The translations under genes were made by a program, and so were the position numbers. Positions 1 through 64,000 of a stretch of DNA of 64,000 nt are shown piece after piece; positions within the stretch are counted from its first letter, which is position 1; every line of letters starts with the position of its first letter. Source of the stretch: Escherichia coli (GTDB lineage Bacteria; Pseudomonadota; Gammaproteobacteria; Enterobacterales; Enterobacteriaceae); NCBI RefSeq assembly GCF_003334305.1, contig NZ_QOWS01000018.1. One strand, written 5' to 3'. The notes under the pieces are model-generated. The model was not told the DNA's origin. It was given only the letters and a program-made list of their open reading frames with translations, and did not search any database.

Positions 1-280
1 AGAACCCTACCAGCTGCCACATTGCGTCCAGGCCCAGGCATCCCGGCATAACCGGATCGCCAATAAAGTGGCATCCGAAGAACCACAGATCCGGATTGAT
101 ATCCAGTTCTGCTTCAACATACCCTTTGTCGAAGTTACCACCCGTTTCGGTCATTTTGACCACACGGTCCATCATCAGCATGTTCGGTGCTGGCAATTGC
201 GGGCCTTTAGCGCCAAACAGTTCACCGCGACCAGAGGCAAGAAGGTCTTCTTTTGTATAGGATTCGCGTTTATCTACCAT
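1..280 (-). CDS. fabA: 3-hydroxydecanoyl-ACP dehydratase/isomerase FabA, N-terminal part only (3' end outside window)
   Basis: Complement from ATG at 280-278 translates [41 protein letters not shown]..., recognised as E. coli FabA. Truncated by the window edge, so absent from the ORF track. Confidence 0.9.
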
Positions 281-348
281 GTTCTCTGTAAGCCTTATTT
301 TATTGAAGCACGCAGGATAGCTAACACGTGTACGCTGAACAAGTCCGA

Positions 349-2109
349 TCAGTTCGGAATAAACCAGTTCAGCCAACGTAATGGCCATGGAAAACGGTGA
401 CGTCCTTCCTGTTGCGATGCTTGCGCGATACGTTCCTGGATGGTTTGCATCAGCGTCGTTTGGCCTTCGCCATCCCACACCAGATTTAATAATAACGGCA
501 GTGCGTCAGTCACATCGTCTACTGCCCAGATGGTGAATTTGCCTTCTTCTACCGCTTTCACCAGTTCACTGTGAAGACTTAAATGGCGAACGTTAGCTGT
601 GGGGATAATGACACCTTGTTTCCCGGTTAACTCACGTTGCTGGCAAATAGCAAAGAAGCCTTCGATTTTCTCATTTAAACCACCGACCGGCTGGGCGCGA
701 CCGAACTGATCGACTGAACCTGTGATAGCGATACTCTGATTCACCGGCACATCGGCGAGGGCGCTTATCAGGGCGCAGAGTTCAGCCATCGAGGCACTAT
801 CTCCATCAACTTCACTGTATGACTGCTCAAATGTCAGCGATGCTGAGAAGGGGATCTGTTGCTCAAGCTGTAGTTCCGACATCAGGAACGCTTGCATGAT
901 CATCATCCCTTTCGCATGGATATTGCCGCCAAGCTCCGCTTTGCGTTCGATGTCGGTGAATTCACCATCGCCAATATGCACAACGCAGCTAATGCGAGAA
1001 GGTTCGCCAAAAGCGCGTGGATGACCCGGAAATTCAATGACCGAAAGGGCGTTAATTTGCCCGATGCGTTCGCCTTCGGTTTCAATCAGGATTTGCTCCT
1101 GAAGGATCTCATCCTGCATACGTTCAGCGAGGAAACCTTCGCGCCATTCACGCTGCTGCAGCATTAAGTTTAGCTGCTCGCCGGAGAAGGTGTCGCCATC
1201 ACACAGGGAGGCGACCTCTTTACACTGGCGGAGGATCCACTGCGGGCTAAGCGGAAGTGTTTCTTGTTCACCGGTGTAGCGTGCTGCTTCGCGGATAAGT
1301 ACCGGCCAGGCATCCGCTCCCGGTGCAGGTAAGTGATTATGTCTGGCGGTAAATGTCACCCAGCGACACCACTGGGTTACTGACTCTGCATCGACAATCT
1401 GCAGAGTATCTTCAAATTCGCTATAAATAGCCTGCTCTGAAAGCTCTGGCTCCATCTCCTGGAAATCAGCCAATGATTCGCGTTCGCCTACCAGAATGAC
1501 TTTCAGCTTCAATGGCATCGAAGGCACAGAGACGGGGAGAGGGCGCGACTCATCAAACGCAACCCAGTCAAAACGCTCGCGGTTAACGATATTTTTCAGC
1601 CGCATCCACAGCAGAGGTTGCGCCAGCAGTGTACGCAAAGAGATGATGAGAATACCGCCATTTGCCTGATGCACCAGACCAGGCTGCAGGGTAATGTCGC
1701 CATTAAACTGGCGCAGGCAGCCAAAGAGTTGCTCCGCTTCTACCCAGTCGGCAGCGACAACTTGCGTTAAAGTCGCAAAATTATCATCTGCACTCACTGC
1801 GTGACGTAAGCGGATGGAGTGGCCGGAAACCTCATAGTGACCGCCCACCAGTTGGCCTGCATCGCTTTGTAGCGTACGCGCGGCATTGGCAATAAGATTC
1901 AGATACTCAGACTCTTCCGGGGCCTTCGCCAGCATAAAAGAGGAGGATGCTCGCGTATGCAGCAACTGCTCCAGTGCGAATTGCAGTCGCGGTTGAGTAT
2001 CACTGAATAAAGGATCGTTTTCGTCAATCAAATGTGGCTGAGCAAATATTTCCTGATAGCTATCGGTATCCGGAACCAGGTCACGCCATGCAAGTTTCGT
2101 AATGGTCAA
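349..2109 (-). CDS. ycbZ: Lon-like protease family protein YcbZ (LonH)
   Basis: 586-aa ORF. C-terminal Lon S16-type region with a DGDSAS serine motif. Matches recalled K-12 YcbZ and lies between fabA and matP as in K-12. Confidence 0.9.
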
Positions 2110-2294
2110 AGTTGATGTTTTTTAGTCTGTTGTCAAAGCCGCGATTATACCGTAACCGGCACTACAGCACACGTAGAAAGCACCGACAATACTCCTGGCA
2201 TGGGCGTTAAAGCTCACAGGATGGAGATTCTTTTCTTCACTGGCCTAAAAAGCTGATATTCTGTAAAGAGTTACACGGTAACATTGAGATCGCT

Positions 2295-2747
2295 ATGAAA
2301 TATCAACAACTTGAAAATCTTGAAAGCGGTTGGAAATGGAAGTATCTGGTGAAGAAGCATCGCGAAGGGGAGTTAATCACCCGTTACATAGAAGCCAGTG
2401 CCGCCCAGGAAGCCGTCGATGTGTTGCTCTCGCTCGAAAATGAACCCGTGCTGGTAAATGGCTGGATTGACAAGCATATGAATCCGGAACTGGTCAATCG
2501 CATGAAGCAAACCATTCGGGCAAGACGAAAGCGCCATTTTAATGCGGAACACCAGCATACGCGCAAAAAATCGATCGATCTGGAATTTATTGTCTGGCAA
2601 CGTCTGGCTGGTCTTGCGCAGCGTCGCGGTAAAACGCTTTCTGAAACGATTGTTCAGCTGATTGAAGATGCGGAAAACAAAGAGAAATACGCGAATAAAA
2701 TGTCTTCTCTGAAGCAGGATCTGCAGGCATTGCTGGGTAAGGAATAA
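2295..2747 (+). CDS. matP: Ter macrodomain organiser MatP
   Basis: 150-aa [29 protein letters not shown]..., recognised as MatP (YcbG). Confidence 0.95.
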
Positions 2748-2778
2748 CTGACGAAAGTCAGTTCAATTTACTAAAGGC

Positions 2779-2807
2779 AAAAAAAACCCCGCAGCAGCGG
2801 GGTTTTT
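2779..2807. terminator. Bidirectional rho-independent terminator between matP and ompA
   Basis: A8 run, stem CCCCGC (2787-2792), loop AGCA, stem GCGGGG (2797-2802), T5 run. Located between convergent genes. Confidence 0.85.
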
Positions 2808-2822
2808 CTACCAGACGAGAAC

Positions 2823-3863
2823 TTAAGCTTGCGGCTGAGTTACAACGTCTTTGATACCTTTAACTTCGATCTCTACGCGACGATCCGGAGCCAGGCAGTC
2901 GATCAGTGCAGCACGCTGTTTCACGTTGTCACAGGTGTTGCCAGTAACCGGGTTGGATTCGCCCATACCACGTGCGGAGATCTTGTCTGCCGGGATACCT
3001 TTGGAGATCAGGTAATCAACAACAGACTGAGCACGGCGCTCGGACAGACCCTGGTTGTAAGCGTCAGAACCGATGCGGTCGGTGTAACCCAGAACAACTA
3101 CGGAACCGTCTTTCGGATCCAGGTTGCTCAGCTGGCTGTACAGCTGATCCAGAGCAGCCTGACCTTCCGGTTTCAGGGTTGCTTTGTTGAAGTTGAACAG
3201 AACGTCAGACTTCAGAGTGAAGTGCTTGGTCTGTACTTCCGGTGCCGGAGCTGGAGCCGGAGCAACTACTGGAGCTGCTTCGCCCTGACCGAAACGGTAG
3301 GAAACACCCAGGCTCAGCATGCCGTTGTCCGGACGAGTGCCGATGGTGTGTGCGTCACCGATGTTGTTGGTCCACTGGTATTCCAGACGGGTAGCGATTT
3401 CAGGAGTGATCGCGTACTCAACACCGCCAGCGAAGACCGGAGAAACGCCGGTGTCGTGGTTTTTACCATAAACGTTGGATTTAGTGTCTGCACGCCATAC
3501 CATACCACCCAGACGAGTGTAGATGTCCAGGTCGTCAGTGATTGGGTAACCCAGTTTAGCGGTCAGTTGAACGCCCTGAGCTTTGTATGCACCGTTTTCA
3601 ACGCTGCCTTTGTACGGCATACGACCTAACCAGTCGTAACCCATTTCAAAGCCAACATACGGGTTAACCTGGTAACCACCAAAAGCACCAGCGCCCAGTT
3701 GGTTTTCATGGGTCGGGCCATTGTTGTTGATGAAACCAGTGTCATGGTACTGGGACCAGCCCAGTTTAGCACCAGTGTACCAGGTGTTATCTTTCGGAGC
3801 GGCCTGCGCTACGGTAGCGAAACCAGCCAGTGCCACTGCAATCGCGATAGCTGTCTTTTTCAT
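2823..3863 (-). CDS. ompA: Outer membrane protein A
   Basis: ORF-track frame 2823..3935 trimmed to the internal Met. This gives signal peptide [21 protein letters not shown] and a 346-aa OmpA with an APAPAPAP hinge and a C-terminal OmpA-like domain. Confidence 0.97.
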
Positions 3864-4219
3864 TTTTTGCGCCTCGTTATCATCCAAAATACGCCATGAA
3901 TATCTCCAACGAGATAACACGGTTAAATCCTTCACCGGGGGATCTGCTCAATATTAACTCTACCGATATCTTCGGCTTATGCCGAGCACCCCTAGCGATG
4001 TAAAGTCTACAACGTAGTTGAAAACTTACAAGTGTGAACTCCGTCAGGCATATGAAAAAAAAGTCTTGTATAAGGTATGTTTAATCTTTTTTGTCAGCGA
4101 CAATTTACAGAAGAAAATCGCGGAAACCGCTTCAGACAAGCCTCCGCAAGGAAAATTAGTCACGACTGAAAGCATTGGCTGGGCGACAAAAAAAGTTCCA
4201 GGATTAATCCTAAATTTAC

Positions 4220-4729
4220 TTAATGATACAAATTAGAGTGAATTTTTAGCCCGGAAAGTTGTCTCGTGGCGTGAGAGGATGCGCTTACCGGACGCATAAT
4301 AAACCCCATAGCGTTACCTTCATTTGCCGCATCAACAAGTTCAGCATGCTCTTCTTCAGTCAAATCATCTGCCAACCAACCGATCACCACACTGTAATTG
4401 CCCGTGCGTAAAGCGCGAACCATTGACTCCACAGTGTGGCAAGGGGAGAGCTGGCTAATCTGCATTACTTTCGTTAAGGGTAGCCCAGATGCCTGAACCC
4501 ATTCCCGACTCAGTTTTTGTTGCGGTGTTAACCAGAGTTGCCAGCGCGATTGCTGACCGAGTTGCTGTAACAATGGCAACAGTAGAAGTTGCGTCATCAT
4601 GGGCTGATCTTCGCGATAGACAACTTCACTGATAAGCCCGGCTGTAGTGTTTTCCGTAGAGACACGCGCAATTTTACTTGCTGCGGATGAGAACGACGAA
4701 GAACGATGTGCATAGCCTGAAGTGTACAT
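4220..4729 (-). CDS. sulA: SOS cell-division inhibitor SulA
   Basis: 169-aa protein [31 protein letters not shown]..., starting at the ATG two codons inside the track ORF. A LexA box lies just upstream. Confidence 0.95.
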
Positions 4730-4751
4730 AATCAATCCAGCCCCTGTGAGT

Positions 4752-4771
4752 TACTGTATGGATGTACAGTA
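4752..4771. promoter_or_regulatory. LexA (SOS) box of sulA
   Basis: TACTGTATGGATGTACAGTA fits CTG-N10-CAG / TACTG(TA)5CAGTA, 23 bp upstream of the sulA start. Confidence 0.9.
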
Positions 4772-4947
4772 CATCCAGTGACAACAAAGATCAACCCTAT
4801 TTTCGGAAAGAGCCTCGCAAATTTTGTCGTTGGTGACGGGAAAACATAAATTAATCTTGCCCCTTAAGAATAAGTTGCCTATTTTCGTAGTTAACGGATC
4901 CGTTAATGTGAATCATTCTTTTATGTTATTATTTTAAAAGGAATTTT

Positions 4948-5577
4948 ATGAAAAGCCTCTCCTATAAGCGGATCTATAAATCACAAGAATACCTGGCAAC
5001 GTTGGGCACAATTGAATACCGATCATTGTTTGGCAGTTACAGCCTGACCGTTGACGACACGGTGTTTGCGATGGTTTCTGATGGTGAGTTGTATCTTCGG
5101 GCTTGTGAGCAAAGTGCACAGTACTGTGTAAAACATCCGCCTGTCTGGCTGACATATAAAAAGTGTGGCCGATCCGTTACCCTCAATTACTATCGGGTTG
5201 ATGAAAGTCTATGGCGAAATCAACTGAAGCTGGTGCGTCTGTCGAAATATTCTCTCGATGCAGCGCTGAAAGAGAAAAGCACGCGCAATACCCGGGAAAG
5301 ACTGAAAGATTTGCCCAATATGTCTTTTCATCTGGAAGCGATTCTCGGGGAGGTGGGGATTAAGGATGTACGGGCGTTACGTATACTTGGGGCAAAAATG
5401 TGTTGGTTGCGACTGCGGCAGCAAAACAGTCTGGTGACAGAAAAGATTCTGTTTATGCTTGAAGGTGCCATTATCGGCATTCATGAAGCTGCGCTCCCGG
5501 TGGCACGCCGCCAGGAGCTTGCAGAATGGGCTGACTCTCTTACGCCGAAACAGGAGTTTCCTGCGGAACTTGAGTAA
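4948..5577 (+). CDS. sxy: Competence regulator Sxy (TfoX)
   Basis: 209-aa ORF MKSLSYKRIYKSQEYLATLGTIEYRSLFGSY..., recognised as Sxy/TfoX. Confidence 0.93.
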   Translation: MKSLSYKRIYKSQEYLATLGTIEYRSLFGSYSLTVDDTVFAMVSDGELYLRACEQSAQYCVKHPPVWLTYKKCGRSVTLNYYRVDESLWRNQLKLVRLSKYSLDAALKEKSTRNTRERLKDLPNMSFHLEAILGEVGIKDVRALRILGAKMCWLRLRQQNSLVTEKILFMLEGAIIGIHEAALPVARRQELAEWADSLTPKQEFPAELE

Positions 5578-7693
5578 TCTGGCGTTGCAGACGACCAATC
5601 TCAGGCAGTAATGCAATCAATAATCCAACTTGTTGTACGACCAGAGGTTCTTTGCTGTCTGCCCGTGGTTCAAGTTGCTGCATCCGCTGTTTCAGGCTAG
5701 CTAATGCCTCATTGACGCGTTCTTCATCAGCAGGTTGATGATGTAACGCGTCATCAACATAGCAAACTGCGTCATCAAGAAACGCCAGAATTTCAGGATT
5801 AGTTAACTGCTCCCGGTGAGCACCGAGGGCTGAGATATAGCTGGTAAACGTATGGTTAAGGCACAGCAACCGAAACGCGGCTTCGCGAATTTGCGGGGTA
5901 ACGTTCGGTTCGCTGGACATATTTGATACCACCGACGCCAGTTCAGCATCACGGTTGTGTGCATCGCGGCGGGCAATACGATACGCCAGACGGTTATCAC
6001 GCCCCTGATGGTATTGCTCCAGTATGGCATCGAGATACCGGCAGTTGGCCTCTGTGGCGCGTTCGAGCATTCGCGGCAGATTGCGAAACTGCCAGTCAGG
6101 CCAGATGTAGCTCACTGCCGCCCACGCAATGGCACAACCAATCAGCGTATCGATTACGCGAGGTAACGCTACTTCAAAACCTTCACCCAGCAAGTTAAAA
6201 CACAGTAGCACCAAAAGTGTGATGAACATCGTTGCATGGGCATATTGCACGTTACGGAAGGCAAAAAAGAGCACGCCGGTAATAACCAGTAGCACCAGCT
6301 GCCCTTCCAGTGACGGTACAAACCACAGCACAGGAATGCCAATGGCGATACCGACCAGCGTACCAATAATCCTTAACTTCAGGCGGTGGCGCGTGGCGTT
6401 ATAGTTTGGCTGGCAGACAAACAAACTTGTCAGCAAGATCCAATACCCGTGATGCATTCCGGTTATCTGAATGATGGCGTAGCCGAAGCACAACACCAGC
6501 GACATTCTTACCGCATGACGGAAGAGGGCGGATTCCGGCGTGAAGTGACGGCTAAGACGCAGCCAGATATCACTCAATCCGTGCGGGCTATCATCAGCGA
6601 GCTCATTTTCGTCATTATTATGGGGCAGTGCCTGGGCCTGTTCTGATTCAATTGTTGCCAGTTGGGCATCAATGGCGCGTAAATTGTTCAGCAAAAATCC
6701 CAGTGTTTTAAGTAAATCGGCAGGCGCGCCGTTATCGCGCATCCGCTCCAGCGCAGCATCAATATGCGTAAAAGCGCGCTCAAAATGCGGATCATGTTGA
6801 TAAGGCTGACGCAGCAAAATACAGCGTGACAGTTGCTGGCACGCCTGGCCCTGCATCGACATCAGCCGCTGAAAACGGAACAGCACGTCGCTGTGGCGAA
6901 AATGTTCACGCAATGTTTGATACTGAATATGAGAAGAGCTGGCACGCTCGTGAATATCCTGTGCGACAAAGTAATAATGCAGCGTGCGACGCGTTCCCCG
7001 TTGACCACGATCGCCACGTAAGCGGGTCAGCAGCGAGAGTTTCGTCTGATTCAATGTCGCCATCAGCTGACCGTTGGCGAGAGCCAAATCGTACAGCGGT
7101 GCCTGGCTTTCATCTTCAATATCAGGATCAAACATGCGCGACTTGAGCTCAAGATAACGCGCCAGTTGTTCATAGCAACGCGCCAGGTTGTCCTGCAGCG
7201 GGCGGACCGGGAACAGCAGATGACCAATAAGTGTCAGGACGTTGTACCAGACGGCACCGGCCAGCAGATACATCGGCTGCTGATACCAGTGCTCATACAG
7301 TGATGTTCCCAACATAGTGTAAATGGCGATCAGCAATGCACCGAAGGCAATTGTTGCATAGCGTTGACCCAGACCGCCGAGCAAAATGAAGCCGCTGGTA
7401 GAGAGCGTTAAGCCAATCGCAAATAGCCAGGGCCAGGGAAACAGCAATTCTACTGAGGCCGAGGCGATAAAAAAGCAGAACAGCGTAATGATGAGGTTAC
7501 GCAAACGTCCCGCCAGTCGGTCATCGAGATCGGTCAGCGCCGCTGCCACCATCCCCAGCGTTAGCGGAATCGTCAGTTTTACATCACCCAGCCACCACGG
7601 AAACGCTGTGGTTCCACAAAGCGCAATAAAAATACGCGCGTAATACAGCCAGGCGCTGTTCCAGGTATAGCGTTTGAGCAAAGGACTTAGCAT
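5540..7693 (-). CDS. yccS: Inner membrane protein YccS (FUSC-like)
   Basis: Track ORF is 720 aa. The recalled K-12 protein is 717 aa starting MLSPLLKRYTW, so the start is set at the fourth codon. Multiple hydrophobic segments. Confidence 0.88.
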   Translation of the reverse strand: MLSPLLKRYTWNSAWLYYARIFIALCGTTAFPWWLGDVKLTIPLTLGMVAAALTDLDDRLAGRLRNLIITLFCFFIASASVELLFPWPWLFAIGLTLSTSGFILLGGLGQRYATIAFGALLIAIYTMLGTSLYEHWYQQPMYLLAGAVWYNVLTLIGHLLFPVRPLQDNLARCYEQLARYLELKSRMFDPDIEDESQAPLYDLALANGQLMATLNQTKLSLLTRLRGDRGQRGTRRTLHYYFVAQDIHERASSSHIQYQTLREHFRHSDVLFRFQRLMSMQGQACQQLSRCILLRQPYQHDPHFERAFTHIDAALERMRDNGAPADLLKTLGFLLNNLRAIDAQLATIESEQAQALPHNNDENELADDSPHGLSDIWLRLSRHFTPESALFRHAVRMSLVLCFGYAIIQITGMHHGYWILLTSLFVCQPNYNATRHRLKLRIIGTLVGIAIGIPVLWFVPSLEGQLVLLVITGVLFFAFRNVQYAHATMFITLLVLLCFNLLGEGFEVALPRVIDTLIGCAIAWAAVSYIWPDWQFRNLPRMLERATEANCRYLDAILEQYHQGRDNRLAYRIARRDAHNRDAELASVVSNMSSEPNVTPQIREAAFRLLCLNHTFTSYISALGAHREQLTNPEILAFLDDAVCYVDDALHHQPADEERVNEALASLKQRMQQLEPRADSKEPLVVQQVGLLIALLPEIGRLQRQITQVPQETPVSA

Positions 7694-7711
7694 AAAGGCC
7701 ATATTAGTGGA

Positions 7712-8158
7712 TTATTCAAAACGACGACGTGCATTGGCTTCACGCGCAGCTTGCGCCGTTTCTACCGATACCACGCGACGACCAACCGGCCATAGTGCAA
7801 TAGCGGCAATTTTAAAGTTCGCAATGCCGACAGGAATGCCAATGATTGAAATACATTGTGCGATGCCCGTTGCAATGTGCATCAGGCATAACCACCAGCC
7901 AAAGAAAATCAGCCAGAAAATATTCAATACCGTACCGCCAGTATTCAGCAGCACATTTTTGCCAGCCGGGTTCAGTTCATCGACATGAATAGCTTCATTG
8001 CCATAAGGCACCAGAGACAGTTTAGTGATCTCCCAGCAGGATCGTGTCAGCGGTAAGGTAAAAATCAGCATAATACTGACCAGAGTCGCCAACAGCCAGC
8101 CCAGAGTGGTGGCAAATCCGCCAAGCACAAAGTTCAGAATGTTCAAAACGGTACGCAT
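7712..8158 (-). CDS. yccF: Inner membrane protein YccF
   Basis: 148-aa hydrophobic ORF MRTVLNILNFVLGGFATTLGW..., recognised as YccF. Confidence 0.92.
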   Translation of the reverse strand: MRTVLNILNFVLGGFATTLGWLLATLVSIMLIFTLPLTRSCWEITKLSLVPYGNEAIHVDELNPAGKNVLLNTGGTVLNIFWLIFFGWWLCLMHIATGIAQCISIIGIPVGIANFKIAAIALWPVGRRVVSVETAQAAREANARRRFE

Positions 8159-8280
8159 AAAACCTCGCTTTACTGTGGTTTTCAGTAATGGGCGGCAATT
8201 GTAACGTTTTTTTGGGCTGGAGCACGTTTTCTCTGACGGTTACACTGATAAGAAATAATTTCGTGTGGATCTACAGAGTC

Positions 8281-10335
8281 ATGGAACTGAAAGCGACAAC
8301 GCTTGGAAAACGTCTGGCACAGCACCCTTACGATCGGGCGGTGATCCTCAATGCCGGGATTAAAGTCTCCGGCGATCGCCACGAATACCTTATTCCTTTC
8401 AATCAATTACTGGCGATTCACTGTAAGCGCGGTCTGGTATGGGGCGAGCTGGAATTTGTACTGCCGGACGAAAAAGTGGTGCGTCTGCACGGCACCGAAT
8501 GGGGCGAGACGCAGCGTTTTTACCATCATCTTGATGCTCACTGGCGGCGGTGGAGTGGCGAGATGAGCGAAATTGCGTCTGGTGTTTTACGCCAGCAACT
8601 GGATTTGATTGCCACGCGCACTGGAGAAAATAAATGGCTGACGCGTGAGCAAACCTCTGGCGTGCAGCAACAAATCCGCCAGGCTTTGTCGGCGTTGCCG
8701 TTGCCGGTTAACCGACTGGAAGAATTCGATAACTGCCGTGAGGCGTGGCGTAAATGTCAGGCCTGGTTGAAAGATATTGAAAGCGCTCGGTTGCAGCATA
8801 ACCAGGCGTATACCGAAGCCATGCTTACCGAGTATGCGGATTTTTTCCGCCAGGTCGAGTCTTCACCGCTGAATCCGGCGCAGGCCCGGGCAGTCGTTAA
8901 TGGCGAGCATTCTCTGTTAGTGCTGGCAGGTGCAGGAAGCGGAAAAACGTCGGTGCTGGTGGCCCGTGCAGGCTGGTTGCTGGCGCGTGGTGAAGCGTCC
9001 CCTGAGCAAATTTTATTGCTGGCGTTTGGTCGCAAAGCCGCTGAAGAGATGGACGAGCGGATTCGCGAACGGCTACATACCGAAGACATTACCGCACGCA
9101 CGTTTCATGCGCTGGCGCTGCATATTATTCAGCAGGGCAGCAAAAAAGTTCCGATAGTCAGCAAACTGGAAAATGATACCGCTGCCCGTCATGAACTCTT
9201 TATTGCTGAGTGGCGCAAGCAATGCAGCGAAAAGAAAGCGCAGGCGAAGGGCTGGCGGCAATGGCTGACGGAAGAAATGCAGTGGTCAGTGCCAGAAGGT
9301 AACTTCTGGGATGATGAAAAATTACAGCGTCGCCTTGCCTCTCGCCTCGATCGCTGGGTAAGTCTGATGCGGATGCACGGTGGTGCACAGGCAGAAATGA
9401 TTGCCAGTGCACCCGAAGAGATTCGCGATCTGTTCAGTAAACGTATCAAGTTGATGGCCCCGTTATTAAAAGCCTGGAAAGGTGCGCTGAAGGCAGAAAA
9501 CGCTGTCGATTTTTCGGGCCTTATTCATCAGGCGATTGTGATTCTGGAGAAAGGTCGCTTTATCAGCCCGTGGAAGCATATTCTGGTTGATGAATTTCAG
9601 GATATCTCGCCGCAGCGCGCAGCGTTGTTAGCGGCATTACGCAAGCAAAACAGTCAGACGACGTTGTTCGCCGTTGGTGATGACTGGCAGGCGATTTACC
9701 GATTCAGCGGTGCGCAAATGTCGCTCACCACCGCTTTCCATGAAAACTTTGGTGAAGGCGATCGCTGTGATTTAGACACGACTTACCGTTTTAACAGTCG
9801 TATCGGTGAGGTGGCAAACCGGTTTATTCAGCAGAACCCAGGCCAGCTGAAAAAGCCGCTAAACAGCTTAACCAATGGAGACAAAAAAGCCGTCACGTTA
9901 TTGGATGAGAGTCAACTTGACGCTTTGCTGGATAAGCTCTCTGGTTATGCCAAACCGGAAGAGCGCATTCTGATCCTGGCGCGTTACCATCACATGAGGC
10001 CTGCCAGCCTGGAAAAAGCGGCAACACGCTGGCCGAAGTTGCAAATCGACTTTATGACCATTCATGCCAGCAAAGGGCAACAGGCGGATTACGTCATCAT
10101 CGTTGGCTTGCAGGAGGGAAGTGATGGTTTTCCGGCTGCGGCGCGGGAGTCGATTATGGAAGAGGCGCTACTGCCACCGGTTGAGGATTTCCCGGACGCT
10201 GAAGAACGGCGGTTAATGTACGTGGCGCTGACCCGGGCACGCCATCGGGTATGGGCACTGTTTAACAAAGAGAATCCCTCTCCCTTTGTGGAAATACTGA
10301 AAAATCTGGATGTGCCGGTGGCGAGAAAACCGTAA
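8281..10335 (+). CDS. helD: DNA helicase IV
   Basis: Track ORF trimmed to MELKATTLGKRLAQHPYD (684 aa). Walker A GAGSGKTS and UvrD-type motifs (VDEFQD, TIHASKG). Confidence 0.95.
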   Translation: MELKATTLGKRLAQHPYDRAVILNAGIKVSGDRHEYLIPFNQLLAIHCKRGLVWGELEFVLPDEKVVRLHGTEWGETQRFYHHLDAHWRRWSGEMSEIASGVLRQQLDLIATRTGENKWLTREQTSGVQQQIRQALSALPLPVNRLEEFDNCREAWRKCQAWLKDIESARLQHNQAYTEAMLTEYADFFRQVESSPLNPAQARAVVNGEHSLLVLAGAGSGKTSVLVARAGWLLARGEASPEQILLLAFGRKAAEEMDERIRERLHTEDITARTFHALALHIIQQGSKKVPIVSKLENDTAARHELFIAEWRKQCSEKKAQAKGWRQWLTEEMQWSVPEGNFWDDEKLQRRLASRLDRWVSLMRMHGGAQAEMIASAPEEIRDLFSKRIKLMAPLLKAWKGALKAENAVDFSGLIHQAIVILEKGRFISPWKHILVDEFQDISPQRAALLAALRKQNSQTTLFAVGDDWQAIYRFSGAQMSLTTAFHENFGEGDRCDLDTTYRFNSRIGEVANRFIQQNPGQLKKPLNSLTNGDKKAVTLLDESQLDALLDKLSGYAKPEERILILARYHHMRPASLEKAATRWPKLQIDFMTIHASKGQQADYVIIVGLQEGSDGFPAAARESIMEEALLPPVEDFPDAEERRLMYVALTRARHRVWALFNKENPSPFVEILKNLDVPVARKP

Positions 10336-10366
10336 GAAACAGGTGGCGTTTGCCACCTGTGCAATA

Positions 10367-10825
10367 TTACTTCAGACGGTCCGCGAGATAACGCTGATAA
10401 TCGGGGATCAGAATATCGACCGCGTCGTTGAAATGCGGCGACTGGATTATGAAGTCTGCCGTTGCCACGTTGGTGGCGACCGGAATGTTCCATACCGTCG
10501 CCAGACGCAGCAAGGCTTTCACGTCAGGATCGTGCGGCACGGCATTTAGTGGATCCCAGAAGAAAATCAATACATCAATTTTCCCTTCTGAGATCAATGC
10601 GCCAACCTGCTGGTCACCCCCCATTGGGCCACTCAACATCGCGTTGACGTTCATGCCGGTCGCGCGGGAAATTAAGTTACCGGTAGTGCCTGTTGCATAC
10701 AGTACGTGTTGTTCCAGTAACGGTTGATGCCGTTCCACCCAGCTCATCAGCATTTGTTTGCAGTGATCGTGTGCCACCAGCGCAATATGTTTCCGCGCAG
10801 GTAAAGTGCGAGTCGTCAGTTCCAT
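10367..10825 (-). CDS. mgsA: Methylglyoxal synthase
   Basis: 152-aa [24 protein letters not shown]..., starting three codons inside the track ORF. Confidence 0.95.
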
Positions 10826-10920
10826 AATGTACATCCGTAGTTAACTTTCCTACAGATTACTGTAAGCACTTATCGCTGCAAGATAAAGACCGAAAAAGCC
10901 TGCGCACAGGCACAAAAATC

Positions 10921-11583
10921 TCAGGAAGATGGTTGTTTTTCCGCCCACTGCAGGAAAGTATTTCGCGTTTGTGGGTCAGCCAGTTTAAACCAATACTTCA
11001 GCCGTTGTTCTGTGAGCACCTGAGACTGCGGTGGAATAGCATCCAGCTCGGAAACACCCGAAAGCAGCGTACTGTCATCTGCCATCATCGTGGCAAATTG
11101 CGGTAGTGAAGCGCGTTTCGCGGATTTGTTATAGCGTTCAACCTCGACCTCATAATCAATCGTTTTTGCCGTTGAGGTAATGGCGAGAATATCCAGCTTT
11201 ACCGGAATCGGCGTCGCATCGCCATCCAACAATTCAAGGCGCGGCGCGGCATCAAAATGGTTAGCTTCCCGCTCATTCTCCAGGCGAGGCAGGCGAAAAT
11301 TGACCTGGTTGATGAGCTGGGTATTAAAACTGACCACCAGCGGTGGGGAGATATACAGCCGTTCTTCACTATTGGAAAGATGAATCGTCTTCTCAACGCG
11401 AAACACTAACTGATGCGGTCCATTATCCAGTTCAATGCTGTCCGCACCGCGCAGCAGAGAGCTGGAAACCTTCTTGCCGTCGAGTACCAGAAGATCGACA
11501 TCGGTTGAAAGCCGCAGCGTGGTGGCAAAAACGGATACCGGCAAACATAATGCAATCAAGGTGGTCACGATGCCGGTTTTCAT
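10921..11583 (-). CDS. yccT: Periplasmic protein YccT (DUF2057)
   Basis: 220-aa ORF with signal peptide [20 protein letters not shown]. Recognised as YccT. Confidence 0.9.
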
Positions 11584-11755
11584 AGGTAGCTCCTGTCAAA
11601 AGACCGCCCGAATAATAATGTGTCAAAATTTTTCTTTAATCATACTTACTAACATATAGACATATTTCCCGCTTTTGCTCTCATTCATTCGTATTAGCTG
11701 CATGGTTGGCATGTCGGCTTTGTCGTACACTTTGTTAAACAGTCTGGAGGAAATA

Positions 11756-12169
11756 ATGAAAGAAACCGATATTGCAGGCATTTTAACGTCCACTCACACC
11801 ATTGCGCTGGTGGGGGCAAGCGACAAACCCGATCGTCCCAGCTATCGCGTGATGAAATATCTACTCGACCAGGGGTATCACGTCATTCCGGTTTCGCCAA
11901 AAGTTGCCGGCAAAACGCTGCTGGGCCAGCAGGGGTATGGCACGCTGGCAGACGTTCCGGAAAAGGTCGATATGGTCGATGTTTTCCGTAATTCAGAAGC
12001 GGCGTGGGGCGTGGCACAGGAAGCTATTGCCATTGGCGCGAAAACCCTCTGGATGCAACTGGGGGTGATTAATGAGCAAGCGGCAGTACTGGCACGGGAT
12101 GCCGGGTTAAATGTGGTGATGGATCGCTGCCCGGCTATTGAGATCCCTCGCCTGGGCCTGGCCAAATAA
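11756..12169 (+). CDS. yccU: CoA-binding domain protein YccU
   Basis: 137-aa [30 protein letters not shown]... with GGAGG six nt upstream. The track ORF's TTG-initiated N-terminal extension is rejected. Confidence 0.92.
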
Positions 12170-12172
12170 AAA

Positions 12173-12202
12173 ATCCCCGGAAGGCAAAAACCTTCCGGGG
12201 AT
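12173..12202. terminator. Bidirectional terminator between yccU and hspQ
   Basis: 12-bp stem ATCCCCGGAAGG / CCTTCCGGGGAT with loop CAAAAA, flanked by A and T runs. Confidence 0.85.
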
Positions 12203-12213
12203 TCGTTCAGGGA

Positions 12214-12588
<375 letters not shown>

Positions 12589-13779
12589 TTACATGACGCG
12601 ACAGGCAAACCCTTTCAGATATAGCCCTTCCGGGTAGGTAGCGATCACCGGATGATCGGCTGCCTGACGGAACTGCTCTATAAATTGTACATCACGGCCG
12701 GCATCAATTGCGGCATCCGCGATGATTTTCTGAAATAAATCGCTGGTCATCAGACCGGAACAGGAGAAAGTCAGGAGAATACCGCCTTCATTCAGCAACT
12801 GAATCGCCAGCATGTTGATATCTTTATAGCCACGACACGCGCCCATCAACTGGCTTTTATTCTCAACAAACTTCGGCGGGTCCATCACGATAACGTCAAA
12901 TTTTTCACCGCGATCGCGATAAGTACGCAGCAATTTAAAGACATCATCACGGACAAACTCAGCCTTGCTCAGATCCAGTTTGTTCAGCTCAACGTTCTGC
13001 CGTGCAATATCCAGCGCTTCCTGGGAGGTATCAACGCTGACAACCTGGCTGCAACCGCCCATCAGTGCCGATACGGCGAAACCACCGGTATAGGAGAAAC
13101 AGTTCAGCACACGTTTATTTTCAACGTAGCGGCGGGTAGCCAGGCGGCTATCACGCTGGTCCAGGTAGTAGCCCGTTTTGTGTCCGTGCTGAATATCCAC
13201 CAGCAGTTTCATGCCGTGTTCTTCAATCGGCAGCAGGGCAGGTGGCAACTCGCCGGTGACGAGGCCCTGGGTCAGCTCCATCCCTTCTTTTTTACGTACC
13301 GCAACATCGCTGCGATCGTAAATCGCACATTCCGGGTACAGCGTTTGCAGGGCACTAATTAATGCCGCGCGCTGATATTCTGCGCCAGCACTCAGCAGTT
13401 GCAGCACCAGAAAATTACCGAAACGATCGATAGTAATACCCGGCAGGCCATCAGATTCTCCGGCGATTAAACGATAGCTGTCGAGGCCATCTTTTTGCGC
13501 CAGCCAGTCACGCCATTTTTGTGCTTGTTGCAAACGGCGGGAAAAAAAAGCAATGTCGATAGACTCAGACGGGTCAAACGTCCAGACGCGCGCCCGGATT
13601 TGCGAAGCTGGTGAATAAGCGCCGCGTGCTAACCATTTTCCCTGATGATCAACAATATCGATGGTTTCACCGAGGCTGGCTTTACCTTCCATGCGGGCAA
13701 CGGCCCCGGAAAAGACCCACGGATGGCGACGAAGTAATGATTTTTCGCGCCCTTTGGCTAACACTAAACGTACACTCAT
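12589..13779 (-). CDS. rlmI: 23S rRNA m5C1962 methyltransferase RlmI
   Basis: 396-aa [30 protein letters not shown]... with a SAM-MTase core (FSYTGGF, VIVMDPP). Confidence 0.95.
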
Positions 13780-13873
13780 AATTTACTTTTCTGTCGATGC
13801 AAAGAAATGGGCGTCATTGTCCGGAGTTTTCCATGGATTTGCAACGCGTCCATTAAGGATAAGGAGAGCAGCA

Positions 13874-14152
13874 ATGTCGAAAGTCTGCATAATTGCCTGG
13901 GTTTACGGGCGAGTTCAGGGCGTAGGATTTCGCTACACCACACAGTATGAAGCGAAAAGACTGGGTTTAACCGGGTACGCCAAAAATCTTGACGATGGCA
14001 GCGTGGAAGTGGTTGCCTGCGGTGAAGAAGGGCAGGTGGAAAAATTAATGCAGTGGTTAAAGAGTGGCGGCCCGCGTTCTGCGCGTGTGGAACGGGTGCT
14101 TAGCGAGCCGCATCATCCCTCGGGGGAATTAGCCGATTTTCGTATCCGTTAA
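13874..14152 (+). CDS. yccX: Acylphosphatase
   Basis: 92-aa [27 protein letters not shown] (acylphosphatase VxGxVQGVxFR motif) with AAGGAG upstream. The longer track ORF overlapping rlmI is rejected. Confidence 0.93.
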
Positions 14153-14478
14153 ATACATTTTACCGGTTTTGGCAGGCCAGCAATTTTGGTGGCTTGCTTA
14201 GCCGGACCTTTCGGAAACAGTCGATATAAATAGCGGCTGTTACCTTTTTCTTCGCCAAATTTATTCGCCATCGCTTTTACCAGCATACGAATCGCCGGAG
14301 AAGTATTGAATTCCAGATAGAAATCACGCACAAAACGCACCACTTCCCAGTGTTCTGGCGACAGCGAAATCCCTTCGTTCTCTGCAATCACCACAGCCAG
14401 CGGCTCACTCCACTGGCTGCTTTCTTTGAGATAGCCTTCGGTATCCGTTTCTATCTCTTTACCTTCGAAGATCAGCAT
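14149..14478 (-). CDS. tusE: Sulfurtransferase TusE (DsrC family)
   Basis: 109-aa [25 protein letters not shown]...PKPVKCI, with the C-terminal Cys typical of TusE/DsrC. Confidence 0.93.
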
Positions 14479-14568
14479 AATTATTACTACCTTAATCAGA
14501 CTGGCGGCAGTGTAACAAAAAACAAAGCCCCGCATAAAGCGAGGCTATGAAAGTGTTAGCGGGTGAGA

Positions 14569-15228
14569 TTAATCGCGGCTAGCGAAGCCCAGAATGCTCA
14601 GCAGGCTGACGAAGATGTTGTACAGCGAAACATACAGGCTAACCGTGGCACGAATATAGTTCGTCTCACCGCCATGAATGATGTTGCTGGTTTCAAACAA
14701 GATAGCGCCAGAGGAGATCAGAATGAAGACCGCGCTGATCGCCAGATGCAGAGCAGGCAGTTGCAGGAAGATATTAGCAACCATACCAATCAGCACCACC
14801 ACAATACCCGCCATCAGCATACCGCCGAGGAACGACATATCTTTGCGGGTGGTCAGCACATATGCAGAGCAGCAGAAGAACACTAACGCCGTTCCGCCCA
14901 GTGCCATAGCGATTACGTCACCCATTCCGGCAGACAGATAGGTGTTCAGAATAGGTCCGAGGATATAACCCAGAAAACCGGTAAAGGCGAATGCGGAGAT
15001 AATCCCGGTCGGCTTATTCGCCGTTTTATAGGTCAGGAACATCAAACCATACATACCCACCAGCGTCAGAATCAGACCCGGAGATGGCAGCATCAGCACC
15101 GTACTGGCAGTTGCGGTAATCGCCGAAAAGGCCAGCGTCAGGCTCAGCAGAAAATAGGTATTACGCAGCACCTTATGGGTGCTAAGCAGTGATGTACGGT
15201 CATGTGAAGAACTAACAATACGATCCAT
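14569..15228 (-). CDS. yccA: BAX-inhibitor-1 family membrane protein YccA (FtsH modulator)
   Basis: 219-aa polytopic [32 protein letters not shown]..., recognised as YccA. Confidence 0.94.
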
Positions 15229-15434
15229 TGAGTCACTCTCTATGACAGATGTAATTAATTAAGCAGCATAATGATAATGCGTAAGGGCACCCAGAAGTTT
15301 TACCCATCTTTACGCATTTGATCTGGAACAGGTTTAACAGCGGATTATCAGGTCATTAAGCAAATATAACGCCCTGAGAATTTCGACAGGCAAAAGAAAA
15401 AGGGGTTAGCATTTAGCTAACCCCTTATCTTATT

Positions 15435-15522
15435 TGGCGGAAGCGCAGAGATTCGAACTCTGGAACCCTTTCGGGTCGCCGGTTTTCAAGACCGGTGCCT
15501 TCAACCGCTCGGCCACACTTCC
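15435..15522 (-). tRNA. serT: tRNA-Ser (anticodon UGA)
   Basis: The complement reads GGAAGTGTGGCCGAGCGGTTGAAGGCACCGGTCTTGAAAACCGGCGACCCGAAAGGGTTCCAGAGTTCGAATCTCTGCGCTTCCGCCA. It is 88 nt with a long variable arm, a T-arm GTTCGAATC, anticodon loop CU-UGA-AA and an encoded CCA. Confidence 0.95.
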
Positions 15523-15948
15523 GGAATGACGCGCACTATAAACATCCCGATGCGGCGTGTAAACCCCTAATTTGTTTGTTTGCCTGAAAAACAGCCAAAA
15601 GTGCATTGATAGCGTGAAATAACAGCAGATTGATCATTTCATCACCATGAATTCCTTCTCTTTTACTCGTTTAGCAACCGGCTAAACATCCCCACCGCCC
15701 GGCCAAAAGAAAAATAGGTCCATTTTTATCGCTAAAAGATAAATCCACACAGTTTGTATTGTTTTGTGCAAAAGTTTCACTACGCTTTATTAACAATACT
15801 TTCTGGCGACGTGTGCCAGTGCAGAAGGATGAGCTTTCGTTTTCAGCATCTCACGTGAAGCGATGGTTTGCCTTGCTACAGGGACGTCGCTTGCCGACCA
15901 TGTGCGCCCGGTGTCCTGCCGGTGTCGCAAGGAGAAGAGACGTGCGAT

Positions 15949-17067
15949 ATGAATAACGAGGAAACATTTTACCAGGCCATGCGGCGTCAGGGCGTTACCC
16001 GGCGCAGCTTTCTCAAATATTGTAGTCTGGCTGCCACGTCGCTGGGATTAGGCGCGGGAATGGCACCAAAGATTGCCTGGGCGCTGGAGAACAAACCCCG
16101 CATTCCGGTGGTATGGATCCACGGTCTGGAATGCACCTGCTGTACCGAATCTTTTATCCGCTCCGCTCACCCACTGGCGAAGGACGTCATCCTTTCCCTG
16201 ATTTCCCTCGATTACGACGATACTTTGATGGCTGCCGCCGGAACCCAGGCGGAAGAAGTCTTTGAAGACATCATCGCGCAATACAATGGCAAATATATCC
16301 TCGCAGTAGAAGGTAATCCGCCGCTGGGCGAGCAGGGGATGTTCTGTATCAGCAGCGGTCGACCGTTTATTGAGAAACTCAAACGTGCCGCTGCCGGAGC
16401 CAGCGCGATTATCGCCTGGGGAACCTGCGCGTCCTGGGGCTGCGTGCAGGCCGCGCGGCCCAATCCGACGCAGGCAACGCCTATCGACAAAGTCATCACC
16501 GACAAACCCATTATCAAAGTACCTGGCTGCCCGCCGATCCCGGATGTGATGAGCGCCATCATTACTTACATGGTGACCTTTGATCGCTTGCCAGATGTCG
16601 ACAGAATGGGCCGTCCATTGATGTTCTATGGTCAGCGAATCCACGATAAATGCTATCGCCGCGCCCACTTCGACGCCGGAGAGTTCGTCCAGAGTTGGGA
16701 TGATGACGCTGCCCGCAAAGGTTACTGCCTGTACAAAATGGGTTGCAAAGGGCCAACCACCTATAACGCCTGTTCCTCCACCCGCTGGAATGATGGCGTT
16801 TCTTTCCCAATCCAGTCTGGTCACGGCTGCCTGGGCTGTGCGGAAAATGGTTTCTGGGATCGAGGTTCGTTCTACAGCCGCGTGGTCGATATTCCGCAAA
16901 TGGGTACCCATTCCACCGCCGATACCGTCGGTTTAACCGCACTTGGCGTGGTGGCAGCGGCTGTTGGTGTGCACGCAGTCGCCAGCGCCGTTGACCAGCG
17001 CAGACGCCATAACCAGCAACCTACAGAAACCGAACATCAGCCAGGCAATGAGGATAAACAGGCATGA
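15949..17067 (+). CDS. hyaA: Hydrogenase-1 small subunit
   Basis: 372-aa [29 protein letters not shown] with a twin-arginine signal (RRSFLK). Start trimmed from the track ORF. Confidence 0.95.
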
Positions 17068-18857
17068 GCACTCAGTACGAAACTCAGGGATACACCATCA
17101 ATAATGCCGGACGCCGCCTGGTGGTTGACCCGATTACGCGCATCGAAGGCCACATGCGCTGCGAAGTGAATATTAACGATCAGAATGTGATCACCAATGC
17201 CGTTTCCTGCGGCACCATGTTTCGCGGGCTGGAGATCATCCTGCAAGGGCGCGACCCGCGCGATGCGTGGGCGTTCGTTGAACGTATCTGCGGCGTCTGT
17301 ACTGGCGTACATGCCCTGGCTTCAGTTTACGCCATCGAAGATGCCATCGGTATTAAAGTGCCGGACAACGCCAATATCATCCGTAACATTATGCTGGCAA
17401 CGCTCTGGTGCCACGATCACCTGGTGCACTTCTATCAGCTTGCCGGGATGGACTGGATCGATGTGTTAGATGCGCTGAAAGCCGACCCGCGGAAAACCTC
17501 CGAACTGGCGCAAAGTCTCTCCTCATGGCCGAAATCATCCCCTGGCTATTTCTTCGACGTACAAAATCGCCTGAAGAAATTCGTTGAAGGCGGGCAGTTG
17601 GGGATCTTCCGCAATGGCTACTGGGGGCACCCGCAGTACAAACTGCCGCCAGAAGCTAACCTGATGGGCTTTGCCCACTACCTCGAAGCTCTCGATTTCC
17701 AGCGTGAAATTGTGAAAATCCACGCGGTCTTTGGCGGTAAAAACCCGCATCCAAACTGGATTGTCGGCGGGATGCCTTGCGCCATTAACATTGACGAAAG
17801 CGGCGCGGTCGGGGCGGTCAATATGGAACGCCTGAACCTGGTGCAGTCGATTATCACCCGCACGGCAGACTTCATTAACAACGTGATGATCCCCGACGCC
17901 TTAGCCATCGGTCAGTTCAACAAACCGTGGAGCGAAATCGGCACGGGTCTTTCTGATAAATGTGTCCTCAGCTACGGCGCATTCCCGGATATTGCCAACG
18001 ACTTTGGTGAGAAAAGTCTGCTGATGCCTGGCGGCGCGGTGATTAACGGCGACTTCAACAATGTGCTGCCAGTGGATTTGGTTGATCCGCAGCAGGTGCA
18101 GGAGTTTGTCGATCACGCCTGGTATCGTTATCCCAACGATCAGGTCGGGCGTCATCCATTCGATGGCATTACCGACCCGTGGTACAACCCCGGCGATGTC
18201 AAAGGCAGCGATACCAACATTCAGCAACTGAATGAACAGGAACGCTACTCGTGGATCAAAGCGCCACGCTGGCGCGGTAACGCGATGGAAGTGGGGCCGC
18301 TGGCACGCACGTTAATCGCTTATCACAAAGGCGATGCTGCGACCGTTGAGTCGGTCGATCGCATGATGTCGGCGTTGAACCTGCCGCTTTCCGGTATCCA
18401 GTCAACGTTAGGCCGCATTTTGTGCCGCGCGCACGAAGCGCAGTGGGCCGCAGGTAAGTTGCAGTATTTCTTCGACAAGCTGATGACCAACCTGAAAAAC
18501 GGCAATCTCGCCACTGCTTCCACGGAAAAATGGGAACCTGCAACCTGGCCGACAGAGTGCCGTGGTGTCGGTTTTACCGAAGCGCCGCGCGGGGCGTTAG
18601 GCCACTGGGCCGCCATTCGCGATGGCAAGATTGATCTCTATCAGTGCGTGGTGCCGACCACCTGGAACGCCAGCCCGCGCGATCCCAAAGGGCAGATTGG
18701 CGCTTATGAAGCGGCGCTGATGAACACCAAAATGGCGATCCCCGAGCAACCGCTGGAGATCCTGCGTACTCTGCACAGCTTTGACCCGTGCCTCGCCTGT
18801 TCAACACACGTGCTGGGCGACGACGGTAGCGAGCTGATCTCCGTGCAGGTGCGTTAA
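17064..18857 (+). CDS. hyaB: Hydrogenase-1 large subunit ([NiFe])
   Basis: 597-aa ORF with N-terminal RICGVC and C-terminal DPCLACSTH Ni-binding motifs. Overlaps the hyaA stop. Confidence 0.96.
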
Positions 18858-18875
18858 CAGCGAAGGAGAATCATC

Positions 18876-19583
18876 ATGCAACAGAAAAGCGACAACGTTG
18901 TCAGCCACTATGTCTTTGAAGCGCCAGTCCGCATCTGGCACTGGTTGACGGTGTTATGCATGGCGGTGTTGATGGTCACCGGATACTTTATCGGCAAGCC
19001 GCTACCTTCCGTCAGCGGCGAGGCGACGTATCTGTTCTATATGGGCTACATCAGGTTAATTCACTTCAGCGCCGGGATGGTTTTTACCGTGGTTTTGCTG
19101 ATGCGGATCTACTGGGCTTTTGTTGGCAATCGATACTCCCGCGAGCTGTTTATCGTGCCGGTATGGCGTAAAAGCTGGTGGCAGGGCGTGTGGTATGAAA
19201 TCCGCTGGTATCTGTTTCTGGCAAAACGTCCGAGTGCCGATATAGGCCATAATCCCATCGCCCAGGCGGCGATGTTCGGCTATTTCCTGATGTCGGTCTT
19301 TATGATCATCACTGGTTTTGCGCTGTACAGCGAACACAGCCAGTACGCTATTTTTGCGCCGTTCCGTTATGTGGTGGAATTTTTCTACTGGACGGGTGGC
19401 AACTCAATGGACATTCACAGCTGGCATCGGCTGGGGATGTGGCTGATTGGCGCGTTTGTGATCGGTCATGTCTACATGGCACTGCGTGAAGACATCATGT
19501 CCGACGACACGGTGATCTCCACCATGGTCAACGGCTACCGTAGCCACAAATTTGGCAAAATAAGTAACAAGGAGCGTTCATGA
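18876..19583 (+). CDS. hyaC: Hydrogenase-1 b-type cytochrome subunit
   Basis: 235-aa membrane ORF directly after hyaB. Recognised as HyaC. Confidence 0.94.
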
Positions 19584-20167
19584 GCGAGCAACGCGTGGTG
19601 GTCATGGGGCTGGGCAACCTGCTGTGGGCCGATGAAGGCTTCGGCGTGCGGGTGGCGGAACGGCTGTATGCCCATTACCACTGGCCCGAGTATGTGGAGA
19701 TTGTCGATGGCGGTACTCAGGGACTGAACTTGCTGGGGTATGTCGAAAGCGCCAGCCATCTGTTGATTCTCGATGCCATTGACTACGGGCTGGAACCTGG
19801 AACGCTGCGAACCTATGCCGGAGAACGCATTCCGGCTTATCTCAGCGCGAAGAAAATGAGCCTGCATCAGAACAGTTTCTCCGAAGTGTTGGCGCTGGCG
19901 GATATCCGCGGACATCTGCCAGCACATATTGCCCTCGTCGGTCTGCAACCCGCAATGCTCGACGACTACGGCGGTAGCCTGAGCGAACTGGCACGGGAGC
20001 AACTGCCCGCTGCGGAACAGGCGGCGCTGGCGCAGCTGGCTGCGTGGGGAATTGTGCCGCAACCGGCTAATGAATCGCGCTGTCTCAATTATGACTGTCT
20101 GTCGATGGAAAATTACGAAGGCGTTCGCTTGCGCCAGTACCGGATGACACAGGAGGAGCAGGGATGA
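19580..20167 (+). CDS. hyaD: Hydrogenase-1 maturation endopeptidase
   Basis: 195-aa [25 protein letters not shown] (HybD/HyaD family motif), translationally coupled to hyaC. Confidence 0.94.
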
Positions 20168-20562
20168 GCAACGACACGCCATTTGATGCGTTGTGGCAAC
20201 GAATGCTGGCGCGCGGCTGGACGCCAGTCAGTGAATCCCGTCTTGACGACTGGCTTACGCAAGCGCCAGACGGCGTGGTGTTATTAAGCAGTGACCCGAA
20301 ACGCACGCCAGAGGTCAGCGATAATCCGGTAATGATTGGCGAATTACTGCGCGAGTTTCCCGACTATACATGGCAGGTGGCGATTGCTGACCTTGAGCAG
20401 AGCGAAGCCATCGGCGATCGCTTTGGCGTCTTTCGCTTTCCTGCCACTTTAGTGTTTACCGGCGGAAACTATCGCGGCGTGCTGAATGGTATTCACCCGT
20501 GGGCGGAACTGATAAACCTGATGCGCGGGCTTGTCGAATCGCAGCAGGAGCGTGCCTCATGA
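20164..20562 (+). CDS. hyaE: Hydrogenase-1 operon chaperone HyaE
   Basis: 132-aa ORF in operon position. Recognised as HyaE. Confidence 0.92.
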
Positions 20563-21416
20563 GCGAAACTTTTTTCCATCTGCTGGGGCCAGGAACGCAA
20601 CCGAACGATGACAGTTTCAGCATGAATCCACTGCCGATCACCTGTCAGGTGAATGATGAACCGAGTATGGCGGCCCTGGAGCAATGTGCTCACAGCCCGC
20701 AGGTGATTGCGCTGTTAAACGAGTTACAACATCAACTAAGCGAACGCCAACCGCCGTTGGGCGAGGTGCTGGCAGTCGATCTGTTAAATCTCAACGCCGA
20801 CGATCGTCACTTTATCAATACGCTTCTCGGGGAAGGGGAAGTGTCAGTGCGCATTCAGCAGGCTGACGACAGTGAAAGTGAAATACAGGAGGCGATCTTC
20901 TGCGGATTATGGCGGGTGCGCAGACGTCGCGGCGAAAAGTTGCTGGAGGACAAACTGGAGGCTGGCTGCGCGCCGCTGGCGTTGTGGCAGGCGGCAACGC
21001 AAAATCTCTTGCCGACAGATTCGCTGTTACCGCCGCCCATTGATGGCCTGATGAATAGCCTACCGTTGGCGCATGAGTTACTGGCACATGTACGTAACCC
21101 CGACGCGCAGCCGCACAGCATTAATCTGACGCAATTACCCATCAGCGAGGCTGATCGGCTTTTTCTCTCACGTCTCTGTGGGCCGGGAAATATTCAGATT
21201 CGTACCATTGGCTATGGCGAGAGCTATATCAACGCCACGGGGTTACGCCATGTCTGGCATTTACGCTGTACGGACACCTTAAAAGGCCCGTTACTGGAAA
21301 GTTATGAAATCAGCCCAATACCGGAAGTGGTGCTGGCAGCGCCAGAAGATTTGGTCGACTCTGCGCAGCGGCTTAGCGAGGTATGTCAGTGGCTGGCGGA
21401 AGCTGCACCGACGTAA
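20559..21416 (+). CDS. hyaF: Hydrogenase-1 maturation protein HyaF
   Basis: 285-aa [20 protein letters not shown] with an ATGA overlap onto the hyaE stop. The track ORF N-terminal extension is rejected. Confidence 0.92.
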
Positions 21417-21549
21417 AAAGACGGTAAGTATCGCTTTCAGTCTTATGAATATCGCAATCGGCGAATACCTCTGGTCGTAGAGTTTCAGGATAAAGAGGGA
21501 GATCTACCATTATCGGGTTATTTTTCTCTCTTCGCCTACAGGAGTGCGC

Positions 21550-23094
21550 ATGTGGGATGTCATTGATTTATCGCGCTGGCAGTTTGCTCTGACCGCGCTG
21601 TATCACTTTTTATTTGTACCCCTTACCCTGGGGCTGATTTTTTTGCTGGCTATCATGGAAACCATTTACGTGGTCACCGGCAAAACAATCTACCGCGATA
21701 TGACGCGCTTCTGGGGTAAGCTCTTCGGTATCAATTTTGCTCTTGGCGTGGCTACCGGCCTGACCATGGAGTTTCAGTTTGGTACTAACTGGTCATTCTA
21801 TTCCAACTATGTGGGCGATATTTTTGGCGCACCACTGGCGATGGAAGCATTAATGGCCTTCTTCCTCGAATCCACCTTTGTCGGGCTGTTCTTCTTCGGC
21901 TGGCAGCGGCTGAATAAATACCAGCACCTGCTGGTGACGTGGCTGGTGGCGTTCGGTTCAAATCTCTCTGCATTGTGGATATTGAATGCCAACGGTTGGA
22001 TGCAATACCCGACCGGTGCGCATTTTGATATCGACACCCTGCGTATGGAGATGACCAGCTTCAGCGAGCTGGTCTTTAACCCGGTCAGCCAGGTGAAATT
22101 TGTGCACACCGTAATGGCGGGCTACGTGACCGGGGCCATGTTTATTATGGCGATCAGCGCCTGGTATTTACTGCGCGGACGGGAGCGCGATGTCGCATTA
22201 CGTTCGTTTGCCATCGGTTCCGTCTTCGGTACTCTGGCGATTATCGGTACCCTGCAACTCGGAGACAGTTCTGCGTATGAAGTCGCGCAAGTACAACCGG
22301 TAAAACTGGCGGCGATGGAAGGGGAGTGGCAAACGGAACCTGCACCTGCACCGTTCCATGTGGTTGCCTGGCCGGAACAGGATCAAGAGCGTAACGCCTT
22401 TGCCATCAAAATTCCCGCGCTGCTAGGGATCCTCGCCACTCACTCATTAGATAAACCCGTGCCGGGTCTGAAGAATTTGATGGCTGAAACCTACCCACGC
22501 TTGCAACGCGGACGTATGGCCTGGCTGTTAATGCAGGAAATATCGCAAGGCAATCGTGAGCCGCATGTGTTGCAGGCATTCCGGGAACTGGAAGGTGACC
22601 TGGGCTACGGCATGTTGCTCTCCCGCTATGCGCCGGATATGAATCATGTCACAGCCGCACAGTACCAGGCGGCGATGCGTGGCGCGATACCTCAGGTTGC
22701 GCCGGTATTCTGGAGTTTCCGCATCATGGTGGGCTGTGGTTCCCTGCTGCTACTGGTGATGCTGATTGCGCTTGTCCAGACGCTGCGTGGCAAAATCGAC
22801 CAGCATCGCTGGGTGCTGAAAATGGCGCTCTGGAGTTTGCCGTTGCCGTGGATTGCGATTGAAGCCGGGTGGTTTATGACCGAGTTTGGTCGTCAGCCGT
22901 GGGCGATACAGGACATCTTACCGACATACTCCGCGCACTCCGCTTTAACCACAGGACAACTGGCTTTCTCACTGATCATGATCGTAGGGCTTTACACCCT
23001 GTTCTTAATCGCCGAAGTCTACCTGATGCAGAAATATGCCCGTCTGGGGCCGAGCGCGATGCAGAGTGAACAACCGACGCAGCAACAGGGGTAA
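21550..23094 (+). CDS. appC: Cytochrome bd-II oxidase subunit I
   Basis: 514-aa [28 protein letters not shown], recognised as AppC/CbdA. Confidence 0.95.
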
Positions 23095-23105
23095 AGGAGA
23101 AAATC

Positions 23106-24242
23106 ATGTTTGATTATGAAACATTGCGCTTCATCTGGTGGCTGCTGATTGGCGTGATCCTGGTGGTCTTTATGATCTCCGACGGATTTGACATGGGGAT
23201 CGGCTGTCTGCTGCCGCTGGTGGCGCGTAATGATGATGAACGCCGGATAGTGATAAACAGCGTTGGTGCACACTGGGAAGGCAACCAGGTCTGGTTGATC
23301 CTCGCTGGTGGGGCATTATTTGCCGCCTGGCCCAGAGTGTATGCAGCGGCGTTTTCCGGCTTTTATGTGGCGATGATCCTGGTGCTGTGCTCACTGTTCT
23401 TCCGCCCGCTGGCCTTTGATTATCGCGGAAAAATCGCCGATGCACGCTGGCGTAAAATGTGGGACGCCGGTCTGGTCATCGGCAGTCTGGTGCCGCCGGT
23501 AGTCTTCGGTATCGCCTTCGGCAACTTGTTGCTCGGCGTGCCGTTTGCCTTCACACCGCAATTACGCGTGGAGTATCTTGGCAGCTTCTGGCAACTGCTG
23601 ACGCCATTCCCTTTATTGTGCGGATTGCTCAGCCTTGGGATGGTGATTTTGCAAGGTGGCGTCTGGTTACAACTGAAAACTGTTGGTGTGATTCATCTGC
23701 GTTCACAGCTGGCCACCAAACGCGCTGCACTGTTGGTGATGCTGTGCTTTTTGCTGGCGGGTTACTGGCTGTGGGTCGGTATTGATGGCTTTGTACTGCT
23801 CGCCCAGGATGCTAACGGTCCTTCCAATCCGTTAATGAAACTGGTGGCAGTGCTACCTGGTGCCTGGATGAATAATTTCGTCGAATCGCCCGTTTTGTGG
23901 ATCTTCCCGCTGCTGGGGTTCTTCTGCCCATTGCTGACGGTGATGGCGATTTATCGTGGTCGCCCGGGTTGGGGATTTTTAATGGCGTCATTGATGCAAT
24001 TTGGCGTGATTTTCACGGCAGGCATCACGCTGTTCCCCTTTGTCATGCCGTCAAGCGTGAGTCCAATCTCCAGCCTGACGTTGTGGGACAGCACTTCCAG
24101 TCAGCTGACGCTGAGCATTATGTTGGTAATCGTGCTGATATTTTTGCCCATTGTGTTGCTCTACACTCTCTGGAGCTACTACAAAATGTGGGGACGCATG
24201 ACAACAGAAACTCTCCGCCGTAACGAAAACGAGTTGTACTAA
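23106..24242 (+). CDS. appB: Cytochrome bd-II oxidase subunit II
   Basis: 378-aa polytopic [23 protein letters not shown], recognised as AppB/CbdB. Confidence 0.95.
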
Positions 24243-24254
24243 GGAGCAGGAACA

Positions 24255-24347
24255 ATGTGGTATTTACTTTGGTTCGTCGGCATTTTGTTGATGTGTTCGC
24301 TCTCCACCCTTGTGTTGGTATGGCTGGACCCGCGTCTGAAAAGTTAA
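24255..24347 (+). CDS. appX: Cytochrome bd-II small subunit AppX (30 aa)
   Basis: Hand-translated; below the track size cutoff. AAGGAG is followed by ATG and MWYLLWFVGILLMCSLSTLVLVWLDPRLKS, a single TM segment of the CydX/AppX family, directly after appB. Confidence 0.85.
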   Translation: MWYLLWFVGILLMCSLSTLVLVWLDPRLKS

Positions 24348-24352
24348 CGAAC

Positions 24353-24390
24353 GTAGGCCTGATGCGGCGCATTAGCATCGCATCAGGCAA
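24353..24390. repeat. REP (repetitive extragenic palindrome) element
   Basis: GTAGGCCTGATGCGGCGCATTAGCATCGCATCAGGC, the typical E. coli REP palindrome, lies between appX and appA. Confidence 0.8.
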
Positions 24391-24426
24391 TCAATAATGT
24401 CAGATATGAAAAGCGGAAACATATCG

Positions 24427-25725
24427 ATGAAAGCGATCTTAATCCCATTTTTATCTCTTCTGATTCCGTTAACCCCGCAATCTGCATTCGCTCAGAGTGA
24501 GCCGGAGCTGAAGCTGGAAAGTGTGGTGATTGTCAGTCGTCATGGTGTGCGTGCTCCAACCAAGGCCACGCAACTGATGCAGGATGTCACCCCAGACGCA
24601 TGGCCAACCTGGCCGGTAAAACTGGGTTGGCTGACACCGCGCGGTGGTGAGCTAATCGCCTATCTCGGACATTACCAACGCCAGCGTCTGGTAGCCGACG
24701 GATTGCTGGCGAAAAAGGGCTGCCCGCAGTCTGGTCAGGTCGCGATTATTGCTGATGTCGACGAGCGTACCCGTAAAACAGGCGAAGCCTTCGCCGCCGG
24801 GCTGGCACCTGACTGTGCAATAACCGTACATACCCAGGCAGATACGTCCAGTCCCGATCCGTTATTTAATCCTCTAAAAACTGGCGTTTGCCAACTGGAT
24901 AATGCGAACGTGACTGACGCGATCCTCAGCAGGGCAGGAGGGTCAATTGCTGACTTTACCGGGCATCGGCAAACGGCGTTTCGCGAACTGGAACGGGTGC
25001 TTAATTTTCCGCAATCAAACTTGTGCCTTAAACGTGAGAAACAGGACGAAAGCTGTTCATTAACGCAGGCATTACCATCGGAACTCAAGGTGAGCGCCGA
25101 CAATGTCTCATTAACCGGTGCGGTAAGCCTCGCATCAATGCTGACGGAGATATTTCTCCTGCAACAAGCACAGGGAATGCCGGAGCCGGGGTGGGGAAGG
25201 ATCACCGATTCACACCAGTGGAACACCTTGCTAAGTTTGCATAACGCGCAATTTTATTTGCTACAACGCACGCCAGAGGTTGCCCGCAGCCGCGCCACCC
25301 CGTTATTAGATTTGATCAAGACAGCGTTGACGCCCCATCCACCGCAAAAACAGGCGTATGGTGTGACATTACCCACTTCAGTGCTGTTTATCGCCGGACA
25401 CGATACTAATCTGGCAAATCTCGGCGGCGCACTGGAGCTCAACTGGACGCTTCCCGGTCAGCCGGATAACACGCCGCCAGGTGGTGAACTGGTGTTTGAA
25501 CGCTGGCGTCGGCTAAGCGATAACAGCCAGTGGATTCAGGTTTCGCTGGTCTTCCAGACTTTACAGCAGATGCGTGATAAAACGCCGCTGTCATTAAATA
25601 CGCCGCCCGGAGAGGTGAAACTGACCCTGGCAGGATGTGAAGAGCGAAATGCGCAGGGCATGTGTTCGTTGGCAGGTTTTACGCAAATCGTGAATGAAGC
25701 ACGCATACCGGCGTGCAGTTTGTAA
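24427..25725 (+). CDS. appA: Periplasmic acid phosphatase / phytase AppA
   Basis: 432-aa MKAILIPFLSLLIPLTPQSAFA signal peptide and the histidine acid phosphatase motif RHGVRAPT. Start trimmed from the track ORF. Confidence 0.95.
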   Translation: MKAILIPFLSLLIPLTPQSAFAQSEPELKLESVVIVSRHGVRAPTKATQLMQDVTPDAWPTWPVKLGWLTPRGGELIAYLGHYQRQRLVADGLLAKKGCPQSGQVAIIADVDERTRKTGEAFAAGLAPDCAITVHTQADTSSPDPLFNPLKTGVCQLDNANVTDAILSRAGGSIADFTGHRQTAFRELERVLNFPQSNLCLKREKQDESCSLTQALPSELKVSADNVSLTGAVSLASMLTEIFLLQQAQGMPEPGWGRITDSHQWNTLLSLHNAQFYLLQRTPEVARSRATPLLDLIKTALTPHPPQKQAYGVTLPTSVLFIAGHDTNLANLGGALELNWTLPGQPDNTPPGGELVFERWRRLSDNSQWIQVSLVFQTLQQMRDKTPLSLNTPPGEVKLTLAGCEERNAQGMCSLAGFTQIVNEARIPACSL

Positions 25726-25785
25726 TGCATAAAAAAGAGCATTCAGTTACCTGAATGCTCTGAGGCTGATGACAAACGAAGAACT

Positions 25786-25831
25786 GTCTAATGCGTAGAC
25801 CGGAAAAGGCGTTCACGCCGCATCCGGCCAC
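25786..25831. repeat. REP element downstream of appA / etk
   Basis: The complement reads GTGGCCGGATGCGGCGTGAACGCCTTTTCCGGTCTACGCATTAGAC, matching the REP consensus. It is preceded by the appA terminator hairpin GAGCATTCAG/CTGAATGCTC (25737-25760). Confidence 0.8.
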
Positions 25832-25839
25832 TTTCAGTT

Positions 25840-28020
25840 TTACTCTTTCTCGGAGTAACTATAACCGTAATAGTTATAGCCGTAACTGTAAGCGGTGCTG
25901 GCGCGTTTAATCACACCATTGAGGATAGCGCCTTTAATATTGACGCCTGCCTGTTCCAGACGCTGCATTGACAAACTCACCTCTTTGGCGGTGTTCAAGC
26001 CAAAACGCGCAACCAGCAGGCTGGTGCCAACAGAACGCCCCACGACCGCGGCATCACTCACCGCCAGCATCGGCGGCGTATCGACAATCACCAGATCGTA
26101 ATGGTCGTTCGCCCATTCCAGTAATTGACGCATCCGATCGCGCATCAGCAGTTCAGACGGGTTAGGTGGCACCTGACCGCGAGTAATCACATCAAAGCCT
26201 CCTTTGCCAAAATGCTGGATCACTTTGTTGAGCTCATCTTTACCTGCCAGATATTCCGACAAGCCATGTTCATTACTCACGGTAAACAGGTTATGCGAAT
26301 AACCACGGCGTAAGTCGGCATCAATAAATAACACTTTTTGATCGGACTGGGCGATCACCGCTGCCAGAGTTGAACTGACAAACGTTTTACCACTGTCTGG
26401 CGTCGCACTGGTGATCATCAGAATGTTATTCTCCGTCTCCATCATAGCGAAATGCAGACTGGTTCGTAGCGCACGTACGGCTTCCACAGCAGAATCCGCC
26501 GGGTTATCCACCGCCAGGAAGGGGATATTTTTAGTACGATGGCGCTGCTGATTAGAAAATAAATTTTTCTTACGCAGACGGGTGCGTTTATCCAGCCACT
26601 CGGACATTGGGATAGTGGCATAAACGCTGATGCCGTGCTCTTCCAGTTGTTCCGGGGCTTCTACACCACGACGCAACATCGCACGCGCCAGCACGGCACC
26701 CACAGAAATAAACAGGCCAAGAATAAAACCAAGCACCACATTCAACGCTTTTTTCGGTTTCACTGGCTGCGGCTGAGTGACTGCCGGGTCGATAATCCGC
26801 ACGTTACCAATGGCACTGGATTTCGAAATACTCAACTCCTGCTGGCGGTTAAGTAATTGCAGATATACCGCACGGCCCGCTTCTACGTCACGACTTAAAC
26901 GCAACACTTCCTGTTGGGTGGAAGGCATTGCCGATACCCGCTTATTCAGGCGTTTGCGTTCTTGCTCCAGCGTCTGGCGTTTTTCCAGCAGCGCACGATA
27001 AGTTGGGTGATCTTTCTTATACAGCTGGGAGATCTCTGCCTCGCGGAAGGTCAGCTCATTGAGTTGATTATCAACGTTCACAATCTGCTCAAGAACGGCT
27101 TTGGCTTCCAGGTTAAGGTCAACCGAATCGCGCTGCTGGCGATACACGTTGAGTTTTTCTTCCGCCTGGTCCAACTCGCTGCGCACTTCAGGTAACTGGC
27201 GCTGTAAGAATTCAAGGCTTTGTGAATCCTGCGCCGCCTGGCGAGCGATATTCTGTTGCAAATAGTTGTTAGCGATGCTGTTCAGAATACGAGTAATCAA
27301 CTGGGGATCATCACCAGTCATGGTAAGTTCCAGCATCCCGCTTTCTTTACTGCGTTCGCTAACGGTAAAGGTTTCCTGCAATGCGTTAATCGCTTCCAGT
27401 TCGGTACGCTGGCTCAGGACAAACTGTGTTCCTGGTTTGGCCTTAATGTCCGCGATAGTCAGCGCAACGCCATCTTTTTCCAGACGCTGGCCGACCATAC
27501 CATTGACGGTGAACTCTTCACCTTCCAGTGTATAGTGGCCGTTTTCCCCAACCGTGAGTGTCAGTTGCTGATCCTGACCATTCAGTTGTGGAATATGCAT
27601 CCAGCTGATCGCCAGCTCACCTGGTTTTTCTTTGGTTAATCTCGCCCAGCCGCGACCCACAATCGGAAAATACTTCTGCTCAACTATGTCGCGCAGATTC
27701 AGTTCAGCAATGGTTTTACCGAGAATCATGCGCGATTGCAGCAGTTGGATCTCCGGTGCAGACTCGGGCGATGAGTTAGGGATCATATCGCTCAGGCCGC
27801 TGAGAATGGCGTTGCCCTGTTTTTGCTCAACCTGGACCAGAGTATCTGCCTGATAAATTGGTGTACTTAACAGCGAGTAAGCGACAGCGATCAGCGTGAA
27901 TAACGCGGTCACGCTGATAATAAACTTACGGTGATCCCATAACTCGCCGACCAGACGAAGCAGATCGATCTCATTTTCCTGAGTGCTGCCTGGTGGCGTA
28001 TTCATATTTTTAGTTGTCAT
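25840..28020 (-). CDS. etk: BY-kinase (tyrosine autokinase) Etk
   Basis: 726-aa ORF with a Wzz-like N-terminal region, Walker A (ATPDSGKT) and a C-terminal Tyr cluster YSYGYNYYGYSYSEKE. Confidence 0.95.
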   Translation of the reverse strand: MTTKNMNTPPGSTQENEIDLLRLVGELWDHRKFIISVTALFTLIAVAYSLLSTPIYQADTLVQVEQKQGNAILSGLSDMIPNSSPESAPEIQLLQSRMILGKTIAELNLRDIVEQKYFPIVGRGWARLTKEKPGELAISWMHIPQLNGQDQQLTLTVGENGHYTLEGEEFTVNGMVGQRLEKDGVALTIADIKAKPGTQFVLSQRTELEAINALQETFTVSERSKESGMLELTMTGDDPQLITRILNSIANNYLQQNIARQAAQDSQSLEFLQRQLPEVRSELDQAEEKLNVYRQQRDSVDLNLEAKAVLEQIVNVDNQLNELTFREAEISQLYKKDHPTYRALLEKRQTLEQERKRLNKRVSAMPSTQQEVLRLSRDVEAGRAVYLQLLNRQQELSISKSSAIGNVRIIDPAVTQPQPVKPKKALNVVLGFILGLFISVGAVLARAMLRRGVEAPEQLEEHGISVYATIPMSEWLDKRTRLRKKNLFSNQQRHRTKNIPFLAVDNPADSAVEAVRALRTSLHFAMMETENNILMITSATPDSGKTFVSSTLAAVIAQSDQKVLFIDADLRRGYSHNLFTVSNEHGLSEYLAGKDELNKVIQHFGKGGFDVITRGQVPPNPSELLMRDRMRQLLEWANDHYDLVIVDTPPMLAVSDAAVVGRSVGTSLLVARFGLNTAKEVSLSMQRLEQAGVNIKGAILNGVIKRASTAYSYGYNYYGYSYSEKE

Positions 28021-28039
28021 CGTATTTTATAAACTCAAA

Positions 28040-28486
28040 TTACCGGCTGAGGCGCTTCGCCCATTCCTGACTGGCGCGCTCCAACATACCGTAGACATGT
28101 TCAAATGCGTCCTGACTTTTACGATAGGGATCCGGGATCTCTTTCTGTTCCAGCCATTGCCCAAACAGCATTGTCTTCCCGCGGACCTCGGGAGCGATTG
28201 CGGTAACCTGAGCAATATGCTCTGACTCCATTGCCAGAATCAGATCGTAATTTCGTGCCATCTCAGCAGTGAGCTTACGTCCGGCATGTCCTTCAAGAGA
28301 TACGCCATGATTAGCGGCAACATCTGCTGCTGTCGCATCTGCAGGGTGTTTTACCAGACCATGAACACCTGCCGATTTGACTTTTACGCCTGGCAGACGT
28401 TTACGCAGCAAGCGCTCGCCAATGGGCGAACGGCAAATGTTGCCGGTACAAACCACCAGGATTGAGTTAAATTTTAGTTGGGCCAT
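28040..28486 (-). CDS. etp: Low-molecular-weight phosphotyrosine phosphatase Etp
   Basis: 148-aa [21 protein letters not shown] (CX5R(S/T) LMW-PTP motif). Start trimmed four codons from the track ORF. Confidence 0.94.
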
Positions 28487-29613
28487 GTTTGAATCCACCG
28501 TGAAGTCTCTGTCAGGTCATGCACCCCGGAAATCGTCGGTACCAGCAGAGAAATCACACGGTTCCAACGAGCCAGCGGCGCAGTAGTGACATAAACAATG
28601 TCGTAAGGTTCAAGCTGGAATTCCGTTCCGAGTATCATTGCCGATGCGTCCTTCGCATTCAGCTGATAAATATTGGCGATTTTGCCATTCTGCTTGTTTT
28701 GCGTTGCACGAATAACAAAAATCCCCGTCGCATCAGCGACATCCTGATTCATACCCTCAGCGTTACCCAGCGCTTCCGCCAGGGTCATACCGCTGCGGTC
28801 CATTTTCAGCGTGCTCTGTTTACCCACTTCACCCATCACGAAGACTTTCAGATCATCGTTGCGCGGAATAAATAAAATATCGCCCGGGTGCAGCAGTTTG
28901 TTCTGGCGCAAGTCGCCACGCTGCATCAGCGCATAGAGGTTCACTTTGGTCTTTACGCCATTCTGGGTGAGCACCACGTTGCGCCAGTCTGCATCTGCGG
29001 TCAGACCGCCCGCGGCGTTAATCGCATCCATGATGGTCAGAGGAATATTGGTAATCGGCTGCTGACCCGATTTGCTGACTTCGCCGGTGACGTACGCTTT
29101 TTGCGAGCGGAACGCCGCGACGCTGACATCGACTTGCGGGCTTTCAATGACTGAATCCAGACGCGCTGTAATCTCGTTGCGTACCTGGGTAAGTGTTTTC
29201 CCGGCCACTTTCAGGCGACCAATATAGGGGTAGAAAATCGCACCATCGGCGTTAACCCAGTTGCCGGTATCACTGGCGCTACGGTATTGCCCTGCGGGGG
29301 TGGTTAGTTCCGGGTGATCCCAGACCGTAACCATCAACACATCCCCAATGCCGATACGATATTCATAGTTTGCGATTTGCTGCTCCAGCTCCGGGTTAGC
29401 CTGCGACATAATCGGTTTGGCGCGCAACTGATCAATCAATCCTGGCGTGACGGGATAGATATTGACCATTTTGTCCAGGTCATACTGATTGTCAGGTAGT
29501 TCAATGACATCCTTGTTACTGGTCGATAAATTCTGACCAGGAACAAGGGTACATGCTGTCAAAGACAGAACAGCCAATGTCAGTACCGAAAACTTAAAAA
29601 TGTTCTTTTTCAT
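28474..29613 (-). CDS. gfcE: Wza-like outer membrane polysaccharide export lipoprotein GfcE
   Basis: 379-aa [21 protein letters not shown] lipobox. Recognised as GfcE/YccZ. Confidence 0.93.
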
Positions 29614-29658
29614 TGGTTTATATTTATCAGTCAATGTAATGTTATGAATTACGTCAGG

Positions 29659-31755
29659 TTATTGTCCAACCGGTACTTCTCGCTCTGCCGTCATTGGATA
29701 GAGCTGGTATTTGCGTGACAGCATTTGTCCACCATCACGCGTCAATGGTGTCCACGAAACCACCGCGCGGTTGCGGTTAGGTCCAATGGTCATCAAGTCG
29801 AATGGAATCGAGATATAAAAACCTTTACTAAAGCCGCCTTCGCCGTAGTCATCTTTAGATACGTTACTGATTGCCGCCCATACCCCTACCGCCACGCCGC
29901 TGTCAAAGCGTTTGGCGACGTCGATCGTTGCGCCTTTATCTTTTGCCAGATATTGCCCAACGCTAAGTTTCATCAGTACGCCATTGAGCGTCGGCGGGTT
30001 CCAGTAAGCCGTCACGAAACCTGTTGGCGTGGAATAATCGGTGAAACGCATCATGTTGTCCCAGTCACGTTGCTTCACGTAGTTAACGTCCACACCCAGC
30101 GCCCAGCTGGCATCTAGCGGGCGATAAAGCAGCTCGGAACCGACACCGGCGTACATCGTTTCCAGATAACCGCCATACACCTGGCCATAGAAACCATTGC
30201 CTAAGTCGGCAAAGTAGTTCGCCTGCAAGTTGTTGAGATAAACGTCATTGCGAACGTAATCACGGATATGCGTGCGCACGCGGGGCAGGGTAGAGTCCGC
30301 GGGCAACAGCGAAGACTTAAACTTGTCGTAGTTGTTGTAAATATTGGTGAAAATACCGCCATCAAGCAGCAGGTGGTCGGTAAACCAGTAGCGGGCACTG
30401 GACATCAGCCCCAGCTGGAACATATAGAAATCTTCCGGGCCGCCCAGCGACTGTGAAAGTGTTGGGTTGAAAGAGTAGCTAAAGCGATCTTCACGAATAC
30501 GGTAGCCCCGACCAAAGGCAGAAAGATCTTCTGCTTCAACACGTTGTTGTTGAAGTTGCTCTGATTGACCAGGCGCTGTACCAGCCAGCTGTTTGCGCAG
30601 GCTGGCTACGTCGGTTTCGGTAGTCACCATCGCCATATGCTCGCGCTTTTGCGTCACGCTAATCTTCTCAACGCCTTGCGGCAGGTTATTCACCAGAATC
30701 CGGTTGGCACGATCGACCGCTTCGCGAGAATCACGGTATTTGTATTGTTGACCAGACATATACAGCGTCTTATCGCGCAGCTGAATTTCCGGTGCTTCAA
30801 AACCTGCGTTGTACTTCAGCGCGGTAAGTTGGTTCGCTACTGTGGTGTACTGCAATCCTTCAGATTCAGGCGCAGGTTGATATGCCGGTTTTGGCGTATC
30901 GCGCAGGGCAGGGCGCAGATCGTTGAAATTGGTCCGTAACGTGAAGCCAAACATCAACGTGTTACCGCGTTCATAACTCAGGTTGAGATCTGCCCAGCTG
31001 GCAGCGCGATAAACTGCGCCGACGTTGAAATGGCTTGCCTGAGGCAGTTTGCCAGCGAAATCATTCTGGTAATTGTTGCCATCGTATTCGAGTTTCAGAC
31101 GCAGGGGATTCCACGGCGTTTGATACTCAATGCCGCCAAAGATGGAAGCCGGGCCACGAAAGATATCGCTAAAGCTGATATCGCCCGCATCGTGAGACTC
31201 TGCGCGATGACAATATTTATCGCTCACCCGGCAAAACGGGTTGGTAATATTGCCCGCATTACCGGCGTAGCCCCATGCCATCCCGAGGGTGAAATCAAAT
31301 GGCCCCGCTTGCTTGCTGGCCACCAGATACTCACCGTCAAACAGACCCGTACCAGCAATATCACGTTTACCAAACGCCACTTGCGGTAGCCAGTAACCTT
31401 CTTCCCACAGGCGAAGTTTAAAATCGAATGATTTGTCTTTGTATGACTGATCGCCGCTGAAATCTTCCCACTGGCTATATTTGCGTGTGCGCACATCCGT
31501 ATAACGAATGGTGCCTTCCAGCCATGGGAACAGCGCCACGGAGGTGGAGTAGAACCGGTATTGATCGTTATCCCGGTAGTTGACGCTGAATTCACCTTCC
31601 GGTGCGATGCGCGCATTTGGCATCTGCAACAATCCTGTGCCGCCAAAGTCTGATTGCGACGAACCCAGCGGATCCGGGTAGGTTAATACTTCAGCATGAC
31701 AGGCACTGGAGACGGCAATGGCCAGGCAGCTTAAAAGATAAGAATTCTTCTTCAT
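29659..31755 (-). CDS. gfcD: Group 4 capsule outer membrane protein GfcD
   Basis: 698-aa ORF with a signal peptide. Recognised as GfcD/YmcA. Confidence 0.92.
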
Positions 31756-32501
31756 CAGTCAGGAACACGTTGCGTTAAAACAGACACAATCTGGTCATTT
31801 AAATCAGCATATTTTTCGGGCAGTACATGCGCAGAAAAGCCCAACCAAAGCTGGCTGCCAGGCGGTGGTTCCACATGTCTTTTATTCCACAGGGCAACAG
31901 GGGCGACGACAGTCTCACCCTCAGGCGTAATCACCATAACGTTATTCTTGTCCGCGCCTGCAAGGCGGGGGTGATCTTGCAGATAATCGGTAACGCTACG
32001 GCCTGCCTGCCAGGGCAATTGCCCGGCCCCAGAAACCGCACCCAGCAGAGTAATAGTCACCGGACGCTGTACGGTATAGAGCGTATAGTCCCCGACCAAC
32101 GGGGGATTGCTGTTCTCATCCACTCGTACAAAATCAGGGTCCAGTTTGACCGGTAAGCGACCAGTGATATTGAGATTGAGTAACTGCTGGCGCACGGATT
32201 TAATCGTTGCCGCCACATCGTCGTCAGCTTCTGCTTCCCAGGAAGCAAGCTGTGCCATGACATGTTGGTAGTCTTTAAGCGCTTTAGCTTTCGCCGCAGA
32301 GTCGGTCAGCAAGGCACCAGGCCACCAGAGGCGATCGCGCAGTTGCGGTTGTGTCACCAACTGGACAACATTTTCCATGGGGCCAACGGAAAGTGTCTGT
32401 TGTTCGCCAGGCAGATAAATAGTCACCGTTCCTTGCGCAAAGGCATGGGGTGTCATTACGTAAAGTACGCTGGCAATGAAATACGACTGTAATTTATTCA
32501 T
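31755..32501 (-). CDS. gfcC: Group 4 capsule periplasmic protein GfcC
   Basis: 248-aa [25 protein letters not shown] with a signal peptide, in operon position. Confidence 0.92.
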
Positions 32502-33142
32502 GGTGCGGGTTTAAGAAACGTCATTTCTACGGGAATAACCCCTGCGCCTAACATTTGCCGACTTTGACGAACCTGGCCAGTAGCCGAATCGACCCAGAAT
32601 GTGTTTTGCCACTGTTTTTCTGGCCGCGTGGAAGTCACCTCTTCCTGCCAGACATTACACAGCACATTGCGACCCGCAATATTCAGCGTCTCTAATCCAG
32701 CAAAGGAAAAAGTAGAACTCAGGGTCGCAGAGCGAAAATGGTTGTCTTCACTCCAGAGAATATCGCGCGTCCAGCGGCTGCCATCTTTTATTGCCAGCGC
32801 GTTACGCAGAGGGTCCTGCCCGGAATTTGTCACTTCCAGCAGATTATTATTAAGTTTGACGGTTTTTAAAAGACGTCCATTGTGGGTAACCAGCATGGCG
32901 TTATCCTGGGATAACCATTTGCTTTGTTCTTGTTCTATATATCCCAGTACCACAAAGATTCGTTGCCCTTCATTAAGGCGTAAATACATAGTGGAATAAG
33001 GCAACGCCTGGATCTGCTGATCCGCTACGGTGATATCCTGATTATCGAAAAGGCTGGCGCGAAATGTATCGACCATACTTTGCTGGCTGTGCGTACATCC
33101 CGCAAGAAATAGTGCGAAAATCGATAAAATAAGAGGGCGCAC
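32498..33142 (-). CDS. gfcB: Group 4 capsule lipoprotein GfcB
   Basis: 214-aa ORF MRPLILSIFALFLAGC with a lipobox, coupled to gfcC. Confidence 0.92.
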   Translation of the reverse strand: MRPLILSIFALFLAGCTHSQQSMVDTFRASLFDNQDITVADQQIQALPYSTMYLRLNEGQRIFVVLGYIEQEQSKWLSQDNAMLVTHNGRLLKTVKLNNNLLEVTNSGQDPLRNALAIKDGSRWTRDILWSEDNHFRSATLSSTFSFAGLETLNIAGRNVLCNVWQEEVTSTRPEKQWQNTFWVDSATGQVRQSRQMLGAGVIPVEMTFLKPAP

Positions 33143-33248
33143 CTTTAATCCTTGAAAGGTTAATTAAAAAAATGCAAATCTCTAAAGCCCGGTACGAATA
33201 TCGCAACCGGGTATCATTTAACTTTAATTTCGACGCGTTAAAGCAGTA

Positions 33249-33554
33249 TTAGCGTGTAGTGGACGTGGTGGTTGAGGTGTTATGAGAACCGCCATCGCCA
33301 CTGTCATTTGCTGCAACAACTGCCAACGTCGCCACACCAACAGCCGTTGCCACACCGACAACTGTCGCCGTGCCGACAGCGCCAGCAGCCACGCCACCAG
33401 TGGTAGTAGCAGTCGTGGTTGCGCCGGTAGTGGTCGTTGTGGTGCCAGTAGTACCCGTCGTTGCCTCGGTCCCGTTTGTTGCTTCAGGGGCAGCAAACGC
33501 AGCTGGCGTCGTCAACATGAAGGCCATAAGGATTGCAGAAAGCTTGTGTTTCAT
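33249..33554 (-). CDS. gfcA: Thr/Gly/Ala-rich small protein GfcA
   Basis: 101-aa MKHKLSAILMAFMLTTPAAFA followed by a low-complexity T/G/A-rich tail. Start trimmed six codons. Confidence 0.9.
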   Translation of the reverse strand: MKHKLSAILMAFMLTTPAAFAAPEATNGTEATTGTTGTTTTTTGATTTATTTGGVAAGAVGTATVVGVATAVGVATLAVVAANDSGDGGSHNTSTTTSTTR

Positions 33555-33995
33555 AACTTTTCCTTTATTCATCGCATGGACAATACGTACGCTTGAGATC
33601 AGGATTGTCTACTTTGAGTATAACATCCTTGTGAAATCTCCCTTTCCTCATACCGCTTGCACTATATACTGCGGGTAGGAAAGGCGCGCAGAGGGAAATA
33701 TAAGATTGTTAACTATCCCCCTCTGGAAATACGACTTGTGAGCATAAGATAAATCTTAGCAAAATACAAATTAAAGATAAGGAAATTGTTACGAAAGCTA
33801 TTAATTATTGTTGGTAATATAGTTTCAAGTGGTACTATAACTGGCTGTTAAATGGCATTTATAACTATTAGGTGCAGAGATATTCGCTTAAATGGATTAG
33901 TTTCTTTGTGGAAAAGTAACTGATGTTATAATGTATGGTGTTGACTATTGCACTATTCCAATAAAACCAGTCAGCTTTAAACAAGCAGCGTCATA

Positions 33996-34208
33996 TTAAG
34001 AGAGATAAACATTTGCCGCTGTTGGTCCTCGCAGGCCATTTACGCGGCAAAATTCCACACGTAATCCTGGTATAAGCACTTCTGCGTCGCGGGGAGTGAA
34101 TGCGGAAATATGGACCTGAACTTCTTTACGACCGTCGGAGGGGATAATGAATCCTTTGCCGCTTTTGCGATCAAAGGTTTTGACAATTCCTGTCATTTTA
34201 CGGGACAA
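33996..34208 (-). CDS. cspH: Cold-shock-like protein CspH
   Basis: 70-aa [36 protein letters not shown] with a CSD fold signature. Confidence 0.94.
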
Positions 34209-34493
34209 ACAAATTCCTTACTGAAAATACTGCGCTGCACTATACGGGGTTAATAAAATAAAGCCAGCGATATTTAAGACCGCCGGACGGCTAAAATAAA
34301 ATTTGCTTAATCTCAATTATCATGCGTTAATAGCTGCGTCGGTTTGAAAGACAGACAGCATACAAAGTAGTTTACTAAAGCAGTTCTCATTATCAGGCAT
34401 TATCCCCTTCTTTTGAGTCTCTCTCCTGAACACTAAGTAGTTTCTGTATTAAAGCCCTGTTTGCCGAAAGGCCCAAAATGAAGGAAGTAAAAT

Positions 34494-34706
34494 ATGTCTA
34501 ATAAAATGACTGGTTTAGTAAAATGGTTTAACGCAGATAAAGGTTTTGGCTTTATCACTCCTGATGATGGCAGCAAAGACGTTTTCGTCCATTTCACTGC
34601 CATCCAGAGCAATGAATTCCGCACGCTGAACGAAAATCAGAAAGTTGAATTTTCTATTGAGCAGGGGCAACGTGGCCCCGCGGCAGCGAACGTTGTTACG
34701 CTCTAA
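34494..34706 (+). CDS. cspG: Cold-shock protein CspG
   Basis: 70-aa [38 protein letters not shown] with RNP1/RNP2 motifs. Confidence 0.96.
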
Positions 34707-34905
34707 GGTTGCCGTTATTACTCAACATCTCCATTTCCGCTGTCCATGTTGTCATGGTTCACAGTACCGTACATCGGCATTCGATGTGACGGAGCGAAAC
34801 CCTTTGGGCGCTAAGTGTATTTTTTGTAAATCGACGATGATCACCTTTGATAACGTCGCGCTGCAAATATGCACGGACCATGCGCCGCTGGATTTCACAA
34901 AATAA
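34645..34905 (+). CDS. Small Cys-rich (CxxC...CxxC) zinc-ribbon-like ORF, start uncertain
   Basis: The track ORF contains [36 protein letters not shown]. The listed ATG lies inside cspG in another frame, and an in-frame TTG at 34693 is an alternative start. I vaguely recall a small annotated gene (ymcF) here in K-12 but cannot confirm it. Confidence 0.35.
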
Positions 34906-35110
34906 TATCAGGCTCCCTCGTGGAGCCTTTTTTATATCTGCCTTATTTTTCTTCAACGCTGTATGTATAGTAAGCGATAACCTGTTGATTATTGAATCTT
35001 TCGGGGAGATGGCTTATAACATTTCTTACCTGACCAGGGTACCGGGAACCAACACCTTACTGGCGTGTTGCTGTCTTTCAAGACCAGAAGAGGTTAACAG
35101 TGAATATTGA
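34880..35110 (+). CDS. ymcE: Small protein YmcE (Sfa)
   Basis: 76-aa [36 protein letters not shown]..., recognised. Start trimmed from the track ORF. Confidence 0.8.
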   Translation: MRRWISQNNIRLPRGAFFISALFFFNAVCIVSDNLLIIESFGEMAYNISYLTRVPGTNTLLACCCLSRPEEVNSEY

Positions 35111-35273
35111 AGAGTTAAAAAAACAAGCCGAAACGGAAATCGCCGACTTTATCGCGCAAAAAATCGCCGAGCTGAACAAGAATACAGGGAAAGAAGTCTC
35201 TGAAATTCGCTTCACCGCACGAGAAAAAATGACCGGGCTTGAAAGTTATGATGTCAAAATCAAAATAATGTGA
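35100..35273 (+). CDS. gnsA: GnsA (57 aa, secG-null suppressor family)
   Basis: Hand-translated from GTG: (M)NIEELKKQAETEIADFIAQKIAELNKNTGKEVSEIRFTAREKMTGLESYDVKIKIM. Below the track size cutoff. Confidence 0.85.
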   Translation: MNIEELKKQAETEIADFIAQKIAELNKNTGKEVSEIRFTAREKMTGLESYDVKIKIM

Positions 35274-35320
35274 TTTTGTGAACATCACCCGTGCGAGGTG
35301 ATGTTCCGCTTGTTGCTAAT

Positions 35321-36394
35321 TTAGTGACCAATCATTGGCGCTTGTGGAATTAAGCGTCGGTACAATTCATCCGGTACCGGGCTTTGCCATACTCCCGCAT
35401 ACATTGCGTAACCAATCACCGCAAACATAATCCCCAGAACCAGTAGCGTCATTAACCAGCCAGACAACGCAAAGGCTTTTTTATTTGCCGCAGGTTTTTG
35501 CAGTGAAAAGGTCAATGTTGAGGCTACCGGACATGACTCTACGCAAGTCATACAGCCGGTACATTCCACTGTTCGTACCTGAATTAATTTATCTACCGGG
35601 ATCCGTGATGGGCAATTTTTTGCGCATTTGCCACAGCCGATACAACTTTCGGCATTGCGACGAATCTTAAACGGCGATAATAGCGAAACCACGCCCATCA
35701 GCGCGCCATATGGGCAAAGATAACGACACCAGGCATGGCGAATAAACAGGCTGGCAATCAGCAAAACGGTCACGCTGATTAATGTCGCGGTCCCCATATG
35801 ACGAAAGAAATCGAGCATTTTTACGTCCATCACCACGCTGTAGGGCGACAACATAAAATAGTGAATCGCCTGAGCGGGCATCAATAACGCGATATAGAGA
35901 AAAAAACTCAACAGCAAATACTTCACGCCGCGCAGAGGAATATCCAGCCAGCGGGGAAGGACACATTGCCGACCAAACAGTTTGTTACCGAGATCGCCGA
36001 TTAATTCAGAAAGCGTACCAACCGGGCATAACCATGAGCAAAAGGCCTTTTTGAGTAATAGACTGATGACGATAAAAGCGACCAATAACAGCATCGCGGC
36101 GGCGTGGACGGACGGTAACTGACCTGTTGTAAGGCTATATTTCAGATTCATCAGACCGGCAATCGGTAGCCAGCCTTCGATACCTCCCGGTCTGGCGACA
36201 AATGTCGTGCTACTTGCCGTTTCGTAATAGCGCACCCAATACCAGAACGTGATGGCAATATAAATATTCATTGCCAACAGTAATAATTGCGTCGCTTTAC
36301 GCCAGGTCGTGGCATTGCGCCAGTCATTCCACGGTAATTTGCCGCCCGTCGTGCCTGGCCGCCGCTGCCAGCGGGTTCTTTTTTTCTCTGCCAT
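35321..36394 (-). CDS. yccM: Membrane 4Fe-4S ferredoxin-type protein YccM (NapH/MauN-like)
   Basis: 357-aa polytopic ORF with CxxCxxCxxxCP clusters (CIGCGKCAKNCP, CTGCMTCVESCP). Confidence 0.93.
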   Translation of the reverse strand: MAEKKRTRWQRRPGTTGGKLPWNDWRNATTWRKATQLLLLAMNIYIAITFWYWVRYYETASSTTFVARPGGIEGWLPIAGLMNLKYSLTTGQLPSVHAAAMLLLVAFIVISLLLKKAFCSWLCPVGTLSELIGDLGNKLFGRQCVLPRWLDIPLRGVKYLLLSFFLYIALLMPAQAIHYFMLSPYSVVMDVKMLDFFRHMGTATLISVTVLLIASLFIRHAWCRYLCPYGALMGVVSLLSPFKIRRNAESCIGCGKCAKNCPSRIPVDKLIQVRTVECTGCMTCVESCPVASTLTFSLQKPAANKKAFALSGWLMTLLVLGIMFAVIGYAMYAGVWQSPVPDELYRRLIPQAPMIGH

Positions 36395-36465
36395 GATTTT
36401 GCCAGTCCGTTAAGTTGCATACCAAATGCCACTATTCTAGTTGTTCTTAACTGGCTGATATTGAT

Positions 36466-48421: not shown

Positions 48422-48446
48422 TTTGCATCAAACCTTGCCTGTTTTT
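48413..48446 (+). terminator. Rho-independent terminator downstream of yccE
   Basis: Stem CAGGCA (48413-48418) / TGCCTG (48436-48441) followed by a T5 run. Confidence 0.6.
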
Positions 48447-48560
48447 AAAGATGTATATAGAAAACAGGCGTTCAGCAAGCCATTTTGCGAACCTGTTCCC
48501 GGAAAAATGTCATATTTCTGTCACACTCTTTAGTGATTGATAACAAAAGAGGTGCCATGA

Positions 48561-49802
48561 ATGAACAAAACGCTAATCGCCACAACTGTGGCAGGGATAG
48601 TTTTACTCGCTTCAAATGCTCAGGCACAAACCGTACCGGAAGGCTATCAGCTACAGCAAGTGCTCATGATGAGCCGCCATAACTTACGTGCGCCGCTGGC
48701 GAACAATGGCAGTGTGCTGGAGCAGTCGACGCCGAATAAATGGCCCGAATGGGACGTCCCCGGTGGGCAACTCACCACCAAAGGTGGCGTGCTCGAAGTG
48801 TATATGGGTCATTACATGCGTGAATGGCTGGCAGAGCAGGGGATGGTGAAATCGGGGGAATGCCCGCCGCCAGACACCGTTTATGCCTATGCCAATAGTC
48901 TGCAACGTACCGTTGCGACCGCACAGTTCTTTATTACCGGCGCATTCCCGGGGTGTGATATTCCTGTGCATCACCAGGAAAAAATGGGCACTATGGACCC
49001 AACCTTTAACCCGGTGATCACCGATGATTCCGCCGCATTCAGTGAACAGGCGGTGGCGGCAATGGAGAAAGAGCTCAGCAAACTCCAGCTTACCGACAGC
49101 TACCAGCTACTGGAAAAAATCGTTAACTATAAAGATTCCCCTGCCTGTAAAGAGAAACAACAGTGTTCGCTGGTGGATGGCAAAAATACCTTTAGCGCCA
49201 AGTATCAACAAGAACCAGGTGTTTCCGGGCCGCTGAAAGTCGGCAACTCGCTGGTAGATGCGTTTACTTTGCAATATTACGAAGGTTTTCCGATGGATCA
49301 GGTGGCCTGGGGAGAAATCAAATCTGACCAGCAGTGGAAGGTGTTGTCGAAGCTTAAAAACGGCTACCAGGACAGCCTGTTTACCTCACCGGAAGTGGCG
49401 CGCAATGTTGCGAAACCGCTGGTCAGTTATATCGACAAAGCTCTGGTCACCGATCGCACCAGCGCACCGAAAATTACAGTGTTGGTTGGGCACGACTCCA
49501 ACATTGCCTCTCTGTTAACGGCGCTGGATTTCAAACCGTATCAGTTGCATGACCAGAACGAACGCACGCCGATTGGCGGCAAAATCGTTTTCCAGCGTTG
49601 GCATGACAGCAAAGCCAATCGCGATTTGATGAAAATTGAATATGTGTATCAGAGTGCGGAACAGTTACGTAATGCCGATGCGTTAACCCTGCAGGCACCT
49701 GCTCAGCGTGTGACGCTGGAATTAAGCGGTTGCCCGATAGATGCCAACGGTTTCTGCCCGATGGATAAATTTGATAGCGTGTTGAATGAAGCGGTGAAAT
49801 AA
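48561..49802 (+). CDS. agp: Periplasmic glucose-1-phosphatase
   Basis: 413-aa [22 protein letters not shown] signal peptide and the histidine acid phosphatase motif SRHNLRAPL. Confidence 0.95.
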
Positions 49803-49809
49803 CAGAAAA

Positions 49810-49832
49810 CTCCCCCGCGAGAAGCGGGGGAG
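49810..49832. terminator. Bidirectional terminator between agp and yccJ
   Basis: 9-bp stem CTCCCCCGC / GCGGGGGAG with loop GAGAA, between convergent genes. Confidence 0.8.
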
Positions 49833-49839
49833 TCGCTGG

Positions 49840-50067
49840 TTAAACGTTTTTACGTTCGATGGTCTGTTCGCCCCAAAAAAGCGAATCTTTATCGGTCTTA
49901 GCAAAGGCTTTGACTAACACTTCATCGCTACCTTCTTCCCAAATCTTTTCCGCCATTTTTTCGTCGTACCCGGCGACTTCGAAAATGGCCTCGGCTATTT
50001 CCGGCGACGTATTGCGCAGAGATGCCCATTCACCGACGTGATGAGCTTTCGCTTCTTGAGTTGGCAT
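49840..50067 (-). CDS. yccJ: Small protein YccJ
   Basis: 75-aa [49 protein letters not shown], recognised as YccJ. Confidence 0.93.
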
Positions 50068-50087
50068 GCGTATCCTCCTGTTGAAGA

Positions 50088-50693
50088 TTAGCCGTTAAGT
50101 TTAACTGCCAGACCTGCGACATATTCCCCTTGATAACGAGCAATAGACAGTTCTTCCTGGCTTGGCTGGCGTGAGCCGTCACCGCCTGCGATGGTTGTTG
50201 CGCCGTACGGCGTACCGCCGCGAACCTGTGAAACGTCAAATAATTCCTGCGCTGCGTAGCCAATGGGGACAATTACCATGCCGTGATGCGCAAGGGTCGT
50301 CCAGGTTGAAGTAATAGTTTGTTCCTGACCGCCGCCAGTACCGGTGGAACTAAAGACGCTCGCCAGTTTTCCGTATAGTGCGCCGGAAGCCCACAGGCCG
50401 CCCGTCTGGTCGAGGAAGGTACGCATTTGACCGGACATGTTGCCAAAGCGGGTAGGTGTACCAAAAATAATGGCGTCGTAATCGGCCAGTTCTTGCGGGG
50501 TTGCAACCGGTGCAGTTTGCGTTTTACCGCCTGCTTTTTCAAATAATTGCGGCGGCATGGTTTCCGGTACACGCTTAACGACAACTTCTGCGCCATCCAC
50601 TTTGCTTGCACCCTCAGCGACTGCGCGTGCCATCGTTTCAATATGTCCGTACATGGAATAATAAAGCACTAGTATTCTTGCCTTAACACTCAT
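50088..50693 (-). CDS. wrbA: NAD(P)H:quinone oxidoreductase WrbA with an element-encoded substitute N-terminus
   Basis: The 201-aa ORF is identical in pattern to recalled WrbA from [21 protein letters not shown] onward. It begins MSVKARI instead of the K-12 MAKV. Those first codons and the GGAG RBS lie inside the inserted element (50670-50705). Confidence 0.9.
50663..50669. repeat. attL junction core (AAAGCAC)
   Basis: This is the last bases matching the wrbA sequence as recalled (GTGCTTT on the gene strand). The sequence diverges from 50670. Confidence 0.75.
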
Positions 50694-50744
50694 ATCATTG
50701 TTCTCCTGTTCAATGAACCACTTAGATAAGCATAGTCCGAAGAT

Positions 50745-52388
50745 ATGAAGCTGCTAGTGACATACATCAGGTGGAGTACTAAAGAGCAAGACTCAGGAGA
50801 CTCCTTAAGACGACAAACAAACCTCATTGATGCTTTCTACTCTAAGCACAAAAACGATTATTACCTTCTTCCTGCTCACAGATACGTTGATAAGGGTAAA
50901 TCTGGTTTTCACCAGCAACATAAGAATCAAGGTTCTGACTTCAGACGTATGTTTGAAAATGTTATGTCTGGGGCTATTCCAGAAGGTTCCCTGATTGTTG
51001 TAGAGAACTTTGACCGCTTCAGTAGGGCTGATATCGACACAGCTATAGATGATGTCAGGCAGATACTGAGGAAGGGAGTCTCTATACTGACTCTGGGAGA
51101 TGGTGAACTCTACGACAAGTCAGCATTAACAGACCCTGTGAAGCTGATTAAGCACATCATCATAGCTGAGCGAGCACATCAGGAATCTCTTGTTAAACAA
51201 AAGCGTATAGCTCAGGTCTGGAACCATAAAACACAGCTTGCAAGAGAACTTAAGAAGCCTATGGGTAAGCAAGCCCCCGGATGGTTAGAGCTATCAGAAG
51301 ACGGTTCACACTACATCGTTGATGAAGATAAAGCGTCACTGGTGAATATCATCTATGACAAGCGTCTTTCTGGTATGTCGATGTTTGCTATCTGCAAATG
51401 GCTAAACGAACAAGGTTACCCGACCATTAATCAGCGTAAGGTCAGAATATCCAAGACTAAGAAACCGGATGGTAACTGGTCAGCTTTAAGCGTTAAACAC
51501 ATCCTGACTTCACGAAGTGTATTAGGTTACCTTCCCGCTAAGATTTCTACAGAAGACCGTAAAACAGTGTTACGTGAAGAAATTGAAGGGTTCTATCCTC
51601 AGATTGTCACAGATTCTAAGTTTTACGCTGTACAGCAACTGTTAGAGGAAACAGGGAAGGGGAAAACATCCAGCGGTGACCACTGGTTATACGTGAACAT
51701 ACTGAAGGGGCTTATCCGTTGTAAGTGTGGGCTTGTAATGACTCCTACAGGGATACGTAAACCCGTTTATCAAGGTACTTACCGTTGCAATGGTAATAAG
51801 GAGTCCCGTTGTAGCTACGGTACAGTGTCCAGAAAGTTACTTGATACACAGCTTTGTAGTCGTCTGTTTAGCAAACTGTCACAGCTACACGATGAAGCTA
51901 CCGATACAGCTAAATTAGATGAACTACAAAGAAGATTAAACACCGTTGATGGTGAACTGGAAAAACTCACTGAGACGCTGATACAGCTTCCTAACATCAC
52001 TCAGATTCAAGAAGCACTACGGGTTAAACAGGAAGAAAAAGATGAACTGATAGTTCAGTTATCACGAGAAAAGGCGAGGGTAAAATCTGTATCAAGCTTG
52101 GATTTAAGCGGTCTTGATATGGAGTCTGTAGAGGGGAGAACTGAAGCCCAGATTATCATTAAGCGTCTGGTGAAAGAGATTGTTGTTTCTGGTAATGAAA
52201 AGCTGGTGGATATATATCTTCACAATGGAAATATGATTCGTGGTTTCCCTCTTGATGGTAAAGATGACCACACCTTAACGCTTGAAGAAGCAACCGATGA
52301 GATGCAGTCACTAGATGATATGCTTATTTTTGGTGAACCAGTAACAAGGATTTATCCTGCTGGTGATATGGAAGAGGTGGACGCTTAG
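50745..52388 (+). CDS. Large serine recombinase (integrase)
   Basis: 547 aa. N-terminal catalytic domain with YIRWSTKEQ (Ser nucleophile) and [11 protein letters not shown] recombinase domain, Cys-rich zinc-ribbon-like segment (CKCG...[14 protein letters not shown]) and a coiled-coil-like C-terminal region ([22 protein letters not shown]) follow. Confidence 0.88.
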
Positions 52389-53173
52389 TATTTTTTATTA
52401 GGGTTCACTGAGTACTTTTTAAGCTTTGAAGCTACTCGACCAGCGTTACTATTAGCATTGGTGACGTTGGTTTTTTCAGCTTCTGTTAAGTCTGAATAGT
52501 CCAGCTTCCAAGCCTTATTACACTTAATCTGAGCATCGAGAATATCATTTCTGATAGCTGGAGCGTAACCGGATACATCGCTAATACTCATTAGCTCTTT
52601 GCACGATAGCATAGGCGCGTTATTGCGTTCAGTGGTCACGTTACCTGCATTCTTCTTACTGGTCACACCACCATCATTCGTAGTCGCGGCTTTTCCAGTT
52701 GCAGCCGAGATATCAGTCTGCCCCACAACAGCTTTGAAGTTAATTTCCTGAAAAGTTAGTTGGATTCTTAATCCGTTTGAAATTCCAACATCTTTAGAGG
52801 CTTTAAAACTTGTGATAATGGAATCATCAATTTTAATTCCGTCTTTACAGATGACAGAAATAATCTGCTTCTGGTCACGCCAGTTTTCCAGAGTGTCAAT
52901 GAAGTTCTCTACTAATTGACCCTGACGAGTTAATAGTAAGCTTCCTTCATAACCAACTACAACGACACCACTGATAGTGATTGTTCTGGGTGCTCTTTGA
53001 ACATTATCTGTGACGGTTTGCCCTGATTGCATGTTCTGTGTAGTCACCTGCATAGGGCTATCAAATTCCATATTTTCAGTTGCTGATAAGGTTAAGAAGG
53101 CATCTACATTATCTCTTAAGTGGAAGTAAACGCCATCTTTGCCACTGTAGCGGATTTGATTGCTAAAAATCAT
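52385..53173 (-). CDS. Putative distal-tail/baseplate (Dit-like) protein
   Basis: Start set at ATG 53173, with AAGGAG six nt upstream, rather than the track's TTG at 53194. It lies immediately downstream of the tape-measure gene. The segment [34 protein letters not shown] resembles, from memory, the N-terminal pattern of Dit-like tail proteins. Not verified. Confidence 0.45.
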
Positions 53174-53190
53174 TAAATTCTCCTTTGATT

Positions 53191-53234
53191 TCAAAGGCTT
53201 AGTGTATTTTAATCATTTTTAACCAAGCCTTTGA
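53191..53234 (-). promoter_or_regulatory. 5'-leader hairpin preceding the Dit-like gene RBS
   Basis: Perfect 10-bp inverted repeat TCAAAGGCTT (53191-53200) / AAGCCTTTGA (53225-53234) with a 24-nt loop, between repeat cassette R1 and the RBS. Confidence 0.5.
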
Positions 53235-53253
53235 TATATAAGTATTTTCTCTG

Positions 53254-53323
53254 TTAAGCGTGAGCTACGTAAATTCTATTTTTCAGTGCGGGTATTAACT
53301 TTGCTTTATTCACGTAGAACACC
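53254..53323 (-). promoter_or_regulatory. Repeat cassette R1 (promoter-like) upstream of the Dit-like gene
   Basis: 70 bp, about 88% identical by eye to 55517-55586. On the gene strand it carries TAGAAT (complement of 53273-53278) with no good -35, plus CTACGTGAA and TACGTA boxes. Confidence 0.55.
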
Positions 53324-53329
53324 GTTAAA

Positions 53330-55498
53330 TCAATCATCTTCTGGGAATGATGAACTTAATAACGTAGCTTCTGCATATTGGTCGTAGATATTACTGCTAA
53401 AGGTCATAAAGCTGGTTTCATCTGGTTTAATGGCAACTTCACCACCAAGTGAAACTTTCACAGGCTCCTGAATACGCTTACTTAAAGCAGAGATTTCATC
53501 CCTCAGACCCTGAATATCTGCACTCGTTAATGCTGAATCTTGCTTAATGTTGTTTAATTCTGGATGATTGAATCTTGCAATATTCATTGTGGCATTGTTA
53601 AACAATTCACCCATTGAACTAAAAATTCTACTCCATCCTTCGTTAATCACATTCGGTTTATTAGGGTCACCAGAATACACAGGATTAAAGTCACTACCCA
53701 CACCTACCCCAGATGGATGCATATTAGCGTTTTTGACTACTTCCTGATTCATAAAATCCAGTGCTTTCTTCAATGCATATAAACCAAGAGTGACACCTCT
53801 GATTTGTGGAATCATTGAAGCTAATGCTAACGCTGTTTCATAACCGTCATCAGCATAACCAATTGCAAGAGCACTACCTACACCACCAGCTACACCTTTC
53901 AGTTTTCCACCACCTTTACCAGTAGCTACCTGACCAGCCACCTGATTAGCTCTTGTACCTAACGTTGTGATTGCTCTTGTCAGGTTCATAACCCCTGTAG
54001 TAGCACTGAATAGTGTCTTTGCAGATAACGCTATAGCAAGACCTTTGACGAAGTTGATAAATCCATCACCGACTTCATCAAGTAGCTTTCGCTTAGTGTC
54101 ATCAAGGCTGTAATAGGTCTTCTTAATCTGTAGAATCCAGCCTTCAAGGTGATTGTTAAAGATACGGATGTCATCTACACCAGCTTTAAGCATGTCGATA
54201 AGTCCACCGATAGCATCACCAGCGATAGAAGAACTCATACCCATTTCACTAAGCAGGTTACTCAGGCTGGATAAGAAGCCATTTAGCTCATCCTGTGAAC
54301 CTGAGAAGATTTTCACCATCGTATCATCCCAGTTGTTAGCCAGTTTCCCTAAAGCTGTCTGAGTGCTCTTAGCGACTTCAGCCCAGCCACCCGCTTTATC
54401 AATCATCAAGCCCATCTGTTTAGCGACTTTAGGGAGAGTATCACTACTTAAAATCTTCCCGTCTTTCATCGCTTTATCAAGCTCTGTAGCAGTCATACCC
54501 AGTGCTTCAGCGAATAGCTTAAATGCACCAGCCATACGGTCACCTAACTGACCACGAAGCTCTTCAGCCTGAATCTTGCCCTTGCTCGCCATCTGCTCAA
54601 ATGCTTTCAAAATGCCGTTTAGCTCATCGTTAGAAAGCCCCATTAAGCGACTCATAGCCGTTGCATTACCAAATAGCTCCTGTGTCTGTTCCTGTGACAT
54701 AGAACCCTGAGCACCTGCTGCAAACTTAGCGTAGCTTGATAGCCCTTCAGAGATATTAAGACCTGTCTTGTCTGCTAAATTTCGAATAAATACCTCAGCT
54801 TCAGATGCTTTATCACCAAGTACAAACTTAGCGGCTCTCTGTGCGGAATCTCGTTTAAGACCTGCATTCATGATGGCCTTGTAAGCGTTAAGAGCACCCA
54901 TCACAGAGTAAAATGCACCAGATAACTTGATTGCATTGCTTGCAAGATTATTAAATGCGTCGCTTGTATTGTTAATGCTGGTGGATGTATGACCTTTAGC
55001 TTTAGCAATTGCTTCTCTGACTGAAGCATTTAACTGAGTCAGCTTCTCATTGAATTTTGAAGAATCCATTGACCCAGCTTTAGCAGATAGCCCGTAAAAC
55101 TGAGATTTGATGTATTTCTGCAAAATAGGGTCAAAGCCTTTTAGCTTAGACATATTAGCTGAGTAAGCCGCTGTGATTGCTCTGTTGCCGCTAATTCGTG
55201 GCTGTCTTGGTTGTCTAAGTGGCTTTAAAGTGTCATCAATTTCCGTTTTAATCTTAAACGCTCTAGTGTTTTTAAGACGCTGCTCAATCTTGGAAACAGT
55301 TTTATCGACATTCTTTTCCATTAGTTTGAGAGAATCATTTAAAGGCGTAGGGTTAACTCTGAATGCCTTATTTAGTCGTTTCTCAATTCTTGATGCGATT
55401 TGCATCGTTTGTTTCTCGGCTTTTTCCAAGCCTTTTAAAACTTTCTGAGAGCTAAAACTTAGCTCAATCAAAAAATCATCAACTTTAAATTGTGCCAT
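53330..55498 (-). CDS. Phage tail tape-measure protein
   Basis: 722 aa, Ala/Gly/Leu-rich and predicted largely helical. The segment LNGILKAFEQMASKGKIQAEELRGQLGDRMAGAFKLFAEALGMTATELDKAMKDGKILSSDTL matches the conserved tape-measure core domain as I recall it (TIGR02675-type). A Gly-rich tract GKGGGKLKGVAGGVG follows. RBS is AAGAGGTG. Confidence 0.85.
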   Translation of the reverse strand: MAQFKVDDFLIELSFSSQKVLKGLEKAEKQTMQIASRIEKRLNKAFRVNPTPLNDSLKLMEKNVDKTVSKIEQRLKNTRAFKIKTEIDDTLKPLRQPRQPRISGNRAITAAYSANMSKLKGFDPILQKYIKSQFYGLSAKAGSMDSSKFNEKLTQLNASVREAIAKAKGHTSTSINNTSDAFNNLASNAIKLSGAFYSVMGALNAYKAIMNAGLKRDSAQRAAKFVLGDKASEAEVFIRNLADKTGLNISEGLSSYAKFAAGAQGSMSQEQTQELFGNATAMSRLMGLSNDELNGILKAFEQMASKGKIQAEELRGQLGDRMAGAFKLFAEALGMTATELDKAMKDGKILSSDTLPKVAKQMGLMIDKAGGWAEVAKSTQTALGKLANNWDDTMVKIFSGSQDELNGFLSSLSNLLSEMGMSSSIAGDAIGGLIDMLKAGVDDIRIFNNHLEGWILQIKKTYYSLDDTKRKLLDEVGDGFINFVKGLAIALSAKTLFSATTGVMNLTRAITTLGTRANQVAGQVATGKGGGKLKGVAGGVGSALAIGYADDGYETALALASMIPQIRGVTLGLYALKKALDFMNQEVVKNANMHPSGVGVGSDFNPVYSGDPNKPNVINEGWSRIFSSMGELFNNATMNIARFNHPELNNIKQDSALTSADIQGLRDEISALSKRIQEPVKVSLGGEVAIKPDETSFMTFSSNIYDQYAEATLLSSSFPEDD

Positions 55499-55516
55499 TG
55501 TTCATATTTCACCTCT

Positions 55517-55586
55517 TTAAGCGTGAGCTACGTAAATTCTATTTTTCAGTGTGGGTATTAGCTTTACAGATTTCACGTAGCACACA
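55517..55586 (-). promoter_or_regulatory. Repeat cassette R2 (promoter-like) upstream of the tape-measure gene
   Basis: Second copy of the 70-bp cassette. TAGAAT (complement of 55536-55541) lies about 38 nt upstream of the TMP ATG, directly downstream of a terminator. Confidence 0.55.
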
Positions 55587-55616
55587 TAGGATTCGATAGA
55601 AGACTATCTCATATAC

Positions 55617-55656
55617 AAAAAAGGAGAGTTACCGATGTCACTCGATAATCTCTCCC
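55617..55656 (-). terminator. Rho-independent terminator ending the 236-aa/71-aa transcription unit
   Basis: On the minus strand, GGGAGAGATTA...TAACTCTCC forms a hairpin (stems at 55650-55655 and 55623-55628) followed by a T6 run (55622-55617). Confidence 0.7.
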
Positions 55657-55699
55657 GTAGATTTTTACCCAACCAATTCTATTAGAAGCTAATCTCAAA

Positions 55700-55915
55700 T
55701 TAATGGTAAACGTAAGAATACATCCCATCATCACCTAAAATCTGTGCGTCACATGGTAATTTATCTAAGCACCATGAAGGAATCTTACGTACCTTTGGTT
55801 TATGTGAGGTGATAACTTGATGCTGATTTTTAATTCGTAGCTTTGGTTTAGTCTGAAGCTTTAAGTTCTCACAAACAGACTTAATAAGTTCATAGCGTTC
55901 TGTTAAATCAATCAT
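55700..55915 (-). CDS. Hypothetical protein (71 aa)
   Basis: ORF MIDLTERYELIKSVCENLKLQTKPKLRIKNQHQ... with RBS AAGAGGTGG. No family recognised. Confidence 0.6.
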   Translation of the reverse strand: MIDLTERYELIKSVCENLKLQTKPKLRIKNQHQVITSHKPKVRKIPSWCLDKLPCDAQILGDDGMYSYVYH

Positions 55916-55938
55916 TCACCACCTCTTTTAATTCATAG

Positions 55939-56649
55939 TTAAAGTGCCTTGCTATATTTCTGAGAAATCTTCACTAACTGCTCAATATCAGCCTGCATAG
56001 CAATCTTCTTCTGCGTTTCATATGCAGAAATAAGCTCTTTCATAGCCTGAAGCTCTCTTGAGAGATACAACTTAACATTTTCAAGTTGCTTGTTACGTGA
56101 TGCCAAGATGTTCTGTCTGGCAAGTTCAGCGAGTTCTTCATCGCTCTTATTAGTCGTGTAAATAAACTGACCAGCACCCCTTGAAGCTTTAACCATCTTC
56201 ACAATTCGATATCCAGCAGGAAGACTACTAATCACGGCTGCGACGTTTTCTTGAAAAGTACCAAAACCATCATTGTCTTCGTATGTGAAGTAAACATACG
56301 GCTTCTGTGACAATTCATCCTGAATCTCAAATTCTGACGGCTCAATAGCTGATTGCATCAGGGTAACTTTACTGTAAGCATCATCTAGTTTAATACGCTG
56401 TGCTTTTAGCAGTGGGTAATATTCACGCTCAAGCTCAAGTAATGCTTCAGTTTTGCATACATCAGGCATCTCTTGAGGCTCAGGAGACACAAAGATGATT
56501 TCCTTTGGTGACATTCGGATTTCTTGCTCAAGCTTAATTCTTTCATCGTGTTCTTTACGCTGAATAGCGATAGCTGGATGTTCAGTCTGTGGCGACCAGT
56601 CACCGAAGCTATCAATCACTTTGCCATTAATGTAAATATCATTTGTCAT
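55939..56649 (-). CDS. Hypothetical protein (236 aa) with a coiled-coil-like C-terminus
   Basis: ORF MTNDIYINGKVIDSFGDWSPQTEHPAIAIQ... with RBS GAGGAA. The C-terminal 70 aa are heptad-rich (LENVKLYLSRELQAMKELISAYETQKKIAMQADIEQL). No family recognised. Confidence 0.7.
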   Translation of the reverse strand: MTNDIYINGKVIDSFGDWSPQTEHPAIAIQRKEHDERIKLEQEIRMSPKEIIFVSPEPQEMPDVCKTEALLELEREYYPLLKAQRIKLDDAYSKVTLMQSAIEPSEFEIQDELSQKPYVYFTYEDNDGFGTFQENVAAVISSLPAGYRIVKMVKASRGAGQFIYTTNKSDEELAELARQNILASRNKQLENVKLYLSRELQAMKELISAYETQKKIAMQADIEQLVKISQKYSKAL

Positions 56650-56679
56650 TGTTTTTTCCTCTTCTAAGCTAAAGTATTT

Positions 56680-56765
56680 CAGTTTTTAAAAAGCACACCT
56701 GACAGCCTATCTAAACTTAGAAGAGACTTAAAAGGCGGTTTGCCAAGTATGCTTTTTAAAAGCTG
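56680..56765 (-). promoter_or_regulatory. Long inverted repeat in the leader of the 236-aa gene
   Basis: Arms CAGTTTTTAAAAAGCACAC (56680-56698) and GTATGCTTTTTAAAAGCTG (56747-56765) are complementary at about 17 of 19 positions, separated by about 48 nt. Confidence 0.5.
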
Positions 56766-56801
56766 AAAAAGCCCTAGATAACTAAAACGCTATAAAGGGC
56801 T
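56765..56801 (-). terminator. Attenuator-like hairpin plus T-run inside the leader
   Basis: On the minus strand, AGCCCT (56801-56796), a 20-nt loop, AGGGCT (56775-56770), then TTTTT (56769-56765). Located about 115 nt upstream of the 236-aa gene start. Confidence 0.4.
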
Positions 56802-57008
56802 AAGGTGAAGAAATTAAAACATCTAAAGGATTCAATAACGAATGAACAAAGACTTTTCGAGATAGCCTCTCAGGTTGTATAAGAGGCCATGTAGCGAAAA
56901 GCATTGCACCTTTCAGAATGTTCGGTATAGAACATACCTCACCAACTCAGAATATCCATCCATCGGATTATTGAAATAAATAAGAGAGAAATTCTCTCTA
57001 TAATTAAA

Positions 57009-57037
57009 ATTATGTCATGCTTAAGGTTATTTGTCAA
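57009..57037 (-). promoter_or_regulatory. Sigma70-type promoter (minus strand)
   Basis: TTGACA (complement of 57032-57037), a 17-bp spacer, then CATAAT (complement of 57009-57014). Followed at about +3 by the palindrome AGAGAGAA-A-TTCTCTCT (56983-56999). Confidence 0.55.
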
Positions 57038-57062
57038 CAGCTTTTTAACAGATTGGTAACAT

Positions 57063-57128
57063 TTATACTTTAATAGATGCACCTGCAATCATACCAATCA
57101 ACACAAAACAGAGAATCACCAATTCCAT
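57063..57128 (-). CDS. Candidate 21-aa hydrophobic peptide
   Basis: Hand-translated: MELVILCFVLIGMIAGASIKV. Its ATG overlaps the TAA of the upstream gene (TAATG), suggesting translational coupling. Confidence 0.4.
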   Translation of the reverse strand: MELVILCFVLIGMIAGASIKV

Positions 57129-57451
57129 TAATGCACCACCTTCGAATCCGTAACCAGAATATTATCGCTGTACAAAATTGCTATAGCCGCCTTGAGATAT
57201 TTTTCAGGGCTAACGCTGTATTTGTTCGTTTGCTCGACAACCAATCTTTTCATGTTGCTGTCTTTAATTGGTAGCATCATTCGAGGCTCGTTAAACTCCA
57301 CCGACTGAATAAAGTCAGAGATGCTTTCCGCATTATCAGTCATTAACTCTAACAACTTATCAAAGTCAATGCTAACACCTACATCAGTGAAAGCCTGAAT
57401 CATCATGGCGGTGTCGGTATCAATAAAAATCTGTAATTCGTAATTGTTCAT
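57128..57451 (-). CDS. Hypothetical acidic protein (107 aa)
   Basis: Start set at ATG 57451 (MNNYELQIFIDTD) with AAGGAG upstream. The track's TTG start at 57484 is rejected. No family recognised. Confidence 0.65.
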   Translation of the reverse strand: MNNYELQIFIDTDTAMMIQAFTDVGVSIDFDKLLELMTDNAESISDFIQSVEFNEPRMMLPIKDSNMKRLVVEQTNKYSVSPEKYLKAAIAILYSDNILVTDSKVVH

Positions 57452-57606
57452 TTTTAAAATCTCCTTTTTACCAGACCTCCTCAATCGCTCTGTAACGAGC
57501 TAAACAGTCTTTTTCAGGGGTAGCCTGTACAGTGGTATTACCCACCCTAAAATAAGATAGTTTTTTGCGTCAGAATGCGATTGAGAGCGTCTGAGAAGCT
57601 GTTTTT

Positions 57607-57894
57607 CTAATTTCTCTTAAAGTCTCGGACTTGCATAAGATTTTTTGGTCTGGTATCGGCTCTGTTACCATTTCGATGGATAATTTGCTTGTTGGATTGA
57701 TAGCCATGATAAAGAAACCAGACAACATATTTCACGTAGAAAGTATATCGGCCTATATTAAATGTTTTGTTGCCGTAGTCGTCGGTGTTTATCGTGACTG
57801 ACTCTCCATCAGACCAGCACAGGGAATCACTGGATTCATCATAGATAAGGTGTTCTGCAAAATATCTTCTAACATCTTCATTCCAAGGTTTCAT
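57607..57894 (-). CDS. HNH-like small protein (degenerate motif)
   Basis: 95 aa. YVVWFLYHGYQSNKQIIHRNGNRADTRPKNL resembles the HNH_3-type pattern (aHRlvw...G..idHiNGn..DNR..NL), but the usual Asp preceding the His and the DNR Asn are substituted. Confidence 0.5.
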   Translation of the reverse strand: MKPWNEDVRRYFAEHLIYDESSDSLCWSDGESVTINTDDYGNKTFNIGRYTFYVKYVVWFLYHGYQSNKQIIHRNGNRADTRPKNLMQVRDFKRN

Positions 57895-58106
57895 AAAACC
57901 TCCTCACCCCAATAACCTAATTCAATCTTGTGACGCTCAAACCATTCCGGTTTAACTGCTGTTTTCAGTACTTCATTTGGGCCAATGGCTTTAATGAAAA
58001 TATCTTTTGAGTTATGGATGTCACCGAATCCGTTTCCTTCAATCAGGAGGTCGGAGATGTAGCGAATCATTTTATCCGTGTGGTATTCAAAGGTAACGCA
58101 TAGCAT
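57891..58106 (-). CDS. Hypothetical protein (71 aa)
   Basis: ORF coupled at both ends: TAATG with the upstream gene and ATGA with the downstream gene. No family recognised. Confidence 0.6.
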   Translation of the reverse strand: MLCVTFEYHTDKMIRYISDLLIEGNGFGDIHNSKDIFIKAIGPNEVLKTAVKPEWFERHKIELGYWGEEVL

Positions 58107-58387
58107 TAAACCTCCAGAGACAGCTTGTGAATCTTAAGACTCAATAGACGGGCAATATCAATTTTAAAGCCGTTAAGTCCCTTCAAAGTATCTAAAGCGT
58201 CCTGAGTAATTCGGATGTGTTTACGACCTTTAGAGACTGGATATTTAAGTAAATCCGACTCAGTAACCTCTTTAGCAATTGCAAGCTGCATAACAGTCTG
58301 ATGAGGTAAGTTAGTAGCTCGTTTAATTCTGGCAAGCTCGTTAAAAGCTTCCTCTGAAATGCGGGTTAAAGTGTGTTTGTTTTTCAT
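58106..58387 (-). CDS. Putative tandem ribbon-helix-helix DNA-binding protein (93 aa)
   Basis: Two internal segments look like an RHH beta-strand plus helix: KHTLTRISEEAFNELARIKR and RKHIRITQDALDTLKGLNG. Inference from the pattern only. Confidence 0.4.
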   Translation of the reverse strand: MKNKHTLTRISEEAFNELARIKRATNLPHQTVMQLAIAKEVTESDLLKYPVSKGRKHIRITQDALDTLKGLNGFKIDIARLLSLKIHKLSLEV

Positions 58388-58388
58388 T

Positions 58389-58943
58389 TTAAAATTCCTC
58401 TGTAACTAAATACGGGTCAAATTCAAAGTCTGGTTCACTGGTTGTAAGGCTGATATTTCCAACTTCCGCATGATGATTAATTGTCTCAATAACTTTCATG
58501 CAAATAGTGGCTAAGTTAGCGCAATATTTATCACTTGGTAATTCGTAGCTAAGTCTGGTTGCTTGTCTTTGAAGATGGCTCGTCACTGTGCTTGAACTAA
58601 TCTCATCAAGACTTCGCAGTAAATAAAAAACCTTCCGGTGATAATTATCTCTTCCAAGACTGCGACAAGTACCGATAATTACATCTTCAATTCGTGGCGG
58701 TAATTGCTCGTAAGAATCAAAGCCCATCAAGAAAGTTTTTAAAGTATTCTCTTTTTCTTTGCGTGCTGGCATAAATCTGTCTCGTGGCGTAATGCTACGA
58801 ATGACCGCTTCAATGTTCTTACGTTCGGATTTGCTAAAGGTTGGGACTTCGTAGCTGGTGGGGGTGTCTGTGTGGCTGTAACCGTTGTGTCTGTTGCGTT
58901 CTCTTGATGCCTGAAGCATCGCTCTAAATTCTCTGTCGTTCAT
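58389..58943 (-). CDS. Hypothetical protein (184 aa), first gene of the leftward operon
   Basis: ORF MNDREFRAMLQASRERNRHNGYSHTD... directly downstream of the promoter at 58994-59022. No family recognised. Confidence 0.65.
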   Translation of the reverse strand: MNDREFRAMLQASRERNRHNGYSHTDTPTSYEVPTFSKSERKNIEAVIRSITPRDRFMPARKEKENTLKTFLMGFDSYEQLPPRIEDVIIGTCRSLGRDNYHRKVFYLLRSLDEISSSTVTSHLQRQATRLSYELPSDKYCANLATICMKVIETINHHAEVGNISLTTSEPDFEFDPYLVTEEF

Positions 58944-58993
58944 TCATAAGCTAGTCCTTATAATTGTTAATTCTCTGTTAACTTATATATACA

Positions 58994-59022
58994 ATACTAG
59001 CATTTTCAAAGACTAATGTCAA
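58994..59022 (-). promoter_or_regulatory. Sigma70-type promoter of the leftward operon
   Basis: TTGACA (complement of 59017-59022), a 17-bp spacer, then TAGTAT (complement of 58994-58999). Confidence 0.6.
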
Positions 59023-59029
59023 GCATTTT

Positions 59030-59059
59030 TTAACATTTCATTAACATCTGTGGTATAAT
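59030..59059 (+). promoter_or_regulatory. Divergent extended -10 promoter (rightward)
   Basis: TTAACA (59030-59035), then TGG-TATAAT (TG at 59051-59052, TATAAT at 59054-59059). Back-to-back with the leftward promoter. Confidence 0.55.
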
Positions 59060-59186
59060 GGTTCTATGGGGAGAGTAAAATATAAAGGCGTGGCTATGAG
59101 GTTTATTCGATAGGGGTTGGTACAAGCCCAACCAACCGAATCAACTATGTATGTCACATGGTATTGCATTGCACACAGGAAATTTA

Positions 59187-59363
59187 ATGGTAAATCTCCC
59201 TCCTGAACTGGGGTCACCTGATGTATGGGCTGGTGGAGGTATCGGGCTGATTGCAGGTCTGTTACTCCGCTACGTCCTTGTCAGAGTGCTTGTTGTGTTC
59301 CGATTGTTCGGTCGTACATGGACGCTTGACCTTAAGGATAATGAGCACACAGAACCCCGTTAA
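59187..59363 (+). CDS. Candidate small membrane protein (58 aa; 70 aa if started at 59151)
   Basis: MVNLPPELGSPDVWAGGGIGLIAGLLLRYVLVRVLVVFRLFGRTW... contains one hydrophobic helix. AGGAA lies 5 nt upstream of ATG 59187, while the ATG at 59151 has no RBS. The local composition is more GC-rich than its neighbours. Confidence 0.45.
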   Translation: MVNLPPELGSPDVWAGGGIGLIAGLLLRYVLVRVLVVFRLFGRTWTLDLKDNEHTEPR

Positions 59364-59406
59364 GCTCCCTTCAAATCCCCCTGTACGAGATGGCATAGGG
59401 GTGTCT

Positions 59407-59422
59407 TTAGCATTTTGTGCTA
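59407..59422. promoter_or_regulatory. Operator-like inverted repeat TTAGCA-N5-TGCTA
   Basis: TTAGCATTTTGTGCTA. The 18-nt box TCTTTAGCATTTTGTGCT (59404-59421) recurs at 60678-60695, and each copy is followed by (A)CTTGACA(G/A)AA. Confidence 0.45.
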
Positions 59423-59483
59423 TCTATTAAAAAATAACTTGACAGAACCGGAAAGCTGTATCTATCAGGTATTCACCTCTCTG

Positions 59484-59559
59484 ACAGTAACTTCTAAAAG
59501 TTCTTATTTTTCAATGAGTTGTAATCACCCATATATAGAGAACTGACAAGTCTCTTCAC
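59484..59559 (+). repeat. 76-bp direct repeat, copy 1
   Basis: ACAGTAACTTCTAAAAGTTCTTATTTTTCAATGAGTTGTAATCACCCATATATAGAGAACTGACAAGTCTCTTCAC. About 89% identical to copy 2, and the last 31 nt are identical. Confidence 0.9.
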
Positions 59560-59578
59560 AATTAACTCTGTAACCTTA

Positions 59579-59654
59579 ACAGTGATTTCTAAAAATGCTT
59601 ATTTTTCAATAAGTTGTAATTAGCCATATATAGAGAACTGACAAGTCTCTTCAC
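59579..59654 (+). repeat. 76-bp direct repeat, copy 2
   Basis: ACAGTGATTTCTAAAAATGCTTATTTTTCAATAAGTTGTAATTAGCCATATATAGAGAACTGACAAGTCTCTTCAC. The period is 95 bp. Confidence 0.9.
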
Positions 59655-59971
59655 GGAGAACTTCCTGGACTCACTAAGATACAAGGCGATAACCCCAGAA
59701 AGGGAGAGCCACCTTCTAATTGGTATTGTTATGAGGATGCTTCATCCGAATCATCTACCAATCCCTAAACCGACTTCTTAAACAATCTTTACAGACCCCG
59801 TTCACCAGTCTCAATATTTTTATTTCTCGCTCTTCGTTTGTTGCTCGTTTCTATTATTGAGGGGGTTTGAAAAACCTCTGTAAAATAACCCTTCCAGTAA
59901 AAAGCGAATAACCCCAGAGAGGGGGAATCGCCTCTTTAACATTCTCATAATCAGTGCTCTATATGAGAATT

Positions 59972-60640
59972 TCAGCCCAACCTTTGAACAATCTTGTAAG
60001 TGGTGCTTAGAGGCATTCTTAGCGATTCTGCGATGCTCTTGACGGATTGCCCTTGGCCATGCAGTTTAATCAGCCTGTCAAGCGTCTGTGCATCGTGTAT
60101 ATGAGGTCTTCCACGTAAACCACCCCTGTTAACCACGGCAAGTAAAAGCATTGTGTCGCCACAATAGATTGTTTGTGTAACTTCAACCTTCGGTTTACGG
60201 GGTGTGTTCCTGTATATCAAAACGCAACTTGCAAACGGTGAACGCACTACAACACCTTTCTTCCCTGCTGGTGGAAGGTATTTGACTGCTCGGTGTAACG
60301 TTCGAATCTCATGCAGAAAGGGGTTTGTATATACACACCGAAGCCAGTAAGTTGTCTTTGACCTGTGCGGAACCAGACATACACACACATCAGCTTCATG
60401 GGATTTTAGGAGGAACCTTTCAGCCATGCTAAACGGCGGGTTAACGAAGACCCGTTCACCAACCCATGATTGATTGTGAATATCATCGGTGAACCGTGGC
60501 AACAATGCGTCATGCTCAGTTGCAGCACCATCCATCGAAAAACCAAATTCACGGTGTAGGTTACGAAATAAACGATACGGTGTACGCCAGTCATCAGAAC
60601 CACCATGATAACGACCGACATTGATTATTGGATGTGACAC
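59972..60640 (-). CDS. Phage Dam-type N6-adenine DNA methyltransferase fused to a C-terminal HTH
   Basis: 222 aa with a GTG start. SDDWRTPYRLFRNLHREFGFSMDGAAT and VFVNPPFS (NPPF catalytic motif) fit the phage Dam family (pfam05869-like, from memory). The C-terminal GQSVKSIAESLRMPLSTTYKIVQRL looks like a resolvase-type HTH. Confidence 0.75.
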   Translation of the reverse strand: MSHPIINVGRYHGGSDDWRTPYRLFRNLHREFGFSMDGAATEHDALLPRFTDDIHNQSWVGERVFVNPPFSMAERFLLKSHEADVCVCLVPHRSKTTYWLRCVYTNPFLHEIRTLHRAVKYLPPAGKKGVVVRSPFASCVLIYRNTPRKPKVEVTQTIYCGDTMLLLAVVNRGGLRGRPHIHDAQTLDRLIKLHGQGQSVKSIAESLRMPLSTTYKIVQRLG

Positions 60641-60677
60641 AAGCGAAGCGCCCCTCTTAGTATATTTCTTAATCGTC

Positions 60678-60724
60678 TCTTTAGCATTTAGTGCTTTTTG
60701 TTAAGTTTAGCACTTTTTGCTAAA
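60678..60724. promoter_or_regulatory. Two operator-like inverted repeats upstream of the methyltransferase gene
   Basis: TTAGCATTTAGTGCT (60681-60695) and the perfect TTTAGCA-CTTTT-TGCTAAA (60706-60724), followed by TTGACA at 60735-60740. Confidence 0.45.
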
Positions 60725-61142
60725 GACAAAACACTTGACAAAATGGTAAGATTGTTCACATGACCTTACTTAACAGATTCTTAAGAGCTTTGAAACGAAC
60801 TGTTTAACAAGGTCACTACCTCTGGTCTTATCGTTCCCTCTCTTCTTGGTAGTTCTGTTAAGTATCTTTTCAGGTATCTCTTACAGTCACTGTTAAGATA
60901 GAACCTACCTTCGGTTTCATGGTTCTCTTCCTCCCGTTAAATATCCCTTCACAGTCAGACTAAATAACACCTCTGTAGTTTCTTGGTAGAATCTTTCAAG
61001 GTAACTTAACTCTGAGTTTATGAAGTTGACCTTAGTCAATGTTTGTGAAGGTGTTACAGAGCATGTTCTCTAGGTCTGTGTAGCTCACTAAGCGAGAGAG
61101 GGGATATGTGACCATAGGGGAACCCCTCCTGTTAAAAGTTTC

Positions 61143-61170
61143 TTGATGTTATCATCACAATATGTATAAT
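61143..61170 (+). promoter_or_regulatory. Sigma70-type promoter (plus strand) in an ORF-free region
   Basis: TTGATG (61143-61148), a 16-bp spacer, then TATAAT (61165-61170). Confidence 0.55.
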
Positions 61171-61176
61171 CACCAA

Positions 61177-61337
61177 CTGTACAGACACCTTAACGGTTTC
61201 TCTACACCTCACTATGGCTAGGTAGGGTATGGTTTAGCTTGGTACGGCTAGGTTAGGTCTGGTTTGGTTAGGTATGGGTGGATTGTCGTAGCCACGTTAA
61301 AAATCGACTTATAGGGACTCTTTCGGGAGTCCTTTTT
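61177..61337 (+). ncRNA. Candidate ~160-nt small RNA with tandem 15-nt G/T-rich units
   Basis: Bounded by the promoter at 61143-61170 and the terminator at 61315-61337. It contains no ORF longer than 5 codons. Five consecutive 15-nt units begin at 61216, 61231, 61246, 61261 and 61276 (GGCTAGGTAGGGTAT / GGTTTAGCTTGGTAC / GGCTAGGTTAGGTCT / GGTTTGGTTAGGTAT / GGGTGGATTGTCGTA). Confidence 0.35.
61315..61337 (+). terminator. Rho-independent terminator (plus strand)
   Basis: GGACTC (61315-61320), loop TTTCGG, GAGTCC (61327-61332), then TTTTT (61333-61337). Confidence 0.65.
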
Positions 61338-61541
61338 AGTTTGTATAAAATCTGTACAGGAGTTATCAGGCTTCTAAAATTTTTATAAAAAATAATCAGA
61401 CCTCTTCTAAGCCTCTTCAACCAAATCTTTCGAAAATATCTGACAGATGTCTGTAGCTGCTAAGTACCCGTCACACCAGCTATGTGACCCCCTTGGCAAA
61501 AAAGCCAAATATCAGCTACATCCATGTAACTATTCAGTAAC

Positions 61542-62093
61542 TTATTTAGCAAGTCTGTAATAAGTTGCTCTAGAGATTCCTAACTCTTCCTGAATCTGCA
61601 ACCTCGTCTTACCTTGTGAAATAAGCGTCTGTACAGCCTCTGAAGAAGCCTTTACAGGCCTCCCCATATGTACCCCTTCAGCTTTAGCACGTTCAATACC
61701 AGCCTTTCTACGCTCTGCTATCAAGCTTCTTTCAAGCTGTGCCAACGTTGACATAATGCCTAACATTGCTTCACCCATAGCGCTTGATAAGTCAAACCCT
61801 TCTCTAAGGCTGATAACTGTCACACCTTTAGCCTGTAGCGCTTTAACCGTTGATAACACATCAATTGTGTCACGTCCAAGACGGTCTACAGCTACCACAA
61901 CTACGGTGTCACCTTCTCGTGCATAAGCTAACAAACTACTGAAACCGTTTCTTAAAGAAGCTTTGACAGAACCACTGACAGCTTCATCAGTGAACCATTT
62001 AGCAATGTTGTACCCTGCCTCTTCAATTTGCATTTGCTGGTTAGTGATGGATTGGTCATCTGTACTCACCCTGCAATATCCAAGTATCGCCAT
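61542..62093 (-). CDS. Small serine recombinase (resolvase/invertase family)
   Basis: 183 aa. MAILGYCRVSTDDQ (Ser nucleophile), VVAVDRLGRD, an E-helix LAQLERSLIAERRKAGIERAKAEG, GRP, and a C-terminal HTH ISRATYYRLAK. Confidence 0.9.
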   Translation of the reverse strand: MAILGYCRVSTDDQSITNQQMQIEEAGYNIAKWFTDEAVSGSVKASLRNGFSSLLAYAREGDTVVVVAVDRLGRDTIDVLSTVKALQAKGVTVISLREGFDLSSAMGEAMLGIMSTLAQLERSLIAERRKAGIERAKAEGVHMGRPVKASSEAVQTLISQGKTRLQIQEELGISRATYYRLAK

Positions 62094-62107
62094 ACATCCC
62101 CCTTAGA

Positions 62108-62231
62108 AGTCTCAAAAGTTAGTCTCATAAGTTTAGCTGTCTCATAATCCAAAAACAACCTTTTGAGACTACTTGAGGGTGCATTCTACCGTTACGTTGA
62201 AAGTGTCTCAAAAGGAAGTCCTTTTAAGACT
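62108..62231. promoter_or_regulatory. res-like cluster of recombinase binding sites
   Basis: There are six GTCTCA / T(G/A)AGAC half-sites. They include a 28-bp inverted pair TGTCTCAAAAGGAAGTCCTTTTAAGACT (62204-62231), a 33-bp inverted pair TGTCTCATAATCCAAAAACAACCTTTTGAGACT (62138-62170), and AGTCTCAAAAGTTAGTCTCATAA (62108-62130) next to the recombinase start. Confidence 0.6.
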
Positions 62232-62427
62232 GGTTATGAAGGAGCTATGAAGATTTTAGGAGGGTAACTATAACCATCACTTTCTAACTTTCACGTAGGA
62301 AATCGTTAAGTTTCTTGATAGTTACACCATGTGACCAACTATCTATATATCGTTATATAGCCCTGTATATAACACTTTTCTAGGAGTCGAGAGAGGGACG
62401 ACTAACACGATACAGTTTACCCTGAAA

Positions 62428-62447
62428 AGAGACTTCACAGATTCTCT
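62428..62447. repeat. Inverted partial third copy of the 76-bp repeat core
   Basis: AGAGACTTCACAGATTCTCT compares with the reverse complement of AGAGAACTGACAAGTCTCT (59537-59555 and 59632-59650). It is flanked by TCTCTATATAT and TTCAATAAGTT, which are also shared with the repeats. Confidence 0.7.
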
Positions 62448-62610
62448 ATATATTTCAATAAGTTAGGCTAAAAAGAGACTATACCGATACTGTATAGAAT
62501 CTGTGTAGAATTGCTTAGATACTTGGAAAAATGCCTTTAAATTGAATAGGTACTAACCTGTTTATGTCCTGTTATTAACAGGTAGTTGAATGTACGTGTT
62601 TAGCTATGTA

Positions 62611-62617
62611 AAAGCAC
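62611..62617. repeat. attR junction core (AAAGCAC)
   Basis: Identity with the native wrbA 5' end as recalled resumes here (AAAGCACCAGAACTTTAGCCAT is the complement of ATGGCTAAAGTTCTGGTGCTTT). Confidence 0.75.

Positions 62618-64000: not shown

Follow-up and report, generated by a model that had tools for sequence, protein, structure and literature searches.

T1, HP1 and VT2 Dam, small phage N6-adenine methyltransferases of the PF05869/TIGR01712 family, are stand-alone enzymes that target GATC. In the CcrM-type orphan m6A methyltransferases an extra C-terminal domain contacts DNA, as we propose below for the protein described here; CcrM differs from this protein in its class and fold order, in a C-terminal domain that is not of the resolvase type, and in being encoded by a chromosomal cell-cycle gene. 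Methyltransferases that carry a fused helix-turn-helix (HTH) and also act as transcription factors have been described among the cytosine enzymes of restriction-modification systems. M.SsoII and M.Ecl18kI, C5-cytosine enzymes with an N-terminal HTH, belong to such a system and repress through the fused HTH at a dedicated operator (PMC3978073, PMC2760811). In the searched literature we found no characterised example of an orphan phage-Dam-type adenine enzyme with a resolvase-type DNA-binding domain.

Here we analyse a gene that encodes a protein of this architecture, located in a 64,000-nucleotide stretch of Escherichia coli DNA (the window; Table 1). The 222-aa protein shares with the phage Dam family the motifs DxWxTP and FxxDxAA, a motif IV of the NPPY type (NPP[YF]), the size of the catalytic core, a mobile-element setting and the lack of a restriction partner. 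It differs from the family in a C-terminal extension of ~70 aa that ends in a resolvase-type HTH, in a low score against the family's equivalog profile, and in belonging to an island that has no GATC, the family's classical target. With M.SsoII and M.Ecl18kI it has in common a methyltransferase joined to a separate HTH and, in the lineage of the window, a palindromic candidate operator upstream of the gene. In contrast to these enzymes, it is of the N6-adenine type, its HTH is C-terminal and resolvase-like, no cognate endonuclease stands under the same control, and the boxes that form the candidate operator are missing at most homologous loci. Like the serine recombinases Hin, gamma-delta/Tn3 resolvase and Tn552 Bin3, the protein has a GRP minor-groove arm followed by a three-helix HTH, whereas it lacks their recombinase catalytic domain. 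We suggest that it is a catalytically active orphan m6A methyltransferase, anchored on DNA or guided to its sites by its own HTH, and that its gene is optional cargo of a Felixounavirus-related island. We give this reading about an even chance.

Table 1. Features of the methyltransferase locus and its island, with positions in the window
Feature	Position	Strand	Remark
Methyltransferase-HTH CDS	59972..60640	-	222 aa, GTG start
Dam-family (PF05869) N6-adenine methyltransferase catalytic domain	60209..60598	-	residues 15-144
Gly/Arg 'RGRP' arm and three-helix resolvase/invertase-type HTH	59978..60112	-	residues 177-221
Perfect palindrome TTTAGCActtttTGCTAAA	60707..60725		TTTAGCA-N5-TGCTAAA, 7+5+7; 67-85 nt upstream of start codon
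Imperfect box TTAGCAtttagTGCTtt	60681..60697		41-57 nt upstream of start codon
Third box TTAGCAttttgTGCTAt	59407..59423		part of island core, not of methyltransferase
Terminator-like GC-clamped hairpin CCCCCTGTAC...ATAGGGG	59377..59401	+	between small membrane ORF and third box
Conserved TTGACA, possible -35 of rightward promoter	59440..59445	+	17 nt past third box
Paralogous TTGACA	60736..60741	+	11 nt past perfect box
Conserved ORF-free region	60742..61345	+	intrinsic terminator at its end, 61313-61334
10-bp-phased GGT/GGYTAGG repeats and GTAGCCACGTTAAAAATC	61215..61308	+	common to Felixounavirus intergenic repeat
Small serine recombinase (Resolvase and HTH_7)	61542..62093	-	183 aa; within island
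Five GTCTCAWAAG copies, both orientations	62105..62220		upstream of recombinase gene
Host island, ~11.9 kb	about 50745..62610		inserted between wrbA and ymdF

A phage Dam-type methyltransferase joined to a resolvase-type HTH

The product of the ORF does consist of two domains, a phage Dam-type methyltransferase followed by a resolvase-type HTH, as the preliminary description of this DNA had proposed. Its GTG start is supported by an alignment in which homologues start at the same residue, either with GTG or with ATG, and the RefSeq label is 'DNA N-6-adenine-methyltransferase' (WP_097344000). Residues 1 to ~150 make up a complete phage Dam-family N6-adenine methyltransferase of the stand-alone type, after which come two extra beta-strands, the GRP arm and the HTH. 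The Pfam Dam profile (PF05869) matches the catalytic domain with an E value of 3e-13 and 50.2 bits, above the gathering cutoff of 28.1 bits. The three motifs first noticed in the protein, DDWRTP (residues 16-21), MDGAAT (36-41) and NPPF (67-70), are all present. Across 13 family members DxW(R)TP, DGAAT and NPP[FY] show no variation; among 66 sequences N-P-P and F34 are invariant, and the window protein has FSMDGAAT. An AF2 model based on the alignment of 66 sequences has a mean pLDDT of 90.9 and a pTM of 0.82, and the catalytic domain has the Rossmann-type fold of N6-adenine methyltransferases. The NCBIfam equivalog profile TIGR01712 (phage_N6A_met) matches residues 15-82 only and scores 39.1 bits, far under its cutoff of 97.05; thus, the specificity of the characterised phage Dam enzymes cannot be transferred to this protein. 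Hia5, Hin1523 and Nme1821, non-specific adenine methyltransferases considered as possible PF05869 members, were dropped from the comparison, as their FxGxG and DPPY motifs and target-recognition region place them in a different class.

The low equivalog score raises the question whether the methyltransferase domain is dead or acts on RNA, in which case the protein would essentially be a DNA-binding regulator. The top Foldseek matches, which include PCIF1 (the mRNA cap m6Am enzyme) and rRNA adenine methyltransferases, point in the same direction. We consider this very improbable, since the catalytic and SAM-site motifs are all invariant and the median dN/dS of the methyltransferase domain is 0.30. 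For the C-terminal part the value is 0.19, indicating purifying selection on both parts of the protein.

The C-terminal extension is particular to this subfamily, and stand-alone members of the family are just 150-175 aa long. Among the 50%-identity clusters listed, the HTH-bearing extension is present in only about 7; the fusion persists in clusters with an identity of only 41-54%. The extension has the three-helix HTH fold after the GRP arm. HTH_7 (PF02796) scores 21.3 bits (E 3e-4), formally under its gathering cutoff of 23.8 bits, and a precomputed PF02796 match is present in several close homologues. The GRP arm can be aligned with the DNA-binding domain of the adjoining recombinase. The methyltransferase HTH and that domain are only 28% identical, indicating that the HTH is no recent copy of the recombinase's domain. 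Within the island, we found no further HTH related to the methyltransferase C-terminus besides that of the recombinase.

The neighbours of the methyltransferase gene are non-coding DNA and the small serine recombinase. In agreement with the preliminary description, no restriction partner was found near the gene, for which PADLOC returned an 'orphan methyltransferase' (oMTase) call only. Peptide-pattern scans derived from the E. coli alignment gave no matches in GTDB representative genomes and IMG/VR; one Erwinia homologue was found afterwards with P0127.

The host island and its Felixounavirus ties

The host island consists of a large serine recombinase, a Dit-like baseplate protein, a tape measure, unknowns, an HNH endonuclease, further unknowns, non-coding modules and variable cargo, in this order. 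The island integrates by its large serine recombinase at three or more chromosomal sites, with the gene order recurring at wrbA/ymdF, yecE and tonB/yciI, and is carried by about 8-10% of the complete E. coli genomes. Beside the large serine recombinase, only the tape measure, Dit-like and HNH proteins have family matches. No capsid, terminase or replication genes were recognised in the island, consistent with a small integrative element.

The methyltransferase gene belongs, as accessory cargo, to the right arm of this ~12-kb island, which is variable. It is present in 214 of 5426 complete E. coli genomes, compared with 437-527 genomes that have the flanking non-coding modules. About half of such islands are without the gene, and at one locus (L005) the junction without the methyltransferase is clean. 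Because the gene is accessory, its product cannot be the repressor of the element, a role that had been suggested for it.

The island is tied to FelixO1-like phages by its proteins, by a repeat and by its composition. Across 98% of its length, the Dit-like protein shares 76% identity with proteins from about 250 FelixO1-like phages, and the tape measure protein aligns over its full length with its FelixO1-like counterparts at 29-32% identity. A 95-nt phased repeat is common to the island and 97 FelixO1-like phages. GATC is absent from the island, where 43 would be expected, and from phage garuso, where 158 would be expected; the FelixO1-like phage VpaE1 has likewise been reported to be without GATC (PMC4690856). 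As a caveat, most of the IMG/VR entries matched by island proteins are provirus calls made on isolate genomes. Ties of this kind (Dit-like protein, tape measure, repeat and GATC avoidance) would be expected between a satellite and its helper phage. Based on homology and genome signature, we suggest that the island may be a satellite of virulent FelixO1-like phages (Felixounavirus), a proposal that we judge evenly balanced.

A described system of comparable design is the PLE of Vibrio cholerae with phage ICP1 (PMC9410903). Like the PLE, the E. coli island is small, encodes a large serine recombinase, has no recognised capsid, terminase or replication genes and shows sequence ties to a virulent myovirus. 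It differs from the PLE in host and putative helper family and in encoding tape measure and baseplate homologues of its own. If it is a satellite, the island would be an E. coli counterpart of the PLE/ICP1 system. The context of the island weighs more than the enzyme itself: the puzzle is a 'Dam' enzyme in a putative GATC-free parasite of a GATC-free phage.

The absence of GATC from the island excludes the classical Dam role in self-protection, and it is the reason why we propose a non-GATC target. In the reading that we favour, the protein would be an active orphan DNA m6A methyltransferase, with its own HTH supplying DNA anchoring or site targeting, and island, host or helper DNA would be marked at this target. 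The m6A mark might shield the DNA against restriction or nucleases once it has been transferred, or it might serve as an epigenetic mark.

TTAGCA boxes and rightward modules

The three TTAGCA-N5-TGCTAA boxes of the preliminary description exist, but their limits had been given as 60681-60695, 60706-60724 and 59407-59422 and are corrected in Table 1. A scan of the whole window with up to two mismatches returned six matches against 3.0 expected, which is no enrichment. Four of the six fall inside 1.3 kb, where ~0.06 would be expected, and the imperfect box sits in a 30-nt repeat paralogous to the region of the left (third) box. The clustering and the paralogous repeats together indicate that the box copies are real and related and not due to chance.

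We asked if these boxes are the binding sites of the methyltransferase HTH, in which case the protein would repress its own promoter and regulate or repress the element. The half-sites are 11 bp apart, a spacing that suits a dimeric HTH. Judged from the sequence, a possible extended -10 on the minus strand (TGn-TAAACT) coincides in part with the perfect box, and the imperfect box follows immediately downstream. Across 50 genomes the boxed upstream region shows 97-100% conservation, and M.SsoII and M.Ecl18kI provide a precedent for repression by a methyltransferase. The distribution of the boxes argues against this possibility. Both upstream boxes are found at two of the 22 loci compared (the window and L004) and are missing upstream of the gene at the other 20, six of which share the recognition helix STTY[KR]IVQRL, yet differ in the upstream region. 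Seven further loci are free of boxes within 2.5 kb, and the boxed 'type A' promoter variant occurs in only 52-53 genomes, compared with the 214 that carry the gene. The operator is not kept wherever the protein is kept, as it would be in a self-regulating system. The third box, on the other hand, is invariant, regardless of the HTH allele, in the 13 aligned loci that retain this module, including L005, whose island has no methyltransferase. An accessory gene also cannot encode the element's master repressor. We therefore regard binding of the HTH to all three boxes, with repression of the promoter and the element, as unlikely.

What stands of the earlier idea of a self-regulating methyltransferase is that it is feasible in the boxed lineage, where the perfect box overlaps the possible extended -10; with upstream boxes at two of 22 loci, it does not extend to the family. 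It is possible that the HTH, or another protein that binds the box, represses the methyltransferase gene in this lineage only. The box itself appears to belong to the island core as a cis element tied to the rightward TTGACA modules; in this lineage two extra copies of the box were probably duplicated in front of the gene. The type B upstream regions contain a degenerate TTAGRC-N5-AGCTAA relic at -45, which may be a decaying ancestral operator. A palindromic operator common to the three upstream types was considered and rejected: only CTTAAR-N5-STTAAG is shared, and it is also present in islands without the methyltransferase. The box was likewise rejected as an operator of the helper phage, as 45 kb of phage garuso contain 8 matches against 3.6 expected, mostly intragenic and with no clear enrichment.

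The two TTGACA motifs next to the boxes are possible parts of rightward promoters. The left one is followed by a weak -10, TATCAR, at a spacer of 18 nt, and the consensus scan made no call. The right one faces conserved non-coding DNA, away from the methyltransferase gene, and the consensus scan found no convincing -10 for it. Two sister loci carry the loop of the hairpin next to the third box in inverted orientation. Within the ORF-free region, a UUCG-loop hairpin (about 60895-60925) is maintained via two compensatory haplotypes and is the only hairpin that shows such changes. The segment 60765-61345 was dismissed as a long structured RNA, as its single-sequence folding is unexceptional (z -1.4 on the plus strand and -2.0 on the minus strand). 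An Rfam search of 50000-64000 with E up to 1 gave no family match.

The position of the boxes, 11-17 nt upstream of conserved plus-strand TTGACA motifs, suggests another role for the HTH. In a tethered, 'DamID-like' enzyme, the HTH would be the target-recognition element, adjacent adenines would be methylated, and the mark, written locally, would act as a switch for the rightward promoters linked to the boxes or for non-coding transcripts. In its favour, only this subfamily of otherwise short enzymes has the extension, the pTM of the model suggests a defined two-domain arrangement, and a GATC-free island needs another target. Stand-alone members of the family, however, are sequence-specific by themselves. 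The left box and its TTGACA module also persist without the methyltransferase gene, and neither a -10 element nor an RNA was demonstrated by promoter scan or folding. A tethered enzyme that works in this way is thus improbable in our estimate. Were the HTH to decide where methylation takes place, the protein would amount to a naturally occurring equivalent of DamID and offer a compact means of targeting m6A. We find a combined scheme similarly doubtful, in which the island would be an undescribed FelixO1-like satellite, the HTH would dock at sites such as the TTAGCA boxes, and local m6A would act as an epigenetic switch on box-linked promoters in a GATC-free genome.

The adjoining serine recombinase

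The small serine recombinase is encoded upstream of the methyltransferase gene and is co-directional with it. Many E. coli loci have a small serine recombinase adjoining the methyltransferase gene, which raises the possibility of a phase-variable epigenetic regulator, expressed under the control of the recombinase, through a phase-variable promoter or read-through. A homologue in Erwinia typographi, 45% identical, comes after a FimB/E-sized tyrosine recombinase. There, an intergenic segment of 792 nt is flanked by a perfect 14-nt inverted repeat, a length reached in 7 of 2000 shuffles. In E. coli, by contrast, the orientation is fixed: the recombinase of the 182/183-aa type is co-directional in 8 of 8 cases and the 189-aa type is opposite in 3 of 3. 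There is no inverted homology between loci, and many carriers have no adjoining recombinase (L004, L013-L017, L020, L021 and L023). We consider a recombinase-linked, phase-variable module to have little chance of being correct.

For E. coli, a DNA inversion of either the recombinase or the methyltransferase segment was rejected, as the loci show no minus-strand homology to one another and an orientation fixed by allele. A 15-nt inverted repeat (60628-60642 and 61865-61879) was judged to be due to chance; it falls on the conserved LGRD motif of the recombinase and on a self-palindromic GTGTCAC. The GTCTCAWAAG array upstream of the recombinase gene appears to resemble a res site rather than hix sites, which also speaks against the phase-variable module.

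Domain architecture of the methyltransferase

The methyltransferase is a member of Pfam family PF05869 with a resolvase-type HTH. The protein is annotated as a 'DNA N-6-adenine-methyltransferase'. Residues 15–144 match Dam (PF05869; E 3e-13, 50.2 bits, above the 28.1-bit cutoff), and residues 177–217 match HTH_7 slightly below its cutoff (E 3e-4; 21.3 versus 23.8 bits). The PHROGs match is 'DNA methyltransferase' (E 9.5e-25), and PADLOC returned 'orphan methyltransferase' alone at this locus. The Pfam match and the PADLOC call bear out the preliminary description of an orphan Dam-type enzyme with the family motifs. These motifs (DxWRTP, DGAAT and NPP[FY]) are invariant in 13 variants from E. 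coli, Shigella and E. albertii (68–88% identical), which likewise retain the RGGLRGRP arm and the MPLST[TS]Y[KR]I[VA]QRL helix.

Among 1.84 billion cluster representatives searched, about six more full-length fusion clusters were found, at 41–54% identity; past these, the matches are exclusively stand-alone Dam-family proteins of 150–175 aa. In the alignment, a complete stand-alone enzyme corresponds to residues 1 to about 150; the final ~70 residues are confined to the fused subfamily. An AlphaFold2 model of the fusion, built from a deeper alignment (mean pLDDT 90.9, pTM 0.82), combines a Rossmann-type core with two extra strands (155–172), a lower-confidence linker and three helices (184–221). 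Selection maintains both domains: over 155 pairwise comparisons, the median dN/dS is 0.30 (methyltransferase part) and 0.19 (C-terminal part). The refuting case named in the preliminary description, a C-terminus without an HTH, does not apply.

Boxes and non-coding regions

All three inverted repeats reported earlier (boxes, TTAGCA-N5-TGCTAA) are present, at coordinates that differ by 1–2 bases. Across the whole window, the box pattern with up to two mismatches is found 6 times versus 3.0 expected, which is no enrichment; four of the six matches fall inside 1.3 kb. The copies sit in paralogous repeats of 30 nt (D3) and 16 nt (D13).

Features around the methyltransferase gene and the right end of its island (window coordinates)
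Feature	Position (strand)	Description
Hairpin CCCCCTGTAC...ATAGGGG	59377-59401	GC-clamped; after small membrane ORF
Third box	59407-59423	
Conserved TTGACA	59440 (+)	
Tandem 76-nt direct repeats (D1)	59484-59654 (+)	91% identical, 95 nt apart; downstream of TTGACA
ATAACCCCAGARAGGG-type module	59689, 59908	related form at 60630, 61103
Inverted copy of the ATATAGAGAACTGA core of the 76-nt repeats (I10, I11)	59951-59964	beside methyltransferase stop codon
Methyltransferase ORF	59972-60640 (-)	222 aa, GTG start
Imperfect box	60681-60697	upstream of methyltransferase gene
Perfect box TTTAGCA-N5-TGCTAAA	60707-60725	upstream of methyltransferase gene
Non-coding region	60742-61345 (+)	ORF-free
UUCG-loop hairpin	about 60895-60925 (+)	
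Phased GGT/GGYTAGG repeats	61215-61308	10-bp phasing; end is GTAGCCACGTTAAAAATC
Intrinsic terminator	61313-61334 (+)	strong; closes the non-coding region
GTCTCAWAAG repeats	62105-62220	five, in both orientations; directly upstream of small serine recombinase gene
Core chromosome	from about 62611	

Boxes and protein were compared at 22 loci, drawn from complete genomes and assemblies and all placed in gene orientation. Both upstream boxes (type A) occur only in the window and in one other locus, L004. In six loci (L020–L025) the recognition helix is the same as in the window and the upstream region is different (type B); the two types have common sequence only up to ...TTTTGTCTTT and then again from the Shine-Dalgarno region on, and at -45 type B has nothing but a variable, degenerate TTARNC-AAAAT-AG[CT]TAA relic. 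Another six loci (L007–L012) carry a third upstream type. All 13 aligned loci have the third box in identical form regardless of HTH allele, and it is also present in L005, an island in which the methyltransferase gene is missing and, as in others like it, the two flanks are cleanly joined. Seven methyltransferase-carrying loci lack any box within 2.5 kb. Box and protein therefore occur independently. Among 5426 complete E. coli genomes, the methyltransferase gene is found in 214, the boxed type A region in 52–53, the conserved non-coding region on the gene's right-hand side in 437 and either flanking non-coding module in 527.

The third box lies between the GC-clamped hairpin and a strongly conserved TTGACA module on the + strand. 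As a cis element, the box is part of the island's core, and the box-TTGACA module seems to have been duplicated to give the type A region (D3, D13). Read from the sequence, the perfect box of type A overlaps an extended -10 on the - strand (TGn-TAAACT), followed by the imperfect box. Thus, repression of the methyltransferase gene by some box binder is plausible. The self-regulation proposed in the preliminary description would fit type A in this way, but as a lineage-specific arrangement, with boxes upstream of the gene in 2 of the 22 loci. Elsewhere in the island, no relative of the C-terminal HTH was found but the recombinase, and the box shows no clear enrichment in a Felixounavirus genome.

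Four words are over-represented within 59000-62700: CTGTACAG (5 vs 0.2 expected), CTGTTAA (8 vs 1.2), GTTAAG (10 vs 3.4) and TTAGCA (12 vs 3.8). The 16-nt loop of the GC-clamped hairpin is inverted in two sister loci (L005, L022), a small inversion flanked by the CCCC and GGGG arms.

The ORF-free region is commoner than the methyltransferase gene. Its UUCG-loop hairpin is kept via two fully compensatory haplotypes, AGAACC..GGTTCT and GATAC..GTATC. The folding energy of the region overall is unremarkable, and Rfam gave no match to it. The region may encode a non-coding RNA of ~570 nt.

The island and FelixO1-like phages

More surprising than the methyltransferase itself is its island, a GATC-free, Felixounavirus-related satellite candidate. 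Given where the core chromosome restarts, the island extends from the large serine recombinase gene at 50745 to ~62610, between wrbA and ymdF. The large serine recombinase is followed by a Dit-like 'baseplate' protein, a tape measure protein, unknown genes, an HNH endonuclease, further unknown genes, ~0.55 kb of non-coding DNA, the methyltransferase, ~0.9 kb non-coding, a small serine recombinase and ~0.5 kb non-coding. An identical gene order is found at two other sites, one within yecE and one between tonB and yciI. The island has no recognised gene for capsid, terminase or replication functions. Its right arm is variable: depending on the strain, the methyltransferase is present or absent, and the arm may hold either of two small serine recombinase cassettes, unrelated and oppositely oriented, or an AP2-domain gene; a conserved stretch of ~250–330 nt always closes it and forms the right end of the island. 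This arm is a cargo hotspot (L005 15124-15648; L006 13968-14537; L009–L012 about 4018-4781).

With 76% identity across 98% of its length, the Dit-like protein matches a protein in ~250 Felixounavirus genomes, and the tape measure protein is 29–32% identical to its Felixounavirus counterparts over the full length. The phased repeats match an intergenic repeat in 97 Felixounavirus genomes, with about 75% identity (L028 3001-3089). In these phages the repeat lies within the replication gene cluster, where in phage garuso it adjoins DNA ligase; it may be a common origin or another cis site. GATC is absent from the island (50701-62610; 0 versus 42.8 expected; host flank 214 versus 198) and from 45 kb of phage garuso (1-45000; 0 versus 158), and sister islands (L003, L004, L006) are GATC-free except inside IS insertions. 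In the FelixO1-like phage VpaE1, GATC and DNA-modification genes are both reported absent (PMC4690856). These four results (Dit-like protein, tape measure protein, phased repeat and GATC absence) connect the island with virulent FelixO1-like myoviruses, and we infer that it parasitises these phages in the manner of a satellite. Such a satellite appears to be previously undescribed. Within the literature searched, no paper connects Felixounavirus and satellites, and the island did not turn up in searches on phage satellites. IMG/VR matches to the island proteins are mostly provirus calls in isolate genomes. CTGCAG and GAATTC are likewise missing from the island.

Predicted role and recombination sites

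Characterised members of the phage Dam family are GATC enzymes, and E. coli already has Dam. Because the island lacks GATC, a GATC enzyme would be unable to protect or mark the element that carries it; the methyltransferase therefore probably targets a non-GATC site or other DNA. The protein matches the NCBIfam equivalog TIGR01712 only weakly (39 bits; cutoff 97 bits), and transfer of specificity from the family is therefore unwarranted. Most economically, the methyltransferase would be island cargo: a putative orphan m6A methyltransferase, anchored or targeted to DNA by its HTH, that would modify island, host or helper DNA at a non-GATC target, either to protect that DNA or to mark it epigenetically.

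In its working, the protein may come closest to the bifunctional M.SsoII / M.Ecl18kI type. It falls outside this group, since the methyltransferase class differs, the HTH is of another type and at the opposite end, the endonuclease partner is missing, and the group's defining feature, an operator conserved along with the protein, does not hold across the loci compared.

A 45%-identical fusion (P0127) is found in Erwinia typographi (L041 8636-10705, from NZ_JRUQ01000008.1), in a different island with tyrosine recombinases, one of which, FimB/E-sized (186 aa), is encoded upstream of P0127. A perfect 14-nt inverted repeat (9130-9143 / 9936-9949), of a length reached in only 7 of 2000 shuffles, brackets a 792-nt intergenic segment there, which may be a fim-like invertible promoter. 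No sign of inversion was found at the E. coli loci. The GTCTCAWAAG repeats resemble the res site of a resolvase, which suggests that this small serine recombinase, the 'invertase', is really a resolvase.

Follow-up and report, generated by a model that had tools for sequence, protein, structure and literature searches.

A probable solitary VIPR guide RNA gene on a candidate satellite of Felix-O1-like phages in Escherichia coli

Between positions 61143 and 61339 of the window (the whole 64-kb stretch of Escherichia coli DNA analysed here) lie a promoter, tandem G/T-rich repeats and a terminator. What is transcribed from this interval, and what might the product do? A preliminary description had taken it for the gene of a non-coding RNA, complete in itself, on a mobile element interacting with helper phages, and this stood, as all three parts of such a gene are present (Table 1). 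The sigma-70 promoter that it proposed, TTGATG-16-TATAAT, matches the consensus at 10 of 12 positions and is one of the two best promoter-like sites within 59800-62300. The terminator was confirmed as a stem-loop at 61313-61334, with nine pairs, a UUCG loop and a T run after it. In related elements at other loci (hereafter sibling satellites), the promoters keep their type while the sequence shifts (TTGACG..TATAAT in L032, TTGACA..TAAGAT in L033 and TTGATA..TAAGAT in L011), and the terminator is retained with small changes in the stem and, in L031, an insertion in the loop. The statement that no reading frame exceeds five codons holds for ATG starts but not for GTG: a GTG-initiated frame of 36 codons starts at 61278 and crosses the terminator. 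This frame is not gene-like, and neither is any of the stop-free stretches of 16-30 codons present in the interval. The fold of minimum free energy of the 164-nt transcript pairs the array with itself; it is not significant (z = -1.23) and not conserved. An Rfam scan of 56000-64000 (E up to 1) gave nothing relevant, only two weak unrelated matches elsewhere in that region, and a scan of ten array-bearing loci gave nothing relevant either. One weak Rfam match, sroD-like, lies on the plus strand between ymdF and rutG (63187-63258; 25.6 bits, E = 0.12, under the gathering score) and resembles an ordinary terminator hairpin. Judged from its sequence, the interval 61143-61339 is a real, functional-looking small-RNA gene, known in kind.

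Table 1. Features of the small-RNA gene. Positions are those of the window.
Feature	Position	Strand	Details or basis
Sigma-70-type promoter	61143..61170	+	-35 TTGATG 61143-61148, spacer 16 nt, -10 TATAAT 61165-61170
Transcription start	~61177	+	inferred
Predicted 5' leader of primary transcript	61177..61212	+	kept in most sibling satellites; differs in L032
vrRNA guide tract, 12 YNNGG/NNGGY pentamers and anchor unit AUGGG	61213..61278	+	pentamer profile, in-phase count
Invariant 3' tail, modelled H-type pseudoknot	61274..61308	+	pairing counts across tail types
Tail stem S1	61278-61281 (GUGG) : 61292-61295 (CCAC)	+	H-type pseudoknot model
Tail stem S2	61285-61288 (GUCG) : 61305-61308 (CGAC)	+	H-type pseudoknot model
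Intrinsic terminator	61313..61339	+	stem 61313-61321 : 61326-61334, UUCG loop, then U run

We then asked what the repeats are. They had been described as five consecutive 15-nt units, or two 30-nt units. The five strings quoted are found exactly in the window from 61216, and the identity between the 30-nt units (23 of 30 positions, 77%) was reproduced. Yet neither length is the true unit: the period is 5 nt (NNGGY), with 12-13 units. The autocorrelation of G in the tract is 0.68, 0.66, 0.66 and 0.63 at lags of 5, 10, 15 and 20. Over a 76-nt tract, GG occurs in phase 12 times and GGY 11 times, whereas 20,000 shuffles that preserved the dinucleotides gave a mean of 4.66 and at most 9 for GG, and a mean of 3.04 and at most 7 for GGY. 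We found no comparable in-phase periodicity elsewhere within the 64-kb window. Tandem Repeats Finder reports only a weak 15-nt period in the interval (score 39). The two variable positions of successive units read AT TA AG AT TT TT AC TA TA CT TT TA (AT), the last being the anchor unit.

The period bears on the suggestion, made in the preliminary description, that the layout is that of a type III antitoxin RNA (ToxI-like). The order of promoter, repeats and terminator is indeed similar, and a pseudoknot follows the repeats. Type III antitoxins (ToxI, CptI, TenpI) have repeat units of ~34-46 nt, whereas the units of the window are 5 nt long and vary at two positions instead of being near-identical copies. 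Moreover, as had been noted from the start, no toxin gene follows on the plus strand; the next gene encodes a serine recombinase on the minus strand. We find an antitoxin hardly credible. A CRISPR array would have direct repeats of ~23-47 nt and unique spacers of similar length, and there are no such repeats in 59500-62600.

RNAs made of such pentamers have recently been described. VIPR, a CRISPR-like RNA-guided DNA-binding system of phages, was reported in June 2026 (bioRxiv 10.64898/2026.04.26.720920). Its protein, Vipr, is an ancestral RAMP protein of ~20 kDa, and its guide RNAs (vrRNAs) consist of 9-16 YNNGG repeats, with a conserved GGY and hypervariable NN, and of an invariant 3' tail that forms a pseudoknot in the SUSP1 clade (bioRxiv 10.64898/2026.04.26.720920). 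In the model phage, Felixounavirus SUSP1, the vrRNAs are ~100 nt long when mature and co-purify with Vipr; the complex represses transcription and recognises double-stranded DNA by its NN pairs, skipping one base in each unit (bioRxiv 10.64898/2026.04.26.720920). The same preprint places 18 of 20 targets of SUSP1-clade vrRNAs on a satellite sharing structural genes with SUSP1, reports that some satellites encode their own vrRNAs, without mention of a vipr gene in them, and proposes that VIPR predates CRISPR (bioRxiv 10.64898/2026.04.26.720920).

The RNA of the window is one of these satellite-borne vrRNAs. It has 12 YNNGG units and an anchor, within the published range of 9-16, with the conserved GGY and variable NN, and its positions 61274-61308 form the invariant, structured tail. 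As this kind of RNA was first reported in a mid-2026 preprint, the window RNA is not new. Our search of the literature on non-coding RNAs, repeats and satellites of Felixounavirus gave no account of the RNA apart from the VIPR preprint. It resembles the type II vrRNAs of SUSP1 in the number of units, in the pseudoknotted tail, with the same S1 and loops, and in its length of ~100 nt. It differs from them in four respects. The window gene is solitary and has a sigma-70 promoter and a strong terminator of its own, while those of SUSP1 are in an array by vipr and vap. The window element has no Vipr gene. The S2 stem is GUCG:CGAC instead of UGGUAG:CUACCA. Finally, the predicted target of the window guide is a sibling satellite, not the target set of the helper on its satellite.

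How widespread is this module? About 120 Ounavirinae records have an intergenic region similar to the segment 61213-61310, at 70-88% identity. The flanks of these loci are near-invariant and the G/T-rich tract differs even between close relatives. When viral contigs were scanned for six GGT units in phase, arrays proved to be widespread in unrelated viruses; there they lie between genes and mostly run in the direction of their neighbours. We built a pentamer profile from 654 units of 58 distinct modules (16 phage loci and 6 satellites). Positions 1 and 2 are variable, position 3 is G in 84% of the units, position 4 is G in 98%, and position 5 is T in 89% and C in 11%. The tracts of the 58 modules have a median of 12 units, contain no indels and are always in register with the tail. 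The repeats are hypervariable at NN alone and the flanks are conserved. Some details of the viral arrays vary. In a Rhodococcus prophage (L193, 5112-5668), the first four of five arrays each end in a minihelix resembling a tRNA T-arm (GGTTCGATTCC); in L109 (2217-3406) more than ten arrays are separated by AATGAATTTAATTT; in L198 (2707-3907) each array is followed by a GC-rich hairpin of its own. A (G)GYAUGGG motif at the array ends is often common to distant clades.

One protein family, of roughly 165-250 aa, adjoins the arrays in 23 of 32 array-bearing loci. Conversely, when homologues of the protein were picked blind to the arrays, arrays were adjacent in three of four distinct genomic contexts. 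The Felixounavirus member of the family, garuso_12, has 195 aa, belongs to PHROG 4652 (function unknown) and has no Pfam match. The AlphaFold model of the partner protein (34-sequence alignment) has a pLDDT of 94.7, and its best matches in the PDB are all RAMP proteins of CRISPR systems: Csm3 (Foldseek E = 8.6e-5), Cas7-11 and Csf2. As modelled, the helper protein has the features given for Vipr, i.e. a single RRM core with a glycine-rich loop, a Cas7-like fold, a size of ~20 kDa and a position beside vrRNAs. In locus L015, one vrRNA is followed by vipr (98% identical to garuso_12), vap (99% identical to garuso_11) and three further vrRNAs, which is the gene order given for SUSP1 (bioRxiv 10.64898/2026.04.26.720920).

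These features invite comparison with other RNAs coated by proteins. Like the crRNA of class 1 CRISPR systems with a Cas7 backbone, a vrRNA is expected to be coated periodically by a RAMP protein (Cas7/Csm3 fold), joins a variable guide to a constant handle, and pairs with its target with interruptions at regular intervals. Unlike the crRNA, which has a period of 6 nt and five guide bases per unit, it has a period of 5 nt and two guide bases per unit; furthermore, the vrRNA system lacks a repeat-spacer array, adaptation genes and a PAM, and its carriers are viruses and satellites. With orphan CRISPR arrays and RNA anti-CRISPRs (solitary repeat units), too, only the RNA half is placed on a phage or other mobile element, which depends on, or interferes with, the protein of another genome. 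Here, however, the donor of the protein would be the helper phage and not the host, and an inhibitory role is hypothetical. The trp leader RNA of Bacillus, bound by TRAP, carries 11 (G/U)AG triplets spaced by 2-3 nt. Like a vrRNA, it is single-stranded, its conserved triplet recurs at intervals of about 5 nt, and an oligomeric protein binds it with one subunit per repeat; but TRAP has an unrelated fold, the leader is not a guide and its spacer bases are uninformative. Several earlier ideas on the tract were superseded by the association with Vipr: a TRAP-like or gp32-like operator; a ribosome standby site or anti-Shine-Dalgarno sponge, or pairing with tRNA CCA ends or tRNA-Gly; two-tier G-quadruplexes, arrays of primase sites, GT-rich DNA preferred by Chi/RecA, and an R-loop origin.

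The tail offers a further line of evidence. Four tail types differ by compensatory changes. The S1 stem is GUGG:CCAC, GUAG:CUAC or AAGG:CCUU, and S2 is UGGUAG:CUACCA, AGUCUCA:UGAGACU, UAAUCGGA:UYCGAUUR or UGGCAG:CUGCCA in phages and GUCG:CGAC in the satellite. In an ungapped alignment, pairing is 100% in S1, with three of four pairs changed on both sides across tail types, and 90.5% in S2, with five of six pairs so changed; slid alignments used as control give 26-48% paired. The model was derived from the same sequences used for these counts, which come from few independent lineages, and the compensatory changes are thus support rather than proof for the pseudoknot. The window tail has the same S1 (GUGG:CCAC) and the same loop sequence (UAGCCACGUUAAAAAU) as the type-A tails of the helper. 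Its loop 3 is A-rich (GUUAAAAAU), as across all tail types. The S2 of the satellite has 4 bp and is weaker than the 6-bp S2 of the helper tail.

Could the interval act as DNA, i.e. as iterons, a packaging site or an R-loop (transcription-primed) replication origin taken over from the helper? Past the promoter, the non-template strand is rich in G, the satellite has no replication genes, and further non-coding blocks resembling those of the helper are present in it, with CTTAACAG-type repeats and an A/T-rich stretch. Yet the structure of the tail is strand-specific and backed by compensatory changes, the arrays are co-oriented with transcription, and a 5-bp period sets successive units on opposite faces of the duplex. 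The hairpins between phage vrRNAs contain several G-U pairs (as read by eye), which would fit RNA, and the phage copies are ~100-nt RNAs that co-purify with Vipr (bioRxiv 10.64898/2026.04.26.720920). The iteron or packaging site raised in the preliminary description is contradicted by the pseudoknot and by the orientation of the arrays, and we regard a DNA-level element as very improbable.

Which genome carries the gene? The window is chromosomal DNA of E. coli and shows 100% identity to strain A7 (NZ_CP028767.1), in which the gene is at about 1862850-1863050. The gene lies in an integrative element of ~12 kb inserted between wrbA and ymdF (~50745-62600). The element encodes a large serine integrase, a Dit-like baseplate protein, a tape measure protein, an HNH protein, several small unknown proteins, a Dam-like methylase-HTH fusion and a small serine recombinase. 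Other strains carry this set of genes elsewhere in the chromosome, at yciI and yecN; between the elements, the methylase and the small recombinase are variable cargo, and ~2 kb of non-coding DNA are conserved. The Dit-like protein shows 76% identity to proteins of Felixounavirus; the gene encoding it has 90.6% nucleotide identity to garuso_119 over 519 nt. The tape measure protein is 29-33% identical to its Felixounavirus counterpart. A tblastn search of the satellite open reading frames against the garuso genome retrieved these two genes only. Because the element has Dit and tape measure genes related to those of Felixounavirus, and neither capsid nor replication genes, we infer that it is a candidate satellite of virulent Felix-O1-like phages. 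It appears to be the satellite mentioned in the VIPR preprint.

When all open frames of 40 codons or more in the window were searched with hmmsearch (--max), no homologue of Vipr was found (best E = 3.2), and the locus lacks the pair of vipr and vap genes. Hence the RNA is a member of the vrRNA family and the locus is not a complete VIPR system. The vrRNA module is kept in satellites at no fewer than three chromosomal sites and in E. albertii; this species was the one true additional host in a scan of genome contigs with a degenerate tail pattern, in which nearly all matches were due to chance. This conservation bears on whether the gene is an inactive relic, i.e. helper DNA captured by recombination and of no current use to the satellite. 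Satellites did exchange DNA with helpers, as indicated by the Dit-like gene and by a shared non-coding block of 60 nt. A relic is nevertheless quite improbable, as across those sites and E. albertii the module has kept its promoter, an uninterrupted in-phase array and its terminator while NN and copy number vary, and the tail in each satellite has a compensatory change in its stem.

The reading that we favour, with a probability of about 0.85, is that the interval is the gene of an orphan VIPR guide RNA (vrRNA), carried by a Felix-O1-like satellite without vipr and presumably used with the Vipr of the helper. What might its target be? The preliminary description had proposed to search for contiguous complements of the ACCTA(A/G)CC type. 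This is the wrong search, because by the published rule the target is read by the NN pairs alone and one base is skipped in every unit. We therefore scored targets by this 1-nt-skip rule, on a small panel of satellites (~15 alleles). Real guides had an NN match of at least 0.8 in 52 of 282 guide-satellite pairs and of at least 0.9 in 18. Permuted guides reached 0.8 in 2 of 312 pairs (six satellites) and 0.9 in none, and never exceeded 0.81. Two phage guides match satellites perfectly (26/26 and 24/24).

The best match of the window guide is a non-coding site in the sibling satellite L032 (9700-9734), with 21 of 24 NN positions (88%). This score is reached by 2 of 1000 permutations of the guide (across six satellites), the guide being A/T-rich, which raises background scores. 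The L032-type site scores 19-21/24 with the window guide in nine sibling-satellite alleles, with 20 or 21 in seven and less than 80% in two. A tenth satellite, L205, with a near-identical guide, gives 18/24 at its own copy of the site, and the near-identical guide of L031 gives 22/24 at the L032 site. There is no perfect target for the window guide in the satellites examined, nine further alleles giving at most 21/24. On this small panel, the guide has a site matching at 80% or more of the NN positions and no self-target: the best score in its own element is 17/26, which is not above background, and the block holding the target site did not align to the element. This block is present in 290 of 5426 complete E. 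coli genomes. Other satellite guides also match sibling satellites (L033 on L031, 0.90; L011 on L032, 0.83). Among viral contigs, an exact pattern of the ten 3'-most NN pairs had a single match (L200), in an unrelated A/T-rich contig, which we took as due to chance. The target site lies ~80-115 nt downstream of a promoter-like site on the minus strand, GTGAAA-16-TATAGT, that faces leftward satellite genes; the same hexamers are also present in the window at 62294-62267.

Under the orphan-guide reading, the host RNA polymerase would start at the sigma-70 promoter and stop at the intrinsic terminator, and the satellite would make the RNA alone. Since the satellite has no vipr gene, loading would presumably be by Vipr brought in by an infecting Felixounavirus helper. 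The satellite tail keeps the S1 stem and loops of the helper type A. The loaded guide may then bind the non-coding site in competing sibling satellites. As the promoter-like site faces leftward satellite genes and the target lies downstream of it, the bound complex could be a roadblock to the genes of the rival, and such binding would hinder rivals in cells or populations that hold several satellites. One strain may be a natural setting for satellite-versus-satellite targeting: E. coli ET120 (NZ_CP101001.1) has two satellites of the family (L201 and L205), one at yciI with the vrRNA gene and one at yecN without it. Its near-identical guide scores 20/26 on the rival satellite and 19/26 on its own site, which is weak discrimination.

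Guides of the helper in turn point to the window satellite. Helper vrRNAs have predicted sites on it at 50766-50794, 53219-53247, 57247-57278, 58492-58529 and 58975-59006, with NN matches of 0.88-0.95; these fall in the start of the integrase gene, at the junction of the Dit and tape measure genes, in an open reading frame of 107 aa, and around one of 184 aa and its upstream region. Such matches, together with the 18 of 20 SUSP1-clade targets located on a satellite (bioRxiv 10.64898/2026.04.26.720920), leave some room for a decoy. The satellite RNA, expressed constitutively and resembling a guide, would soak up the Vipr of the incoming helper and weaken its satellite-directed vrRNAs; the NN bases would matter little. 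A strong host-type promoter and a terminator of its own could make the RNA abundant before infection, the tail loops are those of the helper, and the matches of the guide to its targets are imperfect. However, the NN pairs fit the site of the sibling satellite better than 998 of 1000 permutations, which is unexpected for a pure decoy, and other satellite guides find sibling sites as well. The stoichiometry is also poor, since a single gene of the satellite would face 3-5 vrRNA genes of the helper, whose genome replicates. We thus consider a decoy unlikely as the main role, albeit compatible with guide function, alongside which it may act. Of the ideas in the preliminary description, the protein sponge came closest, in that the RNA seems built for coating by an oligomeric RAMP protein, Vipr, but as a guide rather than only a sponge. 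There is likewise a minor chance that the orphan vrRNA is mainly an RNA anti-VIPR, made in advance, that captures helper Vipr as soon as it is synthesised and might redirect it against rival satellites. Were this true, anti-VIPR would be a counter-defence by guide mimicry in a conflict between helper, satellite and satellite, which the VIPR preprint does not propose (bioRxiv 10.64898/2026.04.26.720920).

Returning to the orphan guide, its interest would be that a satellite programmes the machinery of its helper to act on competitors, or else disarms that machinery. The locus offers a natural example of a guide carried alone by a genome without the protein. It also makes a compact model: the gene has 160 nt, the helper clade is known, and the predicted target of 35 bp is present in 290 sequenced E. 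coli genomes. Genes of vrRNAs are unannotated in RefSeq and have no Rfam family, and can be recognised by a simple test for in-phase NNGGY.

The element has other features that may deserve attention. A non-coding block at 60804-60861 is common to the helper (81.7% over 60 nt). In garuso it lies inside a 1.65-kb region free of open reading frames (48952-50603) and full of CTTAACAG, CTAACAAG and CTGTATAG repeats, beside an A/T-rich 'aaaatttttataaaa' stretch. A stretch like the latter follows the vrRNA terminator in the window (61350-61400). With these helper-like blocks, the satellite may have copied an origin or some other cis element. Two direct repeats of 57 nt (59503-59559 and 59598-59654; 95% identical, 95 nt apart) lie within a non-coding block conserved among satellites (58900-59780). 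The methylase (59972-60640, minus strand) is a Dam-like N6-adenine methyltransferase with a C-terminal resolvase-type HTH, and is absent in several sibling elements. The small serine recombinase (61542-62093, minus strand) is of the invertase family; L033 has a different recombinase gene, in the opposite orientation relative to the vrRNA. An inverted repeat of 21 nt (60854-60874 and 62421-62441, 90% complementary) brackets both the vrRNA gene and the recombinase gene, and the segment inside it could be invertible or exchangeable cargo.

Follow-up and report, generated by a model that had tools for sequence, protein, structure and literature searches.

Protein comparisons and the layout of the DNA upstream indicated that an integrative island in the window (the whole 64-kb stretch of DNA that was analysed) carries a self-contained cassette of about 730 bp, which probably consists of a Tn3/gamma-delta-like serine resolvase together with its own res, resolving multimers of the island to monomers. 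The res-like region measures 124 bp and contains six 12-bp half-sites, with the consensus AGTCTCAAAAGG, upstream of the recombinase gene. The positions of these features, and of the features of the host island, are listed in Table 1.

Table 1. Features of the recombinase cassette and of its host island (positions are those of the window)
Feature	Position	Strand	Size	Description
Host element	50673-62610		11.9 kb	Island in the 5' end of wrbA; delimited against the empty site of K-12 MG1655 and the E. coli A7 annotation
Large serine recombinase	50745-52388	+	547 aa	Island integrase; Pfam Resolvase and Recombinase; PHROG 95 integrase, E 5e-78
GGT-rich phased repeats with conserved box	61213-61308			Noncoding; 73-79% identical to a Felix O1-like phage intergenic segment
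Portable cassette (gene and res)	61502-62233	minus		Block swapped for 363 unrelated bp in a related island of strain MIN10 (L022)
Small serine recombinase gene	61542-62093	minus	183 aa	ORF; resolvase-type catalytic domain and C-terminal HTH_7
Ribosome-binding site GGGGGA	62097-62102	minus		A few bases 5' of the ATG; read from the sequence
Site III	62108-62132		25 bp	Half-sites 62108-62119 and 62121-62132, head-to-tail; gene-proximal
Site II	62138-62170		33 bp	Inverted half-sites 62138-62149 and 62159-62170; conserved centre GGTTGWTTTT with T-tract
Promoter TTGAGA-17-TAGAAT	62183-62211	minus		Sigma-70-like, predicted, for the recombinase gene
Site I	62204-62231		28 bp	Inverted half-sites 62204-62215 and 62220-62231; presumed crossover site

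The recombinase and its three-part site

The 183-aa protein matched the Pfam families Resolvase (PF00239, E 6e-42) and HTH_7 (PF02796, E 5e-6; 26.9 bits against a cut-off of 23.8), the second match identifying a C-terminal helix-turn-helix. Alignment with gamma-delta resolvase, to which the protein is 38% identical, showed that Y6, R8, S10, Q14, the DRLGRD motif and the E-helix ER pair are kept, and both the PF00239 match and this residue alignment assign its catalytic domain to the small serine recombinase superfamily. The catalytic residues that were checked, S10 and DRLGRD included, are kept across the whole clade. Residues R2, K54 and E56 of gamma-delta resolvase, which serve its regulatory subunit contacts, are not conserved in the recombinase. 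Among proteins with solved structures, the best relatives were gamma-delta resolvase (3e-31) and Tn3 resolvase (8.6e-29), and the matches to Gin (8e-22) and Sin (1.5e-13) were weaker than these. The best NCBIfam match was the Mpi invertase model, which at 93.6 bits did not pass its cut-off of 272. Some database entries label relatives of the recombinase 'DNA invertase'.

An earlier, sequence-only reading had placed six GTCTCA-type half-sites upstream of the gene, and the motif statistics bore this out. GTCTCA occurs 14 times in the window, with five of the copies inside 62109-62210, and the 11-bp pattern WGTCTYAWAAG has five matches in the window, all of them in 62108-62231, against 0.18 expected. 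The sixth half-site, at 62138, reads TGTCTCATAATC. In a weight-matrix scan of the window, the six half-sites were the top six hits, scoring 13.7-19.1 bits, and the next hit scored 13.3; weaker hits were no commoner than in shuffled sequence, and other paired half-sites were not found in the 64 kb. A second copy of site I was also lacking in the window when up to three mismatches were allowed.

The 33-bp inverted pair and the distal 28-bp inverted pair, now sites II and I, were found with the coordinates and orientation that the same reading had given them. The proximal pair was also located correctly, but it ends at 62132 and not at 62130 as claimed, and it is a direct repeat, not an inverted one. 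The three-part res-like layout itself was upheld, being kept in relatives of 61-73% identity in unrelated islands, and the Tn3/gamma-delta-like sizes, with the shortest site next to the gene, agreed both with a gamma-delta-type res measured in the same way and with the literature. Since site III is head-to-tail, the region is described here as res-like and not as a canonical Tn3 res. Relative to the ATG, site III lies at -39 to -15, site II at -77 to -45 and site I at -138 to -111. The centres of sites II and III are 34 bp apart and those of sites I and II are 63.5 bp apart, or about six helical turns, with a spacer of 33 bp between these two sites. Site I has a 13-2-13 structure, and its central dinucleotide (62217-62218) is AG on the plus strand and CT in the orientation of the gene.

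The predicted promoter of the recombinase gene was the best match in 61200-62700, agreeing at 10 of 12 positions, and its (T/C)AGAAT -10 box is kept in seven of nine aligned lineages. Its predicted -35 element is contained in that half of site I which is nearer to the gene, and the -10 is followed on its downstream side by sites II and III. This overlap of the promoter with site I suggests autoregulation of the recombinase. No minus-strand terminator was predicted after the recombinase gene, and the downstream genes are co-oriented with it.

The host island and the spread of the cassette

The island, a common one in E. coli that is matched in roughly 10% of complete genomes, had been supposed from the letters to be mobilised by an integrase. 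Comparison with the K-12 empty site confirmed an integrase-bounded insert, flanked by the 10-bp core AAAGCAC(T/C)AG at 50663-50672 and 62611-62620 and encoding the 547-aa large serine recombinase, whose Zn_ribbon_recom match was below the Pfam cut-off. The small recombinase and its site form a second site-specific recombination system besides this integrase, again as had been proposed, and the statement that the element has no recognisable replication gene also stood when the island proteins were scanned with Pfam, PHROGs, NCBIfam and PADLOC. An Rfam search of the whole island returned nothing meaningful.

Tail genes of Felix O1-like type are present in the island, and the noncoding, phage-like segment at 61213-61308, some 230-330 bp past the recombinase stop codon, may be a borrowed cis-acting site, a candidate origin or packaging signal. 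Both the tail genes and this segment suggest that the island may be helper-dependent. The literature examined contained nothing specific on a satellite with a tape-measure gene, on a serine-recombinase island at wrbA or on resolvases in phage-inducible islands, and no link was found there between Felixounavirus phages and any satellite element. A 184-aa protein of the island proved to be unrelated to the HTH_36 protein at the equivalent position of an Enterobacter island; the 184-aa protein has more than 1000 unannotated homologues, and the matches listed are from Escherichia, Shigella and Salmonella.

No sequence evidence was found for circular or multimeric forms of the island. An 11.3-kb metagenome scaffold (L029) was rejected as a free circle, as it matches the tonB-yciI chromosomal flanks and has neither a terminal overlap nor the cassette, and an island-bearing contig of 11-12 kb (L031) was rejected for its chromosomal-type genes beyond the integrase gene. 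Tandem copies of the island were sought in a 41-kb stretch of TUM9757, which holds a single copy at tonB-yciI; further matching places in TUM9757 lie outside this stretch. The possibility that the recombinase is a recombination directionality factor for the serine integrase was discarded, as islands with tyrosine integrases carry the same cassette too.

Comparisons between island types delimited the cassette. The homology between them runs from -142/-137 to +446 relative to the ATG, covering only the res and the gene, and stops at the outer edge of site I. No sequence common to the island types was found beyond the cassette, which excludes the long noncoding gap on the downstream side of the gene from the module. 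Relatives of 61-73% identity, which come from five types of small integrative island, share the strand pattern (+ - + - - -) and, to within a few bases, the offsets at every half-site that the scan detected, and the spacers and flanks of the res diverge. Site III is head-to-tail, with matching offsets, in all relatives of at least 61% identity, and the six half-sites and an intact reading frame are kept over 61-100% protein identity in the five island types. Where the gene has been lost, in the island of strain MIN10 (L022), site I is visibly decayed. The centre of site I is CT in the clade of the window and TC in the E. coli C-type relatives.

The recognition helix differs in relatives at about 52% identity (ISPASVKRA versus ISRATYYRL), one of which (L012) has AGCTCAAA-type half-sites instead. 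Another relative (L008) has a res and a DNA-binding domain identical to those of the window and a diverged catalytic domain. In these sequence comparisons, the DNA-binding domain and the half-site sequence were shown to change together.

About two thirds of the related E. coli islands are without the cassette (591 genomes match part of the region and 183 cover it), and the cassette is therefore an accessory, dispensable part of the island. DNA matches in E. coli were found at 595 places, all chromosomal and none on plasmids. Relatives at 50-52% identity do occur on plasmids, one of them as the immediate neighbour of a TnAs1 transposase gene; among the 17 island-borne loci examined, no Tn3-family transposase gene was annotated or called beside the cassette. 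IMG/VR yielded only two contigs, of 52-55 kb, with the recombinase gene near one end.

The islands that bear the cassette use serine or tyrosine integrases. A primase-like gene, DUF5906/VapE, is present in those of Yersinia relatives and a major capsid gene in those of Raoultella/Klebsiella relatives, and such islands are expected to replicate or to be packaged. The cargo near the cassette includes two AbiTii genes in Enterobacter, DarT-NADAR in Yersinia, SIR2, ImmA/IrrE and HigB in E. coli C, and a Dam-like methyltransferase or a 221-aa gene in E. coli islands. The Dam-like methyltransferase of the island has a weak resolvase-type helix-turn-helix at its C-terminus.

Proposed function and alternative explanations

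If the cassette resolves island multimers, dimers of the recombinase would bind the three sites via the C-terminal helix-turn-helix domain. When two directly repeated copies of res are present on one supercoiled molecule, which could be the excised island in dimeric or concatemeric form, the accessory sites II and III of one copy would intertwine with those of the other and join the two copies of site I, and strand exchange would take place at the central dinucleotide of site I. Multimers would be converted to monomers, which could then be inserted by the large serine integrase. [quoted passage not shown] The gene and the six half-sites, with their geometry and conservation, are direct observations; binding, catalysis, selectivity for resolution, autoregulation and multimeric island circles are what we infer from the sequence. 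The anatomy of the locus and the SGI1 precedent would point to multimer resolution and therefore, as the sequence-only reading had also argued, to a replicating circular phase of the element.

In a bolder form of this proposal, which we regard as doubtful, the system would be a natural hybrid of Tn3-type and Sin-type synapses that cuts the concatemeric island before integration, and the island would live in E. coli as the satellite or parasite of a myophage of the virulent kind. The concatemers would come from helper-driven replication or from packaging into capsids of a Felix O1-like virulent phage of about 87 kb, and the 12-kb island would be a satellite not previously described that brings its own resolution device.

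It is unlikely that the protein is a regulator only, that is, a DNA-binding repressor with the half-sites as its operator, perhaps controlling read-through into the co-oriented genes, and with recombination lacking a biological role. Such a role is consistent with the best promoter match, which overlaps site I and has sites II and III downstream of its -10, with the lack of a predicted minus-strand terminator between the gene and the downstream genes of the same direction, and with the weak resolvase-type helix-turn-helix of the Dam-like methyltransferase, which shows this module reused in a second island protein; the resolvases of Tn3 and gamma-delta also repress at res. However, the catalytic residues that were checked are all kept clade-wide, although a protein that only repressed could dispense with them, and the 28-bp geometry of site I, the helical phasing of sites I and II and the three site lengths are conserved, all of which are needed for a synapse but not for repression. 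Quite improbable, too, is a res that acts mainly as a platform for exchange, as a crossover point at which co-resident islands swap cargo, with multimer resolution being secondary. Variable or defence-type cargo does adjoin the cassette, the island types cease to be homologous at the outer edge of site I, and in the Tn3 family recombination between transposons at res site I is documented to exchange passenger modules (PMC7157771). Yet a crossover would occur at the centre of site I and not at its outer edge, cargo commonly gathers near island ends anyway, and reactions between separate molecules are normally blocked by such accessory sites; for SGI1 Res, recombination between plasmids was reported to be very low (PMC12217951).

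The presence of many related islands without the cassette, and of plasmid-borne relatives at 50-52% identity with a TnAs1 transposase gene directly beside one of them, could be expected of a functionless leftover from a Tn3-family transposon or from a plasmid resolution system. Such an origin as a relic is very improbable, as neither in the window nor in the examined island loci does a Tn3-family transposase gene adjoin the cassette, the 595 E. coli matches include no plasmid, site I decays where the gene is lost (L022), and the intact frame and six half-sites over 61-100% identity in five island types argue for purifying selection. We give almost no credence to a DNA invertase akin to Hin, Gin, Pin or Mpi, which would flip the DNA lying between two crossover sites in inverted orientation. 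The 'DNA invertase' names of some relatives' database entries, the Mpi model as the best NCBIfam match and the core of site I, non-palindromic as in invertase sites, would fit this activity, but the Mpi score falls below its cut-off, the protein is closer to resolvases than to Gin, the window has one site I only (at up to three mismatches) and no other paired half-sites, and adjacent accessory sites such as II and III are a hallmark of resolution systems. Judged from these features, an invertase at the window locus is largely refuted.

Read as a resolution system, the res is a natural test case in which Tn3 geometry is combined with a Sin-like head-to-tail accessory site at the very position that Mouw et al. 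proposed as equivalent, and comparison with Tn3 could show which accessory-site features set the topology of the synapse. In Enterobacterales the compact resolvase-res cassette (about 730 bp) is in circulation among small integrative islands of five or more kinds, some of which carry capsid, primase-like or anti-phage genes. Its presence extends the SGI1 finding that the handling of their own multimers may be required of integrative islands. The analysis also draws attention to a common E. coli island in which tail genes of Felix O1-like type occur together with a cis segment resembling that of phages.

Comparison with known resolution and inversion systems

As a reference, a gamma-delta-type res was read from locus L023 and measured as for the window; its sites are 28, 34 and 25 bp long, with centre distances of 34.5 bp (II-III) and 53 bp (I-II). 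The cassette resembles Tn3 and gamma-delta in that its small serine recombinase has the same length and shares 38% identity with gamma-delta resolvase, and in that res immediately precedes the gene, with site III nearest to it and site I farthest away, which is the order stated for Tn3-family res (PMC7157771, PMC12217951). Each res has three dimer sites, of 28/33/25 bp here versus 28/34/25 bp in gamma-delta, with II-III distances of 34 versus 34.5 bp, and these Tn3/gamma-delta site sizes and their order agree with the literature (PMC9943657, PMC12217951, PMC7157771). The half-sites share a related core, xGTCYxAxA, site II has a T-tract in its centre (in L023 also), and the promoter is embedded in res.

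Differences from Tn3/gamma-delta were also identified. The I-II distance is 63.5 bp versus 53 bp, a difference of one helical turn, and the res totals 124 bp versus 114 bp. In Tn3-family res this spacing is usually five turns, with a range of 4-7 (PMC12217951), and that of the window res is near a whole number of turns within the same range. Site III is head-to-tail here and inverted there, an arrangement unlike any Tn3/gamma-delta subsite described in the literature examined (including PMC2428073), and the Tn3 synapse model is therefore not transferable unchanged. The crossover centre is CT, whereas that of gamma-delta is AT; since the SGI1 res is active with an AC centre, a centre other than AT or TA does not disqualify the site for function. 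Finally, the cassette has no adjacent Tn3-family transposase gene, and its home is chromosomal integrative islands and not a replicative transposon.

By analogy, the closest functional precedent is the resolution system of SGI1, in which the resolvase (Res/S027), studied with a restored res, binds three subsites and removes island multimers (Veress et al. 2025; PMC12217951). Both systems have a Tn3-like res of three subsites upstream of the resolvase gene (the SGI1 boxes being 28, 30 and 25 bp) and a non-palindromic crossover centre, AC in SGI1, and both belong to integrative islands with an integrase of their own, SGI1 being helper-dependent. In both, the resolution system is dispensable or inactivated in many relatives. 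SGI1 differs in its tyrosine integrase, in its mobilisation by IncA/C plasmids, in having its own replication origin (oriV on the map in PMC12217951) and in its box III, which is described as weakly symmetric and not as a direct repeat.

The likeness to the Sin and beta systems, which belong to plasmids of Gram-positive bacteria, lies in an accessory site with head-to-tail half-sites, site III here and site II in Sin, and in the role in multimer resolution that the cassette of the window would have. The head-to-tail half-sites of Sin site II bind a catalytically inactive dimer, and Mouw et al. proposed that the gene-proximal site is functionally equivalent to Sin site II (PMC2428073). In contrast to the three sites in 124 bp found here, the Sin res has two recombinase sites and a spacer bent by HU/IHF in 86 bp, and the match of the recombinase to the Sin protein is far weaker (E 1.5e-13) than to the resolvases.

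The invertases Hin, Gin, Pin and Cin, as well as Mpi, belong to the same protein superfamily and are of the same size as the recombinase, and invertase crossover sites have a non-palindromic 2-bp core flanked by inverted half-sites. Unlike the invertase systems, the locus has no second crossover site and no invertible segment that could be found in the 64-kb window, its accessory sites adjoin the crossover site, and the similarity of its protein to invertases is lower than that to resolvases. The cassette is, in conclusion, a variant of a well-known resolution system and not a new kind of system.

The recombinase and its upstream sites

According to Pfam, the 183-aa protein combines the catalytic domain of resolvases (PF00239, E 6e-42) with a resolvase-type helix-turn-helix (HTH) domain (PF02796). 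The closest solved structures were gamma-delta resolvase (E 3e-31; 38% full-length identity) and Tn3 resolvase (8.6e-29), with Gin invertase (8e-22) and Sin (1.5e-13) ranking behind them. Residues Y6, R8, the nucleophile S10 and Q14, the DRLGRD motif and the ER pair of the E-helix are retained. The top NCBIfam match was the Mpi invertase model, with a score (93.6 bits) far under the cut-off of 272. An invertase role was excluded for this window, which lacks a partner site.

The hexamer GTCTCA occurs 14 times in the 64-kb window, five times inside one 100-bp stretch upstream of the recombinase gene, and the 11-bp pattern WGTCTYAWAAG has five matches in the window, all within 62108-62231 (0.18 expected). 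A sixth, weaker half-site was located at 62138. These six half-sites had the top six weight-matrix scores across the 64 kb, and lower-scoring matches were at the level of shuffled sequence. The number and coordinates of the half-sites that the sequence-only reading had placed upstream of the gene were thus reproduced by pattern search, weight-matrix scan and pairing; the one refinement concerns the proximal pair, which is a head-to-tail repeat and not an inverted one. The centres of sites I and II are 63.5 bp apart and those of sites II and III 34 bp, in a res region of 124 bp in total.

Features of the recombinase cassette and the host island
Feature	Coordinates	Strand	Description
Small recombinase gene	61542-62093	minus	ORF, 183 aa
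Site I	62204-62231		28 bp; inverted half-sites, 13-2-13; centre CT in gene orientation
Site II	62138-62170		33 bp; inverted half-sites
Site III	62108-62132		25 bp; head-to-tail half-sites; gene-proximal
Host island	~50673-62610		bounds from comparison with the empty K-12 site
wrbA	50088-50693		core at 50663-50672
69-nt sequence, two copies	53254-53322; 55517-55585		88% identical
76-nt direct repeats	59484-59559; 59579-59654		91% identical, 95 bp apart
Dam-like N6-adenine methyltransferase	59972-60640	minus	PF05869
Phage-like noncoding segment	61213-61308		230-330 bp downstream of recombinase gene; 73-79% identity to Felix O1-like intergenic repeat region

Relatives with 61-73% protein identity were gathered from other loci for comparison of res, namely E. 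albertii and other E. coli islands (L004, L008, L010), a Klebsiella record (L011), Enterobacter hormaechei (L014), Raoultella and Klebsiella (L015-L017), Yersinia enterocolitica (L018-L020) and E. coli C-type islands (L009, L013). All six half-sites were present in most of these relatives, with an unchanged strand pattern (+ - + - - -) and with offsets from the start codon that matched within a few bases; in L011 and in Yersinia, one of the two half-sites of site III was under the scan threshold, yet visible in the alignment. In an alignment of nine sequences the half-sites and the GGTTGWTTTT centre of site II were kept, the remaining spacers had diverged, and similarity ended at the outer edge of site I. 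These comparisons support a genuine binding role for all six half-sites. Short palindrome-containing insertions of ~50-70 bp, missing from the window, were seen just outside site I in L008 and L004 (at a distance of about 10-60 bp) and at the equivalent place in L010.

Relatives with ~52% identity have the recognition helix ISPASVKRA or VSPATVKRA, as against ISRATYYRL or ISKATFYRL, and one of them, on E. coli plasmid pEC224_4 (L012), has half-sites of the AGCTCAAA type instead. The L008 recombinase (L008 14566-15114) is 73% identical overall to that of the window, with a much more diverged catalytic domain; its last ~60 residues (E-helix end and HTH) and the entire res are essentially identical to those of the window. 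The gene is thus a mosaic, which points to recombination within it that kept the DNA-binding domain with its sites. From this identity pattern, and from the other helix in the ~52% relatives together with the other half-sites in L012, the DNA-binding domain and the site sequence travel and change together. On pEC224_4 a TnAs1 transposase gene ends 136 bp upstream of the relative (L012 3840-3976), and only gene-near AGCTCAAA-type half-sites are visible; the transposon may have displaced the distal part of this res.

The host island and the mobility of the cassette

Comparison with the empty site of K-12 located the insertion in the 5' end of wrbA, with a 10-bp core at each island end. wrbA is still annotated as intact (201 aa versus 198 aa in K-12) because the left end of the island provides a new start and N-terminus. 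The island encodes, from left to right, a 547-aa large serine recombinase, a baseplate or Dit-like protein, a tape-measure protein, several small unknown proteins, an HNH endonuclease, the Dam-like methyltransferase and the small recombinase. Other strains have the same 12-kb architecture at a second chromosomal site, the tonB-yciI interval, where the serine integrase is a different one. Of 5426 complete E. coli genomes, 538-591 (~10%) matched DNA of the island right end. Loci noted for this conserved island were the window (50673-62610), L002, L003, L008, L010, L022 (strain MIN10), L027 and L029 (an 11.3-kb metagenome scaffold).

The methyltransferase gene is variable cargo, missing in L002, L003 and L008. 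The C-terminal tail of its product resembles the resolvase-type HTH_7 (21.3 bits, slightly below the 23.8-bit cut-off), and the methyltransferase search returned Shigella proteins combining resolvase, Dam and HTH_7 domains. The 76-nt repeats, which had no Rfam match, sit in a ~1-kb gene-free stretch (58944-59971) between a 184-aa gene and the methyltransferase gene; iterons and small RNA genes are possibilities.

In strain MIN10, 363 unrelated bp (L022 14638-15000) are found in place of window 61502-62233, and its island, without recombinase and sites II and III, retains GTGTCTGTAAGTGATTTTTTAAGAATGG, a decayed site-I-like sequence, in the equivalent place. Scaffold L029 is without the cassette, which was covered in 183 of the 591 E. 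coli genomes matching the region. Homology among different island types is limited to the stretch from -142/-137 to +446 relative to the ATG. Judged by these sequence comparisons, the recombinase-res unit is a discrete cassette. Other cassette-bearing islands have tyrosine or serine integrases, with cargo adjoining or near the cassette that includes AbiTii genes, a major capsid gene, a DUF5906/VapE primase-like gene with DarT-NADAR, and SIR2, ImmA/IrrE and HigB. All E. coli DNA matches were chromosomal, and plasmid-borne protein relatives had at most 52% identity, with the exception of one Klebsiella 'plasmid' record with chromosomal-type genes.

Links to Felix O1-like phages

The island baseplate protein is 73% identical to a protein of Felix O1-like phages, virulent myophages with a size given as ~87 kb, and the tape-measure protein has 32% identity over ~500 residues to its counterpart; the two counterparts are encoded by an adjacent gene pair in these phages. 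The 69-nt copies are located directly upstream of the baseplate or Dit-like gene and the tape-measure gene, respectively, and look like a duplicated regulatory region of two phage-derived tail genes. A 202-bp query containing the tape-measure-side copy (55499-55700) gave one short 38-bp match only in the phage collection.

The phage-like noncoding segment consists of GGT-rich repeats phased at ~10 bp, including a 30-bp tandem repeat (61213-61272), and of the box GGTATGGGTGGATTGTCGTAGCCACGTTAAAAATCGA after them; both repeats and box are included in the 73-79% identity to the phage region, and a hairpin (61313-61334) follows. In phage garuso the matching intergenic repeat region is flanked by the DNA ligase gene and a hypothetical gene. 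Eight island loci contained the segment, which was undetected in L008 and L022; one possibility is that it serves as a borrowed origin or packaging signal.

No replication gene had been recognised in the island from sequence, and likewise none was found with Pfam, PHROGs, NCBIfam and PADLOC. It is a reasonable but unproven idea that the island takes replication or packaging from a Felix O1-like phage via this cis segment; if so, concatemers would result, which the cassette would cut to monomers. The host island is a candidate satellite of Felix O1-like phages, or tail-assembly decoy. A literature search returned no paper tying Felixounavirus phages to a satellite, and the island with this link is possibly a more novel lead than the cassette.

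Proposed function and comparison with known res systems

The order of protein matches and the geometry and conservation of the sites agree, which supports the proposed reading as a Tn3/gamma-delta-like resolvase-res system. We infer that it functions as a resolution module in the island. Recombination would need two directly repeated res copies on one supercoiled molecule, which for an integrative island would be its excised form as a dimer or concatemer, and the cassette would bring such concatemers down to monomers. Occupied res sites would repress the recombinase gene, the putative promoter of which has its -10 box kept in seven of nine lineages.

A role of the recombinase as a repressor only does not explain key features, leaving the conserved catalytic residues and the conserved recombination geometry unaccounted for. 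Alternatively, res might be mainly a crossover point for cargo exchange, which has a precedent in Tn3 and suits the cargo adjoining the cassette, but accessory sites normally prevent intermolecular events, and homology breaks at the edge of site I rather than at its centre. The cassette is unlikely to be a functionless relic, as genes and sites are intact over five island types and site I is visibly decayed where the gene was lost.

The resolution module was compared with a plasmid copy of a gamma-delta-type res (L023), the sites of which, by identical measurement, are 28, 34 and 25 bp long (28, 33 and 25 bp in the window); its centres are 53 bp apart for I-II and 34.5 bp for II-III, and its total length is 114 bp. 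The suggested likeness was thereby borne out. Tn3 res likewise spans 114 bp and comprises three dimer sites. In the canonical order site III adjoins tnpR and site I is distal (PMC7157771), and in the Tn3 family the I-II distance is usually five helical turns, with four to seven possible (PMC12217951). The window shares with gamma-delta similar half-site cores (xGTCYxAxA) and a T-tract in the centre of site II, whereas its I-II distance is longer by exactly one turn. R2, K54 and E56, which make regulatory subunit contacts in gamma-delta resolvase, are not conserved in the 183-aa protein, the synapse assembly details of which cannot simply be assumed to equal those of gamma-delta.

A clear departure from Tn3/gamma-delta, in which every regulatory site is inverted, is the head-to-tail site III. 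The head-to-tail arrangement is characteristic of Sin site II, to which Tn3 site III was proposed to be equivalent in role (PMC2428073), and the three-site res of the window has a Sin-like site exactly at the site III position. No description of such a res was found in the literature searched, the main res survey (Rowland et al. 2002) lying outside that search, and the novelty of this arrangement is uncertain.

The closest precedent for the cassette is SGI1, with a Tn3-like res of 28-, 30- and 25-bp boxes and centre AC, and with a resolvase that was shown to bind, recombine and clear island multimers after transfer; this system is inactivated in many relatives (PMC12217951). In conclusion, the window system belongs to a known kind, the Tn3-like resolvase-res modules for resolution, with SGI1 as its precedent in an integrative island. 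It takes the form of a portable cassette, and its variant features are the head-to-tail site III, the six-turn I-II spacing and the CT core.
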